A stretch of 64,000 nucleotides of DNA from Octopus sinensis (lineage: Eukaryota): the NCBI RefSeq assembly GCF_006345805.1, contig NW_021832428.1:1-64000 (forward strand). Reading direction: 5' to 3'. Shown here in pieces: positions 1 through 64,000 of this stretch. The translations under genes were made by a program, and so were the position numbers. Positions within the stretch are counted from its first letter, which is position 1; each line of letters starts with the position of its first letter. The notes beneath the pieces are model-generated. The model saw only the letters and a list, made by a program, of their open reading frames with translations. It was not told the DNA's origin and did not search any database.

Positions 1-287
1 ACTTTCCCAGTTGATATTAAATTTTCTTTTTTCTTCATTCAAAGAACGTCGTCTTTTAACAGGTAATAACATAAATAAATTAAGCCGTTTATGATAATTA
101 CTTTTAATAGAGGTTAACCATTATATAAAAATAGAATTTTATTTATATGAATATTTTTAATTATTATTTAGGGTTTTTCTTGATTAATTAACACTATGAG
201 CATTATATTTAAGATTAATTGCTCGATGACCTAATTGTGCCCACGGCCGCACATTTATTGACTCACGGCCGCACTTGCGCACCCCTG
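1..287 (-). mobile_element. End of a hAT-like DNA transposon inserted into the RT ORF
   Basis: The minus strand starts CAGGGGTGCGCAAGTGCGGCCG at 287, with subterminal repeats CACGGCCGCAC at 242-252 and 264-274. The adjacent 8 bp ATCTAAAG resembles the NTCTAGAN hAT-Charlie target. The other end is not in the window. Confidence 0.5.
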
Positions 288-2200
288 CTTTAGATCATCC
301 ATAAACAGTAAGTGATTTGTTGTATATGTAATACAACCCTGATCTTGGTTATTAATCATCACTTTTGGGTACTTAGCATTCAGAATTCTACTAAGAGGAT
401 CCATCACCAGGGCAAAGATTTGAGGTGACAAGGAATCACCCTGGAGTATGCCTCTTTCCAATTTTACCTCTCCGATTTCATTATGATTCAGAATTAGCTT
501 TATTCTCCACTTCGTTACAAGGTTCTTCACAAAATTCACAATCCAGCTAGGGAGTCCGGAGTTTTCAAGCACCTGGAACAGAAAGTCGTGATCTACCGAA
601 TCGAACGCTTTCTTTACGTCAATCCAGGTAGAAAACAAATTATTTCCGTTTTGCTTGTGAATGCACCGGTTAAGAATTGCTTGTTCCTTTGCCCCTTGAC
701 ACATTCGCCGAGTTCCCAATTGATTATCGGCAATCAGATTATATGCCTCAATATAATCTCCCAACTTCCTGTTAACACATTTCGTTGCAAGCTTATATAG
801 GTTAGACATACAAGTAATTGGTCTCAAATCTTTGGGTCCTTGACAAATATCTTTCTTTGGGATGAGATATGTGATTCCAGTGTAGAACCACTCATCCGGT
901 ATGTATTCACCATGGATTATCTTGACTAGTTCTTCACACAAGTGATCATGGATTGAGGTCATTTTTTTAGAAAGAAATTATACACCCCATCACAACCGCT
1001 AGCTCTCCAGTTTGGGAGTTGTTTAATTGTTTCAAGGATGCTTTCTTTACTAAACTCTGCAAATGTATCCTCTGCCCATGTCACTCTCTTGTTAATATGT
1101 AACACATTATCGCTCTTCTCATTTCTACTCCATATTTTTTTCCAATATGAAAAACATTCACTGTTATTAAACATGAACTCTGCACTCTTTCTCTCATCAT
1201 TTAAACTGCGATAGAAACAACGCCGATTCAATTCAAAAAACCAATTCTGTTTCCGAAATTCTTTTCTTGCATCATGGAGTCGAAGTTTCTTCTCAACAAT
1301 CTTTATTTCGTCTCCAATGCAAGCAGAAATTCTTCCAAGTTCTCCTTTCTTTGCCTTTCGATATCCATATTCACTCAGCGTATCCCTCGTTGCATTATCA
1401 AACTTCAAACTTCCTTTTTGATCAATAAGTGTATTAGTCTGTTCGTATTGTTCTTTAAGTTTAATTAGTTTTGCTTCCATTATTCCTTTCCAGTTGTTAT
1501 TCTTAGGAGAGTATTTTGTGAGAGCTTGGTATGTCAGCTGTGCAGCATAAACGATATCGGTGATATCATTCAAATTGACAGGAGGGTTGGTCTTTATATA
1601 TTCATTAATCACTGCATTTATTCCAGACAATATTTCTTTTTTAAGTAGTTGATATGGGACTTTTTTGGTCGGCTTTCGTTTTTTTCTAGAGATAGATTTT
1701 ACTTGCCCTATTTGGGAAGAAAATTCAATTGAGCAATCTCTAAAATTAGAGATTTCAGTCTTGTGATTCTTTTCTTGATCCAATGGAGAGTTAGACTTTG
1801 TTCCCGTCATCTTAGCCAGACTCTTCACATTCGCCACAGATTTGGACGTGAGGAACTTTTCGTTAAAAGCCTGAGTAAACATAGGCCATCCACCACGTGG
1901 TATTCTTTTGAATCTTGCTCGAGAAACGTTAACCACTTCATTCGCCCATTTGATCATGTCCACCTGCGTTACTTGATCGATGATAGCCCGTAGAGTTAAC
2001 AGATTAGCAGGACAATCCGGTTGCGACACCGAATTTGGAGGGGGAATATCAGATTCTTGCGTTCCAAGCTGCCCACGGACCACACGATCTACGTTATTAT
2101 TGGTTTCTCTTTCATTATCTTACGTAGATAGGTCCATTGGAAATGTTTCATTAGACCCAGTAGAAACAAACATGCACGTAACAACCAATAATATTTTATA
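288..2200 (-). mobile_element. RLE-type (R4/NeSL-like) non-LTR retrotransposon, 5' region plus RT, disrupted
   Basis: ORFs 959-2083 and 255-962 join by a 1-nt frameshift in an A7 run. RT motifs are LRPITC, WIDVKKAFDSV, GILQGDSLSP and FMDDLK. The ORF is cut right after FMDDLK by the hAT-like end. Confidence 0.85.
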
Positions 2201-2399
2201 GTTGAAACATGAACTTACAATATAGATTAAGTATTTCTTTTTATATACAAATGACTGAATACATAAAATTATTTATATTCAAAAAAATCAGAAATTTTAT
2301 TTTTTTTAATTAATTTTCTTAACATTTCCCCAATTCGCATAATATTTTCATGATCATCTATATCTGCATTTACCTGAGAAGCATAAGTTTTAATAATCT

Positions 2400-3236
2400 C
2401 TAAAGCTCTGAAAGCTTCTGAGAGATCAACTTTTTTCTCATTTGATTCCTCTTCAATAATTGTTTCCTAAGTATAATTATAAATAAAATCACTAACTGAT
2501 TGAACTTTTTTTGACTGTAATGTACCAGCTTGTTCAGATTTGTCTAAAAATTCCATTAGCTCTTCATTTTCAGTATATCCGTAATCAACAAATTCACTAT
2601 AAGTTGGATCGTCAATTTGACCTTGGACTGAAATTTTCTTAACTTGACACCATTTCGTAATTTAAACTTTTCTAGCCACCCACGACTTTCTTTGAATTCT
2701 GGAAAATTTTTTCCAAATTTAAGAGCTTTTGCAATTAACATTGAATCTGATAGAATTGCTCCACTAGATTCCATTAAGTTAATCCATGTTATCATCGCTA
2801 CATCAATTTCATTAAATTTGAGTTTTGGAATTCTCGTTATGTTTAATTTTTTGATGTCAGTCCTATTCAAAAGGTCCGATTTTGATTTAAGGTCGTTTAT
2901 AGTTCTCGGAGAAATTTTCTTTTTTAACCGTGAAGAAAAAATCCTGGAAATTTGAGGTGAACGAATGGGTTGTCAGAAATATAACGTAGTATAGAAATTT
3001 TTTCGTTGATAGAAAGTCTAACACAACGACGCATCACAAAAATACAATTTAACGTGTAATGAGAATTTTAAAATGTTAATTAATTTAACTTACAATTAGA
3101 TAAAAAAATTATTTTTCATAATACTTGAGGAGCGGATTCGAGAAACAAGCGGATTCAAGAATCATTCATAGGAAATTTCAAATTTTTGATTAAAACAAGC
3201 GGATTCGAGAAGCAGCGGATTCGAGAGGTTTCACTG
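2400..3236 (-). mobile_element. pogo/Tigger DNA transposon remnant (CENP-B-type HTH)
   Basis: A TIR-like TA|CAGTGAAACCTC ends at 3236, with repeated GCGGATTCGAGA subterminal motifs at 3130-3226. ORF 2556-2870 contains FKESRGWLEKFKLRNG (Tc5 HTH). The second TIR was not found. Confidence 0.75.
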
Positions 3237-3269
3237 TAATTAAATTCACATTTTTGTTTGTTCATTTTA

Positions 3270-4130
3270 TTTAACCCAAGAATGTGTTAAAAGATTAATC
3301 AATGAAAAGGCCAGCGGCCGGACGGATTGCCAAACTGTTCCCCCGGATAACGGCGATCAAGAACTGTTGGAAAACCCAGTCCACCTTCCGAGGATCTTCA
3401 GTGCGCATTGAGATTTGTGTCTTGAGCTTGCGGAGGAATTTTTCCGTCTTTGAATTAAGAGCACCCGACGTCTCCACCGCTATCGACAACACGAAAAACT
3501 CATCCGAAATGGCAGAATATTTGGTTAGCTTTAAATCTTCAACCTGCTTAGCAGCAGATTTAGCCTCTAGAGCACACGAAGTTAAATGTGAAGCAGAAAA
3601 AGTGTCCCAGCAGGTTGCATCCCATACGAAGACTTTTCCGCCCTCAAAAGGGAAAAGGGTCATCCCAACAGAACGTTCCCGTCACCGCGGTCAAGACCCG
3701 GTGGTTCGAGGACCGAAGGAAATCCCGCCGAATTAAGGGCCCTCCGTATGATGTCATTCAAAGCAGAGTGTTTTGGAAACCATCCGGCACTCCTCCTGCA
3801 CGATAAAGGATGCAAACCGAAAGGCTCAACAGGGCAGCCACAACGATACACGTGCGGGACACATTGCCTTAGCTCGAGGCGCAGAGAGATTCCAATTTTT
3901 ACCGATTCATCGTCGAGGAGAGTGCCAGATGGGGCGTTCGGGAATGCTCGAGCAGCAGATTGAAAGTTTGCTTGCATCCTATTCGATCCCAGTTTCGTTG
4001 AGACATTTGATCTTCCGGAAAGTCAAGACCTTGTTTCCTCCAGACTTTGCTGAAATGAACCACATTTGTGTCCAAGGAAAATTCAGAAAAGGAGCGTAGA
4101 ATTTCCATGACAAGGGTGTGAATCACCAGC
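3270..4130 (-). mobile_element. CRE-clade non-LTR retrotransposon 3' part (Zn finger plus restriction-like endonuclease), degenerate
   Basis: Motifs GTLLDDESVKIGISLRL, CGC..HPLSC...HSALNDII, VWDATC, IAVETSG and IAVIRGN are present. There is a frameshift near 3676 and an internal deletion. Confidence 0.85.
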
Positions 4131-4399
4131 AGTTAAAAAAACATAAACTCTCAGCCACGGCGGCGAATCACGTAACAAGTATTGCAATGGATGTTGGGGC
4201 AATCAATAAGCGACTGAATGAAGAAAGTAGCCACCACGAGACATCAGTGGAACTTGTCAAACACACGAAAGCTGTATCCTGGCCTATGAATCTGGCAGAA
4301 AGAGGCGGATCGACAGCAAAGAAGAGATAATGAAGTTGAGATGTGTGTCAGCTTGTGGAATATTGAGTGAATATAAGAATGGGGGCCAACGGATATATT

Positions 4400-4960
4400 G
4401 TCCAGGATGAGTTTGGCAATGAAAATAGAGTGTTTGTTGTGGAGTACTCCTTTGGTGTCGCCACGGACTGTTCCGCCATTTCTATTGTCTTGTGAGGCAT
4501 CTCCTTCACTTCACAGTAAAAAACCGCCAAGTTGAAGAAAGGCCCTAGTCGGTTGAGGTTGTCGGGCTGCAGAGAGAACAGAGACAATTAATGTGCTTAC
4601 GAATAGGCCTCTAAGATTTGTATCACCTCCTCTACACATGTAAAATGGGAGATTTTCTTGGTGGGGTCGACTATTTCCGTCTTGTAGCAGAGATGGTCGT
4701 CGACTGTCTTGTAGTATTACACCCTAATCTCGGGTGAGTGAGATTGGTGGGGCAGTCCAACACAATACTGCAAACTTCTTCCCTCTCCTTCTCAATCATT
4801 CCATTTATCAGACATCTCGTCAATCGATTTCAGCAGTCGGTGTGACGTAGGTGGCATCCAATCAGTGTTTTGTAGGTAATTGAAACCAGGCATTTCTCCT
4901 CTTGCTCAATTCTCTACAATTCCTTTGTTAATCATCTTGACTGCTTCCGAAACAGAAACC
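4400..4960 (-). pseudogene. 14-3-3 pseudogene
   Basis: Segments EEKCLVSITYK, MIEKEREEVC, EIRV*YYKTVDDHLCYKTE and PDNLNRLGPFFNLAVFYCEV match 14-3-3 helices. There is an in-frame TAA, frameshifts, and a 34-nt GT-AG intron. Confidence 0.75.
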
Positions 4961-5520
4961 ACTGCGACACCGCTTGCCTAAAATTTTTTCTTATATGCTA
5001 TCCGTGGATTAGCACTGCTTGGATGGACGTAAATAATACACAATCTCCCTCTGCTTTAATAAATGTGGCATTCCAGCAAAAATATATGATTTAAACGACA
5101 ATGATGAAAAAAATAGTGTTCTATCTTTTTGTGAATAGAGACGGAGTAGGTTTAAAAGTATTACAAAGTGTTCTATCTCCTATATCGAAAGATTATTTGT
5201 TCAAGGCCCGACGAGAACATACATTCTGGCACTTGTAATGAAAAAGACACTAGAAAGCATAGGAATGGGAATTAATATGCCTAATAAAGAAGTCATTACG
5301 GCAGTTGTTTGCAATGACAAACTAATAATGCGAAAACCCCAGATGAAACAAATTGACAAATTATAAATGACTCTGAGCATGAAAGTAAATGTGGAAATAA
5401 TGAGTTATGGAGTCCCCTAAGATGAGAAAAATTTCCAAAAACTAGGATCAATAATTACTTAATTTCTTATTATTTTTGGTTTTGGATTTAGTTAATAAAG
5501 TTTTTAATTTATTTGTTGTC

Positions 5521-5563
5521 TAACCAATGAGTTATTCGCAATAAAATATTAGCTTTAATTAGA
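5521..5563 (+). promoter_or_regulatory. Conserved proximal upstream element of the LRR family (CCAAT-containing)
   Basis: TAACCAATGAGTTATTC(G/A)CAATAAAATATTAGC(T/C)TTAATTAGA-ATG precedes all four intact copies (5564, 7550, 45348, 62377). Confidence 0.45.
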
Positions 5564-6364
5564 ATGCTTTCACTTGTCCTACTTTTTGTTCACGTAGTGG
5601 TCCAAAGAGACTGTGATTTAACAGAAGAGTTTTTGAAAAATTGCTTATTTGAATTAGAGATTTGGAATACTGTGAATTCAATGGAGAAAATGCTGCAGGA
5701 CATAACACAAGAATTTACATTTATAGCAACGTTGTATTTCCAAATGGAGAAATATTCGCGAATTTAACAAACTTGGAGGATTTGTAATTAACATTTTATT
5801 AACACTAGTTACTGTAATGGAAACTCGCTAAAGAGAATACTAAACAACTCATTTGACGGGTTGAATCACCTAGACCATATGTACATTCAAATATTTTGAA
5901 TCACTAGATCACTGTATCGGTGTAGTGACCTTCGTTACGTGAACGTAGATGCATTTGCACGTCTAGTCGCATTTTCAACTCTGTACAAATCTTATTCTAA
6001 CATTAAAGTTACATGCCACCAAATACCATTTTCCAGAGGCCAAAAATCAGTCGTCCCCTCTACATGAAGTATTTTAACTTACTGACTTTGTAGTATTAAT
6101 GACGGCCAGAAAATGTGCATATTCACAAATGGGTCCCAACCCATAATGTATACTTATATATTCAAATATAAGGATTACAACATTGACATATAAGCTAAAT
6201 ATCAAATTAACTGATAAAAGTGTAGAAATGGATCCATTTACAACTCCAGACGCAACACTAATCACTGAGGAAGCCTACGGTGTGTTATTTTACTCACAAT
6301 AGATTGCAACCTCTGCCGATATCCCGGATCAAGCAATCTTCTATGCTGGAAGGATTGCTTTTGA
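5564..6364 (+). CDS. Secreted variable LRR protein, copy 1 (8 exons, 206 aa)
   Basis: GT-AG introns at 5629-57, 5784-5808, 5881-5907, 5983-6008, 6069-93, 6148-72 and 6280-6302 give an open frame: signal peptide MLSLVLLFVHVVVQ, LRRs FANLTNLEDFYCNGNSLKRILNNSFDGLNHLDHISLYRCSDLRYVNVDAFARL, and Cys cap DCNLCRYP..LLCWKDCF*. Confidence 0.85.
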
Positions 6365-7110
6365 CCTACATTTCGGATGTTACTAATTGACTAACCTAAT
6401 TATTTGCTTTAATATTTCCTTGTTCCTCTTTTGCGACACCACTTGCCAAAAATTCTTTTTTAGATGCTATTAATGGATTAGCACAGCTTAGATGGATGTG
6501 AAATAAAACACAATCTTCCCCTGCTTTAATAAGTGTGGCGTTCCTGTAAAAATATAATTTACACAACAATCATGCAAACAATTTAGTGTTCATATCCCTC
6601 ATGAATAAACTAGTCGGTAATCACGTGACAGAAGAAGAATTTGTCAACTTGGACTTTTAACTACCCACTGAAAATCTCAATGAATAGGAATCATTCCCCG
6701 TTGGCCAATACAAACAGTCTCAGCTTCTGAAGATAATGACGATGACTCAGATAAGCAAACAGGCCAGAAAATATAGAGAAATTACTACGCACAAATGTTC
6801 AAAAAATGCTAAATCTGCCACTTTGTTTGCATTCAAGACCCTGCATTACTCGATCCCGTCGACAGACTGATCTATCCAAAAAATAAAACGATTGCTAAAT
6901 CGAGGCTAAAAACGAGCCAATCCTTATTGACAAATTTTTATTAATATCACTTTGTCGTTATAAGTAAATTTGATGTGCAATATACCGGTCTCCTCTCTAT
7001 AGGAATCGGTTTAGAGTGATTTGATTGTATATAATAAAATTATTTGTCACCCTTCGTCCCCTTTGTCGTATATTTATTTTGAAGGAATAATAATTAAGTA
7101 ATAATGAAAT

Positions 7111-7289
7111 GAGAGATTCCAATTTTTACCGATTCATCGTCGAGGAGAGTGCCAGATGGGACGTTCGGGAATGCTCGAGCAGCAGATTGAAAGTTTGCTT
7201 GCATCCTATTCGATCCCAGTTTCGTTGAGACATTTGATCTTCCGGAAAGTCAAGACCTTGTTTCCTCCAGACTTTGCTAAAATGAACCA
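7111..7289 (-). repeat. Copy of CRE retrotransposon segment 3884-4062 at a duplication junction
   Basis: About 178 nt match with 2 substitutions. It is joined by 2-nt microhomologies to 7112 and to a copy of sequence starting at 5302. Confidence 0.9.
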
Positions 7290-7549
7290 GTTGTTTGCAA
7301 TGACAAACTAATAATGCGAAAACCCCAGATGAAACAAATTGACAAATTATAAATGACTCTGAGCATGAAAGTAAATGTGGAAATAATGAGTTATGGAGTC
7401 CCCTAAGATGAGAAAAATTTCCAAAAACTAGGATCAATAATTACTTAATTTCTTATTATTTTCGGTTTTGGATTTAGTTAATAAAGTTTTTAATTTATTT
7501 GTTGTCTAACCAATGAGTTATTCGCAATAAAATATTAGCTTTAATTAGA

Positions 7550-8338
7550 ATGCTTTCACTTGTCCTACTTTTTGTTCACGTAGTGGTCCAAAGAGACTGT
7601 GATTTAACAGAAGAGTTTTTGAAAAATTTCTTATTTGAATTAGAGATTTGCAAAACTGTGAATTCAATGGAGTAAATGCTGCAGGACATAACACAAGAAT
7701 TTTCATTTTGAGCAACGTTGCACTTCCAAATGGAGAAATATTCTCGAATTTAACGAACTTGGAGAAATTGTAATCAACATTTTATTAATACTAGTTACTG
7801 TGAGGGAGACTCGCTAAAGAGAATACTAAACAACTCATTTGACGGGTTGAAATACCTATACTATATGTACATTCAAATATTTTGAATCACTAGAGAACTG
7901 TATTACTGTAGTGACCTTCGTTACGTGAACGTAGATGCCTTTGCACGTTTAGTCGCATTATCATATCTGTACAAATCTTATTCTAACATTAAAGTTACAT
8001 GCCATCAAATACCATTTTCCAGAAGCCAAAAATCAGTCGTCCCCTCAAAATAGGGTATTTTAACTTACTGACTTTGTAGAATTTATCCAGGCCAGAAAAT
8101 GTGCATATTCACAAATGGGTCCCAACCCATAATGTATACTTATATATTCAAATATAAGGATTACAACATTGACATATAAGCTAAATATCAAATTAACTGA
8201 TAAAAGTGTAGAAATAAATCGAGACGCAACACTAATCAGTGAGGAAGCCTATGGTGTGTTATTTTACTCACAATAGATTGCAACCTCTGCCGATATCCCG
8301 CATCAAGCAATCTTCTATGCCGGAAGGATTGCTTTTGA
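7550..8338 (+). CDS. Secreted variable LRR protein, copy 2 (8 exons, 202 aa)
   Basis: Introns at 7615-43, 7770-94, 7867-93, 7969-94, 8055-79, 8134-58 and 8254-76 (23-29 nt, phases 2,2,2,2,2,2,1). The spliced frame is open for 609 nt to TGA. Confidence 0.85.
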
Positions 8339-8594
8339 CTTACATTTCGGATGTTACTAATTGACTAACCTAATTATTTGCTTTAATATTTCCTTGTTCC
8401 TCTTTTGCGACACCACTTGCCAAAAATTCTTTTTTAGATGCTATTCATGGATTAGCACAGCTTGGATGGATGTGAAATAAAACACAATCTTCCCCTGCTT
8501 TAATAAGTGTGGCGTTCCTGTAAAAATGTAATTTACACAACAATCATGCAAACAATTTAGTGTTCATATCCCTCATGAATAAACTAGTCGTATT

Positions 8595-9400
8595 TGTACG
8601 ACTGTGAGTTCAATGGAGAACATGCTGCGAGACATACAACAACAATTAAAATTACGAGAAACTTTACATTTTCATATGAAGAAATATTCTCGAATTTAAC
8701 AAACTTGGAGACATTGTGATCAACATTTTATTAACACTAGTCAATGTGATGGAGACTCGCCAAAGAGAATACTAAACAACTCATTTTATGGCTTGATTTA
8801 CCTACACTATATGTACATTCAAATATTTTGAATCATTTGATCACTTTAGTAAACTTCGTTACGTGAATGTAGATGCCTTTGAACGTTTAGTCGCATTATC
8901 ATCTCTGTACAAATCTTATTCTAACATTAAAGTTACATACCATCAAATTCCATTTTCCAGTCGCGTTTAATTTAAGAACAATCGTCCCCTCAACCTTCTG
9001 TATTTTAAATTACTGAGTGTATAGTATTATTGATGGCCAGAAAATGTGTATATTCACGAATGGGGCGCTACCCATAATGAATACTTGGATATTCACCTAT
9101 AAGGATTACGAGATTGCCGATCAGTACTTATTCGTTCGCCACCTTGTTATTAACTAACAAAAGTGTGAATATAAAACCAGATATATTTTTCCAAGCAATA
9201 CTAAAATTGGAGCGAGCAGATGATAGATTAGTTTACTCATAATAGATTGCAACCTCTGCTACCATCCCACCCCAATAAACATGATATGCAAAAAGGATCG
9301 TGATCAATCAAAAATTCGAATATCAGTTATTAACTAACCTAGTTATTTGTTCTAATATTTCCTTGTTCTACTTCTTATGTGTTGTTACATGGAGTAGTCA
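8595..9400 (+). pseudogene. Variable LRR family copy 3, 5'-truncated pseudogene
   Basis: It starts inside exon 2. The intron-3 acceptor is mutated, exon 4 has a deletion, exon 5 has a stop, and the intron-6 donor is GT->GA. Confidence 0.8.
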
Positions 9401-9434
9401 CAGTCAAAGATACATGATCTCTTACAAATATATG

Positions 9435-10811
9435 TCACAGGCGCTGTGAGCGACCGAGCGCAGCGAGCGACTTTGACTACAAATAAAAATATATGATGAT
9501 AAATAATATAGCCCAACCTGTACAGTAATCGTATATATCTTTTGGTGTGGATGCCACATTCGAGTACAATCAGTGTCCTCCACCACCACACAGCTTACGT
9601 TGACACTAATTGTGGGGAGGACACTCGAATAATTAAGGAGTATCAGATTGTACTCATTACTTGAAACCCTCGACAACACAATAGTCTCCGAATTAGTACT
9701 GCACTCCACATCTACTCCCCCACTCACACTCAATCGGTCTATTACAGTTGTCTCCTTTCTCACATCTAACACAGGAAAAATCACAGCATTCGCCCATTTC
9801 AATGTGACATTCTTCTCTTTAATCGTATCCACTTGGATTGTATACACTCCCACTCTGTTGTTGGTGTAGTTCACATCCACATCAAATACATCATTCAACA
9901 CTTTATATGTGCCGACCGGTGTAATCTCTCCACTATCCGTCAAAGAATATATTCCGTTGATGGTTGTATGTGAATACGTTGGCATTCCGTATTTTGCAAT
10001 CTCCTCGTCCGTGGGTTGGATTTTGATCAAATGTTTTCCGCTTATCGGGACTTTTTTGAGGATGACGTCGTAGAACTGAATGGGAGTGTTGCGGGAGGAG
10101 TTGAATGTGATGGCAATGTCCATGAATGACCAGTAGCGTATGTCGAGTTGGTCAAAGGCAATGACTCGCAGGTTAATGGGGAAGAGGGGAGTAAGGGAGG
10201 AGTGGCATACAAGAGTGGGGGATGATTTGTTATTTGTGAGGGAGAACTGACTATCCCCCACCACTTCATACCATGTCTGTCCATTCACCCCCGAGTCTTT
10301 ATCCACAGCTTTCGGGAAGTGGATAATTAACCCAGTTGATAATCCTCCCAGTGTTATGTTCCGTTTATTTCTTGGGAATATTGGGGGGTTGTCATTTATG
10401 TCCAGGACCTATCACTTTAGTTCACCAGTTCTTACTGTTATATATATTTCGACTGTGTATGATTTGTAATCTTTTAGAAGTGTGATTTCTAAGAATATAA
10501 CACCATATTTAAATCCAGAACGAGGTCCGTCGTAGTCTATTCGATCAAGCACCTAATTTAATTAAGTTATATTCATTTAACCATTATTTCTCCAAATATA
10601 TTAGCCGAGAAATACACATTTGAATACTTAATATCTGTGTAGTATCCACATTGCACACCAGTCCCTTGGCAGAAGTTGTATACGACAGTGCCAACAGGAA
10701 TCTCTTCTTTTATTGTCTTGTATAGTTTTATTCTCTCAGAGTGAATGAAAGTGGCGAGTAAAGTGAGTAGTAGAGTATTCTATATAAGTTAGTGTTTACA
10801 CTGCCAACCAT
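9435..10811 (-). CDS. Protocadherin-like gene copy B, 3'-truncated (about four EC repeats, no TM)
   Basis: It has an ATG-only first exon and 29/29/27-nt introns, signal peptide MNTLLLTLLATFIHS, and EEIPVGT, RIDYD, VLDINDNPPIF and AVDKDSG. Homology to copy A stops inside intron 4 at about 9478. Confidence 0.75.
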
Positions 10812-10893
10812 TAAGGAGGATTAGCATCGCCGGAATATTTGTTTATATACTGTTTAATAACCCGGGAATCGTAGTTTGAGATTTATTTTGACC

Positions 10894-11214
10894 AATCTGA
10901 TTCATTCCGGGTGGTGGAGTACTTATTGGAATTCCACTGTTATCACTTCGGCTAAAGGAAGGCTCCATGCATCTAATGTGGAACCTGAATTGACGCCCTC
11001 ATCAGTGATCTCACTGCGTAACCGGATGTCTTCATCGGCCACACTACAAAAAAAGGGGACAAGATGAAGCGGAGACACATTCATTTGAATTAGTTAGTTT
11101 CTTGATAACATGTTCTCTTTCTGTCTTGATCTTTATAAAAAAAGTGTGGCCGAATAGCGAGATGTCAACATGTTGTTTAAATCTTGCGGCATGGCTAATC
11201 ACGATTAAATCTGA
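10894..11214. mobile_element. About 307-bp insertion flanked by AATCTGA direct repeats in the cadherin B upstream region
   Basis: It is absent from the paralogous upstream regions at about 36180 and 40790. AATCTGA occurs at 10894-10900 and 11208-11214. No TIRs were seen. Confidence 0.45.
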
Positions 11215-11605
11215 CTAGGCGATAAACAAATCATGGATTGTTTTCCATAATACGTTTGATGGCCCAATGCACAAAAACACTCCAAAATCGTCAATAACAT
11301 ATGTTAAGCACTAAGTTCGACTTACTGAGAAATGACCTTTCGATCGTCAATCCCAAATTGTAATTAATTATCCTGATATGGACACCTTTTGTTTATAATA
11401 ATTGTCATCTCAGTCCACCTTAATGCGACAAAACATTAAATGAATGCATTTAGTAGAAAAACTAGCCTGCTAAAGTACAATTTGCCACCCACAGGGGGTG
11501 GTTGGTTGAAATCCTACCTCTGTAAGACAACTGGCTGTATCATTAAAACTCCTAACTTAGTCTGCAAATATAAAACAACGATGAAATAACCACACTTTAG
11601 TTAAG

Positions 11606-13652
11606 TCAGCGCCTCAAAAGAACAATTGCCTCCCAAAGGTTATTCAACAACTCGAGCATATCCATCATCACATCCATGGAGTCAGTAGAGACCAAACACG
11701 ACCTACAATCACCTGGCCACACCAACCTCACGACGACTCCCTCCCTCAACCGAACTTCGAATGTGAAAGGCCGTGGACAAACCATCCCCGAAATAGGAGA
11801 GGGAGGCCCATCCAGACTGTTGAGAAAGTCAATCCTTCGAATTGGAATCTAGAATGGACAACACACACAACCTTGCCAGAACGCTCATCCTCGGGGTAAT
11901 GCCACATCTTGAGAACTGCCTCACACATGAAACACCAACGTCGATCCCAACTCGAGTTGGACTCGCGGAAGGTCTATAAATCACGGCACAACACAACGAG
12001 GAAACATCTGAGTACTTTGGACGATATTATCGAACAGTCAAAGTTAAGTCCAATCAATCCATTCAACAAACAGGTGGAGGGAAGACGCGGAAGTTGTATA
12101 ATCCTCCGTCCATTCTCCTCCACGGACAAACTGACGGACCCCAACGACGCGAAGGATTTAGGCACAAAGCGATTACTCCTCCTCTCTACCATACACACAA
12201 GCACACTACTCAACAGGGGAGTCATTTTGGCCACCAAACTGTGCTTTTGTTGGGGGAGGACGAGGACAAACACTTCCAAGACCAGTTGGAAGTCAACGGG
12301 GAGGTTGGACAGTGTGAACTCGTCGGCAAAGAAGATGGAGGAGTGGCCAACAAACTCGGCAGACCACCTCATCTCGGTAGCCAGGACTGTGTGGCCATGT
12401 TTGAGCAAACACACATAATAGTGCGTTCTGTCGGACAGGGGCTGCTTCAATTGCAGTCGAATGTCATTCAGTTTAATAATAAAGCAAAAGGGATTCGACC
12501 TGAGAATCCTCCTCTCCAAATGTGTGAGAATTGCCCCCTTTCGATGTACTGGCAATCATCAATCTGACATATACTGGCCACCAACAGCAGACGAGAACAC
12601 TCGGCGTGGATGGACGGGGTGTGGTGCCTTCCACATGTCCCCAATGCCTTGATCACTTGGTTTATCACTCCCTCCTCTATTTCCAAGGATGCCCGGAGGT
12701 GTCCCTCTGTCAAGTCCTTTTCAGAATGGACTGTGTTGTGGACCACCTTCATCACTTGGGAGTGTTCCAGCATGTCTGAATACATCACAACACTCACCTT
12801 TCACTAGTTGGGATGACGATGGGTATATCGACTGATATTTCACTCCATCAGCACACATCACTATATCCCGCACTGTCGATGACACCTCCACATATGAATC
12901 CTTCAATGCAGACAAGTCACAATTACACTTCTCTCTACACATGTCTACCCATTTGCCCTCCATTTCTTCATCAGACTACAATATTCGTATAAATTTACAA
13001 TATTAGGCGAGTCTTTCACTGGTTGGGGTGACAAGTCTACCGATTGGCTCTCTGTGTCTTCATCAGACTACAATATTGGTCTGGATTTACAGTTTGAGGA
13101 GAGTCTTTCACTGGCTGGGATGACAAGTCAACCGATGGGCTTTCTGTGTCTTCATCAGACTACAATATTTGGCTGGATTTACAGTTTGAGGGGAGTCTTG
13201 ACAAGGGACATTTGATTGTGGGGGTCTGACTTCAGTTTGGTGGTATTTATCTCCAAGTAACTCGATTTGTCGCACTATTTCAGCTACGTGACCTTTAATT
13301 GGGCCACGTTCTTGCCTCTCTGGGGTAGCATGTTGGACATCTGCTATGTATTGGGGAAATTAGTACCCAAAGGGGGCTGAAACAGCTGTTCGGTGGGTTT
13401 TGGGGGGATTGGAGTGACGAATTTGAAAGGATTGTGAATTTGTTTGGTCTCTTTTCTGGGGCTGGGGACGTTTTCTTTGTTTTGTGGTGTTTCTGGAACA
13501 ACAGATGGTTGTCTACAAATGTATTGAGTTATTCACTTTGGGATGTTCATTTCGCTGTCGAATAACTGTATTTTGTCTGCCAAATATCTTAATCTTGCAC
13601 GTCGCTCTGATAAAATGCGCTCATATTTCTGAATGTAGTTACTATCATCCAT
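11606..13652 (-). CDS. ANLN: Anillin-like protein (multi-exon; boundaries approximate)
   Basis: The N-terminus has ERILSERRARLR. The anillin homology region has NQVIKALGTC...AECSRLLLVAS and YYVCLLKHGHTVLAT...FTLSNLPVDFQLVLEVF. The PH domain has WDRRWCFMCEAVLKMWHYPEDE. Confidence 0.75.
12965..13200 (-). repeat. 92-bp tandem repeat (69-nt exon plus 23-nt intron) inside anillin
   Basis: Units start at 12965, 13057 and 13149. On the minus strand the introns are GTAAAT...ATATTGTAG and the exons encode SDEDTES.SVDLS.QPVKDSP. Confidence 0.8.
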
Positions 13653-13867
13653 CTGTATGAAACACCACTAGAAAAATTATATAACTCTAAGTGCCCGCAT
13701 TTTATTTGAGTTAAAAATAACTTATTAAAAATCAAGATTAAATACACATTTTAATTAAACAAAAAACTTAATATTCAAACACAAATACTGTAAATAAAAA
13801 AACAAGAAAAACGGATACAACAACCGGCTTAACTAGAGTATAAAAGAGTGTTAATTCTACACAATAA

Positions 13868-14340
13868 ATGCTGACTTTCGAGGAGAATGTGAAAGAAGCC
13901 TATTTGAGCATCCAATCAAAGCAAGACACAGTGATGTGGTTACACAAATGAGTGACTCCAAGGGCCACGTTCTGTTACTACTCCGACAACCGAATTGGGG
14001 TGTCCAAGACAGGCGTGGACTACCAGGACTTTGTGGACGACTTTGATGGTCCCCCACTCACTCATTCACAGACCACAAACGCATGTACGGATTCGTCAAG
14101 ATCTTCACTGGGGACCAATTCACTGTCCGCACTAAGTTTGCCTTCGTCACGTGGATTGGCGATGAGGTCCCTCCTCTCAAAAAAGCACGTGTTTCGGTCG
14201 ATAAGGGCAGAGTGGCCAAGTTATTCCCGGTATATTGGCCTTGTAGGGATTTTTAGAATTGTTCTATTTCCTTCACCACCAACGACCGAGACGATCTTCA
14301 AAAGTCCAGTCTCGATGAAATGGTTTCCCGGAGAATCTAA
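13868..14340 (+). CDS. COTL1: Coactosin-like (ADF-H) protein
   Basis: After removing 24, 23 and 27-nt introns the protein reads ...RMYGFVKIFTGDQFTVRTKFAFVTWIGDEVPPLKKARVSVDKGRV..., typical of coactosin. Confidence 0.8.
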
Positions 14341-14427
14341 ACTAATAATAATAATAAGATTATTTAATTAAGTACAATATTAATAATATTAATTTATTTT
14401 ATTATAAACGTTAATTCTTGTGTGACC

Positions 14428-14871
14428 ATGTTGTGCTTGTTTGTTAATAATGTTAAGGAATCAAACAATTCCCCTCAAAGACAGACCCCGTTCAATGCTC
14501 ACCGAGGATGAGATTGCAGAGTTGGAAAAACAGGAGTTTGAAGTCGGTCCCTTAAGCCTTCTGACCCAAGCGGTTCGTCAGAATAAGCAAGTGCTGATAA
14601 GCTGCCGAAACAACAAGAAACTATTAGCCCGAGTGAAGGCCTTTGATCGGTCTCCATTAAATATGAGTGTTATAGACATTGTAACATGGTCCTCGAAAAC
14701 GTGAGAGAAATGTGGACGGAAGTGCCCAAGTCTGAGAAGGGACAAAAGTCCAGGCCTGTCAACAAAGACCGGTGTTATTGCCCGTCCTTAGTTTATAGTT
14801 ATATTTCCAAAATGTTCCTCAGAGGGGACACCGTCATTGTCGTCCTCAGCAATCCTGGGGCTTCTCTTTAA
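14428..14871 (+). CDS. SNRPD2: Small nuclear ribonucleoprotein Sm D2
   Basis: Introns at 14433-57, 14650-75 and 14772-98 give [50 protein letters not shown]...[10 protein letters not shown]. Confidence 0.95.
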
Positions 14872-16682
14872 TGTTCGTTTTACTTTTTGATTAGAACGAT
14901 TTCTTTTTTTATTTTTTAAAGACAGGTGTAGTAGTAGACAAGTCAAGCGATATCTTTTAGAATGTAAAAACTACTCCTTTTTTGTGTCATCCCCTAATGT
15001 CAAAACAATATTTCTATCTACACTGTATATTTGCAATGAGGTCGTATTTGCGGAGTTTCTCGACTTTCTGTAGTTTAAAAGTTTATAGAGACAATCTTCT
15101 TTTGATAAGTGTTATTCTGACAGGTTTAGGTGGAATATATTGTTTAGTAAGACTTGGACAGGACACATTGGTAAGAACTAGGATAAATTAACTACACAAC
15201 TTATGTTAGTCTGTGGTTATCAAAAATATGCTTGTATGTGGGAATACCGAGAATATCTATAAAAATGTGAACAAATTATTCCTTGTTATAGAATGGGTTT
15301 CATTTAGTTGTCGATCTAAGAATTTTAATAAATTTATTTTGAGATTTTACTCATTTAAATGTGAAGTATTGAAAGCGTTAAAAAGATGAGTTAGTAAAAT
15401 TTGAATAGTTAATTTTGTTTCAATTCAAAAGCGACTTTAGTTAAAATCAAATTTTTTTACTATGACCATGCAGAATTATTAAAAATGAGTGGAATTTATA
15501 TTTTTAATTTTCCCAATATGATTATTATTCTATTAGGTTCGCCCTCTTATCGGCCAAAAAAATAAAAACTGTTTTTCACATGTGAATAAAATATATAGGT
15601 TTCAATAATAATCATGTATTTTTATGATTAATCAACGCCGCTGAATTATATTTTCCAATAAAAAGTATTGTTTTAAAGCAACCGGGTCTAAATGAAAACC
15701 CTCTTTTAAAATACAAAATTACAAATTATAAAAATCTACTAAAAGATGGATTTCTTCAATAAGTATGGTCACAAAACCAATTTGGGCGCTATTTGACATT
15801 ATTAAGAAATTCTCTTTGATTATAACTCCACCGTAGCGGCGGACAAAATGATCAAAAACGAAAGTGGAAATATGACTAAGATCCAATAATTGGAAAAATC
15901 GTGTAATTATAAAAACTGATTTAGTCGCAAATCAAACAAAACTGCCTCTTTATGATGGGCTAAATGCTACACTGTATTATGTCGCTTCAATCTATAATAA
16001 TGCCCGTATTATTCCATGGTGGCTACATATCACCTATCAATCTATTATAATGCCTGTCTAGTGACTGTAAAAATTAATTGCATTGGATTCTAATCAATAA
16101 CCGTTTCAACAATAAAAAATTTATTAGAATTAAGCGTCTATGTTTTTTTAGAATATAAAATAAATCAGTAGTTGATTGTATGACAAAATTTGATTAATTT
16201 CAGCTGTTTCTCCATATGGAGATTCAAATCTGTTTAGCTACGGTGAAGGATTTGTCACATAATCTTTTAAAAGCGAACCTATCAATTATTCACTAAACAT
16301 ACTTCATTTCCAATTGAAAAAATTTTTTTTTGAAAAATTGTATTTCGATTGATGAACATTCATCTTTTTATTCATCCGTTTAAAATACGATAAATTTAAA
16401 TTCTGTGGAAAAAAATTTAATACAAAATCAGTATCATCTATGTTTTTGAGCATACTTTATACAAAATTTACATAAAACATCTGAAATATTTTCTACATTC
16501 AAATGGTGGATAGAAATCATCCAAACCCCCACTTTCCTTAAAATTTAAAAAATTGAAAAACTTTTATATTCATGAATGACTGTGTTTATGCCAGAAACTC
16601 CTCTTAGTTTTTCAAATGGTGTTTGGTTAATTAAAGAATGAATAGTTGTGTTAGATCCAGTGGTTCTTTTCTATTTCATGAA

Positions 16683-17762
16683 TCACGAAAATAGGCACAT
16701 TGCACGATTGCGTCTAAAAATTCGTCGAATGCGTTGTCCAAATGGCTCACTTGCCTTCTCCATAAAAATTCTACAAATTAAATCTGAATATTTAATACCT
16801 GCAAAGTATTCACCCATATAGTGGCGTGCGGTTCCTCTTTGTCTCTTATTGCGCCATTTTGCGTTCCTCCACATTCTATATTTTTGTATATAATTTTTGC
16901 TACACGAACCTCTCAACAGTCTGGGTATGTGCACGGTCTCCGGGTCTACAAAATTTCGTCTGCAAATTATAAATGAATTATAATAAACTTGTGATTTACT
17001 GTAAGATGCACATATCCAAGAGCAGTTAGATCTGGGGTTGAATAACCTATTAACAAGAATAAAGTAATTACAATTACCCTTCCATTTGTCAGAGTGTATC
17101 ACTGAACCCGGTGCGATATTTCGCTGTATCGCTGCGGTTAACGTTCTTTTGGAGCGATCTGGTACCATCTCCAGGAAACAGTCTTTTGTTCCACGACAGA
17201 TTCCCCCAAACACCCATTGTTGAGGGAGAATCCGTCCCGCATTATTTTTTCTTTTCGAAAACATACTTTCGTCAACTTCTACGACATTTTCAATTCCACC
17301 TATGCAATCTAATAATGTAATATAACAATCAGTTTGTTCGGACAATTTGCTAAATATGCAGCACATACTTCCCGCAGCGAGTGAGACCAATTACATATCG
17401 TTTGGCCACTCCATTCCAGTTGACGCCTACACCATAAAATGGTGTGTCTGTCGAAGCTCCACATATAAATAAAACGAATACAAGATTCTAAGGACACTGT
17501 CGTGCCTTCGAGCCACGTACCTAAAAATAAAGTACTCTCTTATTACACCGTTTCGGACAGAACTTGAAATTCGACACTCGCTTTTATCGCACACCCAAGT
17601 TGTACCATCTCGCTCTAAGATCATCGGATGTCTTTTGGCGCATTTCTTTTCGGTTGGAATGATTCCAACCTCCTGAAGGAAGGCTACGGACTCCATCTCA
17701 GAGCGAGGGAGTTCGAAGTCCTTCAATTTTGCGTATTTTCTCATCCCAACGTGACCGTCCAT
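16683..17762 (-). mobile_element. Merlin (IS1595/ISXO2-like) transposase gene with micro-introns, frameshifted
   Basis: Motifs VVEVDESMFSKRK...QQWVFGGI, IHSDKWKGY, HLTVNH, ERMWR and AEFLWRR are joined by 27-34-nt GT-AG introns. There are two 1-nt deletions. TIRs were not identified. Confidence 0.8.
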
Positions 17763-17889
17763 CCACACAACCGATTAAAAAATTCAAAATTTTATTTAAA
17801 AAAATCTATAATAATATTTACAAAATCGGCATAGTTCATTTTTTTAGTTTTTCCTCTAATATTTAAATAAATTTTCATTAATTAATTTG

Positions 17890-18323
17890 GCCCTCTTGGC
17901 TGAAGAGTATGCCCTGGATACTGGAATTCAGCCGTCGTGGGTTCGAATCCAGAAGAGGCTACTTTGGAGTCGGGGTTAATCTCGTCGAAGTTCCTTTGCC
18001 CGTGAGGTGACGAGTACATCTGGCACGACACAGTATGTCAAAAAGGGATCTCCTTCCTATCCGGCCTTAGAAAGGCGTTACGTGGTCCACCAAATTCACT
18101 TGGAGATTTCGACTGGATTTGGAAACGCCGAGGGGGCACCTAATGCTCACCGAAAAAGGACCAATAGCTCTCCTACCCCTGGGACATCGTCGTCGCAGGA
18201 CGATGCACTTTGCATAGGATTGAACCTTCCGGAGGATCTCCGTCGAAGTGCGTCGGGATCACATGCTAATTAGTTCGGTCTTAACTGTGGTCTTGGTGTT
18301 TAATAAATAAATAAATAAATAAA
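17890..18323 (+). mobile_element. tRNA-derived SINE
   Basis: It has a tRNA-like head with A box TGGCTGAAGAG and B box GTTCGAATCC (17941-50), paired ends CCTCTT/AAGAGG, a GC-rich body and a (TAAA)n tail at 18304-18323. The anticodon loop is non-canonical and no TSD was seen. Confidence 0.7.
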
Positions 18324-18609
18324 GTGCCTATTTTCGTGATTCATTAAATAGAAAAGTACCGATCAAGTTTGTGGCTGAATCTTCACTCATGAGCTTTGAA
18401 AAATTTCGTATCAAAGTTAAAGTCTTGGAATTCGTGTCGATGTCTTCTGGGAATCGTTCATTTGGTCTTTTGGCAATCACATGAATCACGATTTTTATAT
18501 AGATCTAATTTTCTAAAAAAATGTTTCTGATATGCTTTTCGCGCCTCACCATTTGGAAACCTTTGCTAATAAAAAAAGGCTGATAGTCAATATTTTTTTC
18601 AATTAAAAT

Positions 18610-19970
18610 TAGGTTATTGTCTGTATGTTATAATCAAGTTTTTAACTTCACGATTTTCGTCTAACCAGCAATCGAAAAAATTAGGCAATATTGTCCTGCA
18701 ACTCATTATCCTCCTAGCAAATTCACTCCGAATTTGTATTACGCTTTCGACCACGAGAGGATGTGCTATCAAGATAGTTGAAATATTTACTGACCAAAGT
18801 CTTTCATCATTTGGATATATTCATAAAATCTTTCTTCATACTCAGCGATAATATTTGAAATTTCGTCAAGGAAAAAGAAAGCTTTTTTTGCTGTTTGGCG
18901 AATATGGTCGCGATAGTCCTGCAAATTAGTTTAGTAATTTTACTTGTTTTCCAACTTTCTGTGCATATACTATTTTGCCGATGTTTAAATATATTTTTTT
19001 GACTTGATTCCTGCGGATTCGTTCATTTAAAGAATGCTCAACTCTCTTAAAAATGATTAAAACCTACAAACTTTATCCAAAATTGGTTCATCAGTGAATT
19101 CTGAATTGTATTCAAAACTTTGATCATTTGAATGAATTTGATATTGCTATTCAAATTAAATAAATTCAAAATAATTTTTACATTGGGAGGAGAACTCAAC
19201 ATTGGCAGAGTAATACTTCTATTCGCATTGATTTGTTTATTCTATTTTAATTAATATAATTAAGGACTCTTGAATGAATAGTTGGAAATGATTTAATCAT
19301 CTGACAAAATTCAAAATAATGAAGTTGATCTGAATTGGGATTCAAATTAACTTGATTATTCTATTTAAATTAATATAGTTAAAAACTGTGGAAAATATAT
19401 TTCGCCTTGGTTCATTCTTCTGAACAAATTCTAATCCATAGAATGAATCTAAATTGGTATCTAAATTAATTTGATTATTCTATTAAAATTAATATAATTA
19501 AGGACTCTTGAATGAATATTTCTTCTTGATTTATTCATCTGAGCATATTCCAAATCAAGAGGTTGATCGAAATTAGGATCAAAATCATTTTGGTTATTCT
19601 ATTGAAATTTAAGCTAATCAAATAATCACTACATTGTAAGAATTGTAAAAATTTTGGTTATTCATGTCATAATAATATTCTCCAAAAGGTTCATCAAAAT
19701 ATTGATTTTTATTCATTTCATCAAACTATAATTACATGAAATAATCATGCCGTAGAACGCTCATCAAAAATTCGTCCATGTTGATTTCCATAATATGATA
19801 ATGGTCCATCAATAGACTTCATTCGGATCTTATAATTCTGATATTCTTGATAAAACTGGTTATTCTATTTAAATTTAAGAGAGTCATAAGTAATTAATAC
19901 CCCTGGAACAAAATTTTCTATCCAGGTGTCGCTTGAAGTTTCCATTTCAACATATTCATTGTTTGTGGCG
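18610..19970 (-). CDS. Uncharacterised N/Q/Y/D-rich repeat protein built from 93-nt exons (ends uncertain)
   Basis: Phase-0 introns at 19242-67, 19361-86, 19480-505, 19599-632 and a GC-AG intron at 19726-50 separate 31-codon exons (e.g. NNQNDFDPNFDQPLDLEYAQMNKSRRNIHSR). The frame continues into a non-repetitive C-terminal region. Confidence 0.6.
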
Positions 19971-21287
19971 TCTAGAAAATTAATATTTTAATAATAAGTT
20001 TGAACGAATTATATTCATTCTCGACTTAATTTTCGGCGCTGGTTTATATTGTTATATGAAATAAATATATTGATAATAACGATCAGGAAATGATTTGCTA
20101 GCTTAAATACGATATTATAATTACAATATTAAATATTCTTGGTAAATAATAATTACTAGACCCCTCAAAAATTATCACACAGAATTATCGATTATAAAAT
20201 AATTTTGTTTTAAAGTATGTTTTATTCATTAATTGGACGCTGTATCCCGGCCCATGAATCTTGCAAGAAGAAGCGGATTGAAAACAAAGAGGAGGAAGCT
20301 GGAACCAAAATTATCATAAGATATTTCTCTATTTTAATTATTTTACCAATTTTGATGAAATGCAATAATATTATGCATTGATTCACGATCTATATACGAC
20401 TGTAAAAAAATATAAGTTATAATTTAATAGACAATCTATAATTACACTCTTTAAACATTAATAATCTGCTTAAAACTTTACAGAATTGATCTAATAGACA
20501 ATCAAATATAAAATTAAATTGTTTGAATAACAAATTTCTTTAATATTTTATTATTTTTAAAACAGATTCTGACGGTTGTGTAAATCAAGATAGTAATTGT
20601 AGAAATTAATAATTAAAATATTAATCAATATCATACTGATTTCTGAAGAAATAAACAATTGTCTGCTATAGTTAGAATTAAACAAACATATTTCCAGAAT
20701 GATTTACACAATATTTATTATTCCATTCAATCAATTTATTATTTGAGTTTCACTTTATATGATTGTATATAATTTAGTTAAACATTCTGATTTTGGCCCA
20801 AATCGATCGGGAGAATGCTATTTAAATCTTATGTCACTTTTTTGTAAAGTTCGTATTTTTATATTCATTACACATATTGACAGCCTAAATGCGGATTTTA
20901 TTCAAATTAATAACTAGTCAATCATTTCCGATGTATTAATTTATATTAACCCAAAAAATAGTCGACAGCCTAAATTAATCCCTACTTATATTACGAGATG
21001 TACAAATTCGTTTTATTGTATAGATAGGTATAACGAAATATTTCGAATTTATCTAAACCAATAATAATTTTAAACTTTGACATTAATGCTGGTTGATTTT
21101 TTTAAAAACGGGAAGTCATTTATTATAAATACAATCGAACCCTGCCGCAACAAAAACCTTGGGGCTCTTTCGCTTTTTCGCTTTTTGGACGGTTTTATTT
21201 TCAGTACATTTTTCATCAAAATTTGAAAATTATCAAAACCCCACTATGGGCACTTTACTATTTTTTTTTCTTTTCTGAATAATATTA

Positions 21288-22833
21288 TGTCGCGACCCAC
21301 GCTGGCGACCATCCCACGCTGGCGACCAGAGCGACCTTCATTGTTGACAAGATTGACAGGGCGACCTACATAGTTTGACACTAATTACTGACTAAAGATA
21401 ATTGCTAAAAAATCAAAAAAACTTAACATTTTTTATCTCTATTCATAGTAACTATTTCGTAATTCGAACTAAATTTTGTTAGGAAAAACAACTAACCATT
21501 AATCTGTGTTTAGACATTATATTTTTTACTTTTCCCTTTTCTTCATATGGGGATTCAAATCTGTGTAGCTTTAATGACGGATTCGTCCCACAATCTTTTA
21601 TTATTCGTTTCTAAAAATAAATACATCGTAAATTTACCATTAAGTTCATCTTCGACAAACGATACCTCGTTATTTTCATCTAAATTATAAATAAGATTAT
21701 AACCTGGTATTTCATGAATCACAGTGTTAATTCCAGAAATACCCCTAAACTTTTGAAGGGGGTCTAATTGATCGCCGAGTGGTGTGTCGTATTATAGGAA
21801 AAAGTTACTTTGTCTAAAAATTGTTTCCAATTTTTACGTATTTTTTTATGTAGAGAAATTGTACAATAAGACCGGTTTCAGTAGCATGTTGTATAATTTG
21901 ATTTTTAAAGAGGTCGAAATTTGTTCGTAATATGTCCGCCGTATTGTTTCCAATTTTTAGTTCCTTCTTTATCCATAAGTTTTGCCATAGCACGTGTCAA
22001 TATTTAGTTAAAGCGCTCAATTACACCCTAATTTATTTCAAATTTATTCCTCGCATAGTTGAGCCATAAGTTGGTTTTTGAATTCCAACCTGTTGTCCGT
22101 TTGCAAGATCTGACAATATCCAATTTGATAAAACAATTTTTGGAATTTATTCACCACTTCTTCAATTAAATTTCAAGTCTTACCAGTAGCAGTTTTATTT
22201 TTTAAAGATTTGCAGACAACAAATTTGCTGTAGATGTCAATAATTGTCAGTATCCAATTAGATCCATCGTTAAACTCTTGATATCTTCTAACATCAATAA
22301 GACCCGCCTGGAATCTTTCGTTGGGTTTTCCTGCAGTTACATGGTAATTAGAATCCGACACCTAGGTATATTTTTTTTAAATACTTTCAATGGTAGGGCA
22401 AATTTACAAATTTCACAGTCTTTTATAATTTGTTCGATGATTGGACGTTTTACAGTGAAATAGAATTCACTGCACTTTTTCTGAAGCTTTCGTATTCCCC
22501 AGTGGGATTCTTGGTGAATGGCGAATGCTAGTGTCCTCATCTCCATTTCATTGTCCAGACAAATGACCAAATTGTGTTTTTGGTTATTCTCGTCCTTTAG
22601 ATAAAGACTATGAGTTAGGAGTCGCAAATATACCGATCATTAATAATGATAAATTGAGTCGCTTTTTTCATGCTAACATCTTTTGAGAGAAACCATATTT
22701 TTTTTGTAAAATGACGCTAAACCATTTCTTAAAATGAATTTTTTCCGGTTTAAATCACCTGTCAAACTGAAGGTCATGACCTGTCAAACTGATGGTCGCC
22801 AGCGTGGGATGGTCGCCAGCGTGGGTCGCGACA
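21288..22833 (-). mobile_element. Ginger2/TDD-like integrase DNA transposon, degenerate
   Basis: It has 41-bp TIRs TGTCGCGACCCACGCTGGCGACCATCCCACGCTGGCGACCA, TG...CA ends and a 5-bp TSD TATTA (21283-87, 22834-38). The internal remnant has H..H...C..C and an rve core (WILTIIDIYSKF, LQTDNRLEF). Confidence 0.85.
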
Positions 22834-22838
22834 TATTA

Positions 22839-23640
22839 TTTTTGAACACTTGATACTTATCTTTGTGTAATGCATTCCAAGATTTCTATTGAAACAAATT
22901 AAAATTGCAAAGTGTCTACAAACTTCATCTGAAAGAGAAGTTGTAAAAAAATTCAAGATAAGCAAAGGCACTATTTGCCGAATAAAAAAAAACATTTCTT
23001 CTTTTATTAATACAGGATCAGTCATTTCAAGATTAGTTCAAATAGATGAAGTCAACAAGTTTCTCTCACAAGATAGAAAAATACTTTTAATGATGGATAA
23101 TGCTACATGCCATTCTTTATTGGAATACTCAAATGTTAAATTGTTTTTTCTTCCGAAAAACACAACATCTTCGATTCAACTTCTAGACATGGGTATAATA
23201 AAATGTTTTAAAGTGTATTACACAAACTTCCCAACTGAATTTATGTTCAATTTGAAAGAAGATACAACAATTAATCCTAAATCTTTTAAAAATATAGATA
23301 TGCCACAGATTATGGTACTTATTAGAAAAACATGGATGGAAGTCAAAGAAACAACAATAATTAATTGTTGGAAGAAAATTGAAGAAAGTAGAGAAGAAAA
23401 AATTGCGGAGAAGAAGTCCTGGAAGAAATAATAACTGAAGTAATATTTGAAGAAAACCAAAATCTAGTCAACAGTCGCGAATTTTATAATGGAATTGGGA
23501 CAGAGGACAAAACAACAATATTAGAAACGTATGAAATGATGGATAAGTTGGAAAATGTAGCGCAAAACACATTTTTGAGACACTCCAAAAATATTATGAG
23601 TTTAGATTTCAACTTGGAAAGGATATAAGAAAAATTTGAA
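22839..23640 (+). mobile_element. pogo/Tigger transposase remnant (HTH fused to DDE by internal deletion)
   Basis: ORF 22889-23431 has KISKGTICRIKK, ILLMMDNATCH, FLPKNTTSSIQLLDMGIIKCFK and TIINCWKK. A possible left TIR TA|CAATCGAACCC lies at 21130, upstream of the Ginger insertion. Confidence 0.8.
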
Positions 23641-24369
23641 ATTGACTGGTTATTTCAAAAAATGTTTTAAAAAGAATGATTTATTAATTAATCAAAATCA
23701 AATGAAATCTGTCAAACTATACAGCAAAAAAGCACAACTTATTGTATTATGGGCATATAAACACTTTGTAAGATGTGAAAGAGTTCTTTGTTCGCAAAGT
23801 AAACCAAAATTTAAATTAAATGAACTATAATTCAATAGTTTGAACCAGACCCCTGTATTCGACCTACAAAAATAGTAGGAATATATTCAAAAGCAGAGGA
23901 ATATATTCAAAAGGGTTGAATAATCTGATAAAGTTCTATGCAAAAATATCACATAATGAGGAGAAAAAATCCAACACGCTACCCTCAAACAGAAGAAACG
24001 GTCAGCACCTTTTCTTTTTTCGGTGAGAGGTGTTGGATACTTCGATAAACCCAAATGTGATACGTCATTATGGACACAGCCATTTATAAAGAAACGACTT
24101 TGCATTTTTTATACCGGTTTATGGTTCTTGGAAGTATAAAAGAATTTTTACCGTAAAGGTCTTTTCAATATAGGTTTAAAATCAAGTCCGCGTCTACATG
24201 CTTAAAAACATTCACTGATTTCATTCTTACTGGATTTGCAAGCAAACCGAAACACTTAAAAAGTTTCCTTTGTTCTGTCGGTATAAACAAAGTCTTTGAC
24301 TTTGTCTCAAGGAGGATTCTATCAAAAAAGATATTTTCAGAGTAACTCAAACTATGGATCTCACCTCTT

Positions 24370-24570
24370 AAGTGGAAGAAGGGAAAGGGTGTGACTTGGA
24401 GGCCTAAAGTCTACGTATCATTTCCTGTCCAACAGAGTACCTCAGGGATCCTCTTTATCCTCGGCCCTTTTCAACTTTTTCCTGGAAGATCTTCCGCCCC
24501 CTACCGACAATAATGATTCCATCCTATCTTATGCGGATGACATCGTATTGGCCTCACGGGATCTCCACAA
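24370..24570 (+). mobile_element. Short RT fragment related to the 27.8-30.6 kb element
   Basis: It translates to VPQGSSLSSALFNFFLEDLP..SILSYADDIVLASRD. Confidence 0.7.
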
Positions 24571-25649
24571 GTGAAGAGTACTTCCGCATCTTTTTGCATT
24601 AAGAAATTGTGGCGATTTATTTAGGGGCGGTTTACAATAAATGTGTTTCCTCTCTTGAAAGAAAACACAGTGATACAGTCCTGTTTTTTCCCATCTCCCC
24701 AATCGATCCCAGTAGGTTCAACTATGAAAGAGATTCCGGGGACTTCCAAAAGCTCTCTTGATAAGGTTAATGGCTTATTTGATAATAAAAATTTCTAAGC
24801 TCTTGTCTAGATAGACAAACTGATCCCTTTATGTTTGTCATTTTTAATTTCATATCATTAAAGTTTTATTATTTTGAGTAAGGAATAATCTATTTTTCAT
24901 ACATTTGCGAAGAGTTTAAAATTTTAGAATATAAATAAAGTCAAACCCCGTTTACTTGCCAAATTTTTGACCAAGGCAAAAGTTAGCGATTAACTGAATT
25001 TAACGAGTAACTGAATAATCAATAAAAATTTTATATGCACAAAATGTAAAAATAATTAAACTAAATAAGTAAGGGTGCTAAACCAATAAAGATGAAGAAC
25101 ATGGCTTTATGGTTTATAACATAATGATGGAACTAAAAAATTTATAAAATCAGATTAAAAAGTTGTTTTAATCCAATAGTACAAAACTGAATTATTGTAT
25201 TTTGAACTATAGTGATCTAAAACAGATGTTTAGCCTAAATTCCAGTCTTTTTGACGAATTAAATTTAAAAAATCCACCTAACTCCATTTTGCGAGAATAA
25301 ATTTTTCTTTGATCTTATTTCTTAAAACCATACTACAATTTCATGCTCTACCGTCTTTGATGTTGTAGTTATAATTCTACGTCTCGATTAAAGTGATATT
25401 TATGAATATACCAACGTGTTAGATTGATAAAAATGTTTCGAATGGTAGCTTTGAATTTTCTAATTTCGTCTTAGAATCATATAAGTATGACAACTGTGGT
25501 GACCATACCCTATCTTGGAAGGGTTGTTCTTGCTGCAGATAGCAGAGTAACCCAAGATGCGAATACTCCCAACAAAAACTGTAATAAATTGTTGGACTAA
25601 CAAATTAGATAATGACAGGTTAAACAAAATATTTCAAATTACGAACAAC

Positions 25650-26394
25650 TCAATTATTGGGTTCACGGGGAACATGCACGTTTATGAGAAATTGTTCGGT
25701 GCATGTCGTCTTAATTATTTGTATTTTTCTGATTAATTTGTTATTTAGATTCGACCATAATGTGGATCCAGGAAATTTGGTAATGTTCATTCATGGAATT
25801 TTTGCAAATTATACACTTCCAATTCTATTGTCGGTATATTTTATTTTTTTATATTTTTAGACCGTGATTCTTGTATGTGTTTTCAAAGGTGGAATCTATA
25901 CAATTAAAATTGATTCCTTTATTCCTTTTTATGGGATCTGGACAAACTCGGCATTTCAGTGGATATTCGCACAGTATTTTTGTATAATTATTGGCAGTCA
26001 CCTCGGAGTATTGATAACGCAAAGTGAGGCGATTAAAATAGCCCACGATGCTATAAAACATGCAGCGCAAAAGGACCGATTAACAGAAGGATTTTCCCAA
26101 AGTATATTTTAATAAATAATATCTTAGTTCACACAATATCTTTATTTGGAATTAGTTTAGTGGGGATAACCCCACTACAATAACTTCTGAAATTCGTTTA
26201 GTGAAAATGTGTACGACTCAAATTCTTTGAAACGTATTAACTTTTTTAATCTTGTAGATAAAAATGGAGTCGAAAAAATCGAAGTTTTTTCAAACAATTT
26301 TGCGGGATTTTCGGGAAATGTGAAGCTAATACACGAATTAATGTATTATCAATATAAAATACACCCAGTGTTATTAACATCTGGAATACATTAA
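25650..26394 (+). CDS. Possible multi-pass membrane protein gene or pseudogene of unknown family
   Basis: Hydrophobic ORF segments are joined by plausible 26-27-nt GT-AG introns (near 25835-61 and 26102-27). One in-frame TGA is unresolved. A partial paralogous copy lies at about 27490-27670. Confidence 0.3.
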
Positions 26395-27759
26395 AAAATA
26401 CGAGAGACAAATCAATCAAGGTTGTGTGCTTCCTCGACAACAAGCATTTTTAGTGATTTTCGTGGATTACGATATAGCCAGAAAGTAGAGACGCCAAAAA
26501 AATCAAAGACTTAATTTTTCTGGATGTCTGCTATTGATTGATTTTAGTTTTATTTGATCCTTTTTTGATTCTTTGTTATTTTTAATAGATTTCTTGTTAA
26601 TAGATAAATCAGAATAAAGATGAAGTAAAAAAATTCAAAAAGATATAAAAAAAATCATTATAAAAATGTCAAAATAATAAGAGATTGACTTTTAAGGAAT
26701 AAAATCAAAAAAATGATGAAAATGATAAAATTTCAAATTCTGTAATCAGGAAATGAAAGTTCATAAAGATTTATTCCTTACAAATCAAATTAAATAAGAA
26801 TGTAGAAAAGTACATATAAAATACAAACAAAATAAGTCAACTACATGTATCAACGTGTTATAATTTATTAGGCTTACCTTTAAAAATAGGTTAACCATAG
26901 TGTAATAATTTTAATTTTAATAAATATGAATTTTATTTATATTTTCGAGAAGCTTTTCCTACCAATGTCAGTGAGAAATTGAATCACGATGATTCCTGAG
27001 GTCTCTAAGAACTTGGAACTCTCTCTGTGAATTGTCAATTTTGTGAAGAACCATACCTTTACTGACGACCTGAGTATCAGATAAGTTTGACATTTTTTTA
27101 GTGAGGACAGAAGGAATGTGAATATTGTTCATGTCGATCAAGTTACTGTTTACTGAAATGTGCGATGAGACACCTGATTTGACATTGGAAATTAACTTAA
27201 TGTCCCCTTGGTAAATTCATTTGGGTCTTTTGTTGTTTCTGCGTTGAATCATTTATTGGATGGAGAAAAACTAAAAATCAATGTTTTAAAAAGAGGGAAG
27301 AAATATTTTTTCAAGTGTGTGGTTATGAAGGTTTGTTTTCAACTTGTTATTAGTTTAAGTGCGGAACAACAATACTTTAAGTCAAATACCGCGGAGTAGT
27401 TTTGCTTGCTGCAGACTCTAAAAGAACAACGAAATTTAAAGATGGAAGTAGTTAATGTACTAATTTTTTTAATTTTGTAGATTGAAATAGAGTCGATAAA
27501 ATCGAAGTTTTTTCGAAAAATATAATAGCAGGATTTTCGGGAAATGTCAGACTTAGTACACGGATTTGCGAGGAATTAAGGTATCATCGATATAAAAGCT
27601 TTAGAACTATGCGCTCACCCAGTACCACTGATATCCGGAATACATTTAAAAAATGTAAAAAATCAATTGCGTTTGTGTATTTAATTTGTTGTTATATTTT
27701 AAAAAATCCTTTTTGTGGAGACAGTGTAGGAAGTTGTCATCCGTGTTGACATATTCCTG

Positions 27760-30700
27760 CCATAATTATTATTATTATTATTTAAGCCAAAAAACAGAAT
27801 CACCGTCTTAACCATTAACTAACGTGTTCAGGTGATTCCGACACTTCTCAACAGTCGAGCCATCTTTTCACGATGTTCAGACCGTGACCCCACACACTTT
27901 CTGTATGTACGGTGAAATGCTTGTGGTCCATCTCCACGATCCCTCCCACTTGCCTCTACAAGAGACTCCAGTGTTCGATGGACAATTTTCCTGTCGGTAT
28001 GGTCCTTCAGTAGGTTTATGGATTTTTCTTGGATTTTCTCGATTTTTACTTGGTTCGTTGCCGCCAGGTTACAGCCCCAAGCAGCACATGCATAGCCTAT
28101 TGTTGGCTCGATATACTGCTTGTAAAGGGTCTCTACCCCTGGCGGACAAGTTCTCCCACAGTTCCAAAGAAAGGCTTTCACAAAATTGATTTTCTTAATA
28201 CAAGTTGACACGATCGATTCAACATGAGGTGAAAAACAGAGGAAAGTATCAAACGTTACACCCAATATCTTCTGTGTTTTCTTTTGTGTTATTGGGACTC
28301 CATTCAGCGTGACTTCAATAGTTTTCGTCCCCATCTTCCTGTTTTTCGTGAATAGGGTGACTGCTGACTTTTCGGAACATGCATGTAGTCTGTTTTCATA
28401 TAGCCATCCATATAAGTCGTCCAGTATTCTTTGTAGTCTTTCCTTCGCGTATTCGACATTTACATCCCTAGATGCGACAACTATGTCATCGGCATAGGAG
28501 AGTAGTATGTCATTATTATCCATAGGAACCGGGAGATCATTCAGAAACAAGTTGAAGAGGGTCGGGGATAAAAGAGAACCCTGGGGTACACCATTGGGCA
28601 ATAAGCGTGATCTTGAACTCTCGTTCCCGACGCACACTTTCCCACGACGTCCGCTCAAAAAATTCGCTATCCATAGCTTCATAGGTGTAGAAATATTTGT
28701 ACCAAATATCTTTTGAATTAGGATCTTCCTTGGGACGGAGTCAAACGCTTTTTGAATGTCGATAGTGCATACAATTGATTTCTCCTGCAATTTCTTCTTT
28801 TTGTGTCCTTCATTTATAAAATCTGTTAGTGTGGTGAGGAAGGAGGTCGTTGACAATCCTTCCTTGAATCCATGTTGAAATGTGGATTGTGGGAGGAAAG
28901 GGCGAATATGTTTTAGGACCAGTTTTTCCAAGATTCTTGACAGCACACATATAAGGGATATTGGTCTATAGGAGCCGGGGTCGTTTTTCGGTCTTCCAGG
29001 TTTTAATATTGGCCGGATTTTTGATAGTTTCCATAAGTTCGGTATAGAGTTCGTGAATAATGATGTGTTATAGATCGTGGTTAAAGCATTTATTGAAACT
29101 GGGCCCAAGTGTTTTAGTAGAATAAGTGGAATTCCATCCGGTCCACATGAGTTTGTTTTCTTCTGATTCGAGATTGTTTCAGACACCTCTTCAGGAAGAA
29201 AATAAGTCGTCGGGGGCCTTTTGGATGGCTTTGATTTTAATCTTGGCTGTGAGTTCATTTTTTTATAAGGAATATGACTAATCTTGACACAGTGTTTCAT
29301 AAAATTGTTTAGATTGAGCTGATATGTTTCTGTTTTACGCTCGTCAGGATTCTTTAAGCGTCTCAACATCGTCCACATGGCCGAAATAGAGGCTTGTTTA
29401 TTCATGGCTCTAGAGATTCAGCTGAGCTTCTTCCTTTGGACTTGGTTGGTATTATTCGTAATAAGCATGTTTAGAGCCCTGATTCGATCGATGATTACTT
29501 TGGGTCGATACTTTCTTTTCTTGAGGCTGGTTCTTTCTCTGATTAGTTTTTTCGTTCTTGAGTCATATTTTGAGCTCCCACTTCTTATACATGCTCTTCT
29601 GATAATCAAATTTCTTGCATCTATGATAGTTTTGTTGAAGCTTTCCACTGCCCTGTCCAAGGAAGAAAAATTCTTAGGGTGAAAGTTCTGGAGTCTTGAA
29701 TCGACGTAATTTGCGAAAGCATTCCAATCTGCGTTTTCGTAATCATAGAAATAATTTGGTTTCAGTATGAGATGTGGAGAACAGTTCATTCTCATTATCA
29801 TTGAGTGGTGGTCACTTCGGAGATCATAGCGGACCGACCACTTGATGATAGGGGAAAGCCGAGGTGAGCAGATTGATAGATCTGGCGATGTCCTCGTGTC
29901 CTTAGAGTTGTAGGGTGTTCGAGTGTTCTTTTTCGGGTTGTTAAGGATTATTAACTTCTGCAATTGCGATATCAAAAGGTTTCCTCTGGCATCGGCAGTC
30001 TGATATCTGAACCAAGCGGGATGCTTCGCGTTCAGATCTCCGCATAAGAGTAAGTTATCCAATTTATCAAGGCTTGATAGGTCAAAACGATAGCCCTTCT
30101 TGCATGAACCTGGGGGAGGTACGTAGACATTGGCGATTTCAAGTCTTCCGTAGGAGGTCATAAGTGAGATTCCAATTATTTCGGTGTTGGAGTCCTTCTT
30201 TAGGCTTGTATACGGTAAGGGATTCTCGAAATATTTTATTCCTCTCCATGCTCCGACTCGCGGTCACATCGTAGTGCATCGTATCCAGCAAAAAGAGGAG
30301 TAGGGATCCGTTTCGAAAGTTTCGTCTCTTGGAGAAGACAGATATCTATTCGGTTCTCCTCCAAAAAACTGGCAAGTTCCGCCGTCTTTCCTCGAATCCC
30401 GTCAATATTCAGGCATTGTATTGTTAGCTTTGGACCGGGATTCTGTTCCACGTCACCTGAGGTCAACAGCAACAATCGATAGTAAGTGCCAACGTTGAGA
30501 AGATGCCGTCCAGGGGGAAGTCCTCTGGTTGGCGGGGAGCAAATGGTTCTTTTTAGATACCGTTTAGGACTGTATCCGGCGCCACCAGAAAAGGTGAACC
30601 ACATGACGCGCGCTAAAAACATAATTCAGTCAAAGATGATGTTTTTTCTATCGGATCTGTCAAAAAAATATGTTTACCAGTACGAATCATTGTATTTATT

Positions 30701-31040
30701 TTTTAATAATCAATATTTTAGATTTCGCAAGAATAAAAATCGTTCTTTCAGGAGTGCGCTATCTCTGGCACACAATTGTCTCGAGTTCGCCTCTTGGAAG
30801 AGCACAAGTACTGGAGGGAATTCAAATAGTAAGAAAGTATTTTTAACTATTTAGTCTGGTCTATAACGAAAAAGGACTGTTTCTGGAAGGGTTCGTGGAA
30901 ATTGTTAAATTCCCGATCCTCTGGGCCAGCTCCTTAATTCTTCGTTTTGGAATTGACCATCGTTGTTGGACTGCTGTATTTAAATGCCTTGGGGAAGCTT
31001 TTCTAACGAGCCTGCCACAATGAAGGCATTTGCCACGGTC
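27760..31040 (-). mobile_element. APE-type non-LTR retrotransposon (L2/CR1/Jockey-like) with a 2A-like motif, inactivated
   Basis: It encodes LLLLTSGDVEQNPGP, APE motifs (LNIDG, LLQET, LCGDLNAKH, PDLS, SDHH) and RT (YRPISL, PQGSLLSP, YADD). It has a (TAA)n tail at about 27762-83, a nonsense codon at 29418 and internal deletions. Confidence 0.9.
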
Positions 31041-32376
31041 TTCACCTCTGAATACAGATTTTGGAAAACTCTGGTCTATCTTGTCAATTGTATTCTATAT
31101 TTAGCATTTTCAAAGAAATTTGATCCACATAGGAAAGAAACTTTAGAATTTTTGTATTAAAAGGCATCCTTGAGTTTTCATCGAATTATCTAAATGGGTA
31201 AGTTCCCACTACACTAATATGTGTGTTAACATTCCATTACATTTGATGTTCCATTTCATGTATACATTCCATTTGATGTTTGCTCAACTCTTCACATTAA
31301 ACTAGAAAAATGATGACAATTAAATAGTAAATATATATCCTGCTTTTAAGATGAACAACAAAGCCGTTTAATTCAAAAAAATCATATTACAGAAGCTTAA
31401 ACCACTACGTGCTATGACTACATCAATGTGAAGGTTTTATATATAATTATTGGAATAAATGGTTTCGGGCAAATGTAAGTTTATCACCTTCTCAGGAATA
31501 TTTGACAAATTCTGATGATTCAGGAATCTAGCAGCATGCACAATTGAATACTCCACTCATCTGTCCAGTAAATATTCATGTTGATCATCACTAGTTAATG
31601 TACTCTTTCTGTCCATATATGACTTTCAATGATACATTTGAATAGGTGTGTACAAATACTCAAAATAGTAGATAATTAACATTTATGCGACGTAATTCTA
31701 TATATTATAAAATTAAGTTGTAATTGGCAGATGCGTTCATTGTGGCAGGCTCATTAGAAAAGCTTCCCCAAATACAGTTGTACTTTGTAAGAATTATCCC
31801 GGGCATATTCGTTGCCTAAGATCTGTGTATGGAGATGACCATTTTTTAATGTATACAAAATCCGAACAAGAAAAGGTCGTAAAATTTTTTTTCCCAAAAA
31901 AGATAAGCTCGCAAAATTTTTTTCCGAACCAAATAACGTCGCAAAATTTCTTTCCTACCAAAAAAAAGTCGAATTTTTTTGTTAATTGTTTTTATTTTTA
32001 TTGAGAAATTAATTTACTTCTTTCCTTCTAGAGTGTTTTTTCCATGATGTTTCAGATCTGAGTGATATCTCAAGTCAATTATTTCCAATTGTAAGTTAGC
32101 GGCAAGATGAAACATATTTGCGGTGAATGTGATCAAAAAACACTCGTTTCTTTTTCAAGTTTACTGAGAATTTTAAAAAGTGTCTTAAATTGTCAGAAAT
32201 CATGCTGTTTTCGTTTTGTATCGATTCATATAAGAATTCGATGTCGGGGAAATTACACTTTTTAAGCCAGAATGAATTTGTTGCTTATGGATATAATGAA
32301 AATTGTGAGCTAATTTAATATTTGAAAACAAGCATTCAAATAAAGTTCAATCATTTTATTAAATAATCTAAAACTT

Positions 32377-32761
32377 CGGCAAGTCTCTGTTATGGGATGC
32401 GACGTGTTCAGACACTTTCTCGGAGCTCAACCTTCCTTCTTCAGCTGTCGAGCCTGGCTCAGTCTCTCGCAAAACCGAGAAGATGAAGATTGGAAAGTAC
32501 AAGGAGCTCTCTGAACGGTATCTGTTCACTCCCATCGCCGTCGAGACTTCCGGCGTCATCGGCGAAAAGTCTCTTTCCTTTCTAAAAAAGCTTGGCCGCA
32601 TGATCTCCCATAAACGGGGAGACCCACGCGAGTCCAAGTGGCTTTTCGAAAGGATTTCCTTGGCCATAGTACGTGGAAACTGTGTTTCCATTTACGATGC
32701 CGGGAATTTAGTTAGTTAATAACTATTTGTTAATTACATATAAAAAAAAAAAAAAAAAAAA
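32377..32761 (+). mobile_element. 5'-truncated CRE-like retrotransposon with poly(A) tail and 12-bp TSD
   Basis: It encodes the RLE C-terminus FTPIAVETSG...ERISLAIVRGN. A20 lies at 32742-61 and the TSD AATCTAAAACTT at 32365-76 and 32760-71. Confidence 0.92.
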
Positions 32762-32762
32762 T

Positions 32763-34180
32763 CTAAAACTTAGAGTTAGGTTTGTTGTAGATTGGTATGT
32801 TTGGCTCTTCTATAACTGAACACCTGGACTGCAGTGCCGAAACTAGTACAGAACCTGTAAAAGTACGGTCATGGAGGATATCCAGCCTCGTTCTGTTGAT
32901 GAAAAAAAGAAAAGTCAGAAACAGCATTAACAAAGAAAAAAAAGAATTAATCCAATTTTTTGAAGCCAATTTGAGTTGCCTTTTCCCTGAAGCACTGACG
33001 GCAGACGTTGAGGGCATATTTCCTGATCAGTCCATGTCTGTTTCCACACATTCGACTTAAAGTCATCAACCATCACATTACCAAGCACGAGACCCAGGTC
33101 CAAATTTCCGTGGGTGAGAATAAAAAATATTAACGTGACCCATAACAACTAACACGCCTTATATATTTTATTTAAATTAAAATAAATAATTCAACCCAAA
33201 CTAATATTATTAAAATCATTCGATAAACATTTCCTCATAGAATATGCATTAACTGGCCACCCCTTAAAGGATGATAGTCTGGCCCTCCTTCCTTCCCTTG
33301 GAGGACTGGCTGAAGGAGGAGTACCTTTGGAAGACCATCCTCCCTCTGATGACTCGGACAACACTTCGACAGACTCGGGGAGACATGACCTTCACCTTAC
33401 TCCTCTCCCCCTTCACATTCCCAGGGGCGGGAAAACGTTGAATAATAATAGCCCGCCCTTTTGACTGCACATGACATATATCATGCCAAAATATTTGACT
33501 AATATTTTCCCGCCCTTTCCTGACAATGAGTGACCCCGGGAGAATAATCAGCAGACAGTGCCCGTGGAGGGGGTAGATGTCTGCTCCATACAACTCCAAC
33601 CACTTGGCCTTCTGGAGGAAGAGGCGGACACACATCTCCCCGCCCAGTCCCTCCTCTCCTCCATACTCGACTAATCCTCACATAAATTGTCACTTTGGTG
33701 GGAATAGGCAGCCAGTTGGACTGAGTAGTCGAATGGGGTGGCAAGTCGACTGCTGAGGATATCACTCCTCAGTTGCCGGTAGATCACATATCTGTCCTCA
33801 TTTGCCCACAATCACCTCATTCGCTCCTGTCCTATTCCAGAAGGGTCCACTGGGTAGAATTTGAGACACAAATACACACGTGTTCTGTCCAGGAATTCTG
33901 CTCTAGTCACACTCACGTACTTTTTTGCTGAGATTTTACTGTTTTGTTTTCTTTGAGCCACAACTATGATATTATCGAGGGAATAACTCCGATTCCTTCG
34001 ATATCCATGTATTTCAGTCCAAAGTAGTTTCCGTAGTCGTACAACCCCATCATGGTCACCAGGGACTCTATTATGTCACCTCCCTTTGTATTTGTCTATT
34101 TGGACTTGAGGGTGTTTAAATATTACAGAAAATGCCACTGTTTCGCCATCTATGAGTTCGACATTGATGGAGTCACACAT
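32763..34180 (-). CDS. FERM-domain (band 4.1-like) protein, multi-exon, boundaries approximate
   Basis: The N-lobe has VELIDGE...[14 protein letters not shown]. The C-lobe has [17 protein letters not shown]...[13 protein letters not shown]. Confidence 0.7.
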
Positions 34181-34387
34181 CACTCAATACACAATTTCTC
34201 TCCCGCTCATTTATTTAATTTGTCAAAAATTATTAAAAATAAACAAAATTTAATTTTAAATACAATTAAATTATCAATATGCCCTTTGAGAATATTGATC
34301 GACTAATAACCCAATTCAACCTCGACGTCACATACTCATAGGCAAATAGTATTAATATATACCAGCTGTGTTCACATCTACGCAAAC

Positions 34388-35242
34388 ATGACTGCACTTC
34401 CCTCCAAGTTGATTGCACGTGCTACTGCCAATTTGATATTGAGAAACAAGTCGGAGACTCCGGGGACATTCAGTGGGAGTGCTTCGTTTGAGGGGGACCA
34501 GGATGTGAGGCAGATGATAGCCACCGTCACGGACAATGCCATTGCCACAGTCTCCGCACAATTCCATGTCCTCTACTCTCGCGGAATGTTCGAGGACACT
34601 TCCGTTTGGGTCACTGTGGACGTCTCCTGCCATAAACTGACTGATTGTGAAATGATTCCCGTCACCTCCTCCTCTTCCACTTTCCAAATATCCCCTCAAA
34701 TGGCCGCCCGACTCACCAATGAGGGGATGACAGTCCTCACTAAGGAGTCCTCCCCAACACAACCAGACCTCCCAATTAAAACTGTCTCCCCACCAAAAAG
34801 TGGCCCGTCTTTTAACCCGCCTACTAAAAGAAAAGATCCTCTCGTTTTTCTTAGTCGACGGTCCTCGGAGGAGCTCAACCTTGGGCGTTGTTATGCCCAA
34901 CCTCAAAGAAATACAAAACCAGGAGAAAAAAAGTCGGGAAATAGTATAATTTCGTCTTTGAGTGGAGGCAGTTCTGAGATGGTGCACTGCTCGGTGCCTC
35001 GGAAGGACGGGGGGAGGACTGTGGAATGTGTTCGAGAGGATGTGACACAGAGCACCCCAAAACACACATTTCCGAATGTTCGAGTGAAGGTGAGGAGTTC
35101 TGTTCGGAAGGCGGGGACCCCTCCCTCGACAGAAGACCGGTTTGAGTGTGAGACAGTCATGAAGTGTGTGGACGGGAAGGTAGAAATTGAGAACAAAGTA
35201 TATCCTGAGGACAAGGCTGCCCAGGGTGAAATTATTATTTAA
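34388..35242 (+). CDS. Hypothetical 284-aa protein, S/P/T-rich, intronless
   Basis: It has an ATG start, an open frame and coding-like GC content in AT-rich flanks. No family was recognised. Confidence 0.5.
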   Translation: MTALPSKLIARATANLILRNKSETPGTFSGSASFEGDQDVRQMIATVTDNAIATVSAQFHVLYSRGMFEDTSVWVTVDVSCHKLTDCEMIPVTSSSSTFQISPQMAARLTNEGMTVLTKESSPTQPDLPIKTVSPPKSGPSFNPPTKRKDPLVFLSRRSSEELNLGRCYAQPQRNTKPGEKKSGNSIISSLSGGSSEMVHCSVPRKDGGRTVECVREDVTQSTPKHTFPNVRVKVRSSVRKAGTPPSTEDRFECETVMKCVDGKVEIENKVYPEDKAAQGEIII

Positions 35243-35479
35243 ATACATTATTAATTTACTAATTCTTTCGACACTTTCGTATATAAAATTGACTTTCGAA
35301 CATTCAAATTAATTCTCTAACCTAAACTATTCTCAAAATATAAAGTATAGTTAATTAGAATATGATCCTATGACTAGCGTTTGCTTCTCTTATTAGCTTG
35401 ATTAATATTTGCCATTATAATCAGTAGAAAAGTATCAATTATTGCATATAATGTTTTGGTAAATTAAAATCAAACAATA

Positions 35480-36610
35480 ATTCAAGTAAAAATTTATTCC
35501 CATCTATTCAAGCACGTAATCAAAATAATCCTATCTTTATCATTTAAATTAGTTTTACATTTCTGTTTTTAAGATCTGACAATTGAAATAAGGACTTGTC
35601 CAGACAATAATGACAGATACACTTAATGATTTAGCTCTGAAAAATATTAACAGTCATTTTTCCCAATCGTTTAATACAGCCTATTTAAAAAAATGAGTTT
35701 TTATTGTGGCTAAGCATAGAAGATTATTTTAAAAATCATTGGCTTTGTTTAGAAAAAGAAATCGCGCGAGTCCTTGATCTGGTCTTTAAAATTAATTTTT
35801 AACTAGGTCTAAAAATAGGGTGGTAAATATTATTTTAGGAGCTATATAATTTAAATATTGTATTACATGTTGGAGGATAAAATATGGATTGTTATATTCA
35901 AATATTAAAGAACCAGAGATCAAGTTTTACAAGTAAAAATTAATATAATTACTAAATTCTAAAATAAATTATTGAAATGAAAAGAATTTGTTGTGGTTTT
36001 GTAATTTTGGACGCATTTTATTATAGTAGAATAACAATAAAACAAGTTAAAAATGGTTGAAAATATTCCCTAATTTATTGGAGTGCCGTAATTTGAACAT
36101 TTGACTACTTTGGAGTGTTTTTGTGCATCTGGGCAATCAAAAATATTATGGAAAACAATCCATTTTTTGCTGAGACAGATTGACCACAAATAAACTTTTA
36201 ATCTCAAATATGATTACGACTTTATTAAACAGTATATAAACAAATATACATTATCTCAAATATGCTTTCATCGTCGATTTGGAATCTAATGATTCTTTGA
36301 GTATTCACAAATCAGTGGACGGGAAATATATTGCAATGATCGATCTACTTGTTATACTTTTTATTGCTTTGACCAGTTTTGTGTTTATCGTTATCAGAAG
36401 AATATTCTGGTGTCATTTGTAAAGAAAAATATAGAATATGCAACTAACAATGAAATTTACGAGAAGTACAATACTTACAATGAGGATACGTTTCTCGAAA
36501 ATATTCATTCAATTCTGAATTTTCTGAATGATTTTATTATCAAAACTTCTCACGATTTGTTAGAAAATTTGACAGTCAATTTATATTCCGGTGACCATTA
36601 TTGGTGAAAT
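35480..36610 (+). pseudogene. Internally deleted protocadherin-like copy (upstream region joined to TM/tail)
   Basis: 35480-36250 parallels 40200-40840. It then jumps to degenerate HKSVDGKYIA...KKNIEYATNNEIYE, followed by a piece homologous to 46440-46740. Confidence 0.7.
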
Positions 36611-36731
36611 CCCTTTGACTAAGAAGCCCTATCCATTTAAAATTTATATTTTCCCACAAAGTATTATTCCATAAGATATTCGTTCACTGTTTATTTGGTG
36701 GCATCACATTCCTCGAGTATTTACACGTCAC

Positions 36732-37125
36732 TCATAATCGTCGTTTTTCATCTTTCCTTGGATTTTTCTTGATTTTCGTTTTCTCAAAATAAGACAAGTC
36801 CAGAATTAAAATAATATGATTAAAGGTTGCAAAAGTGTCGTACATCTCGTAAATTTCGTTATTTGTCGCATATTCCACATTTTTCTTTACGAATAATGCC
36901 ATAATATTCTTCCGATAACGAAAACCAACAAAACTGGCCAACCCAAAAGTATAACAAAGAGAACAATCATCGCAATATATATCCCGTCCACTGATTTGTG
37001 GACATTCAAGGAATCATTGGATAACAAATTTACGCTGAAAGTATATTTGAGGCAAGAATGCTTTCGTGAAATAGCAGTTATCGTCAATGTATAGTTCTCT
37101 CTCAAAGACGGTTGAATTTCCATAA
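36732..37125 (-). pseudogene. Protocadherin-like 3' fragment (membrane-proximal, TM, tail), frameshifted
   Basis: It reads EIQPSLRENYTLTITAISRKH...SVDGIYIAMIVL...FRYRKNIMALFVKKNVEYATNNEIYE. Confidence 0.8.
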
Positions 37126-37313
37126 CAAACTGTATCAGGACAATAACGAAATTTATGAATTGTGTGATATTTAATCATTTATCGAGATTATTATTGTTTG
37201 TAAGTTCTTTATTGTATTATATCTCACTATTTCAAGTCAATTTAAAAGTTATGATGCATTAGGTAAAACTAATTGTTTAGTCAAAACAAATAAGTAATCC
37301 CAGTTAGTAAATA

Positions 37314-37970
37314 TCACTTCCAGTCACACTTGTCGTAGTCCCACATGGAGGAGATTCCAGTAATGGGGTCCTTGTTCTGTCTGAGCATCCTCTTGATCTG
37401 TGCCTCCTTCGACTGAACAGACAAATAGGAGGGGTATTCGGGCATGACTGAGGCATTGGGCAGGAGAAACCAACCGAGAGTCTTGATGGAGGACATGAGG
37501 AGACAGGCAATGCCCACAGCAATGAGGACGTGGGAGACCACCTTCTTCCGAAGACCAGTCTTGGCCCGACACTCACTGAGAGTATGTCGAAAGGAGGCAC
37601 GGTACACTTAGACAGGTCAGCCAACATTCTCACGTGCCTTCTTGTCCTCCACACTCAGGGACTTCCAGTCGGCCTGTTCCTTCACTCGGAGAGCCATCAC
37701 TTGGGGAGTGTTGGCCATGAACCGGACTGGGGGAAATGGAAAGTCCAGTCTGTCCACGTAGCGCATGTTGTTCTCATAGTTCGGGCCCACAATGTCCCGG
37801 TCTCCCACCTGCGGGTATATTTGTTCCTTCAGTTCTGGGCGGTCGAAGATTATGGCCTCGCTCGAAGGGTTTTTTGGGACTATTCCCACAGGCGTGCTTA
37901 TATGTCTGCATAATGACACCTTTCTCTTTAATCATTCTTCACTAACCTTCCGAGTTAGACGCACTAACAT
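37314..37970 (-). CDS. COX4: Cytochrome c oxidase subunit 4
   Basis: It reads YVDRLDFPFP..., LRVKEQADWKSLSVEDKKA-LYRASF, a TM segment, then MLRQNKDPITGISSMWDYDKCDWK*, with micro-introns. Confidence 0.9.
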
Positions 37971-38829
37971 TTATTATAATTATTCTATTTATTTAATCTA
38001 TATGAAAATATAATTTCGTTATTGTCAAATGCTTTGAATTAGTAAATGACATAAAGCAACCTGAGGCACATCAATTAAATGGTTAGTAACATTAAGATAT
38101 TCTGCAGTCACAAATGACGAAACTGTTTTGACCCAACCTTCCACTTACTGAAGTCAAGGCATTCAGAATTTTCCTAAAACATCAGGAGTTTAATATTAGC
38201 CAATAAAATCAATCGGAGAAGAAAGCTACAGTGCCTTTAATGACCTAGAAATCCTACACTCCGATTTAAAATTCGTTGTCTAGGATCAATTAGATCGCTT
38301 ATATTGTTTTTAAAGCATTTTGGTGAATTTCAAATGAAAAAATCAAACTATAATCAAAAATTAAACGTTAGGGAAATAATATTATTTATCAACCTAGATT
38401 ATTAAAAACCAGCATATTTTAAGCCTATATTCAGATTAAAAAAACTGATCAAAGTCAATTTTGTAATAATTTGTTATAAAGTTACTGTAATGAAAAAACT
38501 TGCAAATTGAAAAATTTCCTAACATTGTTCGTTTTCAAAAAATATTCCATTAAATTTTTTTTGACAATTCACTGTCATTTGTGGAGTTTAAAATACTTTT
38601 GTAAGTCACATAGGTGAACCATGTTTTGAACGTTGTTCAGTGAAGAAATTCTAATAATTGTCACAATTTTTAGAAGTTTATTTTTTAACAATAAAAATGT
38701 AATCTTTGAGTTTTCCTTTCTTTTAGAATAAATGTAACCTCAAAATATAAAGCAGTGGTAATTGCAATACGATCCTATGACTAGCGTTTGCTTATTTGAT
38801 CAGTTTCATTAATTATTGAAATTATAATC

Positions 38830-39560
38830 TGCCACATGGGCAGCCTTTTAGATTTTTTAACCCTTTTTAGATATTTGTTTCGCCTAAATGGACCATGCAA
38901 CTTTCTTCAATCAAACAATGAGTCTGAATTTAAAAATCAAAAAATAACACAACTATGCGTTGATTTTAACATCAAACAAATCCACAGAAGGCCCAATAAT
39001 CCTCGGACTCAAGTAATTATCGAAAGATTTAATTAAACGATAATCAGGAAGTTGTTAGAAATATGGACAACAATAAAAAATGTTGGTTGATAAATTAAAA
39101 AATGCTTTGTACAGTTGTAACATATCTGTCTATTCATTTTCTAACGAAAGTCTTTTCGAAAGATAAATTCAATTAGATAATTTAAGTGATGAGTGTGAAT
39201 TCAAAAAAATAAAGAATTTTGTTAATTATCCGACTTCCGAATTTATTAAAAATTCATGTAATTCGGTTTAAAATGTATATCTAGATTATTCCCATTCAGA
39301 CAATTTGTTTCCAACCACGAAGAGATTAAATTTCAAAATCAACTCAATTGATGAAAATTCAAGTTATTACAAAGTTGTGACCAGGAGAATAAATGTTCAT
39401 AATAGTAAGTATACTTTTAGAGTGAGAGAGAAAGTACTAATTAGAAACATTAATAAATAGGTTCGGGTTGAAAAGGATTTTGAAACAAATCCTTCATTGC
39501 GACTGGATAAGGTTGAGTCTCCGTGTTATTCTGCTGCAGAATTATTAATATTTTGTGGAA
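38830..39560 (+). mobile_element. Integrase (rve) remnant, Ginger/gypsy-like
   Basis: LQSNNESEFKNQ...IKQIHRRPNNPRTQVIIERFN, with stops. Confidence 0.65.
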
Positions 39561-39924
39561 TAATCGTATTGAGGTAGTTTTGAATATTTTAATTTAATAG
39601 ATAACTAATTAGAATGAAGAAATATCGACTATACTAATCACTAAACTAAAAAATAGCTAGCTAAATTTTATTCTTGTGGTTTTAATAAAATAAAATTAAT
39701 TGAATTAAAAGGGAAACCCATTCAAGGAAAAGGTGTCCCATGCAGAGGAATTTCGGTCGGATATAAAGAAATGCACGCCGATTGAGTTCCTTTGCAGAAT
39801 GAAGAGAAGGCGTTTCCGGGATACGGTTGGGTCATCAAGTATGGAGAGTCCGGCTGCTTTTGGAGGCAGGGATCACCTAATTGATTAGTTTTGACCTATC
39901 TTTCTCGTTGATCTTGGAGTTAGT

Positions 39925-40130
39925 TAGTTAATGCACGTTCGCGTTGCCAGTAAACAAAGTTTATGGTTTCGCTTGTGCCATGTTTTTAACTATTCTTGTC
40001 GTTAGCCCCTTCCATCCCTTCCGTCGTCTTGCCCTCTTTCCGATTTCGTCCAGATCGTCTGCATCCATCAATCGGCCTCCGATCATAGCATATTCCTTCG
40101 TAAGTATTCCCGGAAGACAGTCTTGGAGTT
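39925..40130 (-). mobile_element. RTE-like retrotransposon 3' fragment
   Basis: LPGILTKEY..RLMDADDLDEIGKRARRRKGWKGLTTRIV* parallels the C-terminus of the 49.1-kb RTE ORF. Confidence 0.55.
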
Positions 40131-40864
40131 AATAAATAAAAGAAATCTTAGTTCAAGGTTAATGTACAGGCTGCCAATAGATATCGCATGGCCCATGTGA
40201 ATTAGAATACTATTATTCAAGTAAAAATTAATTCCACCTATTAAAACACGTAATCAATGTAAGCCTATCTTATCATTTAAATAAAAAAGGTTATTATTTA
40301 TGGAAAAAATATGACAAATAATTAATGAATAGACTGAGGCAGTTTAGAAGATCTGACAGTTTAAATAACGATTTGTCCAGACAATAAAAACAGATACACT
40401 GAATGATTTAGGCCTGAAAAATATTAACAGTCAATATTCCCAATCGATTAATATTGTATGGTATCACTTTCCCATATCAAAAAATAAGGAATAAAAAATT
40501 GTTTTTAAAAATCATTGCCTTTGTTTAGAAAAAAGCATCTCGAGAGTGCTTAATCTAGTCTTTAGAATTAATTTGTAATGAATTATTGAAATGATAAGGA
40601 ATGGTGTGGTTTTGTAATTTTAGACGCATTATATTACAGTAAAATAACAATGCAGTGAGTGCAATTAAGACACATTCAAAATGGTTGAAAAATATTCCCT
40701 AATTTATTGGAGTGCCCTGATTTTAACATTTGGAGTGTTTTTGTGCATTTGGGCAATCGAAAATATTATGTAAAACAATCCATGATTTGTTTACTGCTCA
40801 AATATGATTACGGCGTTATTAAACAGTATATAAACAAATATTCCGGTGATGCTAATCCTTCTTA

Positions 40865-43342
40865 ATGGTTGGCAGTGTAAACACTAACTTGTATAGAATA
40901 TACTACTACTCACTTTACTCGCCACTTTCATTCACTCTGAAACCATACAACTATACAAGACAATAAAAGAAGAGATTCCTGTTGGCACTGTCATATACAA
41001 CTTCTGCCAAGGGACTGGTGTGCAGTGTGGAGACTACACAGATATTATGTATTTAAATATGTATTTCTCAGCTAATCTATCAGGAGAAATAATGGTTAAA
41101 TAAATATAACTTAATTAAATTAGGTGGTGTATCGAATAGATTACGAAAAAATTGTTTTGAGCAGTCAAGAGGGAATAATTAACTTGGAACTAATTCTTAC
41201 AAAAAATGATGAAATAGATATAGTAAAAATATATATAACAGTAAGAATTGGTGAACTAAAGTGACAGGTCTTGGACATAAATGACAACCCCCCAATATTC
41301 CCAAGTAATAAACGGAACATAACACTGGGAGGATTATCAACTGGGTTAATTATCCACTTCCCGAAAGCTGTGGATAAAGACTCGGGGGTGAATGCACAGA
41401 CATGGTATGAAGTGGTGGGGGATAGTCAGTTCTCCCTCACAAATAACAAATCATCCCCCACTCTTGTATGCCACTCCTCCCTCACTCCCCTCTCCCCCAT
41501 TAACCTGCGAGTCATTGCCTTTGACCAACTCGACATACACTACTGGTCATTCATGGACATTGCCATCACATTCAACTCCTCCCACAACACTCCCATTCAG
41601 TTCTACGACGTCATCCTCAAAAAAGTCCCGGGAAACAGAAATAAAGTGCTCACAATCCAACCCACGGACGGGGAGATCGCAGAATATGGAAGACCGACGT
41701 ACCCAACACGCGTCTATGGGAAATTTTCGGTGTCATATGACGGAGAGATTACACAGTTCGGCACATATACAGTGTTGAATGATGTATTTGATGTGGATGT
41801 GAAATACACCAACAGCAACAGAGTGGGAGTGTATACAATCCAAGTGGAGACGATTGAAGAGAAGAAGGTCACATTGAAATGGGCGAATGCTGGGAGTTCG
41901 TCTGTTTTAGATGTGACAAAGAAGACAACTTTAATAGACCGATTGAGTGTGAGTGGGGGAGTAGATGTGGAGTGCAGTACTAATTCGGAGACTGTTGTGT
42001 TGTCGAGGGTTTCAAGTAATGAGTACAATCTGATACTCCTTAATTATTCGAGTGTCCTCCCCACAATTAGTGTCAACGTAAGTTGTGTGGTGGTGGAGGA
42101 CACTGATTGTTCTCGAATGTTGCATCCACGTCAAAAGATATATACAATTACTGTACAGGTTGGGATATACTATTTATCATCATATATTTTTATTTGTATT
42201 CTTACTTAAATTTATAATAGATTATGCCTAAAGATTACAATCCCACACCACAATTATTGAAAATATATGAGAATATGCCCATTCATACCGATGTTTATAT
42301 TGGAATTACTGAAGATTGGAGAATAACAGACAATCCAAATTTTAGTGATCAATCATTTAATAAAAGTTTCATATCTTCAAAGAGGTTATTTGACCAAGAA
42401 ATCGAAAAGGTTGTTGATGCTGAGCTTCGCTTACCAAATAATACTTATATCAATAAAACGATTGAAATTATGGACGTGAATGACAATTCTCCAGTGTTTA
42501 CAAACAAGACATGTTCTGTCATTACATTGAGAAATACTTCTCCCGGACAATATTTAACAAATGTATTTGCTGAGGATGCTGATCTTGGAATGAACGGAAA
42601 AATCAATTATAAAGTCATTTCAGTAACGAATATGAATGAAGACATTGGAAGCTGTGATTCAAAAACAAACTTCGCGAATAAATTTAAAATTGATCCGAAT
42701 TCGGGACAGTTATACGTAAATCAGATCATTGAAAATGCGGGATATCTTCTTCTTAATATACAAGCTACTGACTCGGGGTCACAAAAATTATTTGCCAATA
42801 TTCGCTGTCTTGTTCACGCGGTCGATTTGACGTCTATTTTTGATTATTCATTCAACGGGGGTAGTGCAGTGCAGCATCAGAATATTAAGTTGTCACAAAT
42901 TCAACTTGGACAAACTTTTTTGAAGAATACAGCTACTTTGTGGAGTTATTTCTTCGACGATTTTATATTTACAATTCCCGATGATTCCTTGCGGTATTTC
43001 AACGTTGATCCTTATTCCGGAAATGTCAGTTACGTTGGAGAAATTCAACCGTCTTTGACAAACAACTATACTTTGACGATAACTGCTTTCTCACGAAAGC
43101 ATGTTTACCTGAAATATAATTTCAGTGTAAATTTGTTATCGCAAAGTTCTTCGACTGTTCATCAATCTGTGGACAAAAAATATATTGCTATCATCGTCCT
43201 GCTTGTTGTACTTCTTACTGGTTTGGGCATTTTTGTTGGTTTTCGTTACCGCAAAAATATTCTGTCATTTATGAAGAAAAATGAGGAATATGCAACAAAC
43301 AACGAAATCTACGAATGTCAAGATGTTTACAACAACCTTTAA
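40865..43342 (+). CDS. Protocadherin-like single-pass membrane protein, copy A (5 exons, 776 aa)
   Basis: Introns lie at 40868-96, 41095-123, 41241-67 and 42159-220. It has a signal peptide, cadherin motifs (VLDINDNPPIF, AVDKDSG, IMDVNDNSPVF, AEDADLGMNG, ATDSG), TM IAIIVLLVVLLTGLGIFVGF and a short tail ending VYNNL*. Confidence 0.9.
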
Positions 43343-44035
43343 TTTCATTATATTAATTATGGACCTGTATTATTTTAATCATATTGTTTTAAAATAATTT
43401 ATGTTAGTTACGTGAAAGTAGCAGAGAAAGTAGGAATCATTTGCTAATTTTCTGAAGTCTACCTATATTCAGCAATGTTACTTTTACCGGTTATATTGTT
43501 CTTTTCATGTAACTTTAAACTGGATTGATATCCACCCAAAGCGCTATTTGGAGAATCTTTCATAAATAAGACTGCCATTTCTAATTTCATTAATACTACA
43601 ATCTTTTAAAAATCTTTTAAAAAAAGAACTATTGCGAGGAAACTGTCAATAGACCAGTATTTTTAAATTGTTGGAAGAATAATAATGGAAATATATTTGC
43701 AATAAAAGAAGATGTTTTACATCGTGATATTCAATCATTTAAACAAGAAATATGAGTGGTAACAACATACTAACATGTTTGGAAATATTTTTTACAGGGC
43801 TATTCAGTTCCATAGCCATGTATATTTAGTTCTATACTCCGGTTTATTCAGTTTCATAAAAAATCAATTTAAATCAAAAAAATAGTATTTTGAACTATTA
43901 TTTATTCTATTAAGAGGAAAATTGGCTCTCTTATCCCAATCATATTAGTGTAAAAATTAACTAACATTAACAGCTAATTTCAATTGAAATAATCATAACA
44001 TTGATAAATGATTGTATCTGTGTTTAGCTTAGATT

Positions 44036-44220
44036 CTAGGAATTCGCACAAGATACGAATTTTTTTTGAGCCGGAATAAACTTCAAAACCGAGAACTCCG
44101 TAACTCGTGATCAAGGATAAAACATTGATGTTCTGTTAACAATTACATCGAGAAAATCTGACATCATTGATTTCAATCGGAAAATTGCCACTGAACGTTG
44201 AGTGTGTCGATTGAAGCCAT
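44036..44220 (+). repeat. About 185-bp direct repeat, mate at 45507-45690, flanking LRR copy 4
   Basis: It shares CTAGGAATT...GAGCCGGAATA...CCGAGAACTCCG...TCTGACATCATTGATTTCAATCGGAAAATTGCCACT...GTGTGTCGA, about 80% identical by eye. Confidence 0.85.
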
Positions 44221-44550
44221 AGTTTGTGACAATATCCCAAATCTTTTATGGTTCCTATTCTTTGAGATTTTCTAAATTCTCCTTCTGTCACGTCATTACC
44301 GACTAGTTTATTCATGAGGGATATGAACACTAAATTGTTTGCATGATTGTCGTTTAAATTACATTTTTACAGGAATGCCACACTTATTAAGCAGGGGAAG
44401 ATTGTGTTTTATTTCACATCCATCCAAGCTGTGCTAATCCATGAATAGCATCTAAAAAAGAATTTTTGGCAAGTGGTGTCGCAAAAGAGGAACAAGGAAA
44501 TATTAAAGCAAATAATTAGGTTAGTCAATTAGTAACATCCGAAATGTAGG

Positions 44551-45348
44551 TCAAAAGCAATCCTTCCAGCATAGAAGATTGCTTGATCCGGGATATCGGC
44601 AGAGGTTGCAATCTATTGTGAGTAAAATAACACACCATAGGCTTCCTCACTGATTAGTGTTGCGTCTCGAGCTCGATTTAGATATATTTCTCCACTTTTA
44701 TTAGTTAATTTGATATTTAGATCATCTGTCACTGGCGTAATCCTTATATTTTAATATCTAAGTATACATTATGGGTTGGGACCCATTTGTGAATATGCAC
44801 ATTTTCTGGCCGTCAATAATACTACAAAGTCAGTAAGTTAAAATACTTCATGTAGACGGGACGACTGATTTTTGGCCTCTGGAAAATGGTATCTAGTGGC
44901 ATGTAACTTTAATGTTAGAATAAGATTTGTACAGAGTTGACAATGCGACTAAACGTGCAAAGGCATCTACGTTCACGTAACGAAGGTCACTACAGTCATA
45001 CAGATCTCTAATGATTCAAAATATTTGAATGTACATTTGGTATAGGTGAATCAACCCGTCAAATGAGTTGTTTAGTATTCTCTTTAGCGAGTCTCCATTA
45101 CAGTAACTAGTGTTAATAAAATGTTGATTACAATGTCTTCAAGTTTGTTAAATTCGAGAATATTTCTCCATTTGGAAATTTAACGTTTTTATTAATTTCA
45201 ATTGTTGTTGTACGTCCCGCAGCATTTGCTCCATTAAATTCACAGTTTTGCAAAACTCTGATTCAAATAAGCAATTTTTCAAAAACTGTTGTAAGTCACA
45301 GTCACTTTGGACCACTAAGTCAACAAAAAGTAGGACAAGTGAAAGCAT
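44551..45348 (-). CDS. Secreted variable LRR protein, copy 4 (8 exons, intact)
   Basis: It has the same seven introns. The spliced frame is MLSLVLLFVDLVVQSDCDLQQVLQNC...LKTFYCNGD...LIHLYQIDLYDC...LSTLYMPLD...CWKDCF*. Confidence 0.85.
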
Positions 45349-46399
45349 TCTAATTAAAGCTAATATTTTATTGTGAATAACTCATTGGTTAGACATCAAA
45401 TAAATTAAAAACTTTATTAACTAAACCCAAAACCGAAAATGATAAGAAATTAACTAATTATTGATCCTACTTTTTAAAAATTTTTCTCCTCTTGAGGGAA
45501 CTCCATCTAGGAATTTGGATAAGTTACAAAAATTTTTTTGAGCCGGAATACACTTCAAATCCGAGAACTCCGTTACTCGTGATTATGAATAAAACACTGA
45601 TGTTCTGTTCACAATTACATCGAGTTAATCTGACATCATTGATTTCAATCGGAAAATTGCCACTAAACGTTGAGTGTGTCGAGTGAGCCATATTTATCGT
45701 TTGTGACTACATCACAAACTTTATAGCTTTAAATATTGTTGGTTGCGATACAAAGATATCTAGACGACAAAGCGTTGTCTCATTAGTAGTAATGAGTTAT
45801 TACTTACTAAGAAGATGGCTTGCACTGTATGGTCTTGGTTAATAATAATCAATTTATAGTTATTTAAAAGTTAATAGAGTCATTTATGTACGGAAATTCT
45901 CAGACTGTTCTCGAGAATGGCAATAGAAATTCTTTGCTAAAACGAAACGGAAAGGGCTTTGAATACGATTTGTGCAAAGGGTAGTCTGCGCGACACAAAG
46001 GAACTAAATTGATTTTGGTTTTTTATGTGTTCTCGGCAGTGCTGATAATAATATGTAACGTGGAATCGACCAAAAAGGCACGAGTTTCTCGCCGACAGTC
46101 GGGAGAGTTTCTACTAAATTTCAAAGTCAAAAAAGATGTAGAGAAACTTTCAAAATGAATTAAAAAAGAAAACCTTTTTCAGAAGAAGGCCATTCTTTCA
46201 AACATAAGAAATTCGGCCAGTGGCAATAATTTTAAAGAATGCTCCCACTTGATTTAAAATTGAGGAACTCGAGGACTTTTTGAAAAGCAATGTTAAATAA
46301 AAAATGACTTTCGAAAAAAGTTTGTTTCATAAGGAGCAGTGTCATTTTCAGGATTGTCGTCTATTTTCGCATATTCTAGACGGGAATAGAGTAAAATAA

Positions 46400-46869
46400 C
46401 CTTAGACGATTTTCTTGTCGAAAATAAGGTTGGGGATAAGTTTCTCGAAAATACTGCTTCAATCCCGAATTGTCTAAATTATTTTATTTCAAGACATTTC
46501 TTAGAATATCTAACAGACAATTCATATCCTAGAAATGTGACCATTATTGGTGAAATCCCGTTGACTGGCAAGACCTACCCATTCACATTTTTAAATTTAT
46601 CCAAAAAGTATTATTCCGTGCGATATTCGTTCATTGTTTATTTGGTGGCATCACATTTTTCGATTATTCACATATCACTCATAATTGTCGTGTGCTTACT
46701 ATATTTCCTTGGATTTGTCTTGATTTTCGTTTTCAGTTATCAAAAGTGTATTATCAAGATTTTTAAAAAAAACGCCGACCTGTATTGTGGCAATAACAGA
46801 AATTATGGACTGTGCGCATTTAATCATTTATTCGAATTTTTATTATTTTGTGTAAATTGTTTAATGTAA
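46400..46869 (+). pseudogene. Divergent protocadherin-family fragment (membrane-proximal domain, TM, tail)
   Basis: IFLSKIRLGDKFLENTAS and NVTIIGEIP...YSFIVYL, plus a hydrophobic TM and KKNADLYCGNNRNY, align with the copy A C-terminal region. There are stops upstream. Confidence 0.6.
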
Positions 46870-47348
46870 ACCATTTAAGTTGATAAAATGATATCTCACT
46901 ATTTTAAATCAATTTAAAAGTAGTCTGCCTTGAGTACCCCTCTGAGTACCAGTCCATTTGACTATTGTGAAATTAGTCCGTTTACAATTTGTGTTCCACT
47001 TTCTTTGGTAGCCTTGAATTAATCAAAATAAATTTGATTCGCTAGCAGTAGAATAATCTCAGAATACTTCCCGCACTATGGCAACGTTGAGCGAAAAAAA
47101 AGTGGAGTTAGTTTTGCGATCACTTTTGCGTTTAAGTCAACTTGTTCTGAGTGATCCGATATTGGGGTGTAAGCTTAATTCGGTTATTTTACCAGAGATG
47201 GTTTCATGTCTTCAGACGAGTTTCCGCGAACAGTGGCAGATGTATTTTTTAATTCTCACAAAGTGTCATGCCCCAGAAATTTAAGAAAGTTCAGAATTGA
47301 GAATAAGCGTTTGGGTTAAACCCAAAAAGATAAACCCATTATAAATAG

Positions 47349-47790
47349 TTGTTCAAATCAGAGCCTATCAATTTCTCAGGATGTGGAAAATTTGCGTCCA
47401 AAAGTAAACAAAAGGCCAAACGCTCTCCGCGCTGTTTCTGGACATATATTTGGCAAAGGCAATCTGACAATAATCTACAAACAATTCATCCCCGCAATCC
47501 TAAGCTTCACGAGCCCTTATTAGTCTTTGAAATGCGCAGACTTCAATTCCTCCAAGTCATTCAAGATGCCTCACACCCCATCCATTACTCTACCAACCGA
47601 ACACACCTCGTCACCACACTCACCGACAAACTGAGATCACTCTCAAACATCCCGATAAAAGAGAATGATCCTCCCATCTCCAAACAATTACACGACTATA
47701 TTGTTTAAGAGCTATCAGATCACTGAAAACAACACACTTCTTAACCACCCCTCCTCCTATCACTGGGCGCCTTCTCGTCGATACCAACTT
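47349..47790 (+). mobile_element. Non-LTR retrotransposon 3' remnant
   Basis: MRRLQFLQVIQDASHPIH...LHDYI..RAIR is homologous to the 59530-59934 remnant. Confidence 0.55.
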
Positions 47791-47910
47791 AAGTTAGTGA
47801 AGTCGGGGTTAATCAACTAATAGTTCAAACGATGGAAAGAAGATAAGCGCTCTGAAAGTATAATAGAATATGCAGTAGGACTACTAGTGGGGAATATGTG
47901 AATGTGTTAG

Positions 47911-48782
47911 TCAAATGGGGGGTAATTTAAGTCCCGTGATTTGTGGGTTGCGACGGGCAATGTCTCGCTTCCCGGGGGTCTTGTAGTCGTAGGGACAGTC
48001 GTGTGCTTCCGCATATCGGTGGATACTACAAAACTGTCTCCCACACCTAAATAGACACTCCCACCGACCTGCAGGTGTACTCCCCCAACATCCCCACTTT
48101 CCTCCGACACACAAAACAACGACGATTCCGGCATTTGTTGGCAGGAAACATCTACAAACATTGCCAGACACTCCTCACTTTCGGACTATTCTTCCCGGGG
48201 GATAACCAAGAAGACAACTCACTCAATTCGGTTCTTTTCGACAACAAATAAATTTTGGTCGGACTTTGTTCAGTTTTGAGCATTTGATCGATTAATTTGT
48301 CGAATTTGCTGTTTTCCTTAGTCAAAGTGAACTTTTCAATTTCAAAGACATTTTCGACTGTTCAAAGTGAGCGAACAAGCCAACCAATTGAGTGGCCGAA
48401 TGGACCGGACTGCATTTCGACCACCAAAACGAGGTTGGAGCCGTGGAGGATTCCTAATTCGAGCAGGGAATTTGAATCGTTCAGTTTTTTGCCCTTAAAA
48501 AGCAGAACTTGGGAATCCGTGGGGATATCTCATATTTAATGCCCGATTACTTTCGAATTTATAAATTTTCTCTTTTAGGTCGAAAACTGATTTGAAATAG
48601 GAAATTGTGATTTCGTATTTAATGCCAGTAATTGTCCTCACGCCGACTGTTATGCGGGAGGAGATCGATTTGGAGGGATTACCAAAGTAGGCCTTCTCAT
48701 TTCCTATAATATTAAAAGTAGTTGTCACTATTACCTGTGGGGGCTGTTCCCCTCTCTCCATTTCCCCCATTGCCATTGTCAT
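47911..48782 (-). CDS. ZFAND4: Ubiquitin-like plus AN1-type zinc finger protein (ZFAND4/ANUBL1-like)
   Basis: VGVRTITGIKYEITISYFKSVFDLKEKI is ubiquitin-like. RRCFVCRRKVGMLGEYTCR|CGRQFCSIHRYAEAHDCPYDYK spans a 22-nt intron (48047-68). Confidence 0.75.
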
Positions 48783-48819
48783 CCGAATCGTAGTTCATCC
48801 CACAACGAAGGTTCCCTAA

Positions 48820-49999
48820 ATGACATATTTTATTGGTTTATTACGATTTATTCAATGTATATTATTTTCATCTCTAAATGTAATGAAAATAACTCAATAA
48901 GGCTATGATTGCATATCCCATTCGCAATAAAGCATACGTTAAATGACGTAGAATTACTGGAACAATTCCTGGACCCTGACTCTGTCAATATGATAAGAGT
49001 ACTACTATCGAACACAAAGCTCAAGGTGCGGGTCGGCACGGCGTTTTCCGTGAATTCACGTGCAACGTCGGTACCCCTCAGGGAGACGCCCTCTCGCCGT
49101 TGCTATTCGTGATCTATCTGGAGACGGCACTACGAGACCTTCGAAAATTCTATGCTGGCAATATCGTTGAAATTGTATATGCAGATGACGTCGACTTCGT
49201 GTCAGACGACAAATCGGCCTTACTTCGACTCCTTGAAGTGGCACCTGCTGAGCTGAACAGATGGTTCCTTAAAATGAACGTTGGAAAAACCGACATCGTT
49301 GAAATCATGAGGATGGAGAGCAGCTCAAGTGAAGCCTGGCGCAAAACGAACAAACTCGGTTCTCTACTTGGGGACGGCCATGATATTGTCAGAAGAAAGG
49401 CTCTCGCTTGGGCCACGATGAACAAGATAAAGAAAGAGTGGATCGGCAAACGACGACTCTGTACGTCACTTCGTCTGAGGATGTATGAAGCCTTTGTCAA
49501 ACCAATCCTGACATATAATTCGGCGACCTGGGGAATGTCTAGTACTGAACAACGTGGACTTGATTCTTTTCACCGCAGGCAACTTAGATCCCTACTGGGA
49601 TTGAACTGGCCTATAAGAATCAACCAGGAATCGCTATACAATAGATGCAGAACTGGCCCTCTGAGTGTGGAAATCGTCAATATGCGGTGGAGGTTATTTG
49701 GCCATATTCTACGAATGGACATGCTTGCCCCAGCTAACATAGCAATGGAGGGCTACTTCCTGAAAGAGGGATCGAGCTTCCGTGGACGTCCACGTGTTAC
49801 GCTGCCGGAAACACTTGACGGAGACCTGAAATGTGTGAAGAAAAGGCTAAGGAGTGGTGAGGATCTGGACGAGCTGAGGAAACTCGCTCACGACAGAGGA
49901 GGTTGGAGGAGGCTGGTTCAAAGGATTGTTTTTAATGCTGCACGAGTAAAATTATAACTAATATGATTCTACGTATGTTGCAAATAATAATAATAATAA
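48820..49999 (+). mobile_element. 5'-truncated RTE-clade non-LTR retrotransposon
   Basis: It reads VP(QG)DALSPLLF (frameshift), YADDVDF, KPILTYNSATW and RPRVTL, with a (TAA)n tail at 49984-99. Confidence 0.85.
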
Positions 50000-50102
50000 A
50001 TGACGTAGGTGTCATCAGAGGAGAGTAGTCCTTCAGTTTAAAGGCACTCCCTGCAGTCGAAAGTGGACAAAAGGAGTGAATTGTTAGTGAAAGTAATTAA
50101 AG

Positions 50103-50747
50103 TTAATTGTCGGGCTTAATTTTGAACATTTTCTTGAACAAATGGAGGACGTTGTGTGACTTGGCACGACAAAACAAATGTCTGGCAAGGGTGTGTGAGG
50201 GTTGTGAGGCCTTGCGGACATCATAGAGGGTAGGACTGCCGGTCTTAACTTGGAAGTATTGCATAAGGAGTGCCTGAAAAAAGTGTTTGACAGAGCAGTC
50301 ATTAATGACGGACAGGTGGTAGACATGGGAAAAGAATTGTGAGTGAGTGGTGACCTCGTAGACTGTACTGTCGGAGTGATTGTCGACGAAGGCAGTCAGG
50401 GGCATGGACTTGTTCCTCAAAAAGAGGATTTGGTTGAAAATGTCCTTCACTTTTTGGAAGGAGTACTTGTCCTTGTATTTATAGACGAGGATGATTATGT
50501 CCGCCTCGATTATGGCGATTTTGAGCATAGCGGGACTGCAGAAGGTGCCACACGTGTCGACGATTTGGAAGGTGGCCGTGTGATTGAGTTGAGCTTCGTA
50601 GACGTCGCCGATGGTGGGTTCGTAGGTGATGAGTTTCTTTCCCCACAAATAATTGGAGATGAGTGTAGTCTTGCCTGTGTTCTTGTACCCCATTACATAT
50701 ATTTTGAACTTGATTATGCCATTCAGAGAAATGCTCATGTCGTCCAC
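50103..50747 (-). CDS. Ras-family small GTPase (DIRAS/RASD-like)
   Basis: It has P-loop GYKNTGKT, YEPTIGDVY and IVDTCG.F..PAML, in a 214-aa single exon. Confidence 0.8.
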   Translation of the reverse strand: MDDMSISLNGIIKFKIYVMGYKNTGKTTLISNYLWGKKLITYEPTIGDVYEAQLNHTATFQIVDTCGTFCSPAMLKIAIIEADIIILVYKYKDKYSFQKVKDIFNQILFLRNKSMPLTAFVDNHSDSTVYEVTTHSQFFSHVYHLSVINDCSVKHFFQALLMQYFQVKTGSPTLYDVRKASQPSHTLARHLFCRAKSHNVLHLFKKMFKIKPDN

Positions 50748-50817
50748 TGCCTCGGCATTGGCTTATAATCAATCGCCCTCGTCAATGTCCTTATTTTAGT
50801 AATAATATTAATTGAAC

Positions 50818-51365
50818 ATGTATTCGTTGTTGGACACGAACTATTTCAACATAAGTGACATTCTGGCCACCCAGGAGTCCATTCCCTGCAGAATACTACG
50901 ACCCATCAAAGACGTGGCCTCAACACTCCACGAATTGCCCATGTGGATGGTCATCACTCTCGCCAATTCCTCCAACCAGATCGTCCAGCCCGCCGACCTC
51001 CCATATCACTACAGACACCTCCACAGACACATTCTCGCCGCCGATGCCACCGTCGTCAATCTAATTAGTCGATTCTACTACCACGTGGGTCTTCATCTCA
51101 GATCCTTCCATTTGCCCGATTATGAAAATGTGCGAATATTCCTTATTAATGTGCCCCCCAATATTATTTCCAGGCATTCATTTCCAGGTTCTCCATTATT
51201 ATGAGTTCCTCCGAACAAACGAGGACCAACAAATTGGACAATCTCAACTTTGAGGAGCAGCAGATCATGAATGCCCGCTTCCTCGCCAACAAACAGCTCA
51301 GATTGTGGGAAATGGGTCTCCTCCATAAAATAACCAGCAATTCACAACTCGATTTTCACTTTTAA
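50818..51365 (+). CDS. GINS3: GINS complex subunit 3 (Psf3)
   Basis: It reads YFNISDILATQESIPC, ELPMWM, ILAADATVVNL..FYYHVG and LNFEEQQI...QLRLWE, with a 23-nt intron at 51151-73. Confidence 0.85.
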
Positions 51366-51735
51366 TAATTCACTCCATTCATTCACAGTGTGCTTTTCTT
51401 ACCCTCAAACTCAACAGTTGGTAGCATTTAACTCCAGGGATATACCCTTAGCGTACGTTAAATACGTAGATGTTATCAGAGGAAAGTACTCCTTGCAGTC
51501 TAAACAGGACAAAAAAACAAATTGCCAAGGTATTCTACGATTGAGGCCATACTTGTGTGACTCCGTAGAATACACGTTCTTCATAGACAATAAAATGACC
51601 TCTCAAGGATGACCAAAAGTGTTCGCTCACTGTGTTATTAATCCTAGTCAATATCTGCAATATAATCTTGCTGCTTTGAAATGCACTGGATGATTCAATT
51701 GAGTATTAATAAGAGTACAAGTAATGGCAAATACA

Positions 51736-52449
51736 CTACATAAAATCGTCGGGGGAGTCGTGTGGCAATTCGTCATGGAAGGGAATCTCGTCGCGGAGGT
51801 TGAGTTTTGGTTTGGCCTTTTTCTTCTTCTTTTTGTGTTGTGTGACCTGTTCGACTGTGTTGGGAGTGTTGGTGAGGGCAGTCAAGTTGGTGATTATTTT
51901 AGTGAGCGTGTCCCCCCTCTTGACTACACTCAACACACCAATCTACTTGTTTGGCAGAGGGACACCACGAACGTCTCCACGAACGTGCAGTACAGCGGGT
52001 TGCCCTGCCATCACTCACTCACTCTACTTTGCCCTCGTCGATGTACGCCACCGCACTCTCCACCACTTCTTTCAACGGCAGACACTTCAGTCTGGACGAC
52101 AACGCACCCGACACACTCATTCCACCAATCAGATCCTCCATCAACCACATTTCCGACGCCATTTCCTCCGCTCGTATTCTCTCCTCTGCTTCCCTCCCCG
52201 TCTCCTCCAACACCGCCATTTCGATTCGATTTGATACTTTCTTCGCCCGATTGTTTCGGGGTTCTTTCGTCTTCTCGGCTGACTTTTTGTTGGTCTCGGG
52301 GTCGGCCTTGGGTTATTACGATTAACAACCAGCCAGTCGAATGATTCGTCTTCTTCGTCGTCGGATGATCTGCCGAGTCCAATAAAATGGTTGTCTATAT
52401 TTATCAAAATATTCAATTTAGTAATCGACATAACCCACAACATACCCAT
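51736..52449 (-). CDS. EIF3J: Translation initiation factor 3 subunit J
   Basis: It has acidic DDEEDESFDW, EERIRAEEMASEMWLMEDLIGG, YCTFVETFVVSLC..LTKIITNLTAL, poly-K and terminal DDFM*. The start is approximate. Confidence 0.75.
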
Positions 52450-52617
52450 GCAGGAAGGATATAAATTTAAATTATCTATTTCAAACAAAATATGTTTTAG
52501 TATTAAATAAAAACTTGTCAAAAAAAAGTAATTTGGGAATATTTGTAGATTTATGCCTACAATTGAATGTACTGGACTAAGCCTTAACCAAAATGACCAC
52601 AGAATTAAAGAAAAGTT

Positions 52618-55600
52618 TTATAAGTTGTATCTGCGGGAGAATGGACTGAGGTCGGTCGTCGTGTCCTGAAAGTCCAGCTGATTGAGCGACCTTCCAATAA
52701 AGTGGGAAGAGTACTGAGGAAAGGAATGTCCATCACTGGTCGTGTCCTTATAGCGGAGTAGTGTGGGTAGGCCATTTGGAGAACTGGAGTGAGGACTACT
52801 CGTAGGCCGTGTGGAGTGAGTGGCACGACAGGGGTCGACCGCCCGGATGAATTGAGAGAGGGATTGCCACCCCCCGCCTACTCGGACAAAGACTCCAGTG
52901 TGTGTGATGTGGACATACCTGATGGACGACCCAATCTACAGGTCGTGGGCAAGAATACTTGATATCGTCCATCGGAAATATAATTAACTCTGAGTGGTCT
53001 GTGACACGTGCAGTTGGTCAACTCGTGTTGGATAGCCCGTTCTAGGGAGGGAGGGGTGTTTGTCTGAGTGGGGACCTTCTGAGTGAGTGCGTCGATTAGG
53101 AGAGTGTAGTCCATGTCGTCCGAGTGTGGCCCAGCGAAGAGGGAGAAGACGGCATTGAGTTGAGGACGTGGACTGTCGAGGCCTGGTGAGTGATGGAGTG
53201 GTGTGACCTGCCTTGACGAGTCCGGTGACAAAACGTTCCCTGGTGATGCGGCCTTCCTGTTGGTTTTTGCGGAAAAAGTCGGTTATTCTGAGTTTGTTGG
53301 CCTTAATCCAGGACAAGTAGTTGGTTCGCCAGCGGGCAAAGTCGACATGTTCGAACTGGTGTGAGGGAATAGAATACTCTGCCGTACTGGTCGATGGAGT
53401 GTTGGAGAGTTTGTGAGTATTGGGCGGAGGTGGTGTTGAGGGCCTTCCACAGGTGGGATAATTGTGGAGTGGATAGTTGGTCGTATTTGTCCCTCAGACT
53501 GTGCTCGAATTCCTGAAATAGAGAATGACTGGACTTGGTGGTCTTGCATGAGTTGAGTGAGCATGGTAATGTCCTCGGGCAACGGATATCTCATCTTGTC
53601 AGCCAGGAAATGTCTGGCGTCGGTCAACCACTGCAATGTTTGGTCAGCGTGGAGGGCGTCCTGTTTGGCCCGGAGAAAGAGACCATTCAAGTGCTCAGTT
53701 CTCAGTTGTGCCTTCTTGACAATCTGGGAATGTGGTGGTTGGACGACCTGTTCCCAACTGGCACAACTGATGGTGTAGTCGTAGCGGACGAAGCGGACTG
53801 CGTTTGGGTGGACTCGACTCATTATTGTGTCGATGGTCTCCTTCAGTCGGTCTATTCTCTTCTCATCTTCCGCCAAACACTCCAGGAAAGTCTGCAATGA
53901 ACTGTCCCCTCTTACTTCGTGCTTGTCAATGGCCGACAGCAGTTGGTTCTTGTCCTCGCAGGACGGACGCACTCTCAGCACTTGTTCTGCCACTTTGATC
54001 ACCTTTCGGGCGTATTCCACTCCCTTCTCCATGTCCTCTGCCTCCACATTACACACCACTCACACCAATTCCACTGCTCGCCCAAGGTTCCTCCCCCTCT
54101 CGGCCATCAGTTCACCCACTCGCCCCCACTCACTCCCCACTCTACTTGCCAACTCCCGTCCCATCTCCTCCCTTTTACTCACACACCCATACTTTGTGCT
54201 GTTCTAACAACATTCCCACTGTCTTCATGTCCCCAAACACATTCCCGTTCGACAACAGATACTCCTCCACTTCACACAACCACGTCTCCTCCAAACACTC
54301 TCCTCGGAATATCTCTCCTCCATCCTCCATCACTCCACTCTTGTGCCACTCCACTCGATTCTATCCTTCACCCACACTCACTACTCGAATGTATTCACAA
54401 TATTCCATCGCCCTCCCCCATCCCCTCTCTATTTCATCCACCAAACCACCATCCCCTCCATCCTTTACCACCTCTTTTGCTACCGCCACACATCTCCGGT
54501 AATCGTCCTCGTTCAATTTCTCACATTCCCTCTACCATTAGGCCTGCTCATACCTCGAATCCTTCAATCTGAGTCCTCAGTGTGTCCTCATCCGTCGAAA
54601 GTGGTTGAATGTGTATGCACGCACAAAGACTGTTCTCCACCCATTCCAAGTGTCTCCTATAGGACAACACGTGGTTGATCTGAGGACATTGATGGGAGAA
54701 TATACTCTCATAATATTGGACTCCACCCTGTTGGAGTACACTGAGAGCTGAGAGGACCGTGCATCAATCTCCCTTACTGTGCTTTGCAATGCTCTGTGTT
54801 GGGCCAGTTCTTCCAACTCGGCCTACTGGTCAGAATAATATTCAACTTGGAGAGAGTAATACACATTGTACAGACGTTCCAAATCAGTGTCAGACTGCCA
54901 CACACATTCCCGACTGAGGAGTACTCGAGTGTATTCCACATTGCTCTACACAATCGGGAATACTCATCACTCTCAGTTTGCTCAATTCTTGACAAATGTC
55001 CGCCCACGAAAAGACCATTTCTTCAAACCGCGAGTCGCATTGGAAAGAACTCACCGAGTCCAGTAGTCGTTCATAGTTTAGTAACATGGCTGATATGGCG
55101 ATCGAGTCATCAAGCAAGTCCTGGTAGTCCACTTTGGACTGCTCATTTGCCAAGGCACACTTCAATTCTCTCATTTTCCTTTCCAAAGTCTGCAGAAATG
55201 AGGGGAATGATGAAAACTGATTCCATTTCCCTCATTGCCTCAGTCCTCGACTCAATCACTTGACAGTGTCGAGACAAAGTCGCGTGACTCCGTTCGAATT
55301 CCTGGAGGGCTACTTGATACCTCATTTCCACTCTCCGAACAATCCTCAATGCCGACTCTCCCAAATACTCCTCCACCGAGTTGAGAACTCTCATCACTTG
55401 CTCCATCCCCCTTCTTTGGGACTCGAATTGGGAAAATATAATCTGTGCATATGTTAGAGGGGACTGCCTGTTGGGGGACACTCTCCACGGATTGTGTCAT
55501 GTGCTCATTGAAGGTGCAAATACTGGACTTGACAAATTCAAAAAATGCGGAAATAATGTCCCACACGTGGGCGGTCTCTTTATACACGTGGGCGAGTATT

Positions 55601-58600
55601 CGTGCCCTGTGTTGTGCTTTGTCAGTCAAATTAAGAATGTCTGAATGAGTGAGTTGTGTGAGGACTGCCAGCAAGTTCTGTGACAGTGTGGGCGTGGACT
55701 TACATTGTTTATATTCTGTTCATGTCTCAACAGGTCGGGGTCGATTGGAATGTCACTCTCGACTGCCTCTTTGCACAAATCGTGTATTTTCTGAATAGTA
55801 ACGTGTACATCTCCACAACAGTCGAATTGACTTGTGTCTTTGGCCTGCCTGATGTGGTCGAGTTGTCGTTGAAGAACATGAGCGCATTCACTGTGTGTGC
55901 TCAGTTTGCCAATTCGGGCGATATATAACTGACTGAGGGAAATGTTTCTCAGAATGTAGTGAGACTGGGCAGTTCAAATTGGGGAATACTTGTAGAATGT
56001 CATCTCCCTCAGTGTCCCTCAACTCCTGAAGGACTGGATTAATTCGATTGATAATATTCACTGCCTCCCTAAAGTCACCAAACCTACATTTAGTGCAATG
56101 TTAATACTTTTTAGTCATGGACTGGAGGACAGCGAGGCTTCGGGTGGCCAATTTATTTCTCAATAAAAGTAATCCCCCGTTCTCGGTGACTCGAAAGGAT
56201 GCGAGGGTTGTGAATATTCTCAAGAGTTGTGTCACCTCCCTCATTTTGTCCGACATTGCAGCCTCGATAGTCTGTCGTGGTCAGAGTGGAATATACAGTC
56301 ATCATAGTCCCCTCGTTCTGTTCTAGTTGGGAGTCGGTCTTGTCCATCCACGCCAGCAGATTGCTCATGCCCGATTGGACCTATTTGTCGTACTTGTTTC
56401 ATACTTTATTGACTACTCGCACTAACACATTTTCTCGCACGACTTTCCAACGCTCCAATAACTCCCCACATCCAATGCAGTCCGACAGATCCACCACAGC
56501 CTGAATGGTCACCCAATCCTCACTTTATCCACACGGTCCCGCGCAGAGGACAGTCGTCTCAGTTGTTCTTCCAATGATTCGTTTAAACCAGTCTGAAACA
56601 AGTCGGCAGTTTCCTTGATAATTCTTTCGAGTGGCTCCAGTCTGGGACAGTCACCAACACAGTCAATACTTGGTTGAGTGCTTTCCTGCCAGACTCGACA
56701 AGTCTGCCACCACGCCCTTCAAGGCGACTGCATTGGCCAACACGGCGAGCGCATTATTCAGCAAATCTCCGAGAGAAGGATCGGACTGTCACAATCAGCA
56801 GTTCTTAAACTACTTTAATCATGTCCTCGATCTCATTTTTTAGTCTTTCTGCCACTTGCCACTCCTCCCTCACTTGTTTGCCTATTTCTGCGATTTCTGT
56901 GACCACGTCGTCTGATTGGCTGTCAATCCTCGAAGACAGAGCAGACAGATCAGTCCGGAAGAGAATGAACTTGTTTTTTATCCGTTCCAACTCGCCTTCC
57001 TTTTCTCGACATAGTGTGTCTGCCCGGCGGGTAATTTGTTCTAAACAATCCGCCAATTCTTCGAAGCGGTGGAGAATCGACTTGGCTGAACTGGTCGTTG
57101 AGGGAAGATAAATGTGACTCATGCAGTTTTCCGCGATTTTGTTGTTGGGCCAACTGGACGTGATTGTGTCCTAAGGATGGGTTATTGCCAAAGAGACAAT
57201 TTTAAATTAATAATATATACTTTACCCGATATTTATTTTGAACTTGCTCCACTTTCAAAATGAACTCTCGCTTTCCATTTTTCATTTTATTCTCCAAATC
57301 CTTGACTGAAGACACGTTGCCCGCCTCTTTCTCGATGGACGACAGGAGTGCCTCACAATCCTCAACCAGTCCTCTGAACACCTCGCACGACCAGTCTGTG
57401 TAGTCCAAGGCTTCCTTCCCAGCGTGGAAGTAGTCCAATGTCTAATTTGAATGAGTTGGCCGACCTTTTGGAGAGTGTGAATTAAATTGGAAGGAGGGGG
57501 GTGAGGACTATATGTAATGACTGCCCGCCGGTACATGTCCATGTCTCGAATGAGTGACTCGGTCTCCCTCTTTGTCCAATCACTCAAATGATTACTTTGC
57601 AGTCCCATGATTGGATGCCCCACTCGTCGGCCAACTTGACTAACAACTCAGTCAAATACTGCACGATCAGTTGGCTGCCCAGAAAGTATGCCACCCCCGA
57701 ATTGAAGTCATACAACAATTCACATTCCTGTCTCACCATAAAGGAGACCACATTCCGCGAAATGAGGGACTCTGAGAGTACAAAGTCCTGCCCGAATATA
57801 TTAAATTTAGTAATTTCCCCGACACTGCCCTTAGCAAAGGCAGGTCTTGTTGGGAGGGACAGACTGAGTTCATGAATGACTTGTTGAGGAGACTTGTTGG
57901 TGAGTCCCTGGGCGAATGCAGTCAACGTGCCCATTTGTTGATTCCTCAGACAGTATGTTGTGTGGGGACAGAGGGGGGAGGGTGGGAAGAACGTGGGAGT
58001 AACCAAATCAAAGAACAATCGGAGAGTTCGTTTGTTCCACCACCCACGGGGACAGGTGTATACTTTATAGAATGACTCGAATGTTTCCTTTATCCCACAG
58101 CGGAAGGAAAACCAGGTCATGTTTATCAGAAACGTGAGGAGTGCTTCCTTCAGCGTGATTGACCTGGACAGAGGATAGTCCCACAATGGTCTGGTCAATG
58201 CGAGAGTGAGGCATTGTGTGATGAGGAGGTGGGGGGAACACACATCCCTCAGCACAAAGTCATTCTGACAGGCAGGCAGTGGGAGTGAGCAGAGGCACTT
58301 CCAATGTGCGTGGTAGACGGGGGGCGACAGGCTGTTGTCGAAGAATGTCTTCACAAGAGAGTGGACGTGCTCCAATGACAGTCTTTCTTCCCCGAAAGCT
58401 TCCTGCACTGAGCAAACCCGTCCGTGTTGTCGATGGTCCACAAATACAAACAAGTCCCCTCTCACTTGATAGTCATCGCAGTCCTCCAAGGGCGGGGGAC
58501 TGTGTCCTTCCAGTGGAGTGATTTGGGGATTCAGTGTCTCCCAGGACATTTGGGAACAATTCTCCGAAAGGGTTGAGAAGACAAGACCAAAGTTTGGTTG

Positions 58601-59501
58601 TGGGGGTTGTGTGTTTGGTGGGAGGACGACCAAGCGGAGTCTCCTCTGGGAAACCAATTCGGTGGTGGTGGTGAGGGAATACGAGTCATTTGGTTGTTTG
58701 ACCGCAAACAGGTCTTGTCCAAGAATGGCCAAATGTCCTCTGTCTATAGCACACGTGAGGTCGATTGGGGCAGGGAGTGCATCCAGTCTCACCTCCACGA
58801 CCAATCTCTCTCGGAACATCCTTTCGGGCCTCTCGGAAATGGACAGGACTGAATGTGGACTGGAATAAGGAGGACCCTCACTTTGTCCAGATGTATGACT
58901 TGGAGGCGTACTGTGTGTTGGTGGAGGTGATTTGGACATATCCAGTGGTCATGTTATGAGTGCCCTCATTGCTGTTCTTCCTGAAGGTTATCTTTTCGTA
59001 AAACTCCATCAGTTCTCGTTTGATTCTGCGAATAATTATAAACAAATCAGTCTCGATCGATTAAGCATGTTGCCTTAAGCACTCACTCGCTTAGACTCTC
59101 GTCTTGGACAAACAGCCACGGAATGGAGATTCTGTCCCCCTTCGCAGTCTCCACCTGCAATGACATTAGGGAGGCAACCAAGTAGTCGTCGAGTCCATCC
59201 ATCTCCATAAACTGCACTCGATCTCCCTCCTTGAGTTGACTCTACCAATAAGGCACGACTTCACTTTGTAGTCAACAAGGAGGCAGAATGATGTGTTCTT
59301 GGGACGCAGGTAGTCCATCCGCCTCAGCAGTTGTGTCACCTTCCCTTCCTCTCTTGATGACATCACCTCCTGCAGTGCTGTCAAATGGTGTGTCAGGCTG
59401 TGTCGTATTCTATCCGCCGAGTAACACCCCCTCTCGTACAACTGGGAACTGGTTGTCAATAGTTGTTTCAGGCAGGTCGAAATGTGGTTGACTGTCTCCA
59501 T
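52618..59501 (-). CDS. Spectraplakin-like protein (Shot/MACF1/dystonin family), many micro-introns
   Basis: It has a plakin/SH3 region (LRPKN..LLVDYK|SQLKEGD), a large 451-aa exon with a plectin-repeat-like AIDRGHL, spectrin-like helical repeats, EF-hand-like GRITRERFVTGL and GAR domain FVRVGGGWQSLSQFIRAVDPCR. Confidence 0.8.
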
Positions 59502-59519
59502 TATATCACTTTACCGCAG

Positions 59520-60330
59520 TTCTTAATGTTCACATTTTTATTCCTATAATATTTCTATTCGTTTTTGTATCAATAACCGTTTTACTATTTGGGACCAATT
59601 TTGAATACCACTTCTTTCTCAACCAGTGGAAGGCTGTGTCTACCACATCAAGAATAATGGAACCCCGCAAACAAGTAAATTGTGAGTGTGCCAATGGATG
59701 GCTGTTAAGAAGTTTGTTGTTTTTGAGCATCCTGATAGCACGAGTGGAGATGTAGTCATGGATTAGTTTATTCGCAGTTTTCCCATTGTTGGTTGAGAGT
59801 ATTTTTGATAGACATCTACATTGATCGGCCAGAGTAAAAATGATGTGTCTTTTGTTTTCTGGAATAGAGATTTTGTGACTTGGATCAGAAGAGTCTTGTA
59901 TTTCCTGTAGGAATTGGAGTCCTCTCATCGTCAAATGGTCATCGACCGGAAGAATACAGGACTCCCAATGAAGATGATCGATGGGAGTGGATGCAAGGCA
60001 GCCAGTTATTGTGCGTAGCCCTGAGTTTTGGATTCTTTAGAGTTTTTGGAGGTTTGAATGAGACAAGTTCCATGACCATGCTGGACTAGCATAGTTCATA
60101 GATGTTCTGACAAATTGTTTGTAAACCAAAGTGAGGCATTCTTTGGCTTGGCCTTAAGTTTGCCCAGATAAGGCACGTAGTGCATTCAGTTTTCGTTTGG
60201 CTTTGGTGAAAATGAGCTCCACGTGTTGCGTGAAAGATAGGCATTGATCGAATACGACTCCAAGGATTTTCGGGTTTTTTATGACAGGAATTATTTCGCC
60301 GGCCACATTGAGGACTGGGTTTAGGTTGAA
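59520..60330 (-). mobile_element. Non-LTR retrotransposon 3' remnant (RT thumb and C-terminus)
   Basis: KILGVVFDQCLSF.QHV, YKQFVRTSMNYASPAW and IQNSGLRTITGC, with stops. Confidence 0.75.
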
Positions 60331-60503
60331 TTGTCTTTTATGTGTTTGTGGAGTAACTCATAGAAGGCGTACTCTTCCAGGGAATTCAAATTATAATCAC
60401 AAAGGCAGTCTAATCCCTTCCAGAGAAGTACTTATTGTCGCACAGGACAATCACACACAACCAAAATTAACTAACAACCAAATTTATTATCAAAAAAAGA
60501 AAA

Positions 60504-60760
60504 TTAGTTGGAGGCATCAATCTCGGACTGAGTCTGCTCGATCATTTCGTTGATGGAATTCTCCATTTCGTCAATCCGTCCGCCCATTTGGTCGACTGCG
60601 AGTCAGCCACGACAATACTTTTGGCCATTATATCCTCGGACATGCTCTCGAATTTGCTCTGCAGTTGTTCCAACAGATTCTGGATCTCGTTCGACTCCTC
60701 CATTGCCTTTCGAGTTTCCTCGTTTATGTCCATTTCTGACTTGTTTCCCGACTCCGCCAT
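60504..60760 (-). CDS. HSBP1: Heat shock factor binding protein 1
   Basis: IQNLLEQLQSKFESMSEDIMAK|IDQMGGRIDEMENSINEMI across a 23-nt intron. Confidence 0.9.
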
Positions 60761-61573
60761 CCTACTAAACAGAGATCACTTATTGGGCATACCACACAAC
60801 CAAACAACAATTCCTTTATTTTTATGTCATTTCATTATTACTTAATTATTATTCCTTCAAAATAAATATACGACAAAGGGGACGAAGGGTGACAAATAAT
60901 TTTATTATATACAATCAAATCACTCTAAACCGATTCCTATAGAGAGGAGACCGGTATATTGCACATCAAATTTACTTATAACGACAAAGTGATATTAATA
61001 AAAATTTGTCAATAAGGATTGGCTCGTTTTTAGCCTCGATTTAGCAATCGTTTTATTTTTTGGATAGATCAGTCTGTCGACGGGATCGAGTAATGCAGGG
61101 TCTTGAATGCAAACAAAGTGGTAGATTTAGCATTTTTTGAACATTTGTGCGTAGTAATTTCTCTATATTTTCTGGCCTGTTTGCTTATCTGAGTCATCGT
61201 CATTATCTTCAGAAGCTGAGACTGTTTGTATTGGCCAACGGGGAATGATTCCTATTCATTGAGATTTTCAGTGGGTAGTTAAAAGTCCAAGTTGACAAAT
61301 TCTTCTTCTGTCACGTCATTATCGACTAGTTTATTCATGAGGGATATGAACACTAAATTGTTTGCATGATTGTTGTGTAAATTACATTTTTACAGGAATG
61401 CCAGACTTATTAAGCAGGGGAAGATTGTGTTTTATTTCACATCTATCTAAGCTGTGCTAATCCATTAATAGCATCTAAAAAAGAATTTTTGGCAAGTGGT
61501 GTCGCAAAAGAGGAACAAGGAAATATTAAAGCAAATAATTAGGTTAGTCAATTAGTAACATCCGAAATGTAGG

Positions 61574-62377
61574 TCAAAAGCAATCCTTCCAGCATAGAAG
61601 ATTGCTTGATGCGGGATATCGGCAGAGGTTGCAATCTATTGTGAGTAAACTAACACACCATAGGCTTCCTCAGTGATTATTAGTGTTGCGTCTGTTGTTG
61701 CAAATGGATCCATTTCTACACTTTTATCAGTTAATTTGATATCTAGCTGATTTGTCACTGTTGTAATCCTTATATTTGAATATATAAGTATACATTATGG
61801 GTTGGGACCCATTTGTGAATATGCACATTTTCTGGCCGTCAATAATACTACAAAGTCAGTAAGTTAAAATACCTCATGTAGAGGGGAAGACTGATTTTTG
61901 GCCTCAGGAAAATGGTATTTAATGGCATGTCACTTTAATGTTAGAATAAGATTTGTACAGGCTTAATGATCCGACTAGACTTGCAAAGGCATCTACGTTC
62001 ACGTAACGAAGGTCACTACAGGATTGCAGTTCTCTAATGATTCAAAATATTTGAATGTACATATGGCGTAGGTGAATCAACCCGTCAAATGAGTTGTTTA
62101 GTATTCTCTTTAGCGAGTCTCCACGACAGTGACTAGTGTTAATAAAATGTTGATTACAATTGCTCCAAGTACGTTAAATTCGAGAATATTTCTCCATTTG
62201 GAAATAGAACGTTGCTAGAAATTGCAATTATTGTGTTATGTTCTGCAGCATTTGCTCCATTGAATTCACAGTTTTGCAAAACTCTGATTCAAATAAGAAA
62301 TTTTTCAAAAACTGTTGTGTTAAATCACAGTCTCTTTGGACCACTAAGTCAACCAAAAGTAGGACAAGTGAAAGCAT
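61574..62377 (-). CDS. Secreted variable LRR protein, copy 5 (8 exons, intact)
   Basis: It has the same seven introns. The frame reads MLSLVLLLVDLVVQRDC...LEQFHCRGD...LIHLRHIELQSC...SLSLDMPLN...CWKDCF*. Confidence 0.85.
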
Positions 62378-62994
62378 TCTAATTAAGGCTAATATTTTAT
62401 TGCGAATAACTCATTGGTTAGACAACAAATAAATTAAAAACTTTATTAACTAAATCCAAAACCGAAAATAATAAGAAATTAAGTAATTATTGATCCTAGT
62501 TTTTGGAAATTTTTCTCATCTTGAGGGGACTCCATAACTCATTATTTCCACATTTACTTTCATGCTCAGAGTCATTTATAACTTGTCAATTTGTTTCATC
62601 TGGGGTTTTCGCATTATTAGTTTGTCATTGCAAACAACTGCCGTAATGACTTCTTTATTAGGCATATTAATTCCCATTCCTATGCTCCAGAACGATGCTT
62701 TCTAGTGTCTTTTTCATTACAAATGCCAGAATGTATGTTCTTGTCGGGCCTTGAATAAATAATCTTTCGATATAGGAGATTGAACACTTTGTAATACTTT
62801 TAAACCTACTCCGTCCCTATTCACAAAAAGATAGAACACTATTTTTTTCATTACTGTCGTTTAAATCATATATTTTTACTGGAATGCCACATTTATTAAA
62901 GCAGAGAGAGATTGTGTATTATTTACGTCCATCCATGCAGTGCTAATCCACGGATAGCATATAAGAAAAAATTTTAGGCAAGCGGTGTCGCAGT

Positions 62995-63250
62995 GGTTTC
63001 TGTTTCGGAAGCAGTCAAGATGATTAACAAAGGAATTGTAGAGAATTGAGCAAGAGGAGAAATGCCTGGTTTCAATTACCTACAAAACACGGATTGGATG
63101 CCACCTACGTCGCACCGACTGCTGAAATCGATTGACGAGATGTCTGATAATATAGAATGATTGAGAAGGAGAGGGAAGAAGTTTGCAGTACTGTGAGCAA
63201 GTGTTGGACTGCCCCACCAATCTCACTCACCCGAGATTAGGGTGTAATAC
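62995..63250 (+). pseudogene. Partial 14-3-3 pseudogene copy
   Basis: It is a duplicate of 4714-4960 (EEKCLVSITYK, MIEKEREEVC). Confidence 0.7.
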
Positions 63251-63254
63251 AGTC

Positions 63255-64000
63255 CGACCTTGAATTGGAACACTAAGTGTTCCAAAAACTGAGGTTTTGT
63301 CAAAAAATTAATATCAATATAAATTTAATTAAGACGTTTATTTACGAAACCAAAATTTAATTAAGATTAAAATATTTAATTAATTAGGACTTTCAATCCT
63401 GATTGATAGTCTCTCTTCTCCTTTTAGGAGAAGAGTCTGCTGCTTGTTCCTCTTCATTCTCTATCTCTGCGTCGGTTGTTGTGCGTCTTTTATCTTTGAA
63501 TGAATTCCTGGCGGCATGCCATTTCTACTAGTTGATCGGTCGCAGAGGTATATTCCTCGCCAGTTATCTTCATTCCATGCTTGTGTTCAATTATCATGCT
63601 CTCTAGCGTCCTTTTGAGCACAATCGATTGGATGTATGTCATTGTAGATTTTTCAATATATAGTTATCCATATAATTTTTGAAGCATCTTGTGACAACAC
63701 CATCCCAGGTCAGAACCACAGGAATAATTTTAACTTGGCATTCGTAGAGTAGTGACAGTTCATTTGCAAGGAAATCATATTTTGAAGTTTCTCAACTTCC
63801 ACTTGTTTTAAGCGGTCCTGAGATGTTATGCCCACCTCGATTAAGGTTATTTCCTTTTTAATCTTGTCATAAACAAAGATATCCGGTTTATTGAAGTTGA
63901 CTTTATTTTCTGTTATAATTGACGTGTCAACTTTAATTTCTACATTTTGAGTTGACAATATCGACTGAACTGAATGAGTCTTTAATTTCCTGTTCTTTTT
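63255..64000 (-). mobile_element. RLE-type non-LTR retrotransposon 3' end (runs off the window)
   Basis: It reads KPDIFVYDK..ITLIEVGIT..EKL(Q)KYDFLANEL (1-nt frameshift at 63780-83), IIPVVLTWDG and YIQSIVLKRTLES. Confidence 0.85.

Follow-up and report, generated by a model that had tools for sequence, protein, structure and literature searches.

A family of at least 48 LRR genes, divided by very short introns and diversified at a periodic set of codons, is present in DNA of apparently dicyemid origin within an octopus reference assembly. In our judgement it is probably a large germline dicyemid family of secreted LRR proteins, diversified as a binding repertoire. Dicyemids are parasites of the octopus kidney with around 30 cells and around 5,000 genes, and to our knowledge there is no molecular account of their attachment, feeding and persistence in cephalopod kidneys. 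If the reading is right, the dicyemid phylum would have in this family its first candidate for a recognition or host-interface repertoire, and one of its largest lineage-specific expansions.

Gene copies and their flanks

The window, i.e. the whole 64-kb stretch of DNA that was analysed, harbors four copies with open frames (c1 to c4) and one decayed copy (c5). The gene c1 (5564..6364, + strand) encodes 206 amino acids in 8 exons (5564-5628, 5658-5783, 5809-5880, 5908-5982, 6009-6068, 6094-6147, 6173-6279 and 6303-6364) separated by 7 tiny introns. In tandem to it lies c2 (7550..8338, + strand; 202 amino acids), with exons at 7550-7614, 7644-7769, 7795-7866, 7894-7968, 7995-8054, 8080-8133, 8159-8253 and 8277-8338; its duplication unit, 7288-8590, matches 5302-6616 at 94.9%. 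On the minus strand are c3 (44551..45348; 205 amino acids; exons 45348-45287, 45257-45132, 45106-45035, 45007-44933, 44906-44847, 44821-44768, 44742-44636 and 44612-44551) and c4 (61574..62377; 207 amino acids; exons 62377-62313, 62283-62158, 62132-62061, 62033-61959, 61932-61873, 61847-61794, 61768-61659 and 61635-61574), the latter belonging to an inverted segmental duplication with c1 (4714-7112 against 63250-60827, 95% match). The predicted introns of c1 to c4 measure 29, 25, 27, 26, 25, 25 and 23 nt, all of them GT..AG, while exon sizes span 54–126 nt and exons 2–6 are symmetric (multiples of 3). A preliminary description of this DNA had placed four copies with seven shared tiny introns at 5564+, 7550+, 45348- and 62377-, and both the positions and the open frames hold; the strand peptides quoted there, as well as the segments SLKRILNNSFDGL and SDLRYVNVDAFA given as invariant, proved correct on re-checking.

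The fifth copy, c5 (8592..9368, + strand), has 76–77% identity to c1–c4 and is a probable pseudogene: exon 1 is missing, the intron 3 acceptor reads TTG, the intron 6 donor reads GA, and frameshifts and stops are present. The same type of lineage was found again on other contigs.

Between c1 and c2, recounting reproduced the low background divergence previously described, with a single difference in ca. 262 nt of homologous upstream flank, an identical exon 1, 3 differences over the 180 intron nt and 4 silent codon differences. The exons together differ at 48 of 609 nt, corresponding to 32 amino-acid differences, 9 of which involve changes of two or more nucleotides, plus a 4-codon indel.

Upstream of the ATG of c1 lies a promoter-proximal block of ca. 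55 nt (5509..5563, + strand) containing CCAAT and AATAAAATAT motifs, with equivalents at 7495-7549 (+, c2), 45349-45403 (-, c3) and 62378-62432 (-, c4). This block is nearly invariant across all subfamilies, although the inter-subfamily dS is ca. 0.5. The 3′ flank of c1 (6365..6616, + strand) is kept within its subfamily, with a TTAACTAACCTAATTATT block kept family-wide. It contains a repeat of ca. 165 nt at 6432-6596, other members of which lie at 4963-5125, 8406-8570, 44320-44483, 61343-61506 and 62830-62992.

Source of the DNA

The contig is inferred to be dicyemid DNA contaminating the octopus reference assembly. Its traits are of dicyemid type, with a GC content of ca. 36%, LINEs and tiny introns, which also occur in a neighbouring cadherin gene; the genome-reduced animal of the preliminary claim would be a dicyemid. 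An octopus origin of the LRR family was rejected on the placement of every copy on unplaced contigs of at most 892 kb, and also on the 27- and 29-nt introns of the cadherin gene. Among other animals, introns shorter than 30 nt are reported from myxozoans only. A myxozoan source was likewise rejected, as haemocyanin arrays carried by chromosome-scale scaffolds show the assembly to be molluscan and the GC content agrees with Dicyema japonicum (36.7%), not with Henneguya (29%). A tRNA scan of the 64-kb window returned none. The widely used octopus assembly apparently carries substantial parasite DNA.

Protein features and LRR identity

The proteins of c1–c4 (202–207 amino acids) share a hydrophobic N-terminal leader and approximately six LRRs, with no TM segment. 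After the N-terminal hydrophobic core no later segment exceeds a KD19 value of 1.3, and the family proteins have neither a stalk nor a hydrophobic tail at the C-terminus. They are probably small, soluble, secreted proteins. Nine Cys residues are conserved, among them C17 and C27 near the N-terminus and four at the C-terminus (CxxC...C...C), as are three N-glycosylation sequons (NLT, NNS and NGS). The Pfam LRRNT and LRRCT models gave no hit.

Searched against solved structures, the family profile matches LRRTM, LGR4/5, LRRC4, VLR and repebody chains with E values of 1e-16 to 1e-7, including the VLR chains 2o6s and 2r9u at ca. 1e-9, and the LxxLxLxxNxL register aligns in the matches to solved LRR ectodomains. 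Pfam gave LRR_8 on c1 with an E value of 1.2e-5, and LRR_8 and LRR_5 at ca. 1e-5, all under the gathering cut-offs; for BspA-like LRR_5 (PF13306) the best score, 25.4 bits, stayed under the cut-off of 27.7 bits, so that membership of that family is not supported. Taken together, the matches place the predicted proteins in the LRR superfamily, within the extracellular “typical” 24-residue class.

The family across the assembly

At least 48 (about 50) distinct loci of the family were identified on ca. 35 unplaced contigs, and 31 of these gave intact models, in which the reading frame is preserved and none of the 14 splice dinucleotides is lost (434 in total). Exon length changes among paralogs are multiples of 3. 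The remaining 17 of the 48 loci are decayed or partial, and some of these “pseudogenes”, where they carry indels of 1–2 nt, may be long-read errors. The pattern is not a product of chance, because the profile matches solved LRR ectodomains and 31 of 48 loci retain both frame and splice sites. No intronless retrocopy was found in the assembly, the introns being retained in all 52 matches. The assembly is redundant, with identical copies on up to four contigs, and some of the loci counted as paralogs may in fact be allelic, or may be orthologues contributed by other dicyemid species in the same infection. Three subfamilies are present together on single contigs.

Single-sequence and 10-sequence-profile queries of a collection of 5.8 billion proteins recovered no homologue, and the family is not mentioned in the dicyemid literature searched. 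Genes with such tiny introns evade ORF-based and standard eukaryotic annotation.

Diversifying selection on the repeat strands

Pairwise whole-gene dN/dS among the four window copies ranges from 1.5 to 3.0; within subfamily A, dN is higher than dS for 42 of the 55 pairs. At invariant codons dS is 0.111 and at hypervariable codons 0.125, where dN reaches 0.75; the equality of dS at the two classes indicates that there is no local mutation excess. Local hypermutation and deaminase signatures were rejected on this ground and because all base pairs vary. DGR-type mutagenesis was rejected as well: the selected codons vary at each of their three positions and in all six base pairs, not at template adenines alone, and dS is not raised at hypervariable codons.

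Among 27 intact paralogs the single-ratio model M0 gave an omega of 1.09. A custom FUBAR-like grid, with branch lengths fixed, identified 34 codons with P(beta>alpha) of at least 0.9 and 56 purified codons, raising the log-likelihood from -7143 (M0) to -6685. The 2dlnL of the grid model was 125, whereas 20 null simulations reached no more than 11.9 and yielded 5 sites at the most. Recombination inflates site-model tests of this kind; a repeat with four partitions on separate trees, which handles part of that effect, retained 33 of the 34 selected sites. In a check for very recent selection, pooled pN/pS of the six closest paralog pairs is 0.94, based on too few changes to carry weight.

The selected codons are concentrated at x in the LxxLxLxx strands: of the 34, 22 coincide with one of the 30 such positions (Fisher 8.5e-15). 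The registers of LRR5 and LRR6 in this count were assigned from the periodicity of hydrophobic residues, the variable sites being known at the time; with the HMM-anchored LRR2–4 alone, the count is 11 of 15 (2.6e-7). Three further selected sites fall in an indel-prone C-terminal loop (residues 173–176), and Tyr is enriched 4.6-fold at selected sites. By motif register, the selected residues would correspond to the predicted concave binding face. The preliminary description had proposed a diversified recognition or host-interaction repertoire. Two of the outcomes that would have refuted it were looked for and did not occur: omega is above 1 at 34 codons in the larger sample, and the selected codons cluster on the strands. 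This supports a diversified repertoire, one not described before, with a possible role in host interaction.

Recombination and the conserved introns

Intron divergence among paralogs is ca. 0.3 times the synonymous rate (the cadherin paralog pair taken as a control for this conservation has only 56 intron nt, not enough to judge by), so that the introns are no neutral yardstick. Introns and flanks had served as a neutral reference in the earlier account of c1 and c2, a use that has to be given up: the whole-gene contrast is a dN/dS of 1.5–3, not a ca. 20-fold one. The tiny introns bisect nearly every hypervariable strand. Their conservation below the synonymous rate bears on how ultra-short introns are recognised, or on a use of introns in recombination.

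The PHI test for recombination is significant in subfamily A (p 0.001) and in subfamily B (<0.0005). The nearest paralog switches from exon to exon, making the paralogs exon-scale mosaics; exon 4 of c2, for example, shows 2 differences from a copy on another contig but 10 from c1, and pseudogenes are the nearest neighbours of some exons. Site incompatibility is in excess across introns, the site pairs of this comparison not being independent. The mosaicism and the PHI signal imply that the differences between c1 and c2 were largely imported by gene conversion from other paralogs rather than arising as new point mutations, which corrects the preliminary reasoning on this pair.

A predicted binding repertoire and its alternatives

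In the architecture proposed here, a signal peptide would be followed by a 2-Cys N-cap, approximately six LRRs and a C-terminal cluster of 4 Cys, yielding a soluble protein. Each paralog would expose to solvent its own combination of residues, on the concave face formed by the beta-strands as well as on the C-terminal loop, and with exposed residues differing in this way the family would act as a repertoire of binding proteins of differing specificities. The diversity would have been created and maintained in the germline by tandem and segmental duplication, by exon-scale gene conversion or recombination between paralogs, generating mosaics, and by diversifying selection on ca. 30–35 codons, while the framework, cysteines, glycosylation sequons, promoter and tiny introns would have been kept by purification. 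The likeliest targets would be molecules encountered in the octopus renal sac, whether epithelial or humoral factors of the host, microbes or other dicyemids. Recombinant paralogs offer concrete reagents for work on the dicyemid host interface.

The same molecules might instead serve the parasite's own defence or self/non-self recognition, directed at microbes or other dicyemid clones and species and not at the host, a reading that we regard as unlikely but credible. Soluble LRR immune factors exist in other invertebrates, and a paratope-like composition with concave-face variation would suit any recognition task. Dicyemid infections are, in one published account, frequently multi-species (PMC12953835). 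On the other hand, no signalling or anchoring domain is present to couple binding to a response, and the present data do not discriminate between targets. We also know of no described dicyemid immune system. A more elaborate proposal, which we hold to be improbable, is programmed and possibly somatic or stage-specific gene conversion, in which the ultra-conserved introns are the joints, paralogs and decayed copies the donors, and half-strand modules are shuffled among at least 48 loci, with one or few genes expressed from the shared promoter, in the manner of VLR assembly, of pseudo-V conversion in the chicken or of the VSG mosaics of trypanosomes. The exon-scale mosaics with pseudogenes among the nearest neighbours, the excess incompatibility across introns, an intron conservation far exceeding generic splice needs, the decayed or partial state of 17 of 48 loci and the single promoter block common to the subfamilies are all in keeping with it. 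However, the genes are complete and individually intact, the site pairs behind the incompatibility excess are not independent, and in a single assembly germline conversion over evolutionary time explains the observations equally well. If true, an animal of ca. 30 cells would possess combinatorial recognition of a VLR/VSG-like kind.

Two further readings were weighed. That the copies are allelic or haplotypic variants from a mixed population of parasites, or else sequencing errors of long reads joined into one contig, draws on the redundancy of the assembly, with its identical copies on up to four contigs, and on the status of the parasite DNA as a contaminant, probably of low coverage. It is nevertheless very improbable, as one contig carries four intact copies and a pseudogene in both orientations with distinct flanks, the three subfamilies occur together on single contigs, and the copies differ by substitutions spaced periodically along the codons, unlike the indels typical of long-read error. 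We give hardly any credence to a family in decay or under relaxed constraint, in which non-functional copies would drift neutrally and so give an omega close to 1. The M0 omega of 1.09 and the broken state of ca. one third of the loci are what it would predict, but rate heterogeneity is strong (-7143 against -6685), 56 codons are strongly purified, cysteines, sequons and the 434 splice dinucleotides are all retained in the 31 loci, the variation follows a period instead of being spread evenly, and the promoter is conserved.

Comparison with known systems

The best sequence matches of the dicyemid family are animal extracellular LRR proteins of the LRRTM, LGR4/5, LRRC4/NGL, LRFN/SALM and Nogo-receptor type (E 1e-16 to 1e-8), with which it has the 24-residue LxxLxLxxNxLxxIxxxxFxxL repeat in common. 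Those receptors, however, are conserved, single- or few-copy and membrane-bound, with canonical LRRNT and LRRCT caps, whereas the dicyemid family has no TM segment, caps that may be non-canonical, at least 48 copies and no orthology. Schistosome MEGs resemble it in being parasite-specific, secreted (by prediction in the dicyemid case), multi-copy and hard to annotate, with short symmetric exons and variation thought to act at the host interface. They differ in having exons of 6–36 nt, alternative splicing and non-LRR products; the dicyemid exons (54–126 nt) lie above the micro-exon limit of 36 nt, and their variation is between paralogs.

Listeria internalins and other pathogen-secreted LRR proteins are multigene families whose concave face engages host surface molecules. 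The likeness, a multigene LRR family encoded by a pathogen or parasite, is a functional analogy only, since internalins are bacterial, with 22-residue repeats and cell-wall anchors or an IR domain, are not homologous and are without comparable site-wise hypervariability between paralogs.

The family had been called VLR-like at the outset, a comparison that stands for the location of the variation but not for its generation, as the germline genes are complete. Agnathan VLRA/B/C and the dicyemid proteins both have small LRR-only ectodomains of ca. 170–240 amino acids with Cys caps (putative ones in the dicyemid case), hypervariability at the x residues of LxxLxLxx (for the dicyemid, as read from the motif register), Tyr-rich variable sites and a variable, indel-prone C-terminal loop, which in VLRs is the LRRCT insert. 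VLR diversity, however, is somatic, an incomplete germline gene being filled from flanking cassettes by deaminase-linked copy choice, whereas the dicyemid genes are complete in the germline at 31 loci, with the diversity between paralogs, and c5 beside c2 is a decayed full-length paralog, not an LRR cassette. VLRs also possess a stalk and GPI anchor, both absent from the dicyemid proteins, which belong to a parasite of ca. 30 cells with no known lymphocytes.

The LRRs of plant NLRs and receptor-like proteins form clustered families with dN above dS on the solvent-exposed strand residues (xxLxLxx) and a purified framework. The plant proteins are large host defence receptors that combine numerous LRRs with NB-ARC, TM or kinase modules, unlike the dicyemid ones, which are small (ca. 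190 amino acids), soluble by prediction and parasite-encoded, with a tiny intron inside nearly every strand. Both, though, are mosaic through gene conversion or unequal crossing-over, and in evolutionary mode the plant families are the closest counterpart of the dicyemid one.

Gene copies and predicted protein

A unit of ~1.3 kb occurs four times in the window at 91–95% identity (reading of 5200–8700 and alignment of the copies), housing the LRR genes c1 (5564–6364, +), c2 (7550–8338, +), c3 (44551–45348, −) and c4 (61574–62377, −). Gene models come from one splice model, derived by hand and projected onto every copy. Each gene is predicted to comprise eight exons of 65 (62 in c3), 126, 72, 75, 60, 54, 95–110 and 62 nt, exons 2–6 all being multiples of 3, separated by seven GT..AG introns of 29, 25, 27, 26, 25, 25 and 23 nt, all of phase 2. 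The predicted reading frames of 206, 202, 205 and 207 amino acids, respectively, are open only with all seven introns removed, because the single intron with a length divisible by 3 carries an in-frame stop. When the copies were re-aligned and the splice models re-derived, the difference counts and peptide strings of the preliminary description proved correct. A fifth copy (c5, 8592–9368, +), with 76% identity to the four-copy unit by alignment, has no exon 1 and contains frameshifts, and two of its splice sites are gone; it is therefore a pseudogene. Its promoter and exon 1 are replaced by a ~165-nt repeat (80–84% identity; 4963–5125, 6432–6596, 8406–8570, 44320–44483, 61343–61506 and 62830–62992), which is also found 3' of every LRR copy, with c1 and c4 having it on their 5' side as well.

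The protein has a hydrophobic leader at its N-terminus and no further hydrophobic segment in its sequence, nine conserved Cys residues, of which two are N-terminal, three lie internally and the last four form a C-terminal CxxC...C...C cluster, and three conserved sequons (NLT, NNS and NGS), features that fit a putative soluble secretory glycoprotein. A profile of ten family members aligns in register to canonical extracellular LRR proteins, among them LRRTM (1e-16), LGR4/5, LRRC4, VLRs and repebodies, while Pfam LRR_8 and LRR_5 give E ~1e-5, slightly below their cut-offs. No homologue was matched among 5.8 billion predicted proteins, and the literature searched contained no link between dicyemids and LRR proteins; for Dicyema japonicum, one published supplementary table contains just 34 LRR_4 genes. 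The family appears to be undescribed so far.

Probable dicyemid origin and family size

The window makes up the first 64 kb of unplaced contig C8899 (86.8 kb), with ~36% GC and LINE-type elements, and a cadherin gene on this contig also has 27- and 29-nt introns. Among animals, introns below 30 nt are reported only in myxobolid myxozoans and the dicyemid D. japonicum (PMC13644364), an octopus-kidney dweller of 36.7% GC with 49% repeats rich in LINEs (PMC6736024). The tiny introns, GC content and LINEs, and the match to D. japonicum in these traits, argue strongly for dicyemid DNA contaminating the host octopus assembly.

The chromosome-scale Octopus sinensis assembly GCA_006345805.1 (2,719,151,902 bases, 13,516 sequences; PMC10700109) was searched whole with DNA queries, three divergent members and one spliced query. 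Family members were found on ~35 contigs of 20–892 kb and on none of the chromosome-scale scaffolds, which carry molluscan haemocyanin gene arrays; parasite-type contigs of up to 892 kb, ~35 besides the window's own, lie among the unplaced scaffolds. Distinct loci number 48 of the 55 fetched, the other 7 being byte-identical duplicates on overlapping contigs; the end of another unplaced contig (C9004) has the same sequence as the beginning of C8899, and four contigs carry identical copies of c4. A constrained splice search gave intact seven-intron models in 31 of the 48. Some loci broken by 1–2-nt indels alone could reflect long-read errors, and near-identical pairs may in some cases be allelic or stem from a second dicyemid species. 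At least three subfamilies occur together on single contigs and are therefore paralogs; more distant members are also present in the assembly.

Cadherin-domain paralogs at 9422–10880 (−) and 40797–43342 (+) are ~90% identical, with introns of 29, 27 and one of 62 nt. Their divergence is patchy (e.g. 41130–41235 and 41630–41770), with omega ~0.9 over the long exon, and they may represent a second fast-evolving surface family adjoining the LRR genes. The window also holds a non-LTR retrotransposon encoding endonuclease and reverse-transcriptase domains (27828–30263, −), two further RT-like ORF fragments (255–2119, −; 48980–49957, +) and a DDE-transposase-like ORF (16683–17390, −). Between 48000 and 60000 GC rises to 44–49% vs ~35% elsewhere in the window, and this block contains a Ras-family GTPase ORF (50103–50762, −) and long ORFs without Pfam hits (57584–58948, −; 53283–54059, −); it may be dicyemid as well or may represent a chimeric join.

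Selection and position of the variable sites

The 11 intact subfamily-A genes have a nucleotide diversity of 0.122 for exons against 0.028 for introns, and whole-gene dN/dS among c1–c4 is 1.5–3.0. Of the 55 subfamily-A pairs, 42 have dN above dS; Fisher tests on single pairs are marginal (p 0.006–0.16). A local mutation-rate effect is ruled out as the source of the dN excess, since dS at invariant-residue codons (0.111) is the same as at the 29 codons of greatest variability (0.125), where dN is 0.75. Substitutions at selected codons involve every codon position and every base pair, and so bear no adenine-only or deaminase-type signature.

Across 27 intact genes M0 omega was 1.09, and a custom FUBAR-like grid model (branch lengths fixed, weights empirical-Bayes) gave 34 codons with P(beta>alpha) of at least 0.9 and 56 purified codons. 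Relative to a null model in which beta may not exceed alpha, 2dlnL was 125; 20 parametric simulations under that null reached a maximum of 11.9, with at most 5 false sites. Four partitions, each with its own tree, retained 33 of the 34 selected sites. Site-level dN/dS thus exceeds 1 at 34 codons in this larger sample.

The x positions of the LxxLxLxx motif line the concave sheet in established LRR structures. The register was taken from alignment to solved LRR proteins for LRR1–4 and from hydrophobic periodicity for the two final repeats, which are irregular. The 30 x positions (2, 3, 5, 7, 8) take in 22 of the 34 selected sites (Fisher p 8.5e-15), and within the HMM-anchored LRR2–4 only, 11 of 15 x positions are selected vs 3 of 53 others (p 2.6e-7). 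Most selected sites cluster on the x positions of the strands, as first suggested, and the motif register, read with known LRR structures, would place these residues on the concave face. The other selected sites are found immediately ahead of strands, within the N-cap (21, 23, 25) or in a C-terminal loop prone to indels (173–176). Tyr is enriched 4.6-fold at selected sites; Ser, Gln and charged residues are also enriched.

Recombination and conserved introns

Support in the subfamily-A tree is poor, and PHI detects recombination in subfamilies A (p = 0.001; 0.01 without selected codons) and B (p <0.0005; 0.0005 on third positions). The nearest paralog switches exon by exon: exon 1 of c1 and c2 is identical, c2 exon 4 has 2 differences from a copy on another contig vs 10 from c1, and c1 exon 2 is closest to yet another copy. 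c1 and c2 have near-identical flanks but 8% exon divergence, which, with this switching, points to patchy gene conversion, and the pair is best read as a probable recent tandem duplicate with overwritten patches. Alternatively, the framework is homogenised while selection maintains the patch differences. On either the conversion or the homogenisation reading, the c1–c2 difference does not reflect ~60-fold accelerated point substitution.

Introns evolve at ~0.3 times the synonymous rate (0.032 vs 0.113 within subfamilies; 0.163 vs 0.531 between), as exemplified by the far more conserved c1 introns at 5983–6008 and 6069–6093 (+). Nineteen genes from two subfamilies share an identical intron 4, which contains CTAAC. 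D. japonicum introns genome-wide carry little signal, namely GTa, AG and a few weak A residues (PMC13644364), and generic dicyemid splice signals do not account for the conservation. Introns may need to bear all splice information since exon ends can vary freely, or may serve as homology islands for conversion. Introns 2–5 cut the hypervariable strand itself (LxxL|xLxx), and informative sites lying a few nt apart on either side of an intron show incompatibility more frequently than sites inside one exon, although such pairs are not independent. The cadherin pair is the sole control, too small to discriminate. Directly upstream of the ATG, a 55-nt block (5509–5563 and equivalents at every copy) with CCAAT and AATAAAATAT is near-invariant in all subfamilies despite dS of ~0.5 between them, which suggests shared regulation of the copies.

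Relation to known LRR systems

The family observation is real, and the interpretation given in the preliminary description survives, having passed both refutation tests run, of site dN/dS and of surface clustering. Its "VLR-like" label stands with regard to the variable surface; on the present evidence, the family is not a somatic system of the VLR type. VLRs are an analogue in the surface used for diversity, whereas the family described here is germline and paralog-based, and plant R-gene LRRs and similar systems diversify the same surface.

What the first reader, a model, noticed from the sequence alone, without database searches (positions are those of the whole stretch)
40200..45500. Variable cadherin and variable LRR genes recur as a convergent pair: candidate two-component recognition cassette
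Seen: cadherin A (+) ends tail-to-tail with LRR copy 4 (-) at 43.3-44.5 kb, and LRR copies 1-3 (+) run tail-to-tail into cadherin B (-) at 9.4 kb. A further divergent cadherin fragment follows at 46.4 kb. Both families carry diversified exposed residues. Established: linked polymorphic receptor/ligand pairs underlie several allorecognition and self-incompatibility systems (e.g. Brassica SRK/SCR, Ciona s-/v-Themis). Inference: the secreted LRR and the membrane cadherin may be co-inherited partners. This is speculative.
Basis: inference. Interest (0 to 1): 0.75.

Follow-up and report, generated by a model that had tools for sequence, protein, structure and literature searches.

The report
Linked variable cadherin and LRR genes
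A protocadherin-like membrane gene and small secreted leucine-rich-repeat genes do recur tail-to-tail, but as copies of one duplicated block in what looks like dicyemid-parasite DNA inside an octopus assembly, and the LRR genes carry a clear signature of diversifying selection.

Summary
Cadherin A (40865-43342, +) ends tail-to-tail with LRR copy 4 (45348-44528, -). LRR copies 1-3 run into cadherin B at 9.4-9.5 kb. A third collinear copy lies on another contig.

Raw ORFs look broken, but 20-29-nt GT..AG introns interrupt the genes. The SmD2 gene in the same window has proven 26- and 27-nt introns. Among animals, introns this short are reported only from myxobolid myxozoans (fish parasites) and Dicyema, a kidney parasite of Octopus sinensis. 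The window (O. sinensis contig VCDQ01006348.1) is therefore probably dicyemid DNA.

Spliced, cadherin A is a 779-aa protein matching solved protocadherins at E=2e-33. The LRR genes encode about 200-aa proteins with a signal-peptide-like start, and their profile matches solved LRR ectodomains at E=2e-11.

LRR exons vary more than their introns and flanks (21.5% vs 9.4% variable sites). dN/dS is 1.1-2.2, with changes at x positions of the LRR strands. The cadherins are mosaics made by gene conversion.

The recurrence is block duplication, with intergenic DNA 90-98% identical. Copy B is truncated, LRR copy 3 is a fragment, LRR copies outnumber cadherins, and no co-divergence is visible. A cognate LRR-cadherin partnership stays untested.

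The parts
40865..43342 (+). Cadherin A, a protocadherin-like gene. Exons 40865-40876, 40897-41094, 41124-41240, 41268-42158, 42221-43342; introns of 20, 29, 27 and 62 nt. Product 779 aa: signal peptide, EC repeats, TM segment (YIAIIVLLVVLLTGLGIFVGF), tail of about 30 aa.
   Evidence: Spliced model. Pfam Cadherin E=3.7e-14. PDB protocadherins E=2e-33, with EC1-EC2 aligned without gaps across both micro-intron junctions. NCBI's model P0001 covers only 41553-43342.
43343..44527 (.). Tail-to-tail spacer between cadherin A and LRR copy 4. It includes one copy of a roughly 212-nt direct repeat (44035-44246) whose twin lies at 45506-45722.
   Evidence: The spacer is 90-98% identical to the L002 paralogue and differs from it at 3.7% of aligned sites.
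44528..45348 (-). LRR copy 4. Exons 45348-45287, 45257-45132, 45106-45035, 45007-44908, 44878-44826, 44742-44634, 44612-44528. Product 201 aa: signal-peptide-like start, a two-Cys N-terminal segment, then LRRs.
   Evidence: Coordinates and stop-free translation. Pfam LRR_5 E=7.3e-5 and LRR_8 E=6e-4, both below cut-off. The family profile matches LRR ectodomains in PDB.
5564..6387 (+). LRR copy 1. Exons 5564-5628, 5658-5783, 5809-5880, 5908-6007, 6037-6089, 6173-6281, 6303-6387; introns of 29, 25, 27, 29, 83 and 21 nt. Product 202 aa.
   Evidence: Splicing raises Pfam LRR_8 from 13.4 bits (E=0.067) to 25.2 bits (E=1.4e-5). The first five exons are well supported. The last two rest on in-frame indels and reading frames kept open in five copies.
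7550..8361 (+). LRR copy 2, a tandem duplicate of copy 1 (period 1986 nt). Same exon plan; product 198 aa.
8593..9330 (+). LRR copy 3, a decayed fragment. Exon 1 is missing, the intron 3 acceptor reads TTG, there is an 8-nt deletion in exon 4, and stops occur in frame.
9518..10811 (-). Cadherin B, exons 1-4 only (10811-10800, 10779-10582, 10552-10436, 10408-9518). These 406 codons are intact, but the last exon (one Pfam EC repeat, TM, tail) is missing.
61551..62377 (-). LRR copy 5. Its 2.4-kb block (60827-63250) is 95% identical to 4714-7112. The reading frame is open (203 aa), but the intron 4 acceptor is CTG instead of CAG. No cadherin-like sequence lies next to it.
35565..37120 (.). Internally deleted cadherin relic. 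The 5' flank (similar to 40342-40841) is joined to the 3' end of the last exon (similar to 43105-43314). An inverted copy of that 3' end follows.
   Evidence: Self-BLAST, 74-81% identity.
46393..46869 (+). Divergent cadherin C-terminal fragment: membrane-proximal ectodomain, TM segment and tail.
   Evidence: BLASTP against the last exon of cadherin A gives 31% identity, E=2e-12. It is 78% identical in DNA to 36481-36783. No convincing upstream exons were found.
14494..14871 (+). snRNP SmD2 gene with 26-nt (14646-14671) and 27-nt (14772-14798) introns. It serves as a calibrating gene: it shows that this genome really uses micro-introns.
   Evidence: DNA and reading frames. The spliced product matches human SmD2 at E=6e-49, without gaps across both junctions.

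Best explanation
The region holds a duplicated gene block. Each block has a protocadherin-like type-I membrane gene, followed tail-to-tail by one or more small LRR genes with a signal-peptide-like start.

Shown:
- Both gene kinds are interrupted by 20-29-nt GT..AG introns, plus a few of 62-83 nt.
- That intron size, the base composition and the repeat load fit a dicyemid (Dicyema-like) genome that was assembled together with its host, Octopus sinensis.
- The pair recurs because the duplication unit contains both genes. It was copied at least three times and then partly decayed. Cadherin B lost its TM exon, LRR copy 3 is a fragment, and the L002 cadherin carries an 845-nt insertion.
- The copies diversify in two ways. 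Gene conversion moves segments between cadherin paralogues. LRR exons have more substitutions than their own introns and flanks, mostly non-synonymous.
- The LRR changes sit at the x positions of the xLxLxxN/C strands, while the Leu/Ile/Phe/Cys framework is invariant.

Inferred:
- The LRR proteins are secreted binding modules, and those x positions face the concave surface that binds ligand.
- That surface is under diversifying selection against a changing extracellular ligand. The ligand could be a host or a conspecific surface molecule.
- The cadherin is a variable adhesion or recognition receptor.
- Whether the two proteins bind each other is open.
For: Source of the DNA:
- The window equals bases 1-64000 of O. 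sinensis contig VCDQ01006348.1.
- SmD2 has proven 26- and 27-nt introns. A coactosin-like gene has a 23-nt intron and another gene has 46- and 50-nt introns.
- Window GC is about 36%, and LINE and DDE elements are present.
- The D. japonicum genome has 36.7% GC, 49% repeats, many LINEs and a mean intron of 38 bp, and its specimens were taken from O. sinensis (PMC6736024).
- Among 51 animal genomes surveyed, introns under 30 bp were found only in myxobolids and Dicyema (PMC13644364).
- Close relatives of the cadherin exist only as O. sinensis models.

Gene models:
- Spliced cadherin A matches protocadherins at E=2e-33, with the alignment crossing both micro-intron junctions.
- Exons 1-4 are open and 1218 nt long in all three cadherin copies, with GT/AG conserved.
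- The LRR model is stop-free in five of six copies.
- The LRR profile matches PDB LRR ectodomains at 2e-11.
- Three LRR introns sit at the same repeat position and phase.
- Indels inside the LRR exons are all multiples of three.

Block duplication:
- Window 40375-45595 is collinear with L002 8783-14765 at 90-98% identity, spacer included.
- The two window arms are inverted copies of each other.

Diversification:
- LRR dN/dS is 1.09-2.22 in all ten pairs.
- LRR dN is 0.083-0.177, against intron divergence of 0.019-0.070.
- Variable sites make up 21.5% of exon columns and 9.4% of non-coding columns (Fisher p=4e-8). By codon position they split 50/37/40.
- The cadherin has mosaic patches at 41141-41232 and 41628-41745.
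- A second copy of the first 34 kb of the window, on contig VCDQ01002361.1, is 99.64% identical. Fifteen of its 74 mismatches cluster in cadherin B. At 12 of those 15 sites the other copy carries the base found in paralogue A or L002, which marks a conversion tract.
Against: - No transcript or expression evidence was available.
- No LRR relative exists in the protein databases. However, that search used an unspliced composite sequence.
- Pfam LRR scores stay below the gathering cut-offs.
- The 3' part of the LRR model (83-nt intron and the last two exons) is less secure. Threading a frame with introns of 18-90 nt is not unusual in shuffled sequence (134 of 500 shuffles with up to six introns; 208 of 500 with up to seven). 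Only the five-exon core beats shuffles (5 of 500).
- Cadherin dN/dS is 0.6-0.9. That fits relaxed constraint as well as diversifying selection.
- Several copies are visibly broken and the region is rich in transposons.
- Excess exon divergence could partly reflect conversion from unseen divergent paralogues rather than selection on point mutations.
- The dicyemid origin is inferred. No Dicyema sequence could be compared.
Confidence: 0.62

Rival explanations
1. Cognate two-component recognition cassette. The secreted LRR protein binds the neighbouring cadherin. Each haplotype carries a matched pair, as in self-incompatibility or allorecognition loci.
For: - The genes are tightly linked, convergent and co-duplicated at three loci.
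- Both are extracellular and variable.
- One cadherin variable patch lies in EC1.
- From my own knowledge, not tested here: Listeria internalin A binds E-cadherin EC1 through its LRR concave face. That is a structural precedent for an LRR-cadherin complex.
Against: - Block duplication alone explains the linkage, since the spacer is 90-98% identical between loci.
- Copy numbers do not match: eight LRR units against three cadherins plus relics.
- LRR copy 5 and the two upstream units have no cadherin neighbour.
- There is no co-divergence. Cadherins B and L002 are the closest pair, while their LRR neighbours are among the most divergent.
- Gene conversion reshuffles cadherin segments between loci.
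- No binding or expression data exist.
Confidence: 0.12
2. Decaying pseudogene array. The block is neutral, duplication-prone, repeat-rich DNA whose reading frames are open only by recency.
For: - Raw six-frame ORFs are short (longest LRR ORF 67 aa) and full of stops.
- Canonical LRR motifs in raw frames are no more frequent than chance.
- NCBI called no LRR gene here.
- Cadherin B is truncated, LRR copy 3 is broken, the L002 cadherin has an insertion, and relics lie at 35.5-37.1 and 46.4 kb.
- Cadherin dN/dS is near 1.
Against: - The apparent stops sit in conserved 20-29-nt GT..AG introns of the kind proven in SmD2.
- Spliced products gain strong homology.
- Five LRR copies and three cadherin 5' halves stay open under one shared splice model.
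- Indels in exons are multiples of three.
- Exons are more variable than introns and flanks, whereas neutral decay predicts equality.
Confidence: 0.1
3. Genuine octopus genes belonging to the known cephalopod protocadherin expansion, as the NCBI name 'protocadherin Fat 3-like [Octopus sinensis]' implies.
For: - The contig is part of the O. sinensis assembly and is annotated as such.
- From my own knowledge: octopus genomes carry large protocadherin expansions and have a similar GC content.
Against: - A housekeeping gene in the same window has 26- and 27-nt introns. Among animals these are reported only for myxobolids and Dicyema.
- No relative in any other octopus appears among 5.8 billion word-indexed proteins or 1.84 billion exhaustively scanned ones.
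- The LINE reverse transcriptase has only an O. sinensis near-match, and the next hits are at 45% identity or less.
Confidence: 0.08

Closest known systems
Protocadherins (clustered and delta types; cephalopod protocadherin expansions)
   Same: - Signal peptide, tandem EC repeats with DxNDN linkers, a single TM segment and a short tail.
- Best PDB matches are Pcdh10, Pcdh gamma and Pcdh alpha.
- Multi-copy, with gene conversion between paralogues.
   Different: - No shared constant cytoplasmic exons.
- Pfam recognises only one EC repeat, and the middle 250 residues are very divergent.
- The gene is split by 20-29-nt introns.
- Only the two other models of this family, P0002 and P0141, are close relatives anywhere in the public protein sets.
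- The probable host genome belongs to an animal of about 30 cells without neurons.
Hypervariable extracellular LRR binders, such as lamprey variable lymphocyte receptors
   Same: - A small LRR protein with a signal-peptide-like start.
- Variability is concentrated at the x positions of the xLxLxx strands on an invariant framework.
- VLRB is among the PDB hits (3e-7).
- Partial LRR units lie beside complete genes.
   Different: - The genes are complete in the germline.
- There is no sign of somatic assembly.
- The neighbouring partial unit (copy 3) is decayed rather than a usable donor.
- There is no canonical Cys-rich LRRCT cap.
- Diversity lies between paralogues.
Linked polymorphic receptor/ligand loci (Brassica SRK/SCR, Ciona s-/v-Themis, Hydractinia Alr)
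   Same: Two extracellular, variable genes in tight physical linkage are inherited and duplicated as one unit.
   Different: - No evidence of cognate binding.
- No haplotype-level co-variation.
- Unequal copy numbers.
- Active gene conversion rather than suppressed recombination.
Expanded variant surface or secreted families of parasites in repeat-rich regions, such as BspA-type LRR proteins of Trichomonas
   Same: - Lineage-specific and multi-copy.
- Set in transposon-rich DNA.
- Fast-evolving extracellular repeats.
- Weak Pfam LRR_5 (BspA-type) matches in all five copies.
   Different: - Only about eight units were seen in the DNA available.
- No evidence of expression switching.
- A metazoan parasite, with the LRR genes paired with a cadherin.
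Internalin A - E-cadherin complex
   Same: From my own knowledge: an LRR concave face binds cadherin EC1. That makes a direct LRR-cadherin contact physically plausible. One cadherin variable patch here lies in EC1.
   Different: That is a bacterial invasin acting on a host cadherin. Here both genes are in one genome, and no interaction has been shown.

Membership tests
Cadherin superfamily (protocadherin-like) | Tandem extracellular cadherin repeats with Ca-binding linker motifs (DxNDN, DRE-like) | tested here: met
   Pfam Cadherin E=3.7e-14 for residues 507-604. PDB protocadherins E=2e-33, with EC1-EC2 (residues 22-167) and residues 477-610 aligned. The motifs LDINDNPPIF, MDVNDNSPVF and RIDYE are visible in the sequence.
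Cadherin superfamily (protocadherin-like) | Type-I membrane topology: signal peptide and a single TM segment | tested here: met
   Read directly from the spliced product: N-terminal MVGSNILLLTLLATFIHS and the hydrophobic stretch YIAIIVLLVVLLTGLGIFVGF near the C-terminus. No topology predictor was run. The 12-nt first exon and 20-nt first intron are the least certain part of the model.
Clustered protocadherins | Variable exons spliced to shared constant cytoplasmic exons | tested here: not met
   Each copy has its own TM segment and short tail in the same last exon. No constant exons were seen.
Leucine-rich repeat proteins | Tandem LxxLxLxxN/C repeats recognised by family profiles | tested here: met
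   A profile of five spliced copies gives 119 PDB hits at E of 1 or less. The 60 listed are nearly all LRR ectodomains; the best is 2.2e-11. Pfam LRR_8 reaches 1.4e-5 and LRR_5 7.3e-5, both below the gathering cut-offs. Without splicing the signal is absent.
VLR-type somatically assembled LRR receptors | Incomplete germline gene completed from flanking donor cassettes | tested here: not met
   Four window copies and the L002 copy are complete and have open frames in the genomic DNA. The only partial unit in the window is frameshifted.
Linked receptor-ligand recognition loci (SRK/SCR, Themis type) | Tight linkage of two polymorphic extracellular genes | tested here: met
   A 1.2-kb tail-to-tail spacer, with the pair co-duplicated at three loci. 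Block duplication is sufficient to explain this.
Linked receptor-ligand recognition loci (SRK/SCR, Themis type) | Matched co-variation of the two genes across haplotypes or copies | tested here: inconclusive
   Only three pairs are available. The cadherin distances group B with L002, but the LRR distances do not. Gene conversion blurs any tree.
Linked receptor-ligand recognition loci (SRK/SCR, Themis type) | Cognate-specific binding between the two products | not testable with these tools
Dicyemid (Dicyema) genome | Spliceosomal introns mostly under 30-40 nt | tested here: met
   SmD2 26 and 27 nt. Coactosin-like gene 23 nt. Cadherin 20, 29, 27 nt. LRR 29, 25, 27, 29, 21 nt. Literature.
Dicyemid (Dicyema) genome | Sequence identity to a dicyemid assembly or transcriptome | not testable with these tools
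   No dicyemid sequence collection could be searched. The protein searches returned only O. sinensis-labelled near-matches.

The most novel reading that the evidence does not exclude
Dicyemids, animals of about 30 cells, carry a polymorphic extracellular recognition system. Secreted LRR proteins with hypervariable concave faces dock onto EC1 of co-inherited variable protocadherin-like receptors, in an internalin/E-cadherin-like geometry. The system would mediate kin, species or gamete recognition, or niche-specific attachment in the octopus kidney, and the cassettes would diversify by duplication and gene conversion.
Probability: 0.12. Interest if true: 0.85.

Novelty: new variant of a known kind. 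Interest (0 to 1): 0.6.

Why it matters
1. Two sequences named as Octopus sinensis proteins in public databases, 'protocadherin Fat 3-like' and 'fat-like cadherin-related tumor suppressor homolog', are probably truncated mis-models of dicyemid genes. Counts of octopus protocadherins, and any use of these contigs as octopus DNA, would be affected.

2. Standard gene finders miss genes with 20-29-nt introns. A whole LRR family here is unannotated.

3. Dicyemids are among the simplest animals, and little is known about how they recognise host tissue or each other. A secreted LRR family with dN/dS above 1 at its presumed binding face, next to gene-converting cadherins, gives concrete candidate molecules. 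The pairing hypothesis can be tested directly with the published Dicyema genome and stage-specific RNA-seq.

Tried and rejected
1. I first read the LRR units and the cadherin 5' end as pseudogenes. Every frame carried stops shared by all copies. Pfam LRR_8 gave only E=0.067. No protein homologue appeared. LRR motif counts were at chance level. I rejected this reading once conserved 25-29-nt GT..AG elements were seen to restore the frames and canonical motifs, and SmD2 proved that such introns exist here.

2. My first frame-threading script had a bookkeeping bug and I rewrote it.

3. Threading with a wide intron range is not significant for the LRR gene (208 of 500 shuffles; 134 of 500). I do not use it as evidence beyond the five-exon core (5 of 500 shuffles with introns of 20-35 nt).

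4. Alternative LRR 3' ends were considered and set aside because copies carry stops or frame-breaking deletions there. These were the frame-1 reading 'CYFTHNRLQPLP...', an 81-nt intron after DKS, and exons beyond 6387.

I tried no other route to a structure.

6. L002 never appeared as a file for scripts. I pasted 6.3 kb of it into.

7. I took P0141 for a fourth independent locus. It turned out to lie on a second, 99.64%-identical copy of arm B on contig VCDQ01002361.1.

8. Literature searches found nothing on dicyemid cadherins or LRR proteins.

Full report
WHAT THE WINDOW IS

The 372-aa ORF at 42224-43342 is 100% identical to part of an NCBI model, 'protocadherin Fat 3-like [Octopus sinensis]' (P0001). 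That gene lies at 41553-43342 of contig VCDQ01006348.1 (86,781 bp), the same coordinates as in the window. The window is therefore the first 64 kb of that contig. GC is about 36%. LINE-type reverse transcriptases, an endonuclease and a DDE transposase are scattered through it.

FIRST PASS AND WHY IT MISLED

Self-comparison shows an inverted segmental duplication:
- 9475-10880 matches 42201-40797 at 89.9% (the cadherin).
- About 1.3-kb units at 5302-6616, 7288-8590, 8592-9368, 44274-45506 and 61297-62535 match one another at 76-95% (the 'LRR' units).

In raw six-frame translation the LRR units have no ORF longer than 67 aa, and stops and frame changes are shared by all copies. Pfam gave only LRR_8 at E=0.067. 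A composite query found no homologue. LxxLxLxxN motifs were no more frequent than in shuffles. NCBI annotated no gene there. The cadherin's EC1 region also carried shared stops. That looked like a pseudogene array.

MICRO-INTRONS

In the three-copy cadherin alignment, the 'defects' are conserved GT..AG elements of 29 and 27 nt. Removing them restores the frame and yields canonical cadherin motifs...SGEIM|VVYRIDYE... and ...IYIT|VLDINDNPPIF. The LRR units behave the same way.

The test case is a housekeeping gene in the same window. The SmD2 gene at 14.49-14.87 kb needs a 26-nt and a 27-nt intron. The spliced product then matches human SmD2 at E=6e-49, without gaps across both junctions. A coactosin-like gene needs a 23-nt intron, and a gene at 12.0-13.0 kb needs introns of 46 and 50 nt.

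A survey of 51 animal genomes found introns under 30 bp only in myxobolid myxozoans and in Dicyema japonicum (PMC13644364). The D. japonicum genome has 36.7% GC, 49% repeats with many LINEs, and a mean intron of 38 bp. Its specimens are collected from the renal sacs of Octopus sinensis (PMC6736024).

Close relatives of the cadherin exist only as O. sinensis models, both in a word-indexed search of 5.8 billion proteins and in an exhaustive scan of 1.84 billion representatives. The LINE reverse transcriptase behaves likewise.

I conclude, at roughly 85% confidence, that the contig is dicyemid DNA assembled with its host. No dicyemid sequence could be compared directly.

GENE MODELS

Cadherin A has exons 40865-40876, 40897-41094, 41124-41240, 41268-42158 and 42221-43342, with introns of 20, 29, 27 and 62 nt. 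The last is the only intron NCBI modelled. The product is 779 aa with a signal peptide, EC repeats, a TM segment and a tail of about 30 residues.
- It matches solved protocadherins at E=2e-33, and EC1-EC2 aligns across both micro-intron junctions.
- Pfam recognises one EC repeat (E=3.7e-14).
- Exons 1-4 are open, 1218 nt long and have conserved splice sites in A, B and the L002 copy.
- The 12-nt first exon and 20-nt first intron are the least certain elements.

The LRR model, in copy 1 coordinates, has exons 5564-5628, 5658-5783, 5809-5880, 5908-6007, 6037-6089, 6173-6281 and 6303-6387. Its introns are 29, 25, 27, 29, 83 and 21 nt, and the product is about 202 aa.
- The model is stop-free in copies 1, 2, 4, 5 and the L002 copy.
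- Copy 5 has a mutated intron 4 acceptor.
- Copy 3 lacks exon 1, has a broken acceptor and an 8-nt deletion.

Support for the LRR model:
- Pfam LRR_8 rises from 13.4 to 25.2 bits on splicing, and the match crosses a junction.
- A profile of the five products hits LRR ectodomains in PDB: LRRTM 2.2e-11, VLRB 2.9e-7, LGR4, LRRC4 and the Nogo receptor.
- Three introns occupy the same repeat position and phase (LxxLxx|hydrophobic, phase 2).
- All indels inside exons are multiples of three (-3, -12, +3; +9 and +3 in copy 3), whereas 1-nt and 26-nt indels occur outside them.
- With introns limited to 20-35 nt, only 5 of 500 shuffles can be threaded as far as the five-exon core.

With a wide intron range, threading is not significant. 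The last two exons and the 83-nt intron are therefore provisional. If that intron is not removed, the protein ends after 139 aa.

THE PAIR

Cadherin A stops at 43342 and LRR copy 4 stops at 44528 on the opposite strand, leaving a 1185-nt spacer. On the other arm, LRR copies 1, 2 and 3 precede cadherin B, whose last retained exon ends at 9518. About 2.3 kb present in arm A is missing there: the last cadherin exon, the spacer and the LRR 3' tail.

A third locus, on contig VCDQ01002361.1 (L002), is collinear with window 40375-45595 at 90-98% identity, spacer included. Its last cadherin exon carries an 845-nt insertion.

P0141, found by the exhaustive scan, is not a fourth locus. Window 1-34068 is 99.64% identical to another part of that same contig, so this is a haplotig or assembly duplicate of arm B.

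Two further, more divergent LRR units lie just upstream of the window start, with no cadherin match in the 5.6 kb held there. LRR copy 5 also has no cadherin neighbour. Cadherin relics lie at 35.5-37.1 kb and 46.4-46.9 kb.

The recurrence is real, but it is what copying one block produces.

VARIATION

LRR genes:
- dN/dS is 1.09-2.22 in all ten pairs, and pooled pN/pS is 1.33.
- dN is 0.083-0.177. Divergence is 0.019-0.070 in the introns and 0.021-0.078 in the flanks.
- Variable sites are 21.5% of exon columns, 8.4-9.6% of intron columns and 5.5-10.8% of flank columns. Exons against all non-coding gives Fisher p=4e-8.
- Variable sites split 50/37/40 over codon positions 1, 2 and 3.
- Replacements sit at the x positions of the strands, for example T-x-I-x-I-x-S-N, L-x-x-F-x-C-x-G and L-x-x-I-x-L-x-x-C. 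The Leu, Ile, Phe, Cys and Asn framework is invariant.

This is the pattern expected for diversifying selection on the ligand-binding concave face. Conversion from unseen divergent paralogues may contribute.

Cadherin genes:
- dN/dS is 0.74-0.88 for exons 1-4 and 0.58 for the first part of exon 5.
- Variable sites split 48/42/51 over codon positions.
- Two sharply bounded mosaic patches stand out. In EC1 (41141-41232), A differs from B and L002. In the mid-ectodomain (41628-41745), B differs from A and L002. Indels there are in frame.
- The two near-identical copies of arm B differ at 74 sites in 34 kb, and 15 of these cluster within 9971-10549 in the cadherin. At 12 of the 15, the other copy carries the base of paralogue A or L002. 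This marks a recent gene-conversion tract.

INTERPRETATION

The anatomy is well supported: two real extracellular gene families, linked and co-duplicated, both diversifying.

The idea that they are cognate partners is neither shown nor excluded.
- Against it: unequal copy numbers, LRR units without cadherins, no co-divergence among three pairs, and conversion between loci.
- For it: only linkage, the extracellular location of both products, a variable patch in EC1, and the known internalin-E-cadherin precedent (my own knowledge).

I put it at about 12%.

My preferred reading has three parts. The pairing reflects the duplication unit. The LRR proteins are secreted binders evolving against a changing ligand, either host-derived or conspecific. 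The cadherin is a variable adhesion or recognition receptor.

No literature on dicyemid cadherins or LRR proteins was found.

LIMITS

There are no transcript data and no dicyemid reference sequence. Only about 100 kb of the source genome could be examined.

Noticed in passing
window 13950-14871, 11974-12963: Housekeeping genes with micro-introns: SmD2 (26 and 27 nt), a coactosin/ADF-H-like gene (23 nt), and an unidentified minus-strand gene (46 and 50 nt). Together they suggest that O. sinensis contig VCDQ01006348.1 is dicyemid-like contaminant DNA, not octopus.
   Followed up: yes
window 1-34068 vs L003 (VCDQ01002361.1:250400-284493): The first 34 kb of the window is 99.64% identical to part of a second contig, so it is a haplotig or duplicate assembly. 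The 74 mismatches are not spread evenly. They cluster in cadherin B (9971-10549), at 13-14 kb, at 15-16 kb (35 mismatches and 38 gap columns) and at 18-19 kb. Most 1-kb bins have none.
   Followed up: partly
P0141 / L003 10001-29746; P0021; P0001: The NCBI gene models on these contigs are artefacts of the micro-introns. P0141 is a 19.7-kb chimera: it reads through a cadherin micro-intron and then through the antisense strand of LRR units. P0021, 'importin subunit alpha-3-like', carries a LINE reverse-transcriptase segment. P0001 starts at an internal Met and lacks the signal peptide, EC1 and part of EC2.
   Followed up: partly
L002 11324-12168: An 845-nt insertion in the last exon of the third cadherin copy contains about 60-nt tandem units built on telomere-like CCCTAA repeats. 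Its nature (transposon or healed break) is unknown.
   Followed up: no
L003 35391-36897 (just upstream of window position 1): Two further LRR units, 73-81% identical to copy 4, lie outside the window. No cadherin match occurs in the 5.6 kb of sequence held there.
   Followed up: partly
window 44035-44246 and 45506-45722: A roughly 212-nt direct repeat (86% identity) brackets LRR copy 4 and recurs in L002. It looks like the footprint of a tandem array with a 1472-nt period. It carries a minus-strand ORF ('STHSTFSGNFPIEINDVR...') of unknown meaning.
   Followed up: no
window 19227-19609; 12939-13214: Tandem repeats of 119 nt (three copies, 74-81% identity) and 92 nt (three copies, 67-82% identity). 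The second lies at the 5' end of the minus-strand gene at 12-13 kb.
   Followed up: no
window 48000-60000: A block of higher GC (44-49%, against about 35% elsewhere). It holds reverse-transcriptase fragments and long ORFs without Pfam matches (for example 57584-58939, 451 aa). It is probably a different class of mobile element.
   Followed up: no
window 3884-4062 and 7111-7289: A 179-nt piece of the 3' end of a non-LTR retrotransposon ORF is repeated at 99% identity between LRR copies 1 and 2. It accounts for part of the 1986-nt tandem period.
   Followed up: no
L002 2043-3387 (-): Two adjacent ORFs about 7 kb upstream of the third cadherin copy look by eye like TIR-type and SAM-type domains. 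This was not checked with any profile.
   Followed up: no

What the first reader, a model, noticed from the sequence alone, without database searches (positions are those of the whole stretch)
40865..42158. Protocadherin-like paralogs show the same signature: near-identical introns but hypervariable EC1 and EC3
Seen: copies A (40865+) and B (10811-) differ at only 1, 1 and 2 sites in introns 1-3. The 39-aa exon 3 between those introns differs at 23 positions (VVYRIDYEKIVLSSQEGIINLELILTKNDEIDIVKIYIT vs VLDRIDYDGPRSGFKYGVIFLEITLLKDYKSYTVEIYIT). EC2 differs at about 5 residues, the next repeat is again divergent, and the following one is almost identical. Established: clustered protocadherins achieve strict homophilic specificity through EC1-EC4 antiparallel interfaces. 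Inference: an independent expansion of variable cadherins for self/non-self, cell-identity or host-attachment specificity.
Basis: partly seen in the sequence, partly recalled or inferred. Interest (0 to 1): 0.8.

Follow-up and report, generated by a model that had tools for sequence, protein, structure and literature searches.

The report
Recombination mosaic in parasite cadherin copies
Two inverted copies of a protocadherin-like gene do have near-identical introns around very different coding patches, but the patches are old sequence blocks swapped between mostly broken gene copies, not fast-evolving recognition sites, and the contig probably comes from a dicyemid kidney parasite sequenced together with its octopus host.

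Summary
Copy A (40865-42158, +) and copy B (10811-9518, -) differ at 1, 1 and 2 sites in introns 1-3. They differ at 23 of 39 residues in exon 3 and at 5 residues in EC2, then comes another divergent block.

Synonymous sites in the divergent blocks are about as diverged as replacement sites: exon-3 core pS 0.57 against 0.024 in EC2. dN/dS is about 0.65-0.84 inside the blocks and 0.72 outside, so there is no sign of diversifying selection.

With more paralogs the blocks turn out to be discrete types shared in different combinations. Exon 3 splits {A}|{B,C,F}; the EC3 block splits {A,C}|{B,F}. Copy C is a clear recombinant (27 runs of site patterns; the minimum in 100,000 permutations was 46).

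Only A is intact (779 aa, signal peptide and transmembrane segment). B lacks exon 5 and ends at a dispersed repeat. C is interrupted, F is frameshifted, and the rest are fragments.

The best explanation is gene conversion or recombination among members of a lineage-specific cadherin family.

The assembly is Octopus sinensis. Introns of 20-29 nt, unplaced small contigs and no orthologues in other octopuses point to a dicyemid parasite mislabelled as octopus.

The parts
40865..43342 (+). Copy A, the only intact family member in this subgroup. It has five exons (40865-40876, 40897-41094, 41124-41240, 41268-42158, 42221-43342) and introns of 20, 29, 27 and 62 nt. The product is 779 aa with a hydrophobic N-terminus, about 7 EC-like repeats, a transmembrane segment and a 37-aa tail.
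   Evidence: AF2 predicts a helix over the transmembrane segment
41145..41225 (+). Exon-3 core, the C-terminal half of EC1. The A type is found only in A and its allele. B, C and F share the other type. In-register nucleotide identity is 52%.
41268..41627 (+). EC2, the homogenised block. A vs B gives dS 0.025. GC3 is 0.58-0.59.
41628..41762 (+). Divergent block in the EC3-like repeat (aa 230-274). A and C share one type, B and F another, and G is mixed.
41892..41936 (+). Small divergent block (aa 318-332). A and G share one type; B and C share the other.
9518..10811 (-). Copy B, exons 1-4 only (10811-10800, 10779-10582, 10552-10436, 10408-9518). The reading frame is open for 406 codons, but there is no exon 5 and so no transmembrane segment.
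9180..9477 (-). Sequence replacing the rest of intron 4 and exon 5 in B. From about 9436 downward it is a dispersed repeat with at least 40 copies, almost all on small contigs.
10881..11225 (-). Insertion of about 340 nt just upstream of B's start codon. It is shared with copy F and absent from A and C. NCBI model P0002 uses part of it as coding sequence.
36252..36481 (+). Relic of a cadherin C-terminal/transmembrane exon (52-69% identity to A aa 702-777).
36831..37135 (-). Second relic of the C-terminal exon, inverted (66-71% identity to A aa 675-776).
46342..46806 (+). Diverged C-terminal relic with a transmembrane-like stretch (33% identity to A aa 609-770).

Best explanation
A and B belong to a lineage-specific cadherin-like (protocadherin-like) gene family. 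The organism is most likely a dicyemid mesozoan whose DNA was co-assembled with its host, Octopus sinensis.

The 'identical introns, divergent patches' pattern is a recombination mosaic. The subgroup holds at least two old sequence lineages, A/C-like and B/F-like. Their copies have exchanged segments by non-allelic gene conversion or unequal recombination. Recently exchanged or duplicated tracts (5' flank, introns, EC2, most of EC4) are 95-99% identical. Tracts that escaped exchange, or came from a diverged donor, keep an old divergence that is as large at silent sites as at replacement sites. These tracts are the exon-3 core, the EC3 block and aa 318-332.

Only A is a complete gene and probably makes a type I membrane adhesion protein. 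B is a 1.47-kb 5' fragment cut off by a transposon-like repeat. C, F, G, H and I are interrupted or decayed.

Shown here: the mosaic, the silent-site divergence and the state of each copy. Inferred: gene conversion as the process, its direction, the adhesion function and the dicyemid origin.
For: 1. Block types are shared in conflicting partitions. The exon-3 core splits {A, allele}|{B, allele, C, F}. The EC3 block splits {A,C}|{B,F}. Block aa 318-332 splits {A,G}|{B,C}.
2. Among A, B and C, 72 sites group B with C and 69 sites group A with C. They fall in 27 runs, against a minimum of 46 in 100,000 permutations. C matches B over 40993-41226 and matches A over 41248-41741.
3. For A vs B, the exon-3 core has pS 0.57 (dS about 1.08) and pN 0.46. 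The EC3 block has dS 0.39 and dN 0.33. EC2 has dS 0.025. Omega is 0.65 and 0.84 in the blocks against 0.72 outside, with no heterogeneity (p = 0.82).
4. The exon-3 differences look like old, saturated divergence. All codon positions are hit (19/10/15) and transitions to transversions are 17:27. In-register identity is 52% against about 30% off register, so this is not a frameshift artefact.
5. The A-type core keeps residues seen in the next subfamily (IINLELILTK against IININLTLKK). A recent burst starting from a B-type sequence would not be expected to restore them.
6. GC3 is highest in the homogenised EC2 (0.58) and lowest in the exon-3 core (0.19-0.22), as in converted against unconverted regions of fish protocadherins (PMC1852091).
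7. Allelic differences in the 41-kb overlap cluster inside B: 15 in 580 nt, against 1 difference in positions 1-9000 and none in 20-37 kb. At 10 of them one haplotype equals A, C and F, which suggests ongoing ectopic exchange.
9. A second paralog pair (C8318 against C8694) also shows block-wise divergence with raised pS, but in EC5.
10. Origin: the assembly is O. sinensis. Introns are 20-29 nt, and an unrelated gene in the window has a 22-nt intron. Among animals such introns are reported only in Dicyema and myxozoans (PMC13644364). D. japonicum was collected from O. sinensis and has 36.7% GC, 49% repeats and 1.24% heterozygosity (PMC6736024). No orthologue was found in any other octopus.
Against: No donor for the A-type exon-3 core exists in the assembly; it occurs only in A and its allele. 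Import cannot therefore be shown directly, and the direction of exchange is unresolved: flanks homogenised, or patch imported.

The divergent EC3 block has a GC3 as high as EC2, so the GC3 signal is not clean.

dN/dS at saturation is imprecise. The small block aa 318-332 (omega about 1.8 from 9 changes) and one window of the other pair (pN 0.37 > pS 0.23) leave room for some selection.

B's frame is open for 406 codons despite about 10% divergence. That could mean it is still used as a truncated protein.

The clustered allelic differences could in part be polishing errors in repeated sequence.

The dicyemid assignment is indirect; no dicyemid reference sequence could be compared.
Confidence: 0.7

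Rival explanations
1. One reading: working paralogous surface cadherins are under diversifying selection at their recognition interfaces (EC1, EC3), while the rest stays conserved. This would give a code for homophilic, self/non-self or host-attachment specificity.
For: The variable patches lie in N-terminal repeats, which carry specificity in clustered protocadherins (established knowledge; PMC1852091). All indels are in frame and the patches contain no stop codons. Omega is about 1.8 in aa 318-332, and pN exceeds pS in one EC5 window of another pair. Selection could also be what protects the patches from homogenisation.
Against: Silent sites in the patches are 10-40 times more diverged than in the flanks, and omega is below 1 and uniform. 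The patches are shared types, not one per copy. B lacks the membrane anchor, and C and F are broken. In another pair the variable domain is EC5, so there is no consistent EC1/EC3 rule.
Confidence: 0.12
2. Local in-place acceleration: a burst of mutation or relaxed constraint confined to about 100-nt patches in single lineages after a recent duplication, without any exchange between copies.
For: The A-type exon-3 core has no other copy in the assembly. Omega near 0.7 everywhere fits weak constraint.
Against: It cannot explain why C is identical to B in one patch and to A in the next. There is no base-specific mutation signature. The A-type core keeps the EC strand pattern and outgroup-like residues. 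The patches have sharp edges inside otherwise 95-99% identical sequence.
Confidence: 0.06
3. Assembly or polishing artefact: chimeric consensus among near-identical repeats creates an apparent mosaic.
For: Differences between the two overlapping contig ends are confined to repeated regions, including B. The contigs are unplaced parasite-derived sequences in a host assembly.
Against: A's exon-3 type and the whole B structure are reproduced on the second contig. Patches 30-48% diverged cannot arise from mis-mapped reads. The frames stay open across the junctions.
Confidence: 0.05

Closest known systems
Regional gene conversion among clustered protocadherin paralogs of vertebrates (fugu, zebrafish, human; PMC1852091)
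   Same: Cadherin-repeat paralogs have stretches homogenised at silent sites next to divergent ectodomain stretches. GC3 is higher in the most homogenised part.
   Different: Here the homogenised tracts include introns and N-terminal EC2, whereas in fish they are EC4-EC6. The copies are dispersed or inverted among transposons and are mostly pseudogenes. No tandem variable-exon array or constant exons are present.
Clustered and delta protocadherins (nearest solved relatives: PDB 6vg1, 6vg4 Pcdh10, 5dzv Pcdh-alpha7)
   Same: Type I membrane protein with N-terminal EC1-EC2 alignable from residue 2-5 of the mature chain. DxNDNxPxF linkers are present and the cytoplasmic tail is short.
   Different: Identity is only 21-34% over parts of the protein. 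Pfam recognises one repeat only. The EC1 Cys-X5-Cys loop is absent, and several linkers lack calcium-binding motifs. The ectodomain is split by ultra-short introns, and the EC2-EC4 region has no homologue outside this assembly.
Octopus protocadherin expansion (array of about 800-aa single-exon ORFs on C14 at 59.2-59.9 Mb of the same assembly)
   Same: Both are large lineage-specific cadherin expansions found in the same assembly, and NCBI names both as octopus protocadherins.
   Different: The window's family shares only 26-33% identity with the C14 array over EC1-EC2. It has a different gene structure and lies on small unplaced contigs. It probably belongs to the parasite, not the host.
Dicyemid cadherin repertoire ('Cadherin in 18 copies' in Dicyema sp., PMC6543705)
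   Same: A moderately sized cadherin-domain family in a roughly 30-cell parasite. This is consistent with the 10 or more loci seen here.
   Different: That paper gives only a domain count. No paralog structure, mosaicism or pseudogene content has been described.
Pseudogene-templated gene conversion systems (chicken immunoglobulin pseudo-V genes, trypanosome VSG; own knowledge)
   Same: One intact gene is surrounded by truncated copies that carry alternative sequence blocks and show evidence of exchange.
   Different: There is no evidence here of programmed or somatic conversion, of directionality into A, or of any benefit. The resemblance is only formal.

Membership tests
Cadherin superfamily | At least one extracellular cadherin repeat above the Pfam PF00028 gathering score | tested here: met
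   aa 507-604, 53.3 bits against a cut-off of 28.8, E 3.7e-14
Cadherin superfamily | Calcium-binding linker motif DxNDNxPxF between successive repeats | tested here: inconclusive
   Present at EC1/EC2 (DINDNPPIF, aa 112-120) and EC5/EC6 (DVNDNSPVF, aa 491-499). Degenerate or absent at the other junctions (NSSHNTPIQF and others), read from the sequence.
   Pfam finds nothing in aa 1-406 of A or in four other family members. A family profile of aa 212-406 hits CDH23 repeats over the first half of 'EC3' (E 1.3e-4). 'EC4' gets no hit. The AF2 model has pLDDT below 50 over aa 205-453.
Protocadherins (as proteins) | Protocadherin-type EC1 (Pfam PF08266, conserved Cys-X5-Cys loop) | tested here: not met
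   No PF08266 hit and no cysteines in the RIDYE... loop. Even so, phmmer aligns aa 22-167 to EC1-EC2 of Pcdh10 (i-E 4.3e-10), and the best PDB hits are all protocadherins.
Protocadherins (as proteins) | Six or seven EC repeats, a single transmembrane segment and a tail without a catenin-binding domain | tested here: inconclusive
   About 7 repeats by periodicity, of which 4 are supported. The transmembrane helix is predicted. The tail is 37 aa with no recognised domain.
Clustered protocadherin locus | The whole ectodomain and transmembrane segment are encoded by one large variable exon | tested here: not met
   Five coding exons with 20-62 nt introns
Clustered protocadherin locus | A tandem same-strand array spliced to shared constant exons | tested here: not met
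   A ends with its own tail and stop codon in exon 5. A and B are inverted and 30 kb apart, with LINE and repeat DNA between them.
Clustered protocadherin locus | Strict homophilic trans binding through antiparallel EC1-EC4 | not testable with these tools
   Needs binding or aggregation assays or a confident dimer model. The monomer model is already of low confidence.
Paralogs shaped by non-allelic gene conversion | Runs of sites supporting conflicting relationships along the alignment | tested here: met
   27 runs against at least 46 in 100,000 permutations
Paralogs shaped by non-allelic gene conversion | Silent-site divergence low in exchanged tracts and high in the others | tested here: met
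   dS 0.025 (EC2) against 0.39 and about 1.08 in the blocks; p = 1e-5 to 1e-7
Paralogs shaped by non-allelic gene conversion | Raised GC3 in converted tracts | tested here: inconclusive
   EC2 0.58 against exon-3 core 0.19-0.22, but the divergent EC3 block is 0.48-0.53
Dicyemid (Dicyema) genome | Spliceosomal introns mostly shorter than 30 nt, about 37% GC, LINE-rich, host Octopus sinensis | tested here: met
   Introns of 20, 29, 27 and 22 nt in two unrelated genes. GC is 0.28-0.49 in 2-kb bins, mostly 0.31-0.44, close to 37%. Reverse-transcriptase ORFs are present. The assembly is O. sinensis. Reference values come from PMC6736024 and PMC13644364.
Dicyemid (Dicyema) genome | Sequence identity to an authenticated dicyemid genome or transcriptome | not testable with these tools
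   No dicyemid sequences are reachable. The exact-match look-up found nothing.

The most novel reading that the evidence does not exclude
The truncated and interrupted copies (B, C, G and others) are not just debris. They would serve as a store of alternative EC1/EC3 cassettes that are copied by segmental gene conversion into the single intact gene A. A roughly 30-cell parasite would thereby gain heritable, or even clonal, variation in a surface adhesion molecule used for attachment to the host's renal epithelium or for cell sorting. This would be an animal-parasite analogue of pseudogene-templated diversification.
Probability: 0.05. Interest if true: 0.8.

Novelty: new member of a known kind. 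Interest (0 to 1): 0.3.

Why it matters
For the finding itself, this is a worked example of why block-wise paralog divergence should not be read as diversifying selection until silent sites and further paralogs have been checked.

Two side results matter more.
- A RefSeq octopus assembly appears to carry dicyemid parasite contigs whose genes are named as Octopus sinensis protocadherins (P0001, P0002, P0121). This can distort counts of the much-discussed cephalopod protocadherin expansion and comparative analyses built on it.
- The contigs give a first look at a dicyemid-specific cadherin-like family: conserved 5-exon structure, ultra-short introns, many decayed copies and active exchange between copies. 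Adhesion in this animal, both cell to cell and to the host kidney, is central to its biology and essentially unstudied at the molecular level.

Tried and rejected
1. Donor search for the A-type exon 3. A whole-assembly DNA search found only A and its allele. More distant family members are about 40% identical at the protein level and cannot be donors.
2. Frameshift explanation for the exon-3 patch. Rejected: identity is 52% in register, about 30% at every other offset, and the other frames are closed.
3. Base-specific hypermutation (DGR- or deaminase-like). Rejected: mixed spectrum, transitions to transversions 17:27.
4. The first dN/dS run was wrong because gap columns shifted the codons (coding rows). 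It was redone on a protein-guided codon alignment. The intron counts are still valid.
The run on NCBI model P0001 gave pLDDT below 50 over EC3-EC5, so no fold search was made.
6. Pfam scans of EC1-EC4 of A and four relatives found no cadherin hit.
7. The exact-match look-up of the exon-5 ORF in public assemblies found nothing. A search with the exon-4 ORF found only the two sister models from the same assembly.
8. Literature searches for a report of dicyemid contamination in the O. sinensis assembly found none.
Full report
**Observation**

The window holds two inverted copies of the 5' 1.4 kb of a gene. Copy A runs from 40797 to 42198 on the + strand. Copy B runs from 10880 to 9478 on the - strand. 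They are 90.1% identical over 1,412 aligned bases.

The reading frames define a gene model for A:
- exon 1, 40865-40876
- a 20-nt intron
- exon 2, 40897-41094
- a 29-nt intron
- exon 3, 41124-41240 (39 codons)
- a 27-nt intron
- exon 4, 41268-42158 (297 codons)
- a 62-nt intron
- exon 5, 42221-43342

The product is 779 aa, with a hydrophobic N-terminus, a transmembrane stretch and a 37-aa tail. NCBI's own model for this contig (P0001) uses the same exon 4/exon 5 junction.

- Introns 1-3 differ at 1, 1 and 2 sites.
- Exon 3 differs at 23 of 39 residues and 44 of 117 bases.
- EC2 differs at 5 residues.
- Residues 230-274 are again divergent, and the next repeat is nearly identical apart from residues 318-332.

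**What the protein is**

Pfam recognises a single cadherin repeat, aa 507-604. A direct comparison with solved structures aligns aa 22-167 with EC1-EC2 of delta and clustered protocadherins from the second residue of the mature chain. It also aligns aa 477-604 with later repeats. Every one of the 60 hits listed is a cadherin or protocadherin.

'Protocadherin-like' is therefore fair for the protein. Exon 3 encodes the C-terminal half of EC1, ending in the DINDNPPIF linker.

- Pfam finds nothing there in A or in four relatives.
- A profile of the family hits cadherin-23 repeats only over the first half of 'EC3' (E 1.3e-4).
- The AlphaFold model is unreliable across aa 205-453.

The locus is not organised like a clustered protocadherin locus. 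The ectodomain is split into five exons, each copy carries its own tail and stop codon, and A and B are inverted and separated by 30 kb of repeats and retroelement ORFs.

**Paralog census**

A search of the whole assembly found further close copies:
- C at C9004:137185-140161
- F on C6098
- partial copies on C9073 (G), C10538 (H) and C8294 (I)

It also found three more distant subfamilies (26-40% identity) that share the same exon 4/exon 5 layout.

The end of C9004 (250400-291662) matches window 1-41225 at 99.49% in one alignment. The copies there are therefore alleles, or an unmerged overlap, of A and B. They provide an independent assembly of both.

State of each copy:
- Only A is complete.
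- B has an open frame through exons 1-4, but homology stops in mid-intron 4 and exon 5 is absent. About 40 nt beyond the break a dispersed repeat begins, with at least 40 copies.
- In C, exon 5 is interrupted after ...FDYSFNG. An 843-nt replacement brings in a stop codon.
- F has many frameshifts and stop codons.
- G, H and I are fragments.

**The key test**

In the multi-copy alignment the divergent patches are not different in every copy. They are discrete types shared in conflicting combinations:
- Exon-3 core: A and its allele against B, its allele, C and F.
- EC3 block: A and C against B and F, with G mixed.
- Block aa 318-332: A and G against B and C.

Among A, B and C, 72 variable sites group B with C and 69 group A with C. 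They fall in 27 runs, and none of 100,000 permutations gave fewer than 46. C follows B from 40993 to 41226 and then follows A from 41248 to 41741. No single tree explains this, so the copies have exchanged segments.

Silent sites tell the same story (A vs B):

| Region | pS | dS | pN | dN | omega |
|---|---|---|---|---|---|
| Exon-3 core | 0.57 | about 1.08 | 0.46 | – | 0.65 |
| EC3 block | – | 0.39 | – | 0.33 | 0.84 |
| EC2 | – | 0.025 | – | – | – |
| Outside the blocks | – | – | – | – | 0.72 |

- The introns differ at 6 of 116 positions.
- Omega shows no heterogeneity between blocks and the rest (p = 0.82).

The exon-3 differences affect all codon positions and have more transversions than transitions. 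The two versions are homologous in register, 52% against about 30% at other offsets. This argues against a frameshift or a base-specific hypermutation process.

The A-type core retains residues seen in the next subfamily. It therefore looks like an old functional EC1 version, not a recent burst.

GC3 is 0.58 in the homogenised EC2 and 0.2 in the exon-3 core. Biased gene conversion would predict this, and fish protocadherins show it (PMC1852091). The EC3 block does not follow the rule.

The two haplotype copies of B differ at 15 sites within 580 nt. The 9 kb beside them has only one difference, and positions 20-37 kb have none. At 10 of the 15 sites one haplotype matches A, C and F. This suggests exchange is still going on, although polishing error in repeated DNA cannot be excluded.

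A second paralog pair from another subfamily also shows block-wise divergence with raised pS, but in EC5 and not in EC1 or EC3.

**Limits**

- No donor for the A-type exon-3 core exists in the assembly. I cannot say whether the patch was imported into A or the flanks were homogenised around an old difference.
- dN/dS at saturation is imprecise. Two very small windows have omega above 1. Selection may help the patches resist homogenisation.
- B's 406-codon open frame could mean it is still used as a truncated, secreted product.

**Origin of the contig**

The assembly is Octopus sinensis. The proteins of A, B's allele and C are in NCBI as 'protocadherin Fat 3-like', 'protocadherin gamma-A4-like' and 'fat-like cadherin-related tumor suppressor homolog' of that species.

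Several things argue that the contig is not octopus DNA:
- The genuine octopus protocadherin array is a run of single-exon ORFs of about 800 aa on the large contig C14. It shares only 26-33% identity with A.
- The window's family lies on small unplaced contigs.
- It has no orthologue in any other octopus, or anywhere else among 5.8 billion proteins.
- It has introns of 20-29 nt. An unrelated spectraplakin-like gene at about 53.5 kb has a 22-nt intron.

Among animals such introns are reported only in Dicyema and myxozoans (PMC13644364). Dicyema japonicum lives in the renal sacs of O. sinensis. Its genome has 36.7% GC, 49% repeats rich in LINEs, and 1.24% heterozygosity (PMC6736024). All of this matches the window. 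A Dicyema genome survey counted 18 cadherin-domain genes (PMC6543705).

I therefore infer, without a direct sequence comparison, that this is a dicyemid contig mis-filed as octopus.

**Verdict**

The pattern is best explained by duplication plus non-allelic gene conversion or recombination in a lineage-specific cadherin family, most of whose recent copies are decayed. This is a known kind of process in a new family and organism, and of modest interest. The probable parasite origin of 'octopus' protocadherin annotations is the more useful by-product.

Noticed in passing
whole window (C8899) and contigs C9004, C6098, C9073, C8198, C12470, C11469, C8851, C8594, C8318, C8694: These small unplaced contigs of the Octopus sinensis assembly look like dicyemid parasite DNA. 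They have 20-29 nt introns and about 37% GC, they are LINE-rich, and they have no orthologues in other octopuses. NCBI names their genes as octopus protocadherins (P0001, P0002, P0121).
   Followed up: partly
window 1-41225 = C9004:250400-291662: A 41-kb overlap at 99.49% identity between two contig ends was not merged. The 210 differences are clustered at 10-11, 13-16, 18-20 and 37-40 kb, with no differences elsewhere.
   Followed up: partly
window 52900-54100 (-): A spectraplakin-like gene (spectrin-repeat and EF-hand-like stretch ...HVDFARWRTNYLSWIKANKLRITDFFRK...) is split by a 22-nt intron, GTCCAGTCATTCTCTATTTCAG, and by a second short intron.
   Followed up: partly
window 27828-30263 (-); also 255-2119 (-) and 48980-49957 (+): LINE-type retroelement ORFs. 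The copy at 27.8-30.3 kb carries an endonuclease-like part and a reverse-transcriptase part (YADD motif) in one frame with a single internal stop codon.
   Followed up: no
window 5260-9120, 44270-45510 and 60830-63250: A repeat unit of about 2 kb is present in tandem downstream of B. Inverted copies lie downstream of A and near 61-63 kb (83-100% identity). The same unit also follows copy C on C9004.
   Followed up: partly
window 12939-13214 and 19227-19609: Short tandem arrays: three units of 92 nt and three units of 119 nt (67-82% identity between units).
   Followed up: no
window 36252-36481 (+), 36831-37135 (-), 46342-46806 (+): Relics of the cadherin C-terminal/transmembrane exon. Two of them form an inverted pair 350 nt apart.
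   Followed up: partly
window 10409-10435 (-) and C9004 allele: In the allelic copy of B, intron 3 has lost its in-frame stop codon (TGA to TGG). NCBI model P0002 reads straight through it (…YITVRTGELKWQVLDIND…). P0002 also joins upstream and far-downstream pieces that look unrelated.
   Followed up: partly
L016 (C8694:268571-272452): A distant family member carries a long serine/threonine-rich tandem repeat (…SSKIRFTTSTIGANNSNIDAD… about 12 times) in place of the membrane-proximal repeat. This looks like a mucin-like stalk.
   Followed up: no
window 50103-50762 (-): A 219-aa open frame with small-GTPase (Ras-like) motifs (GYKNTGKTTL…DTCG…).
   Followed up: no
L013/L014 (C8318 against C8694): Another paralog pair has a conserved EC2-EC4 region (pS about 0.15, pN about 0.03) but a strongly divergent EC5. 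One 30-codon window there has pN 0.37 > pS 0.23.
   Followed up: partly
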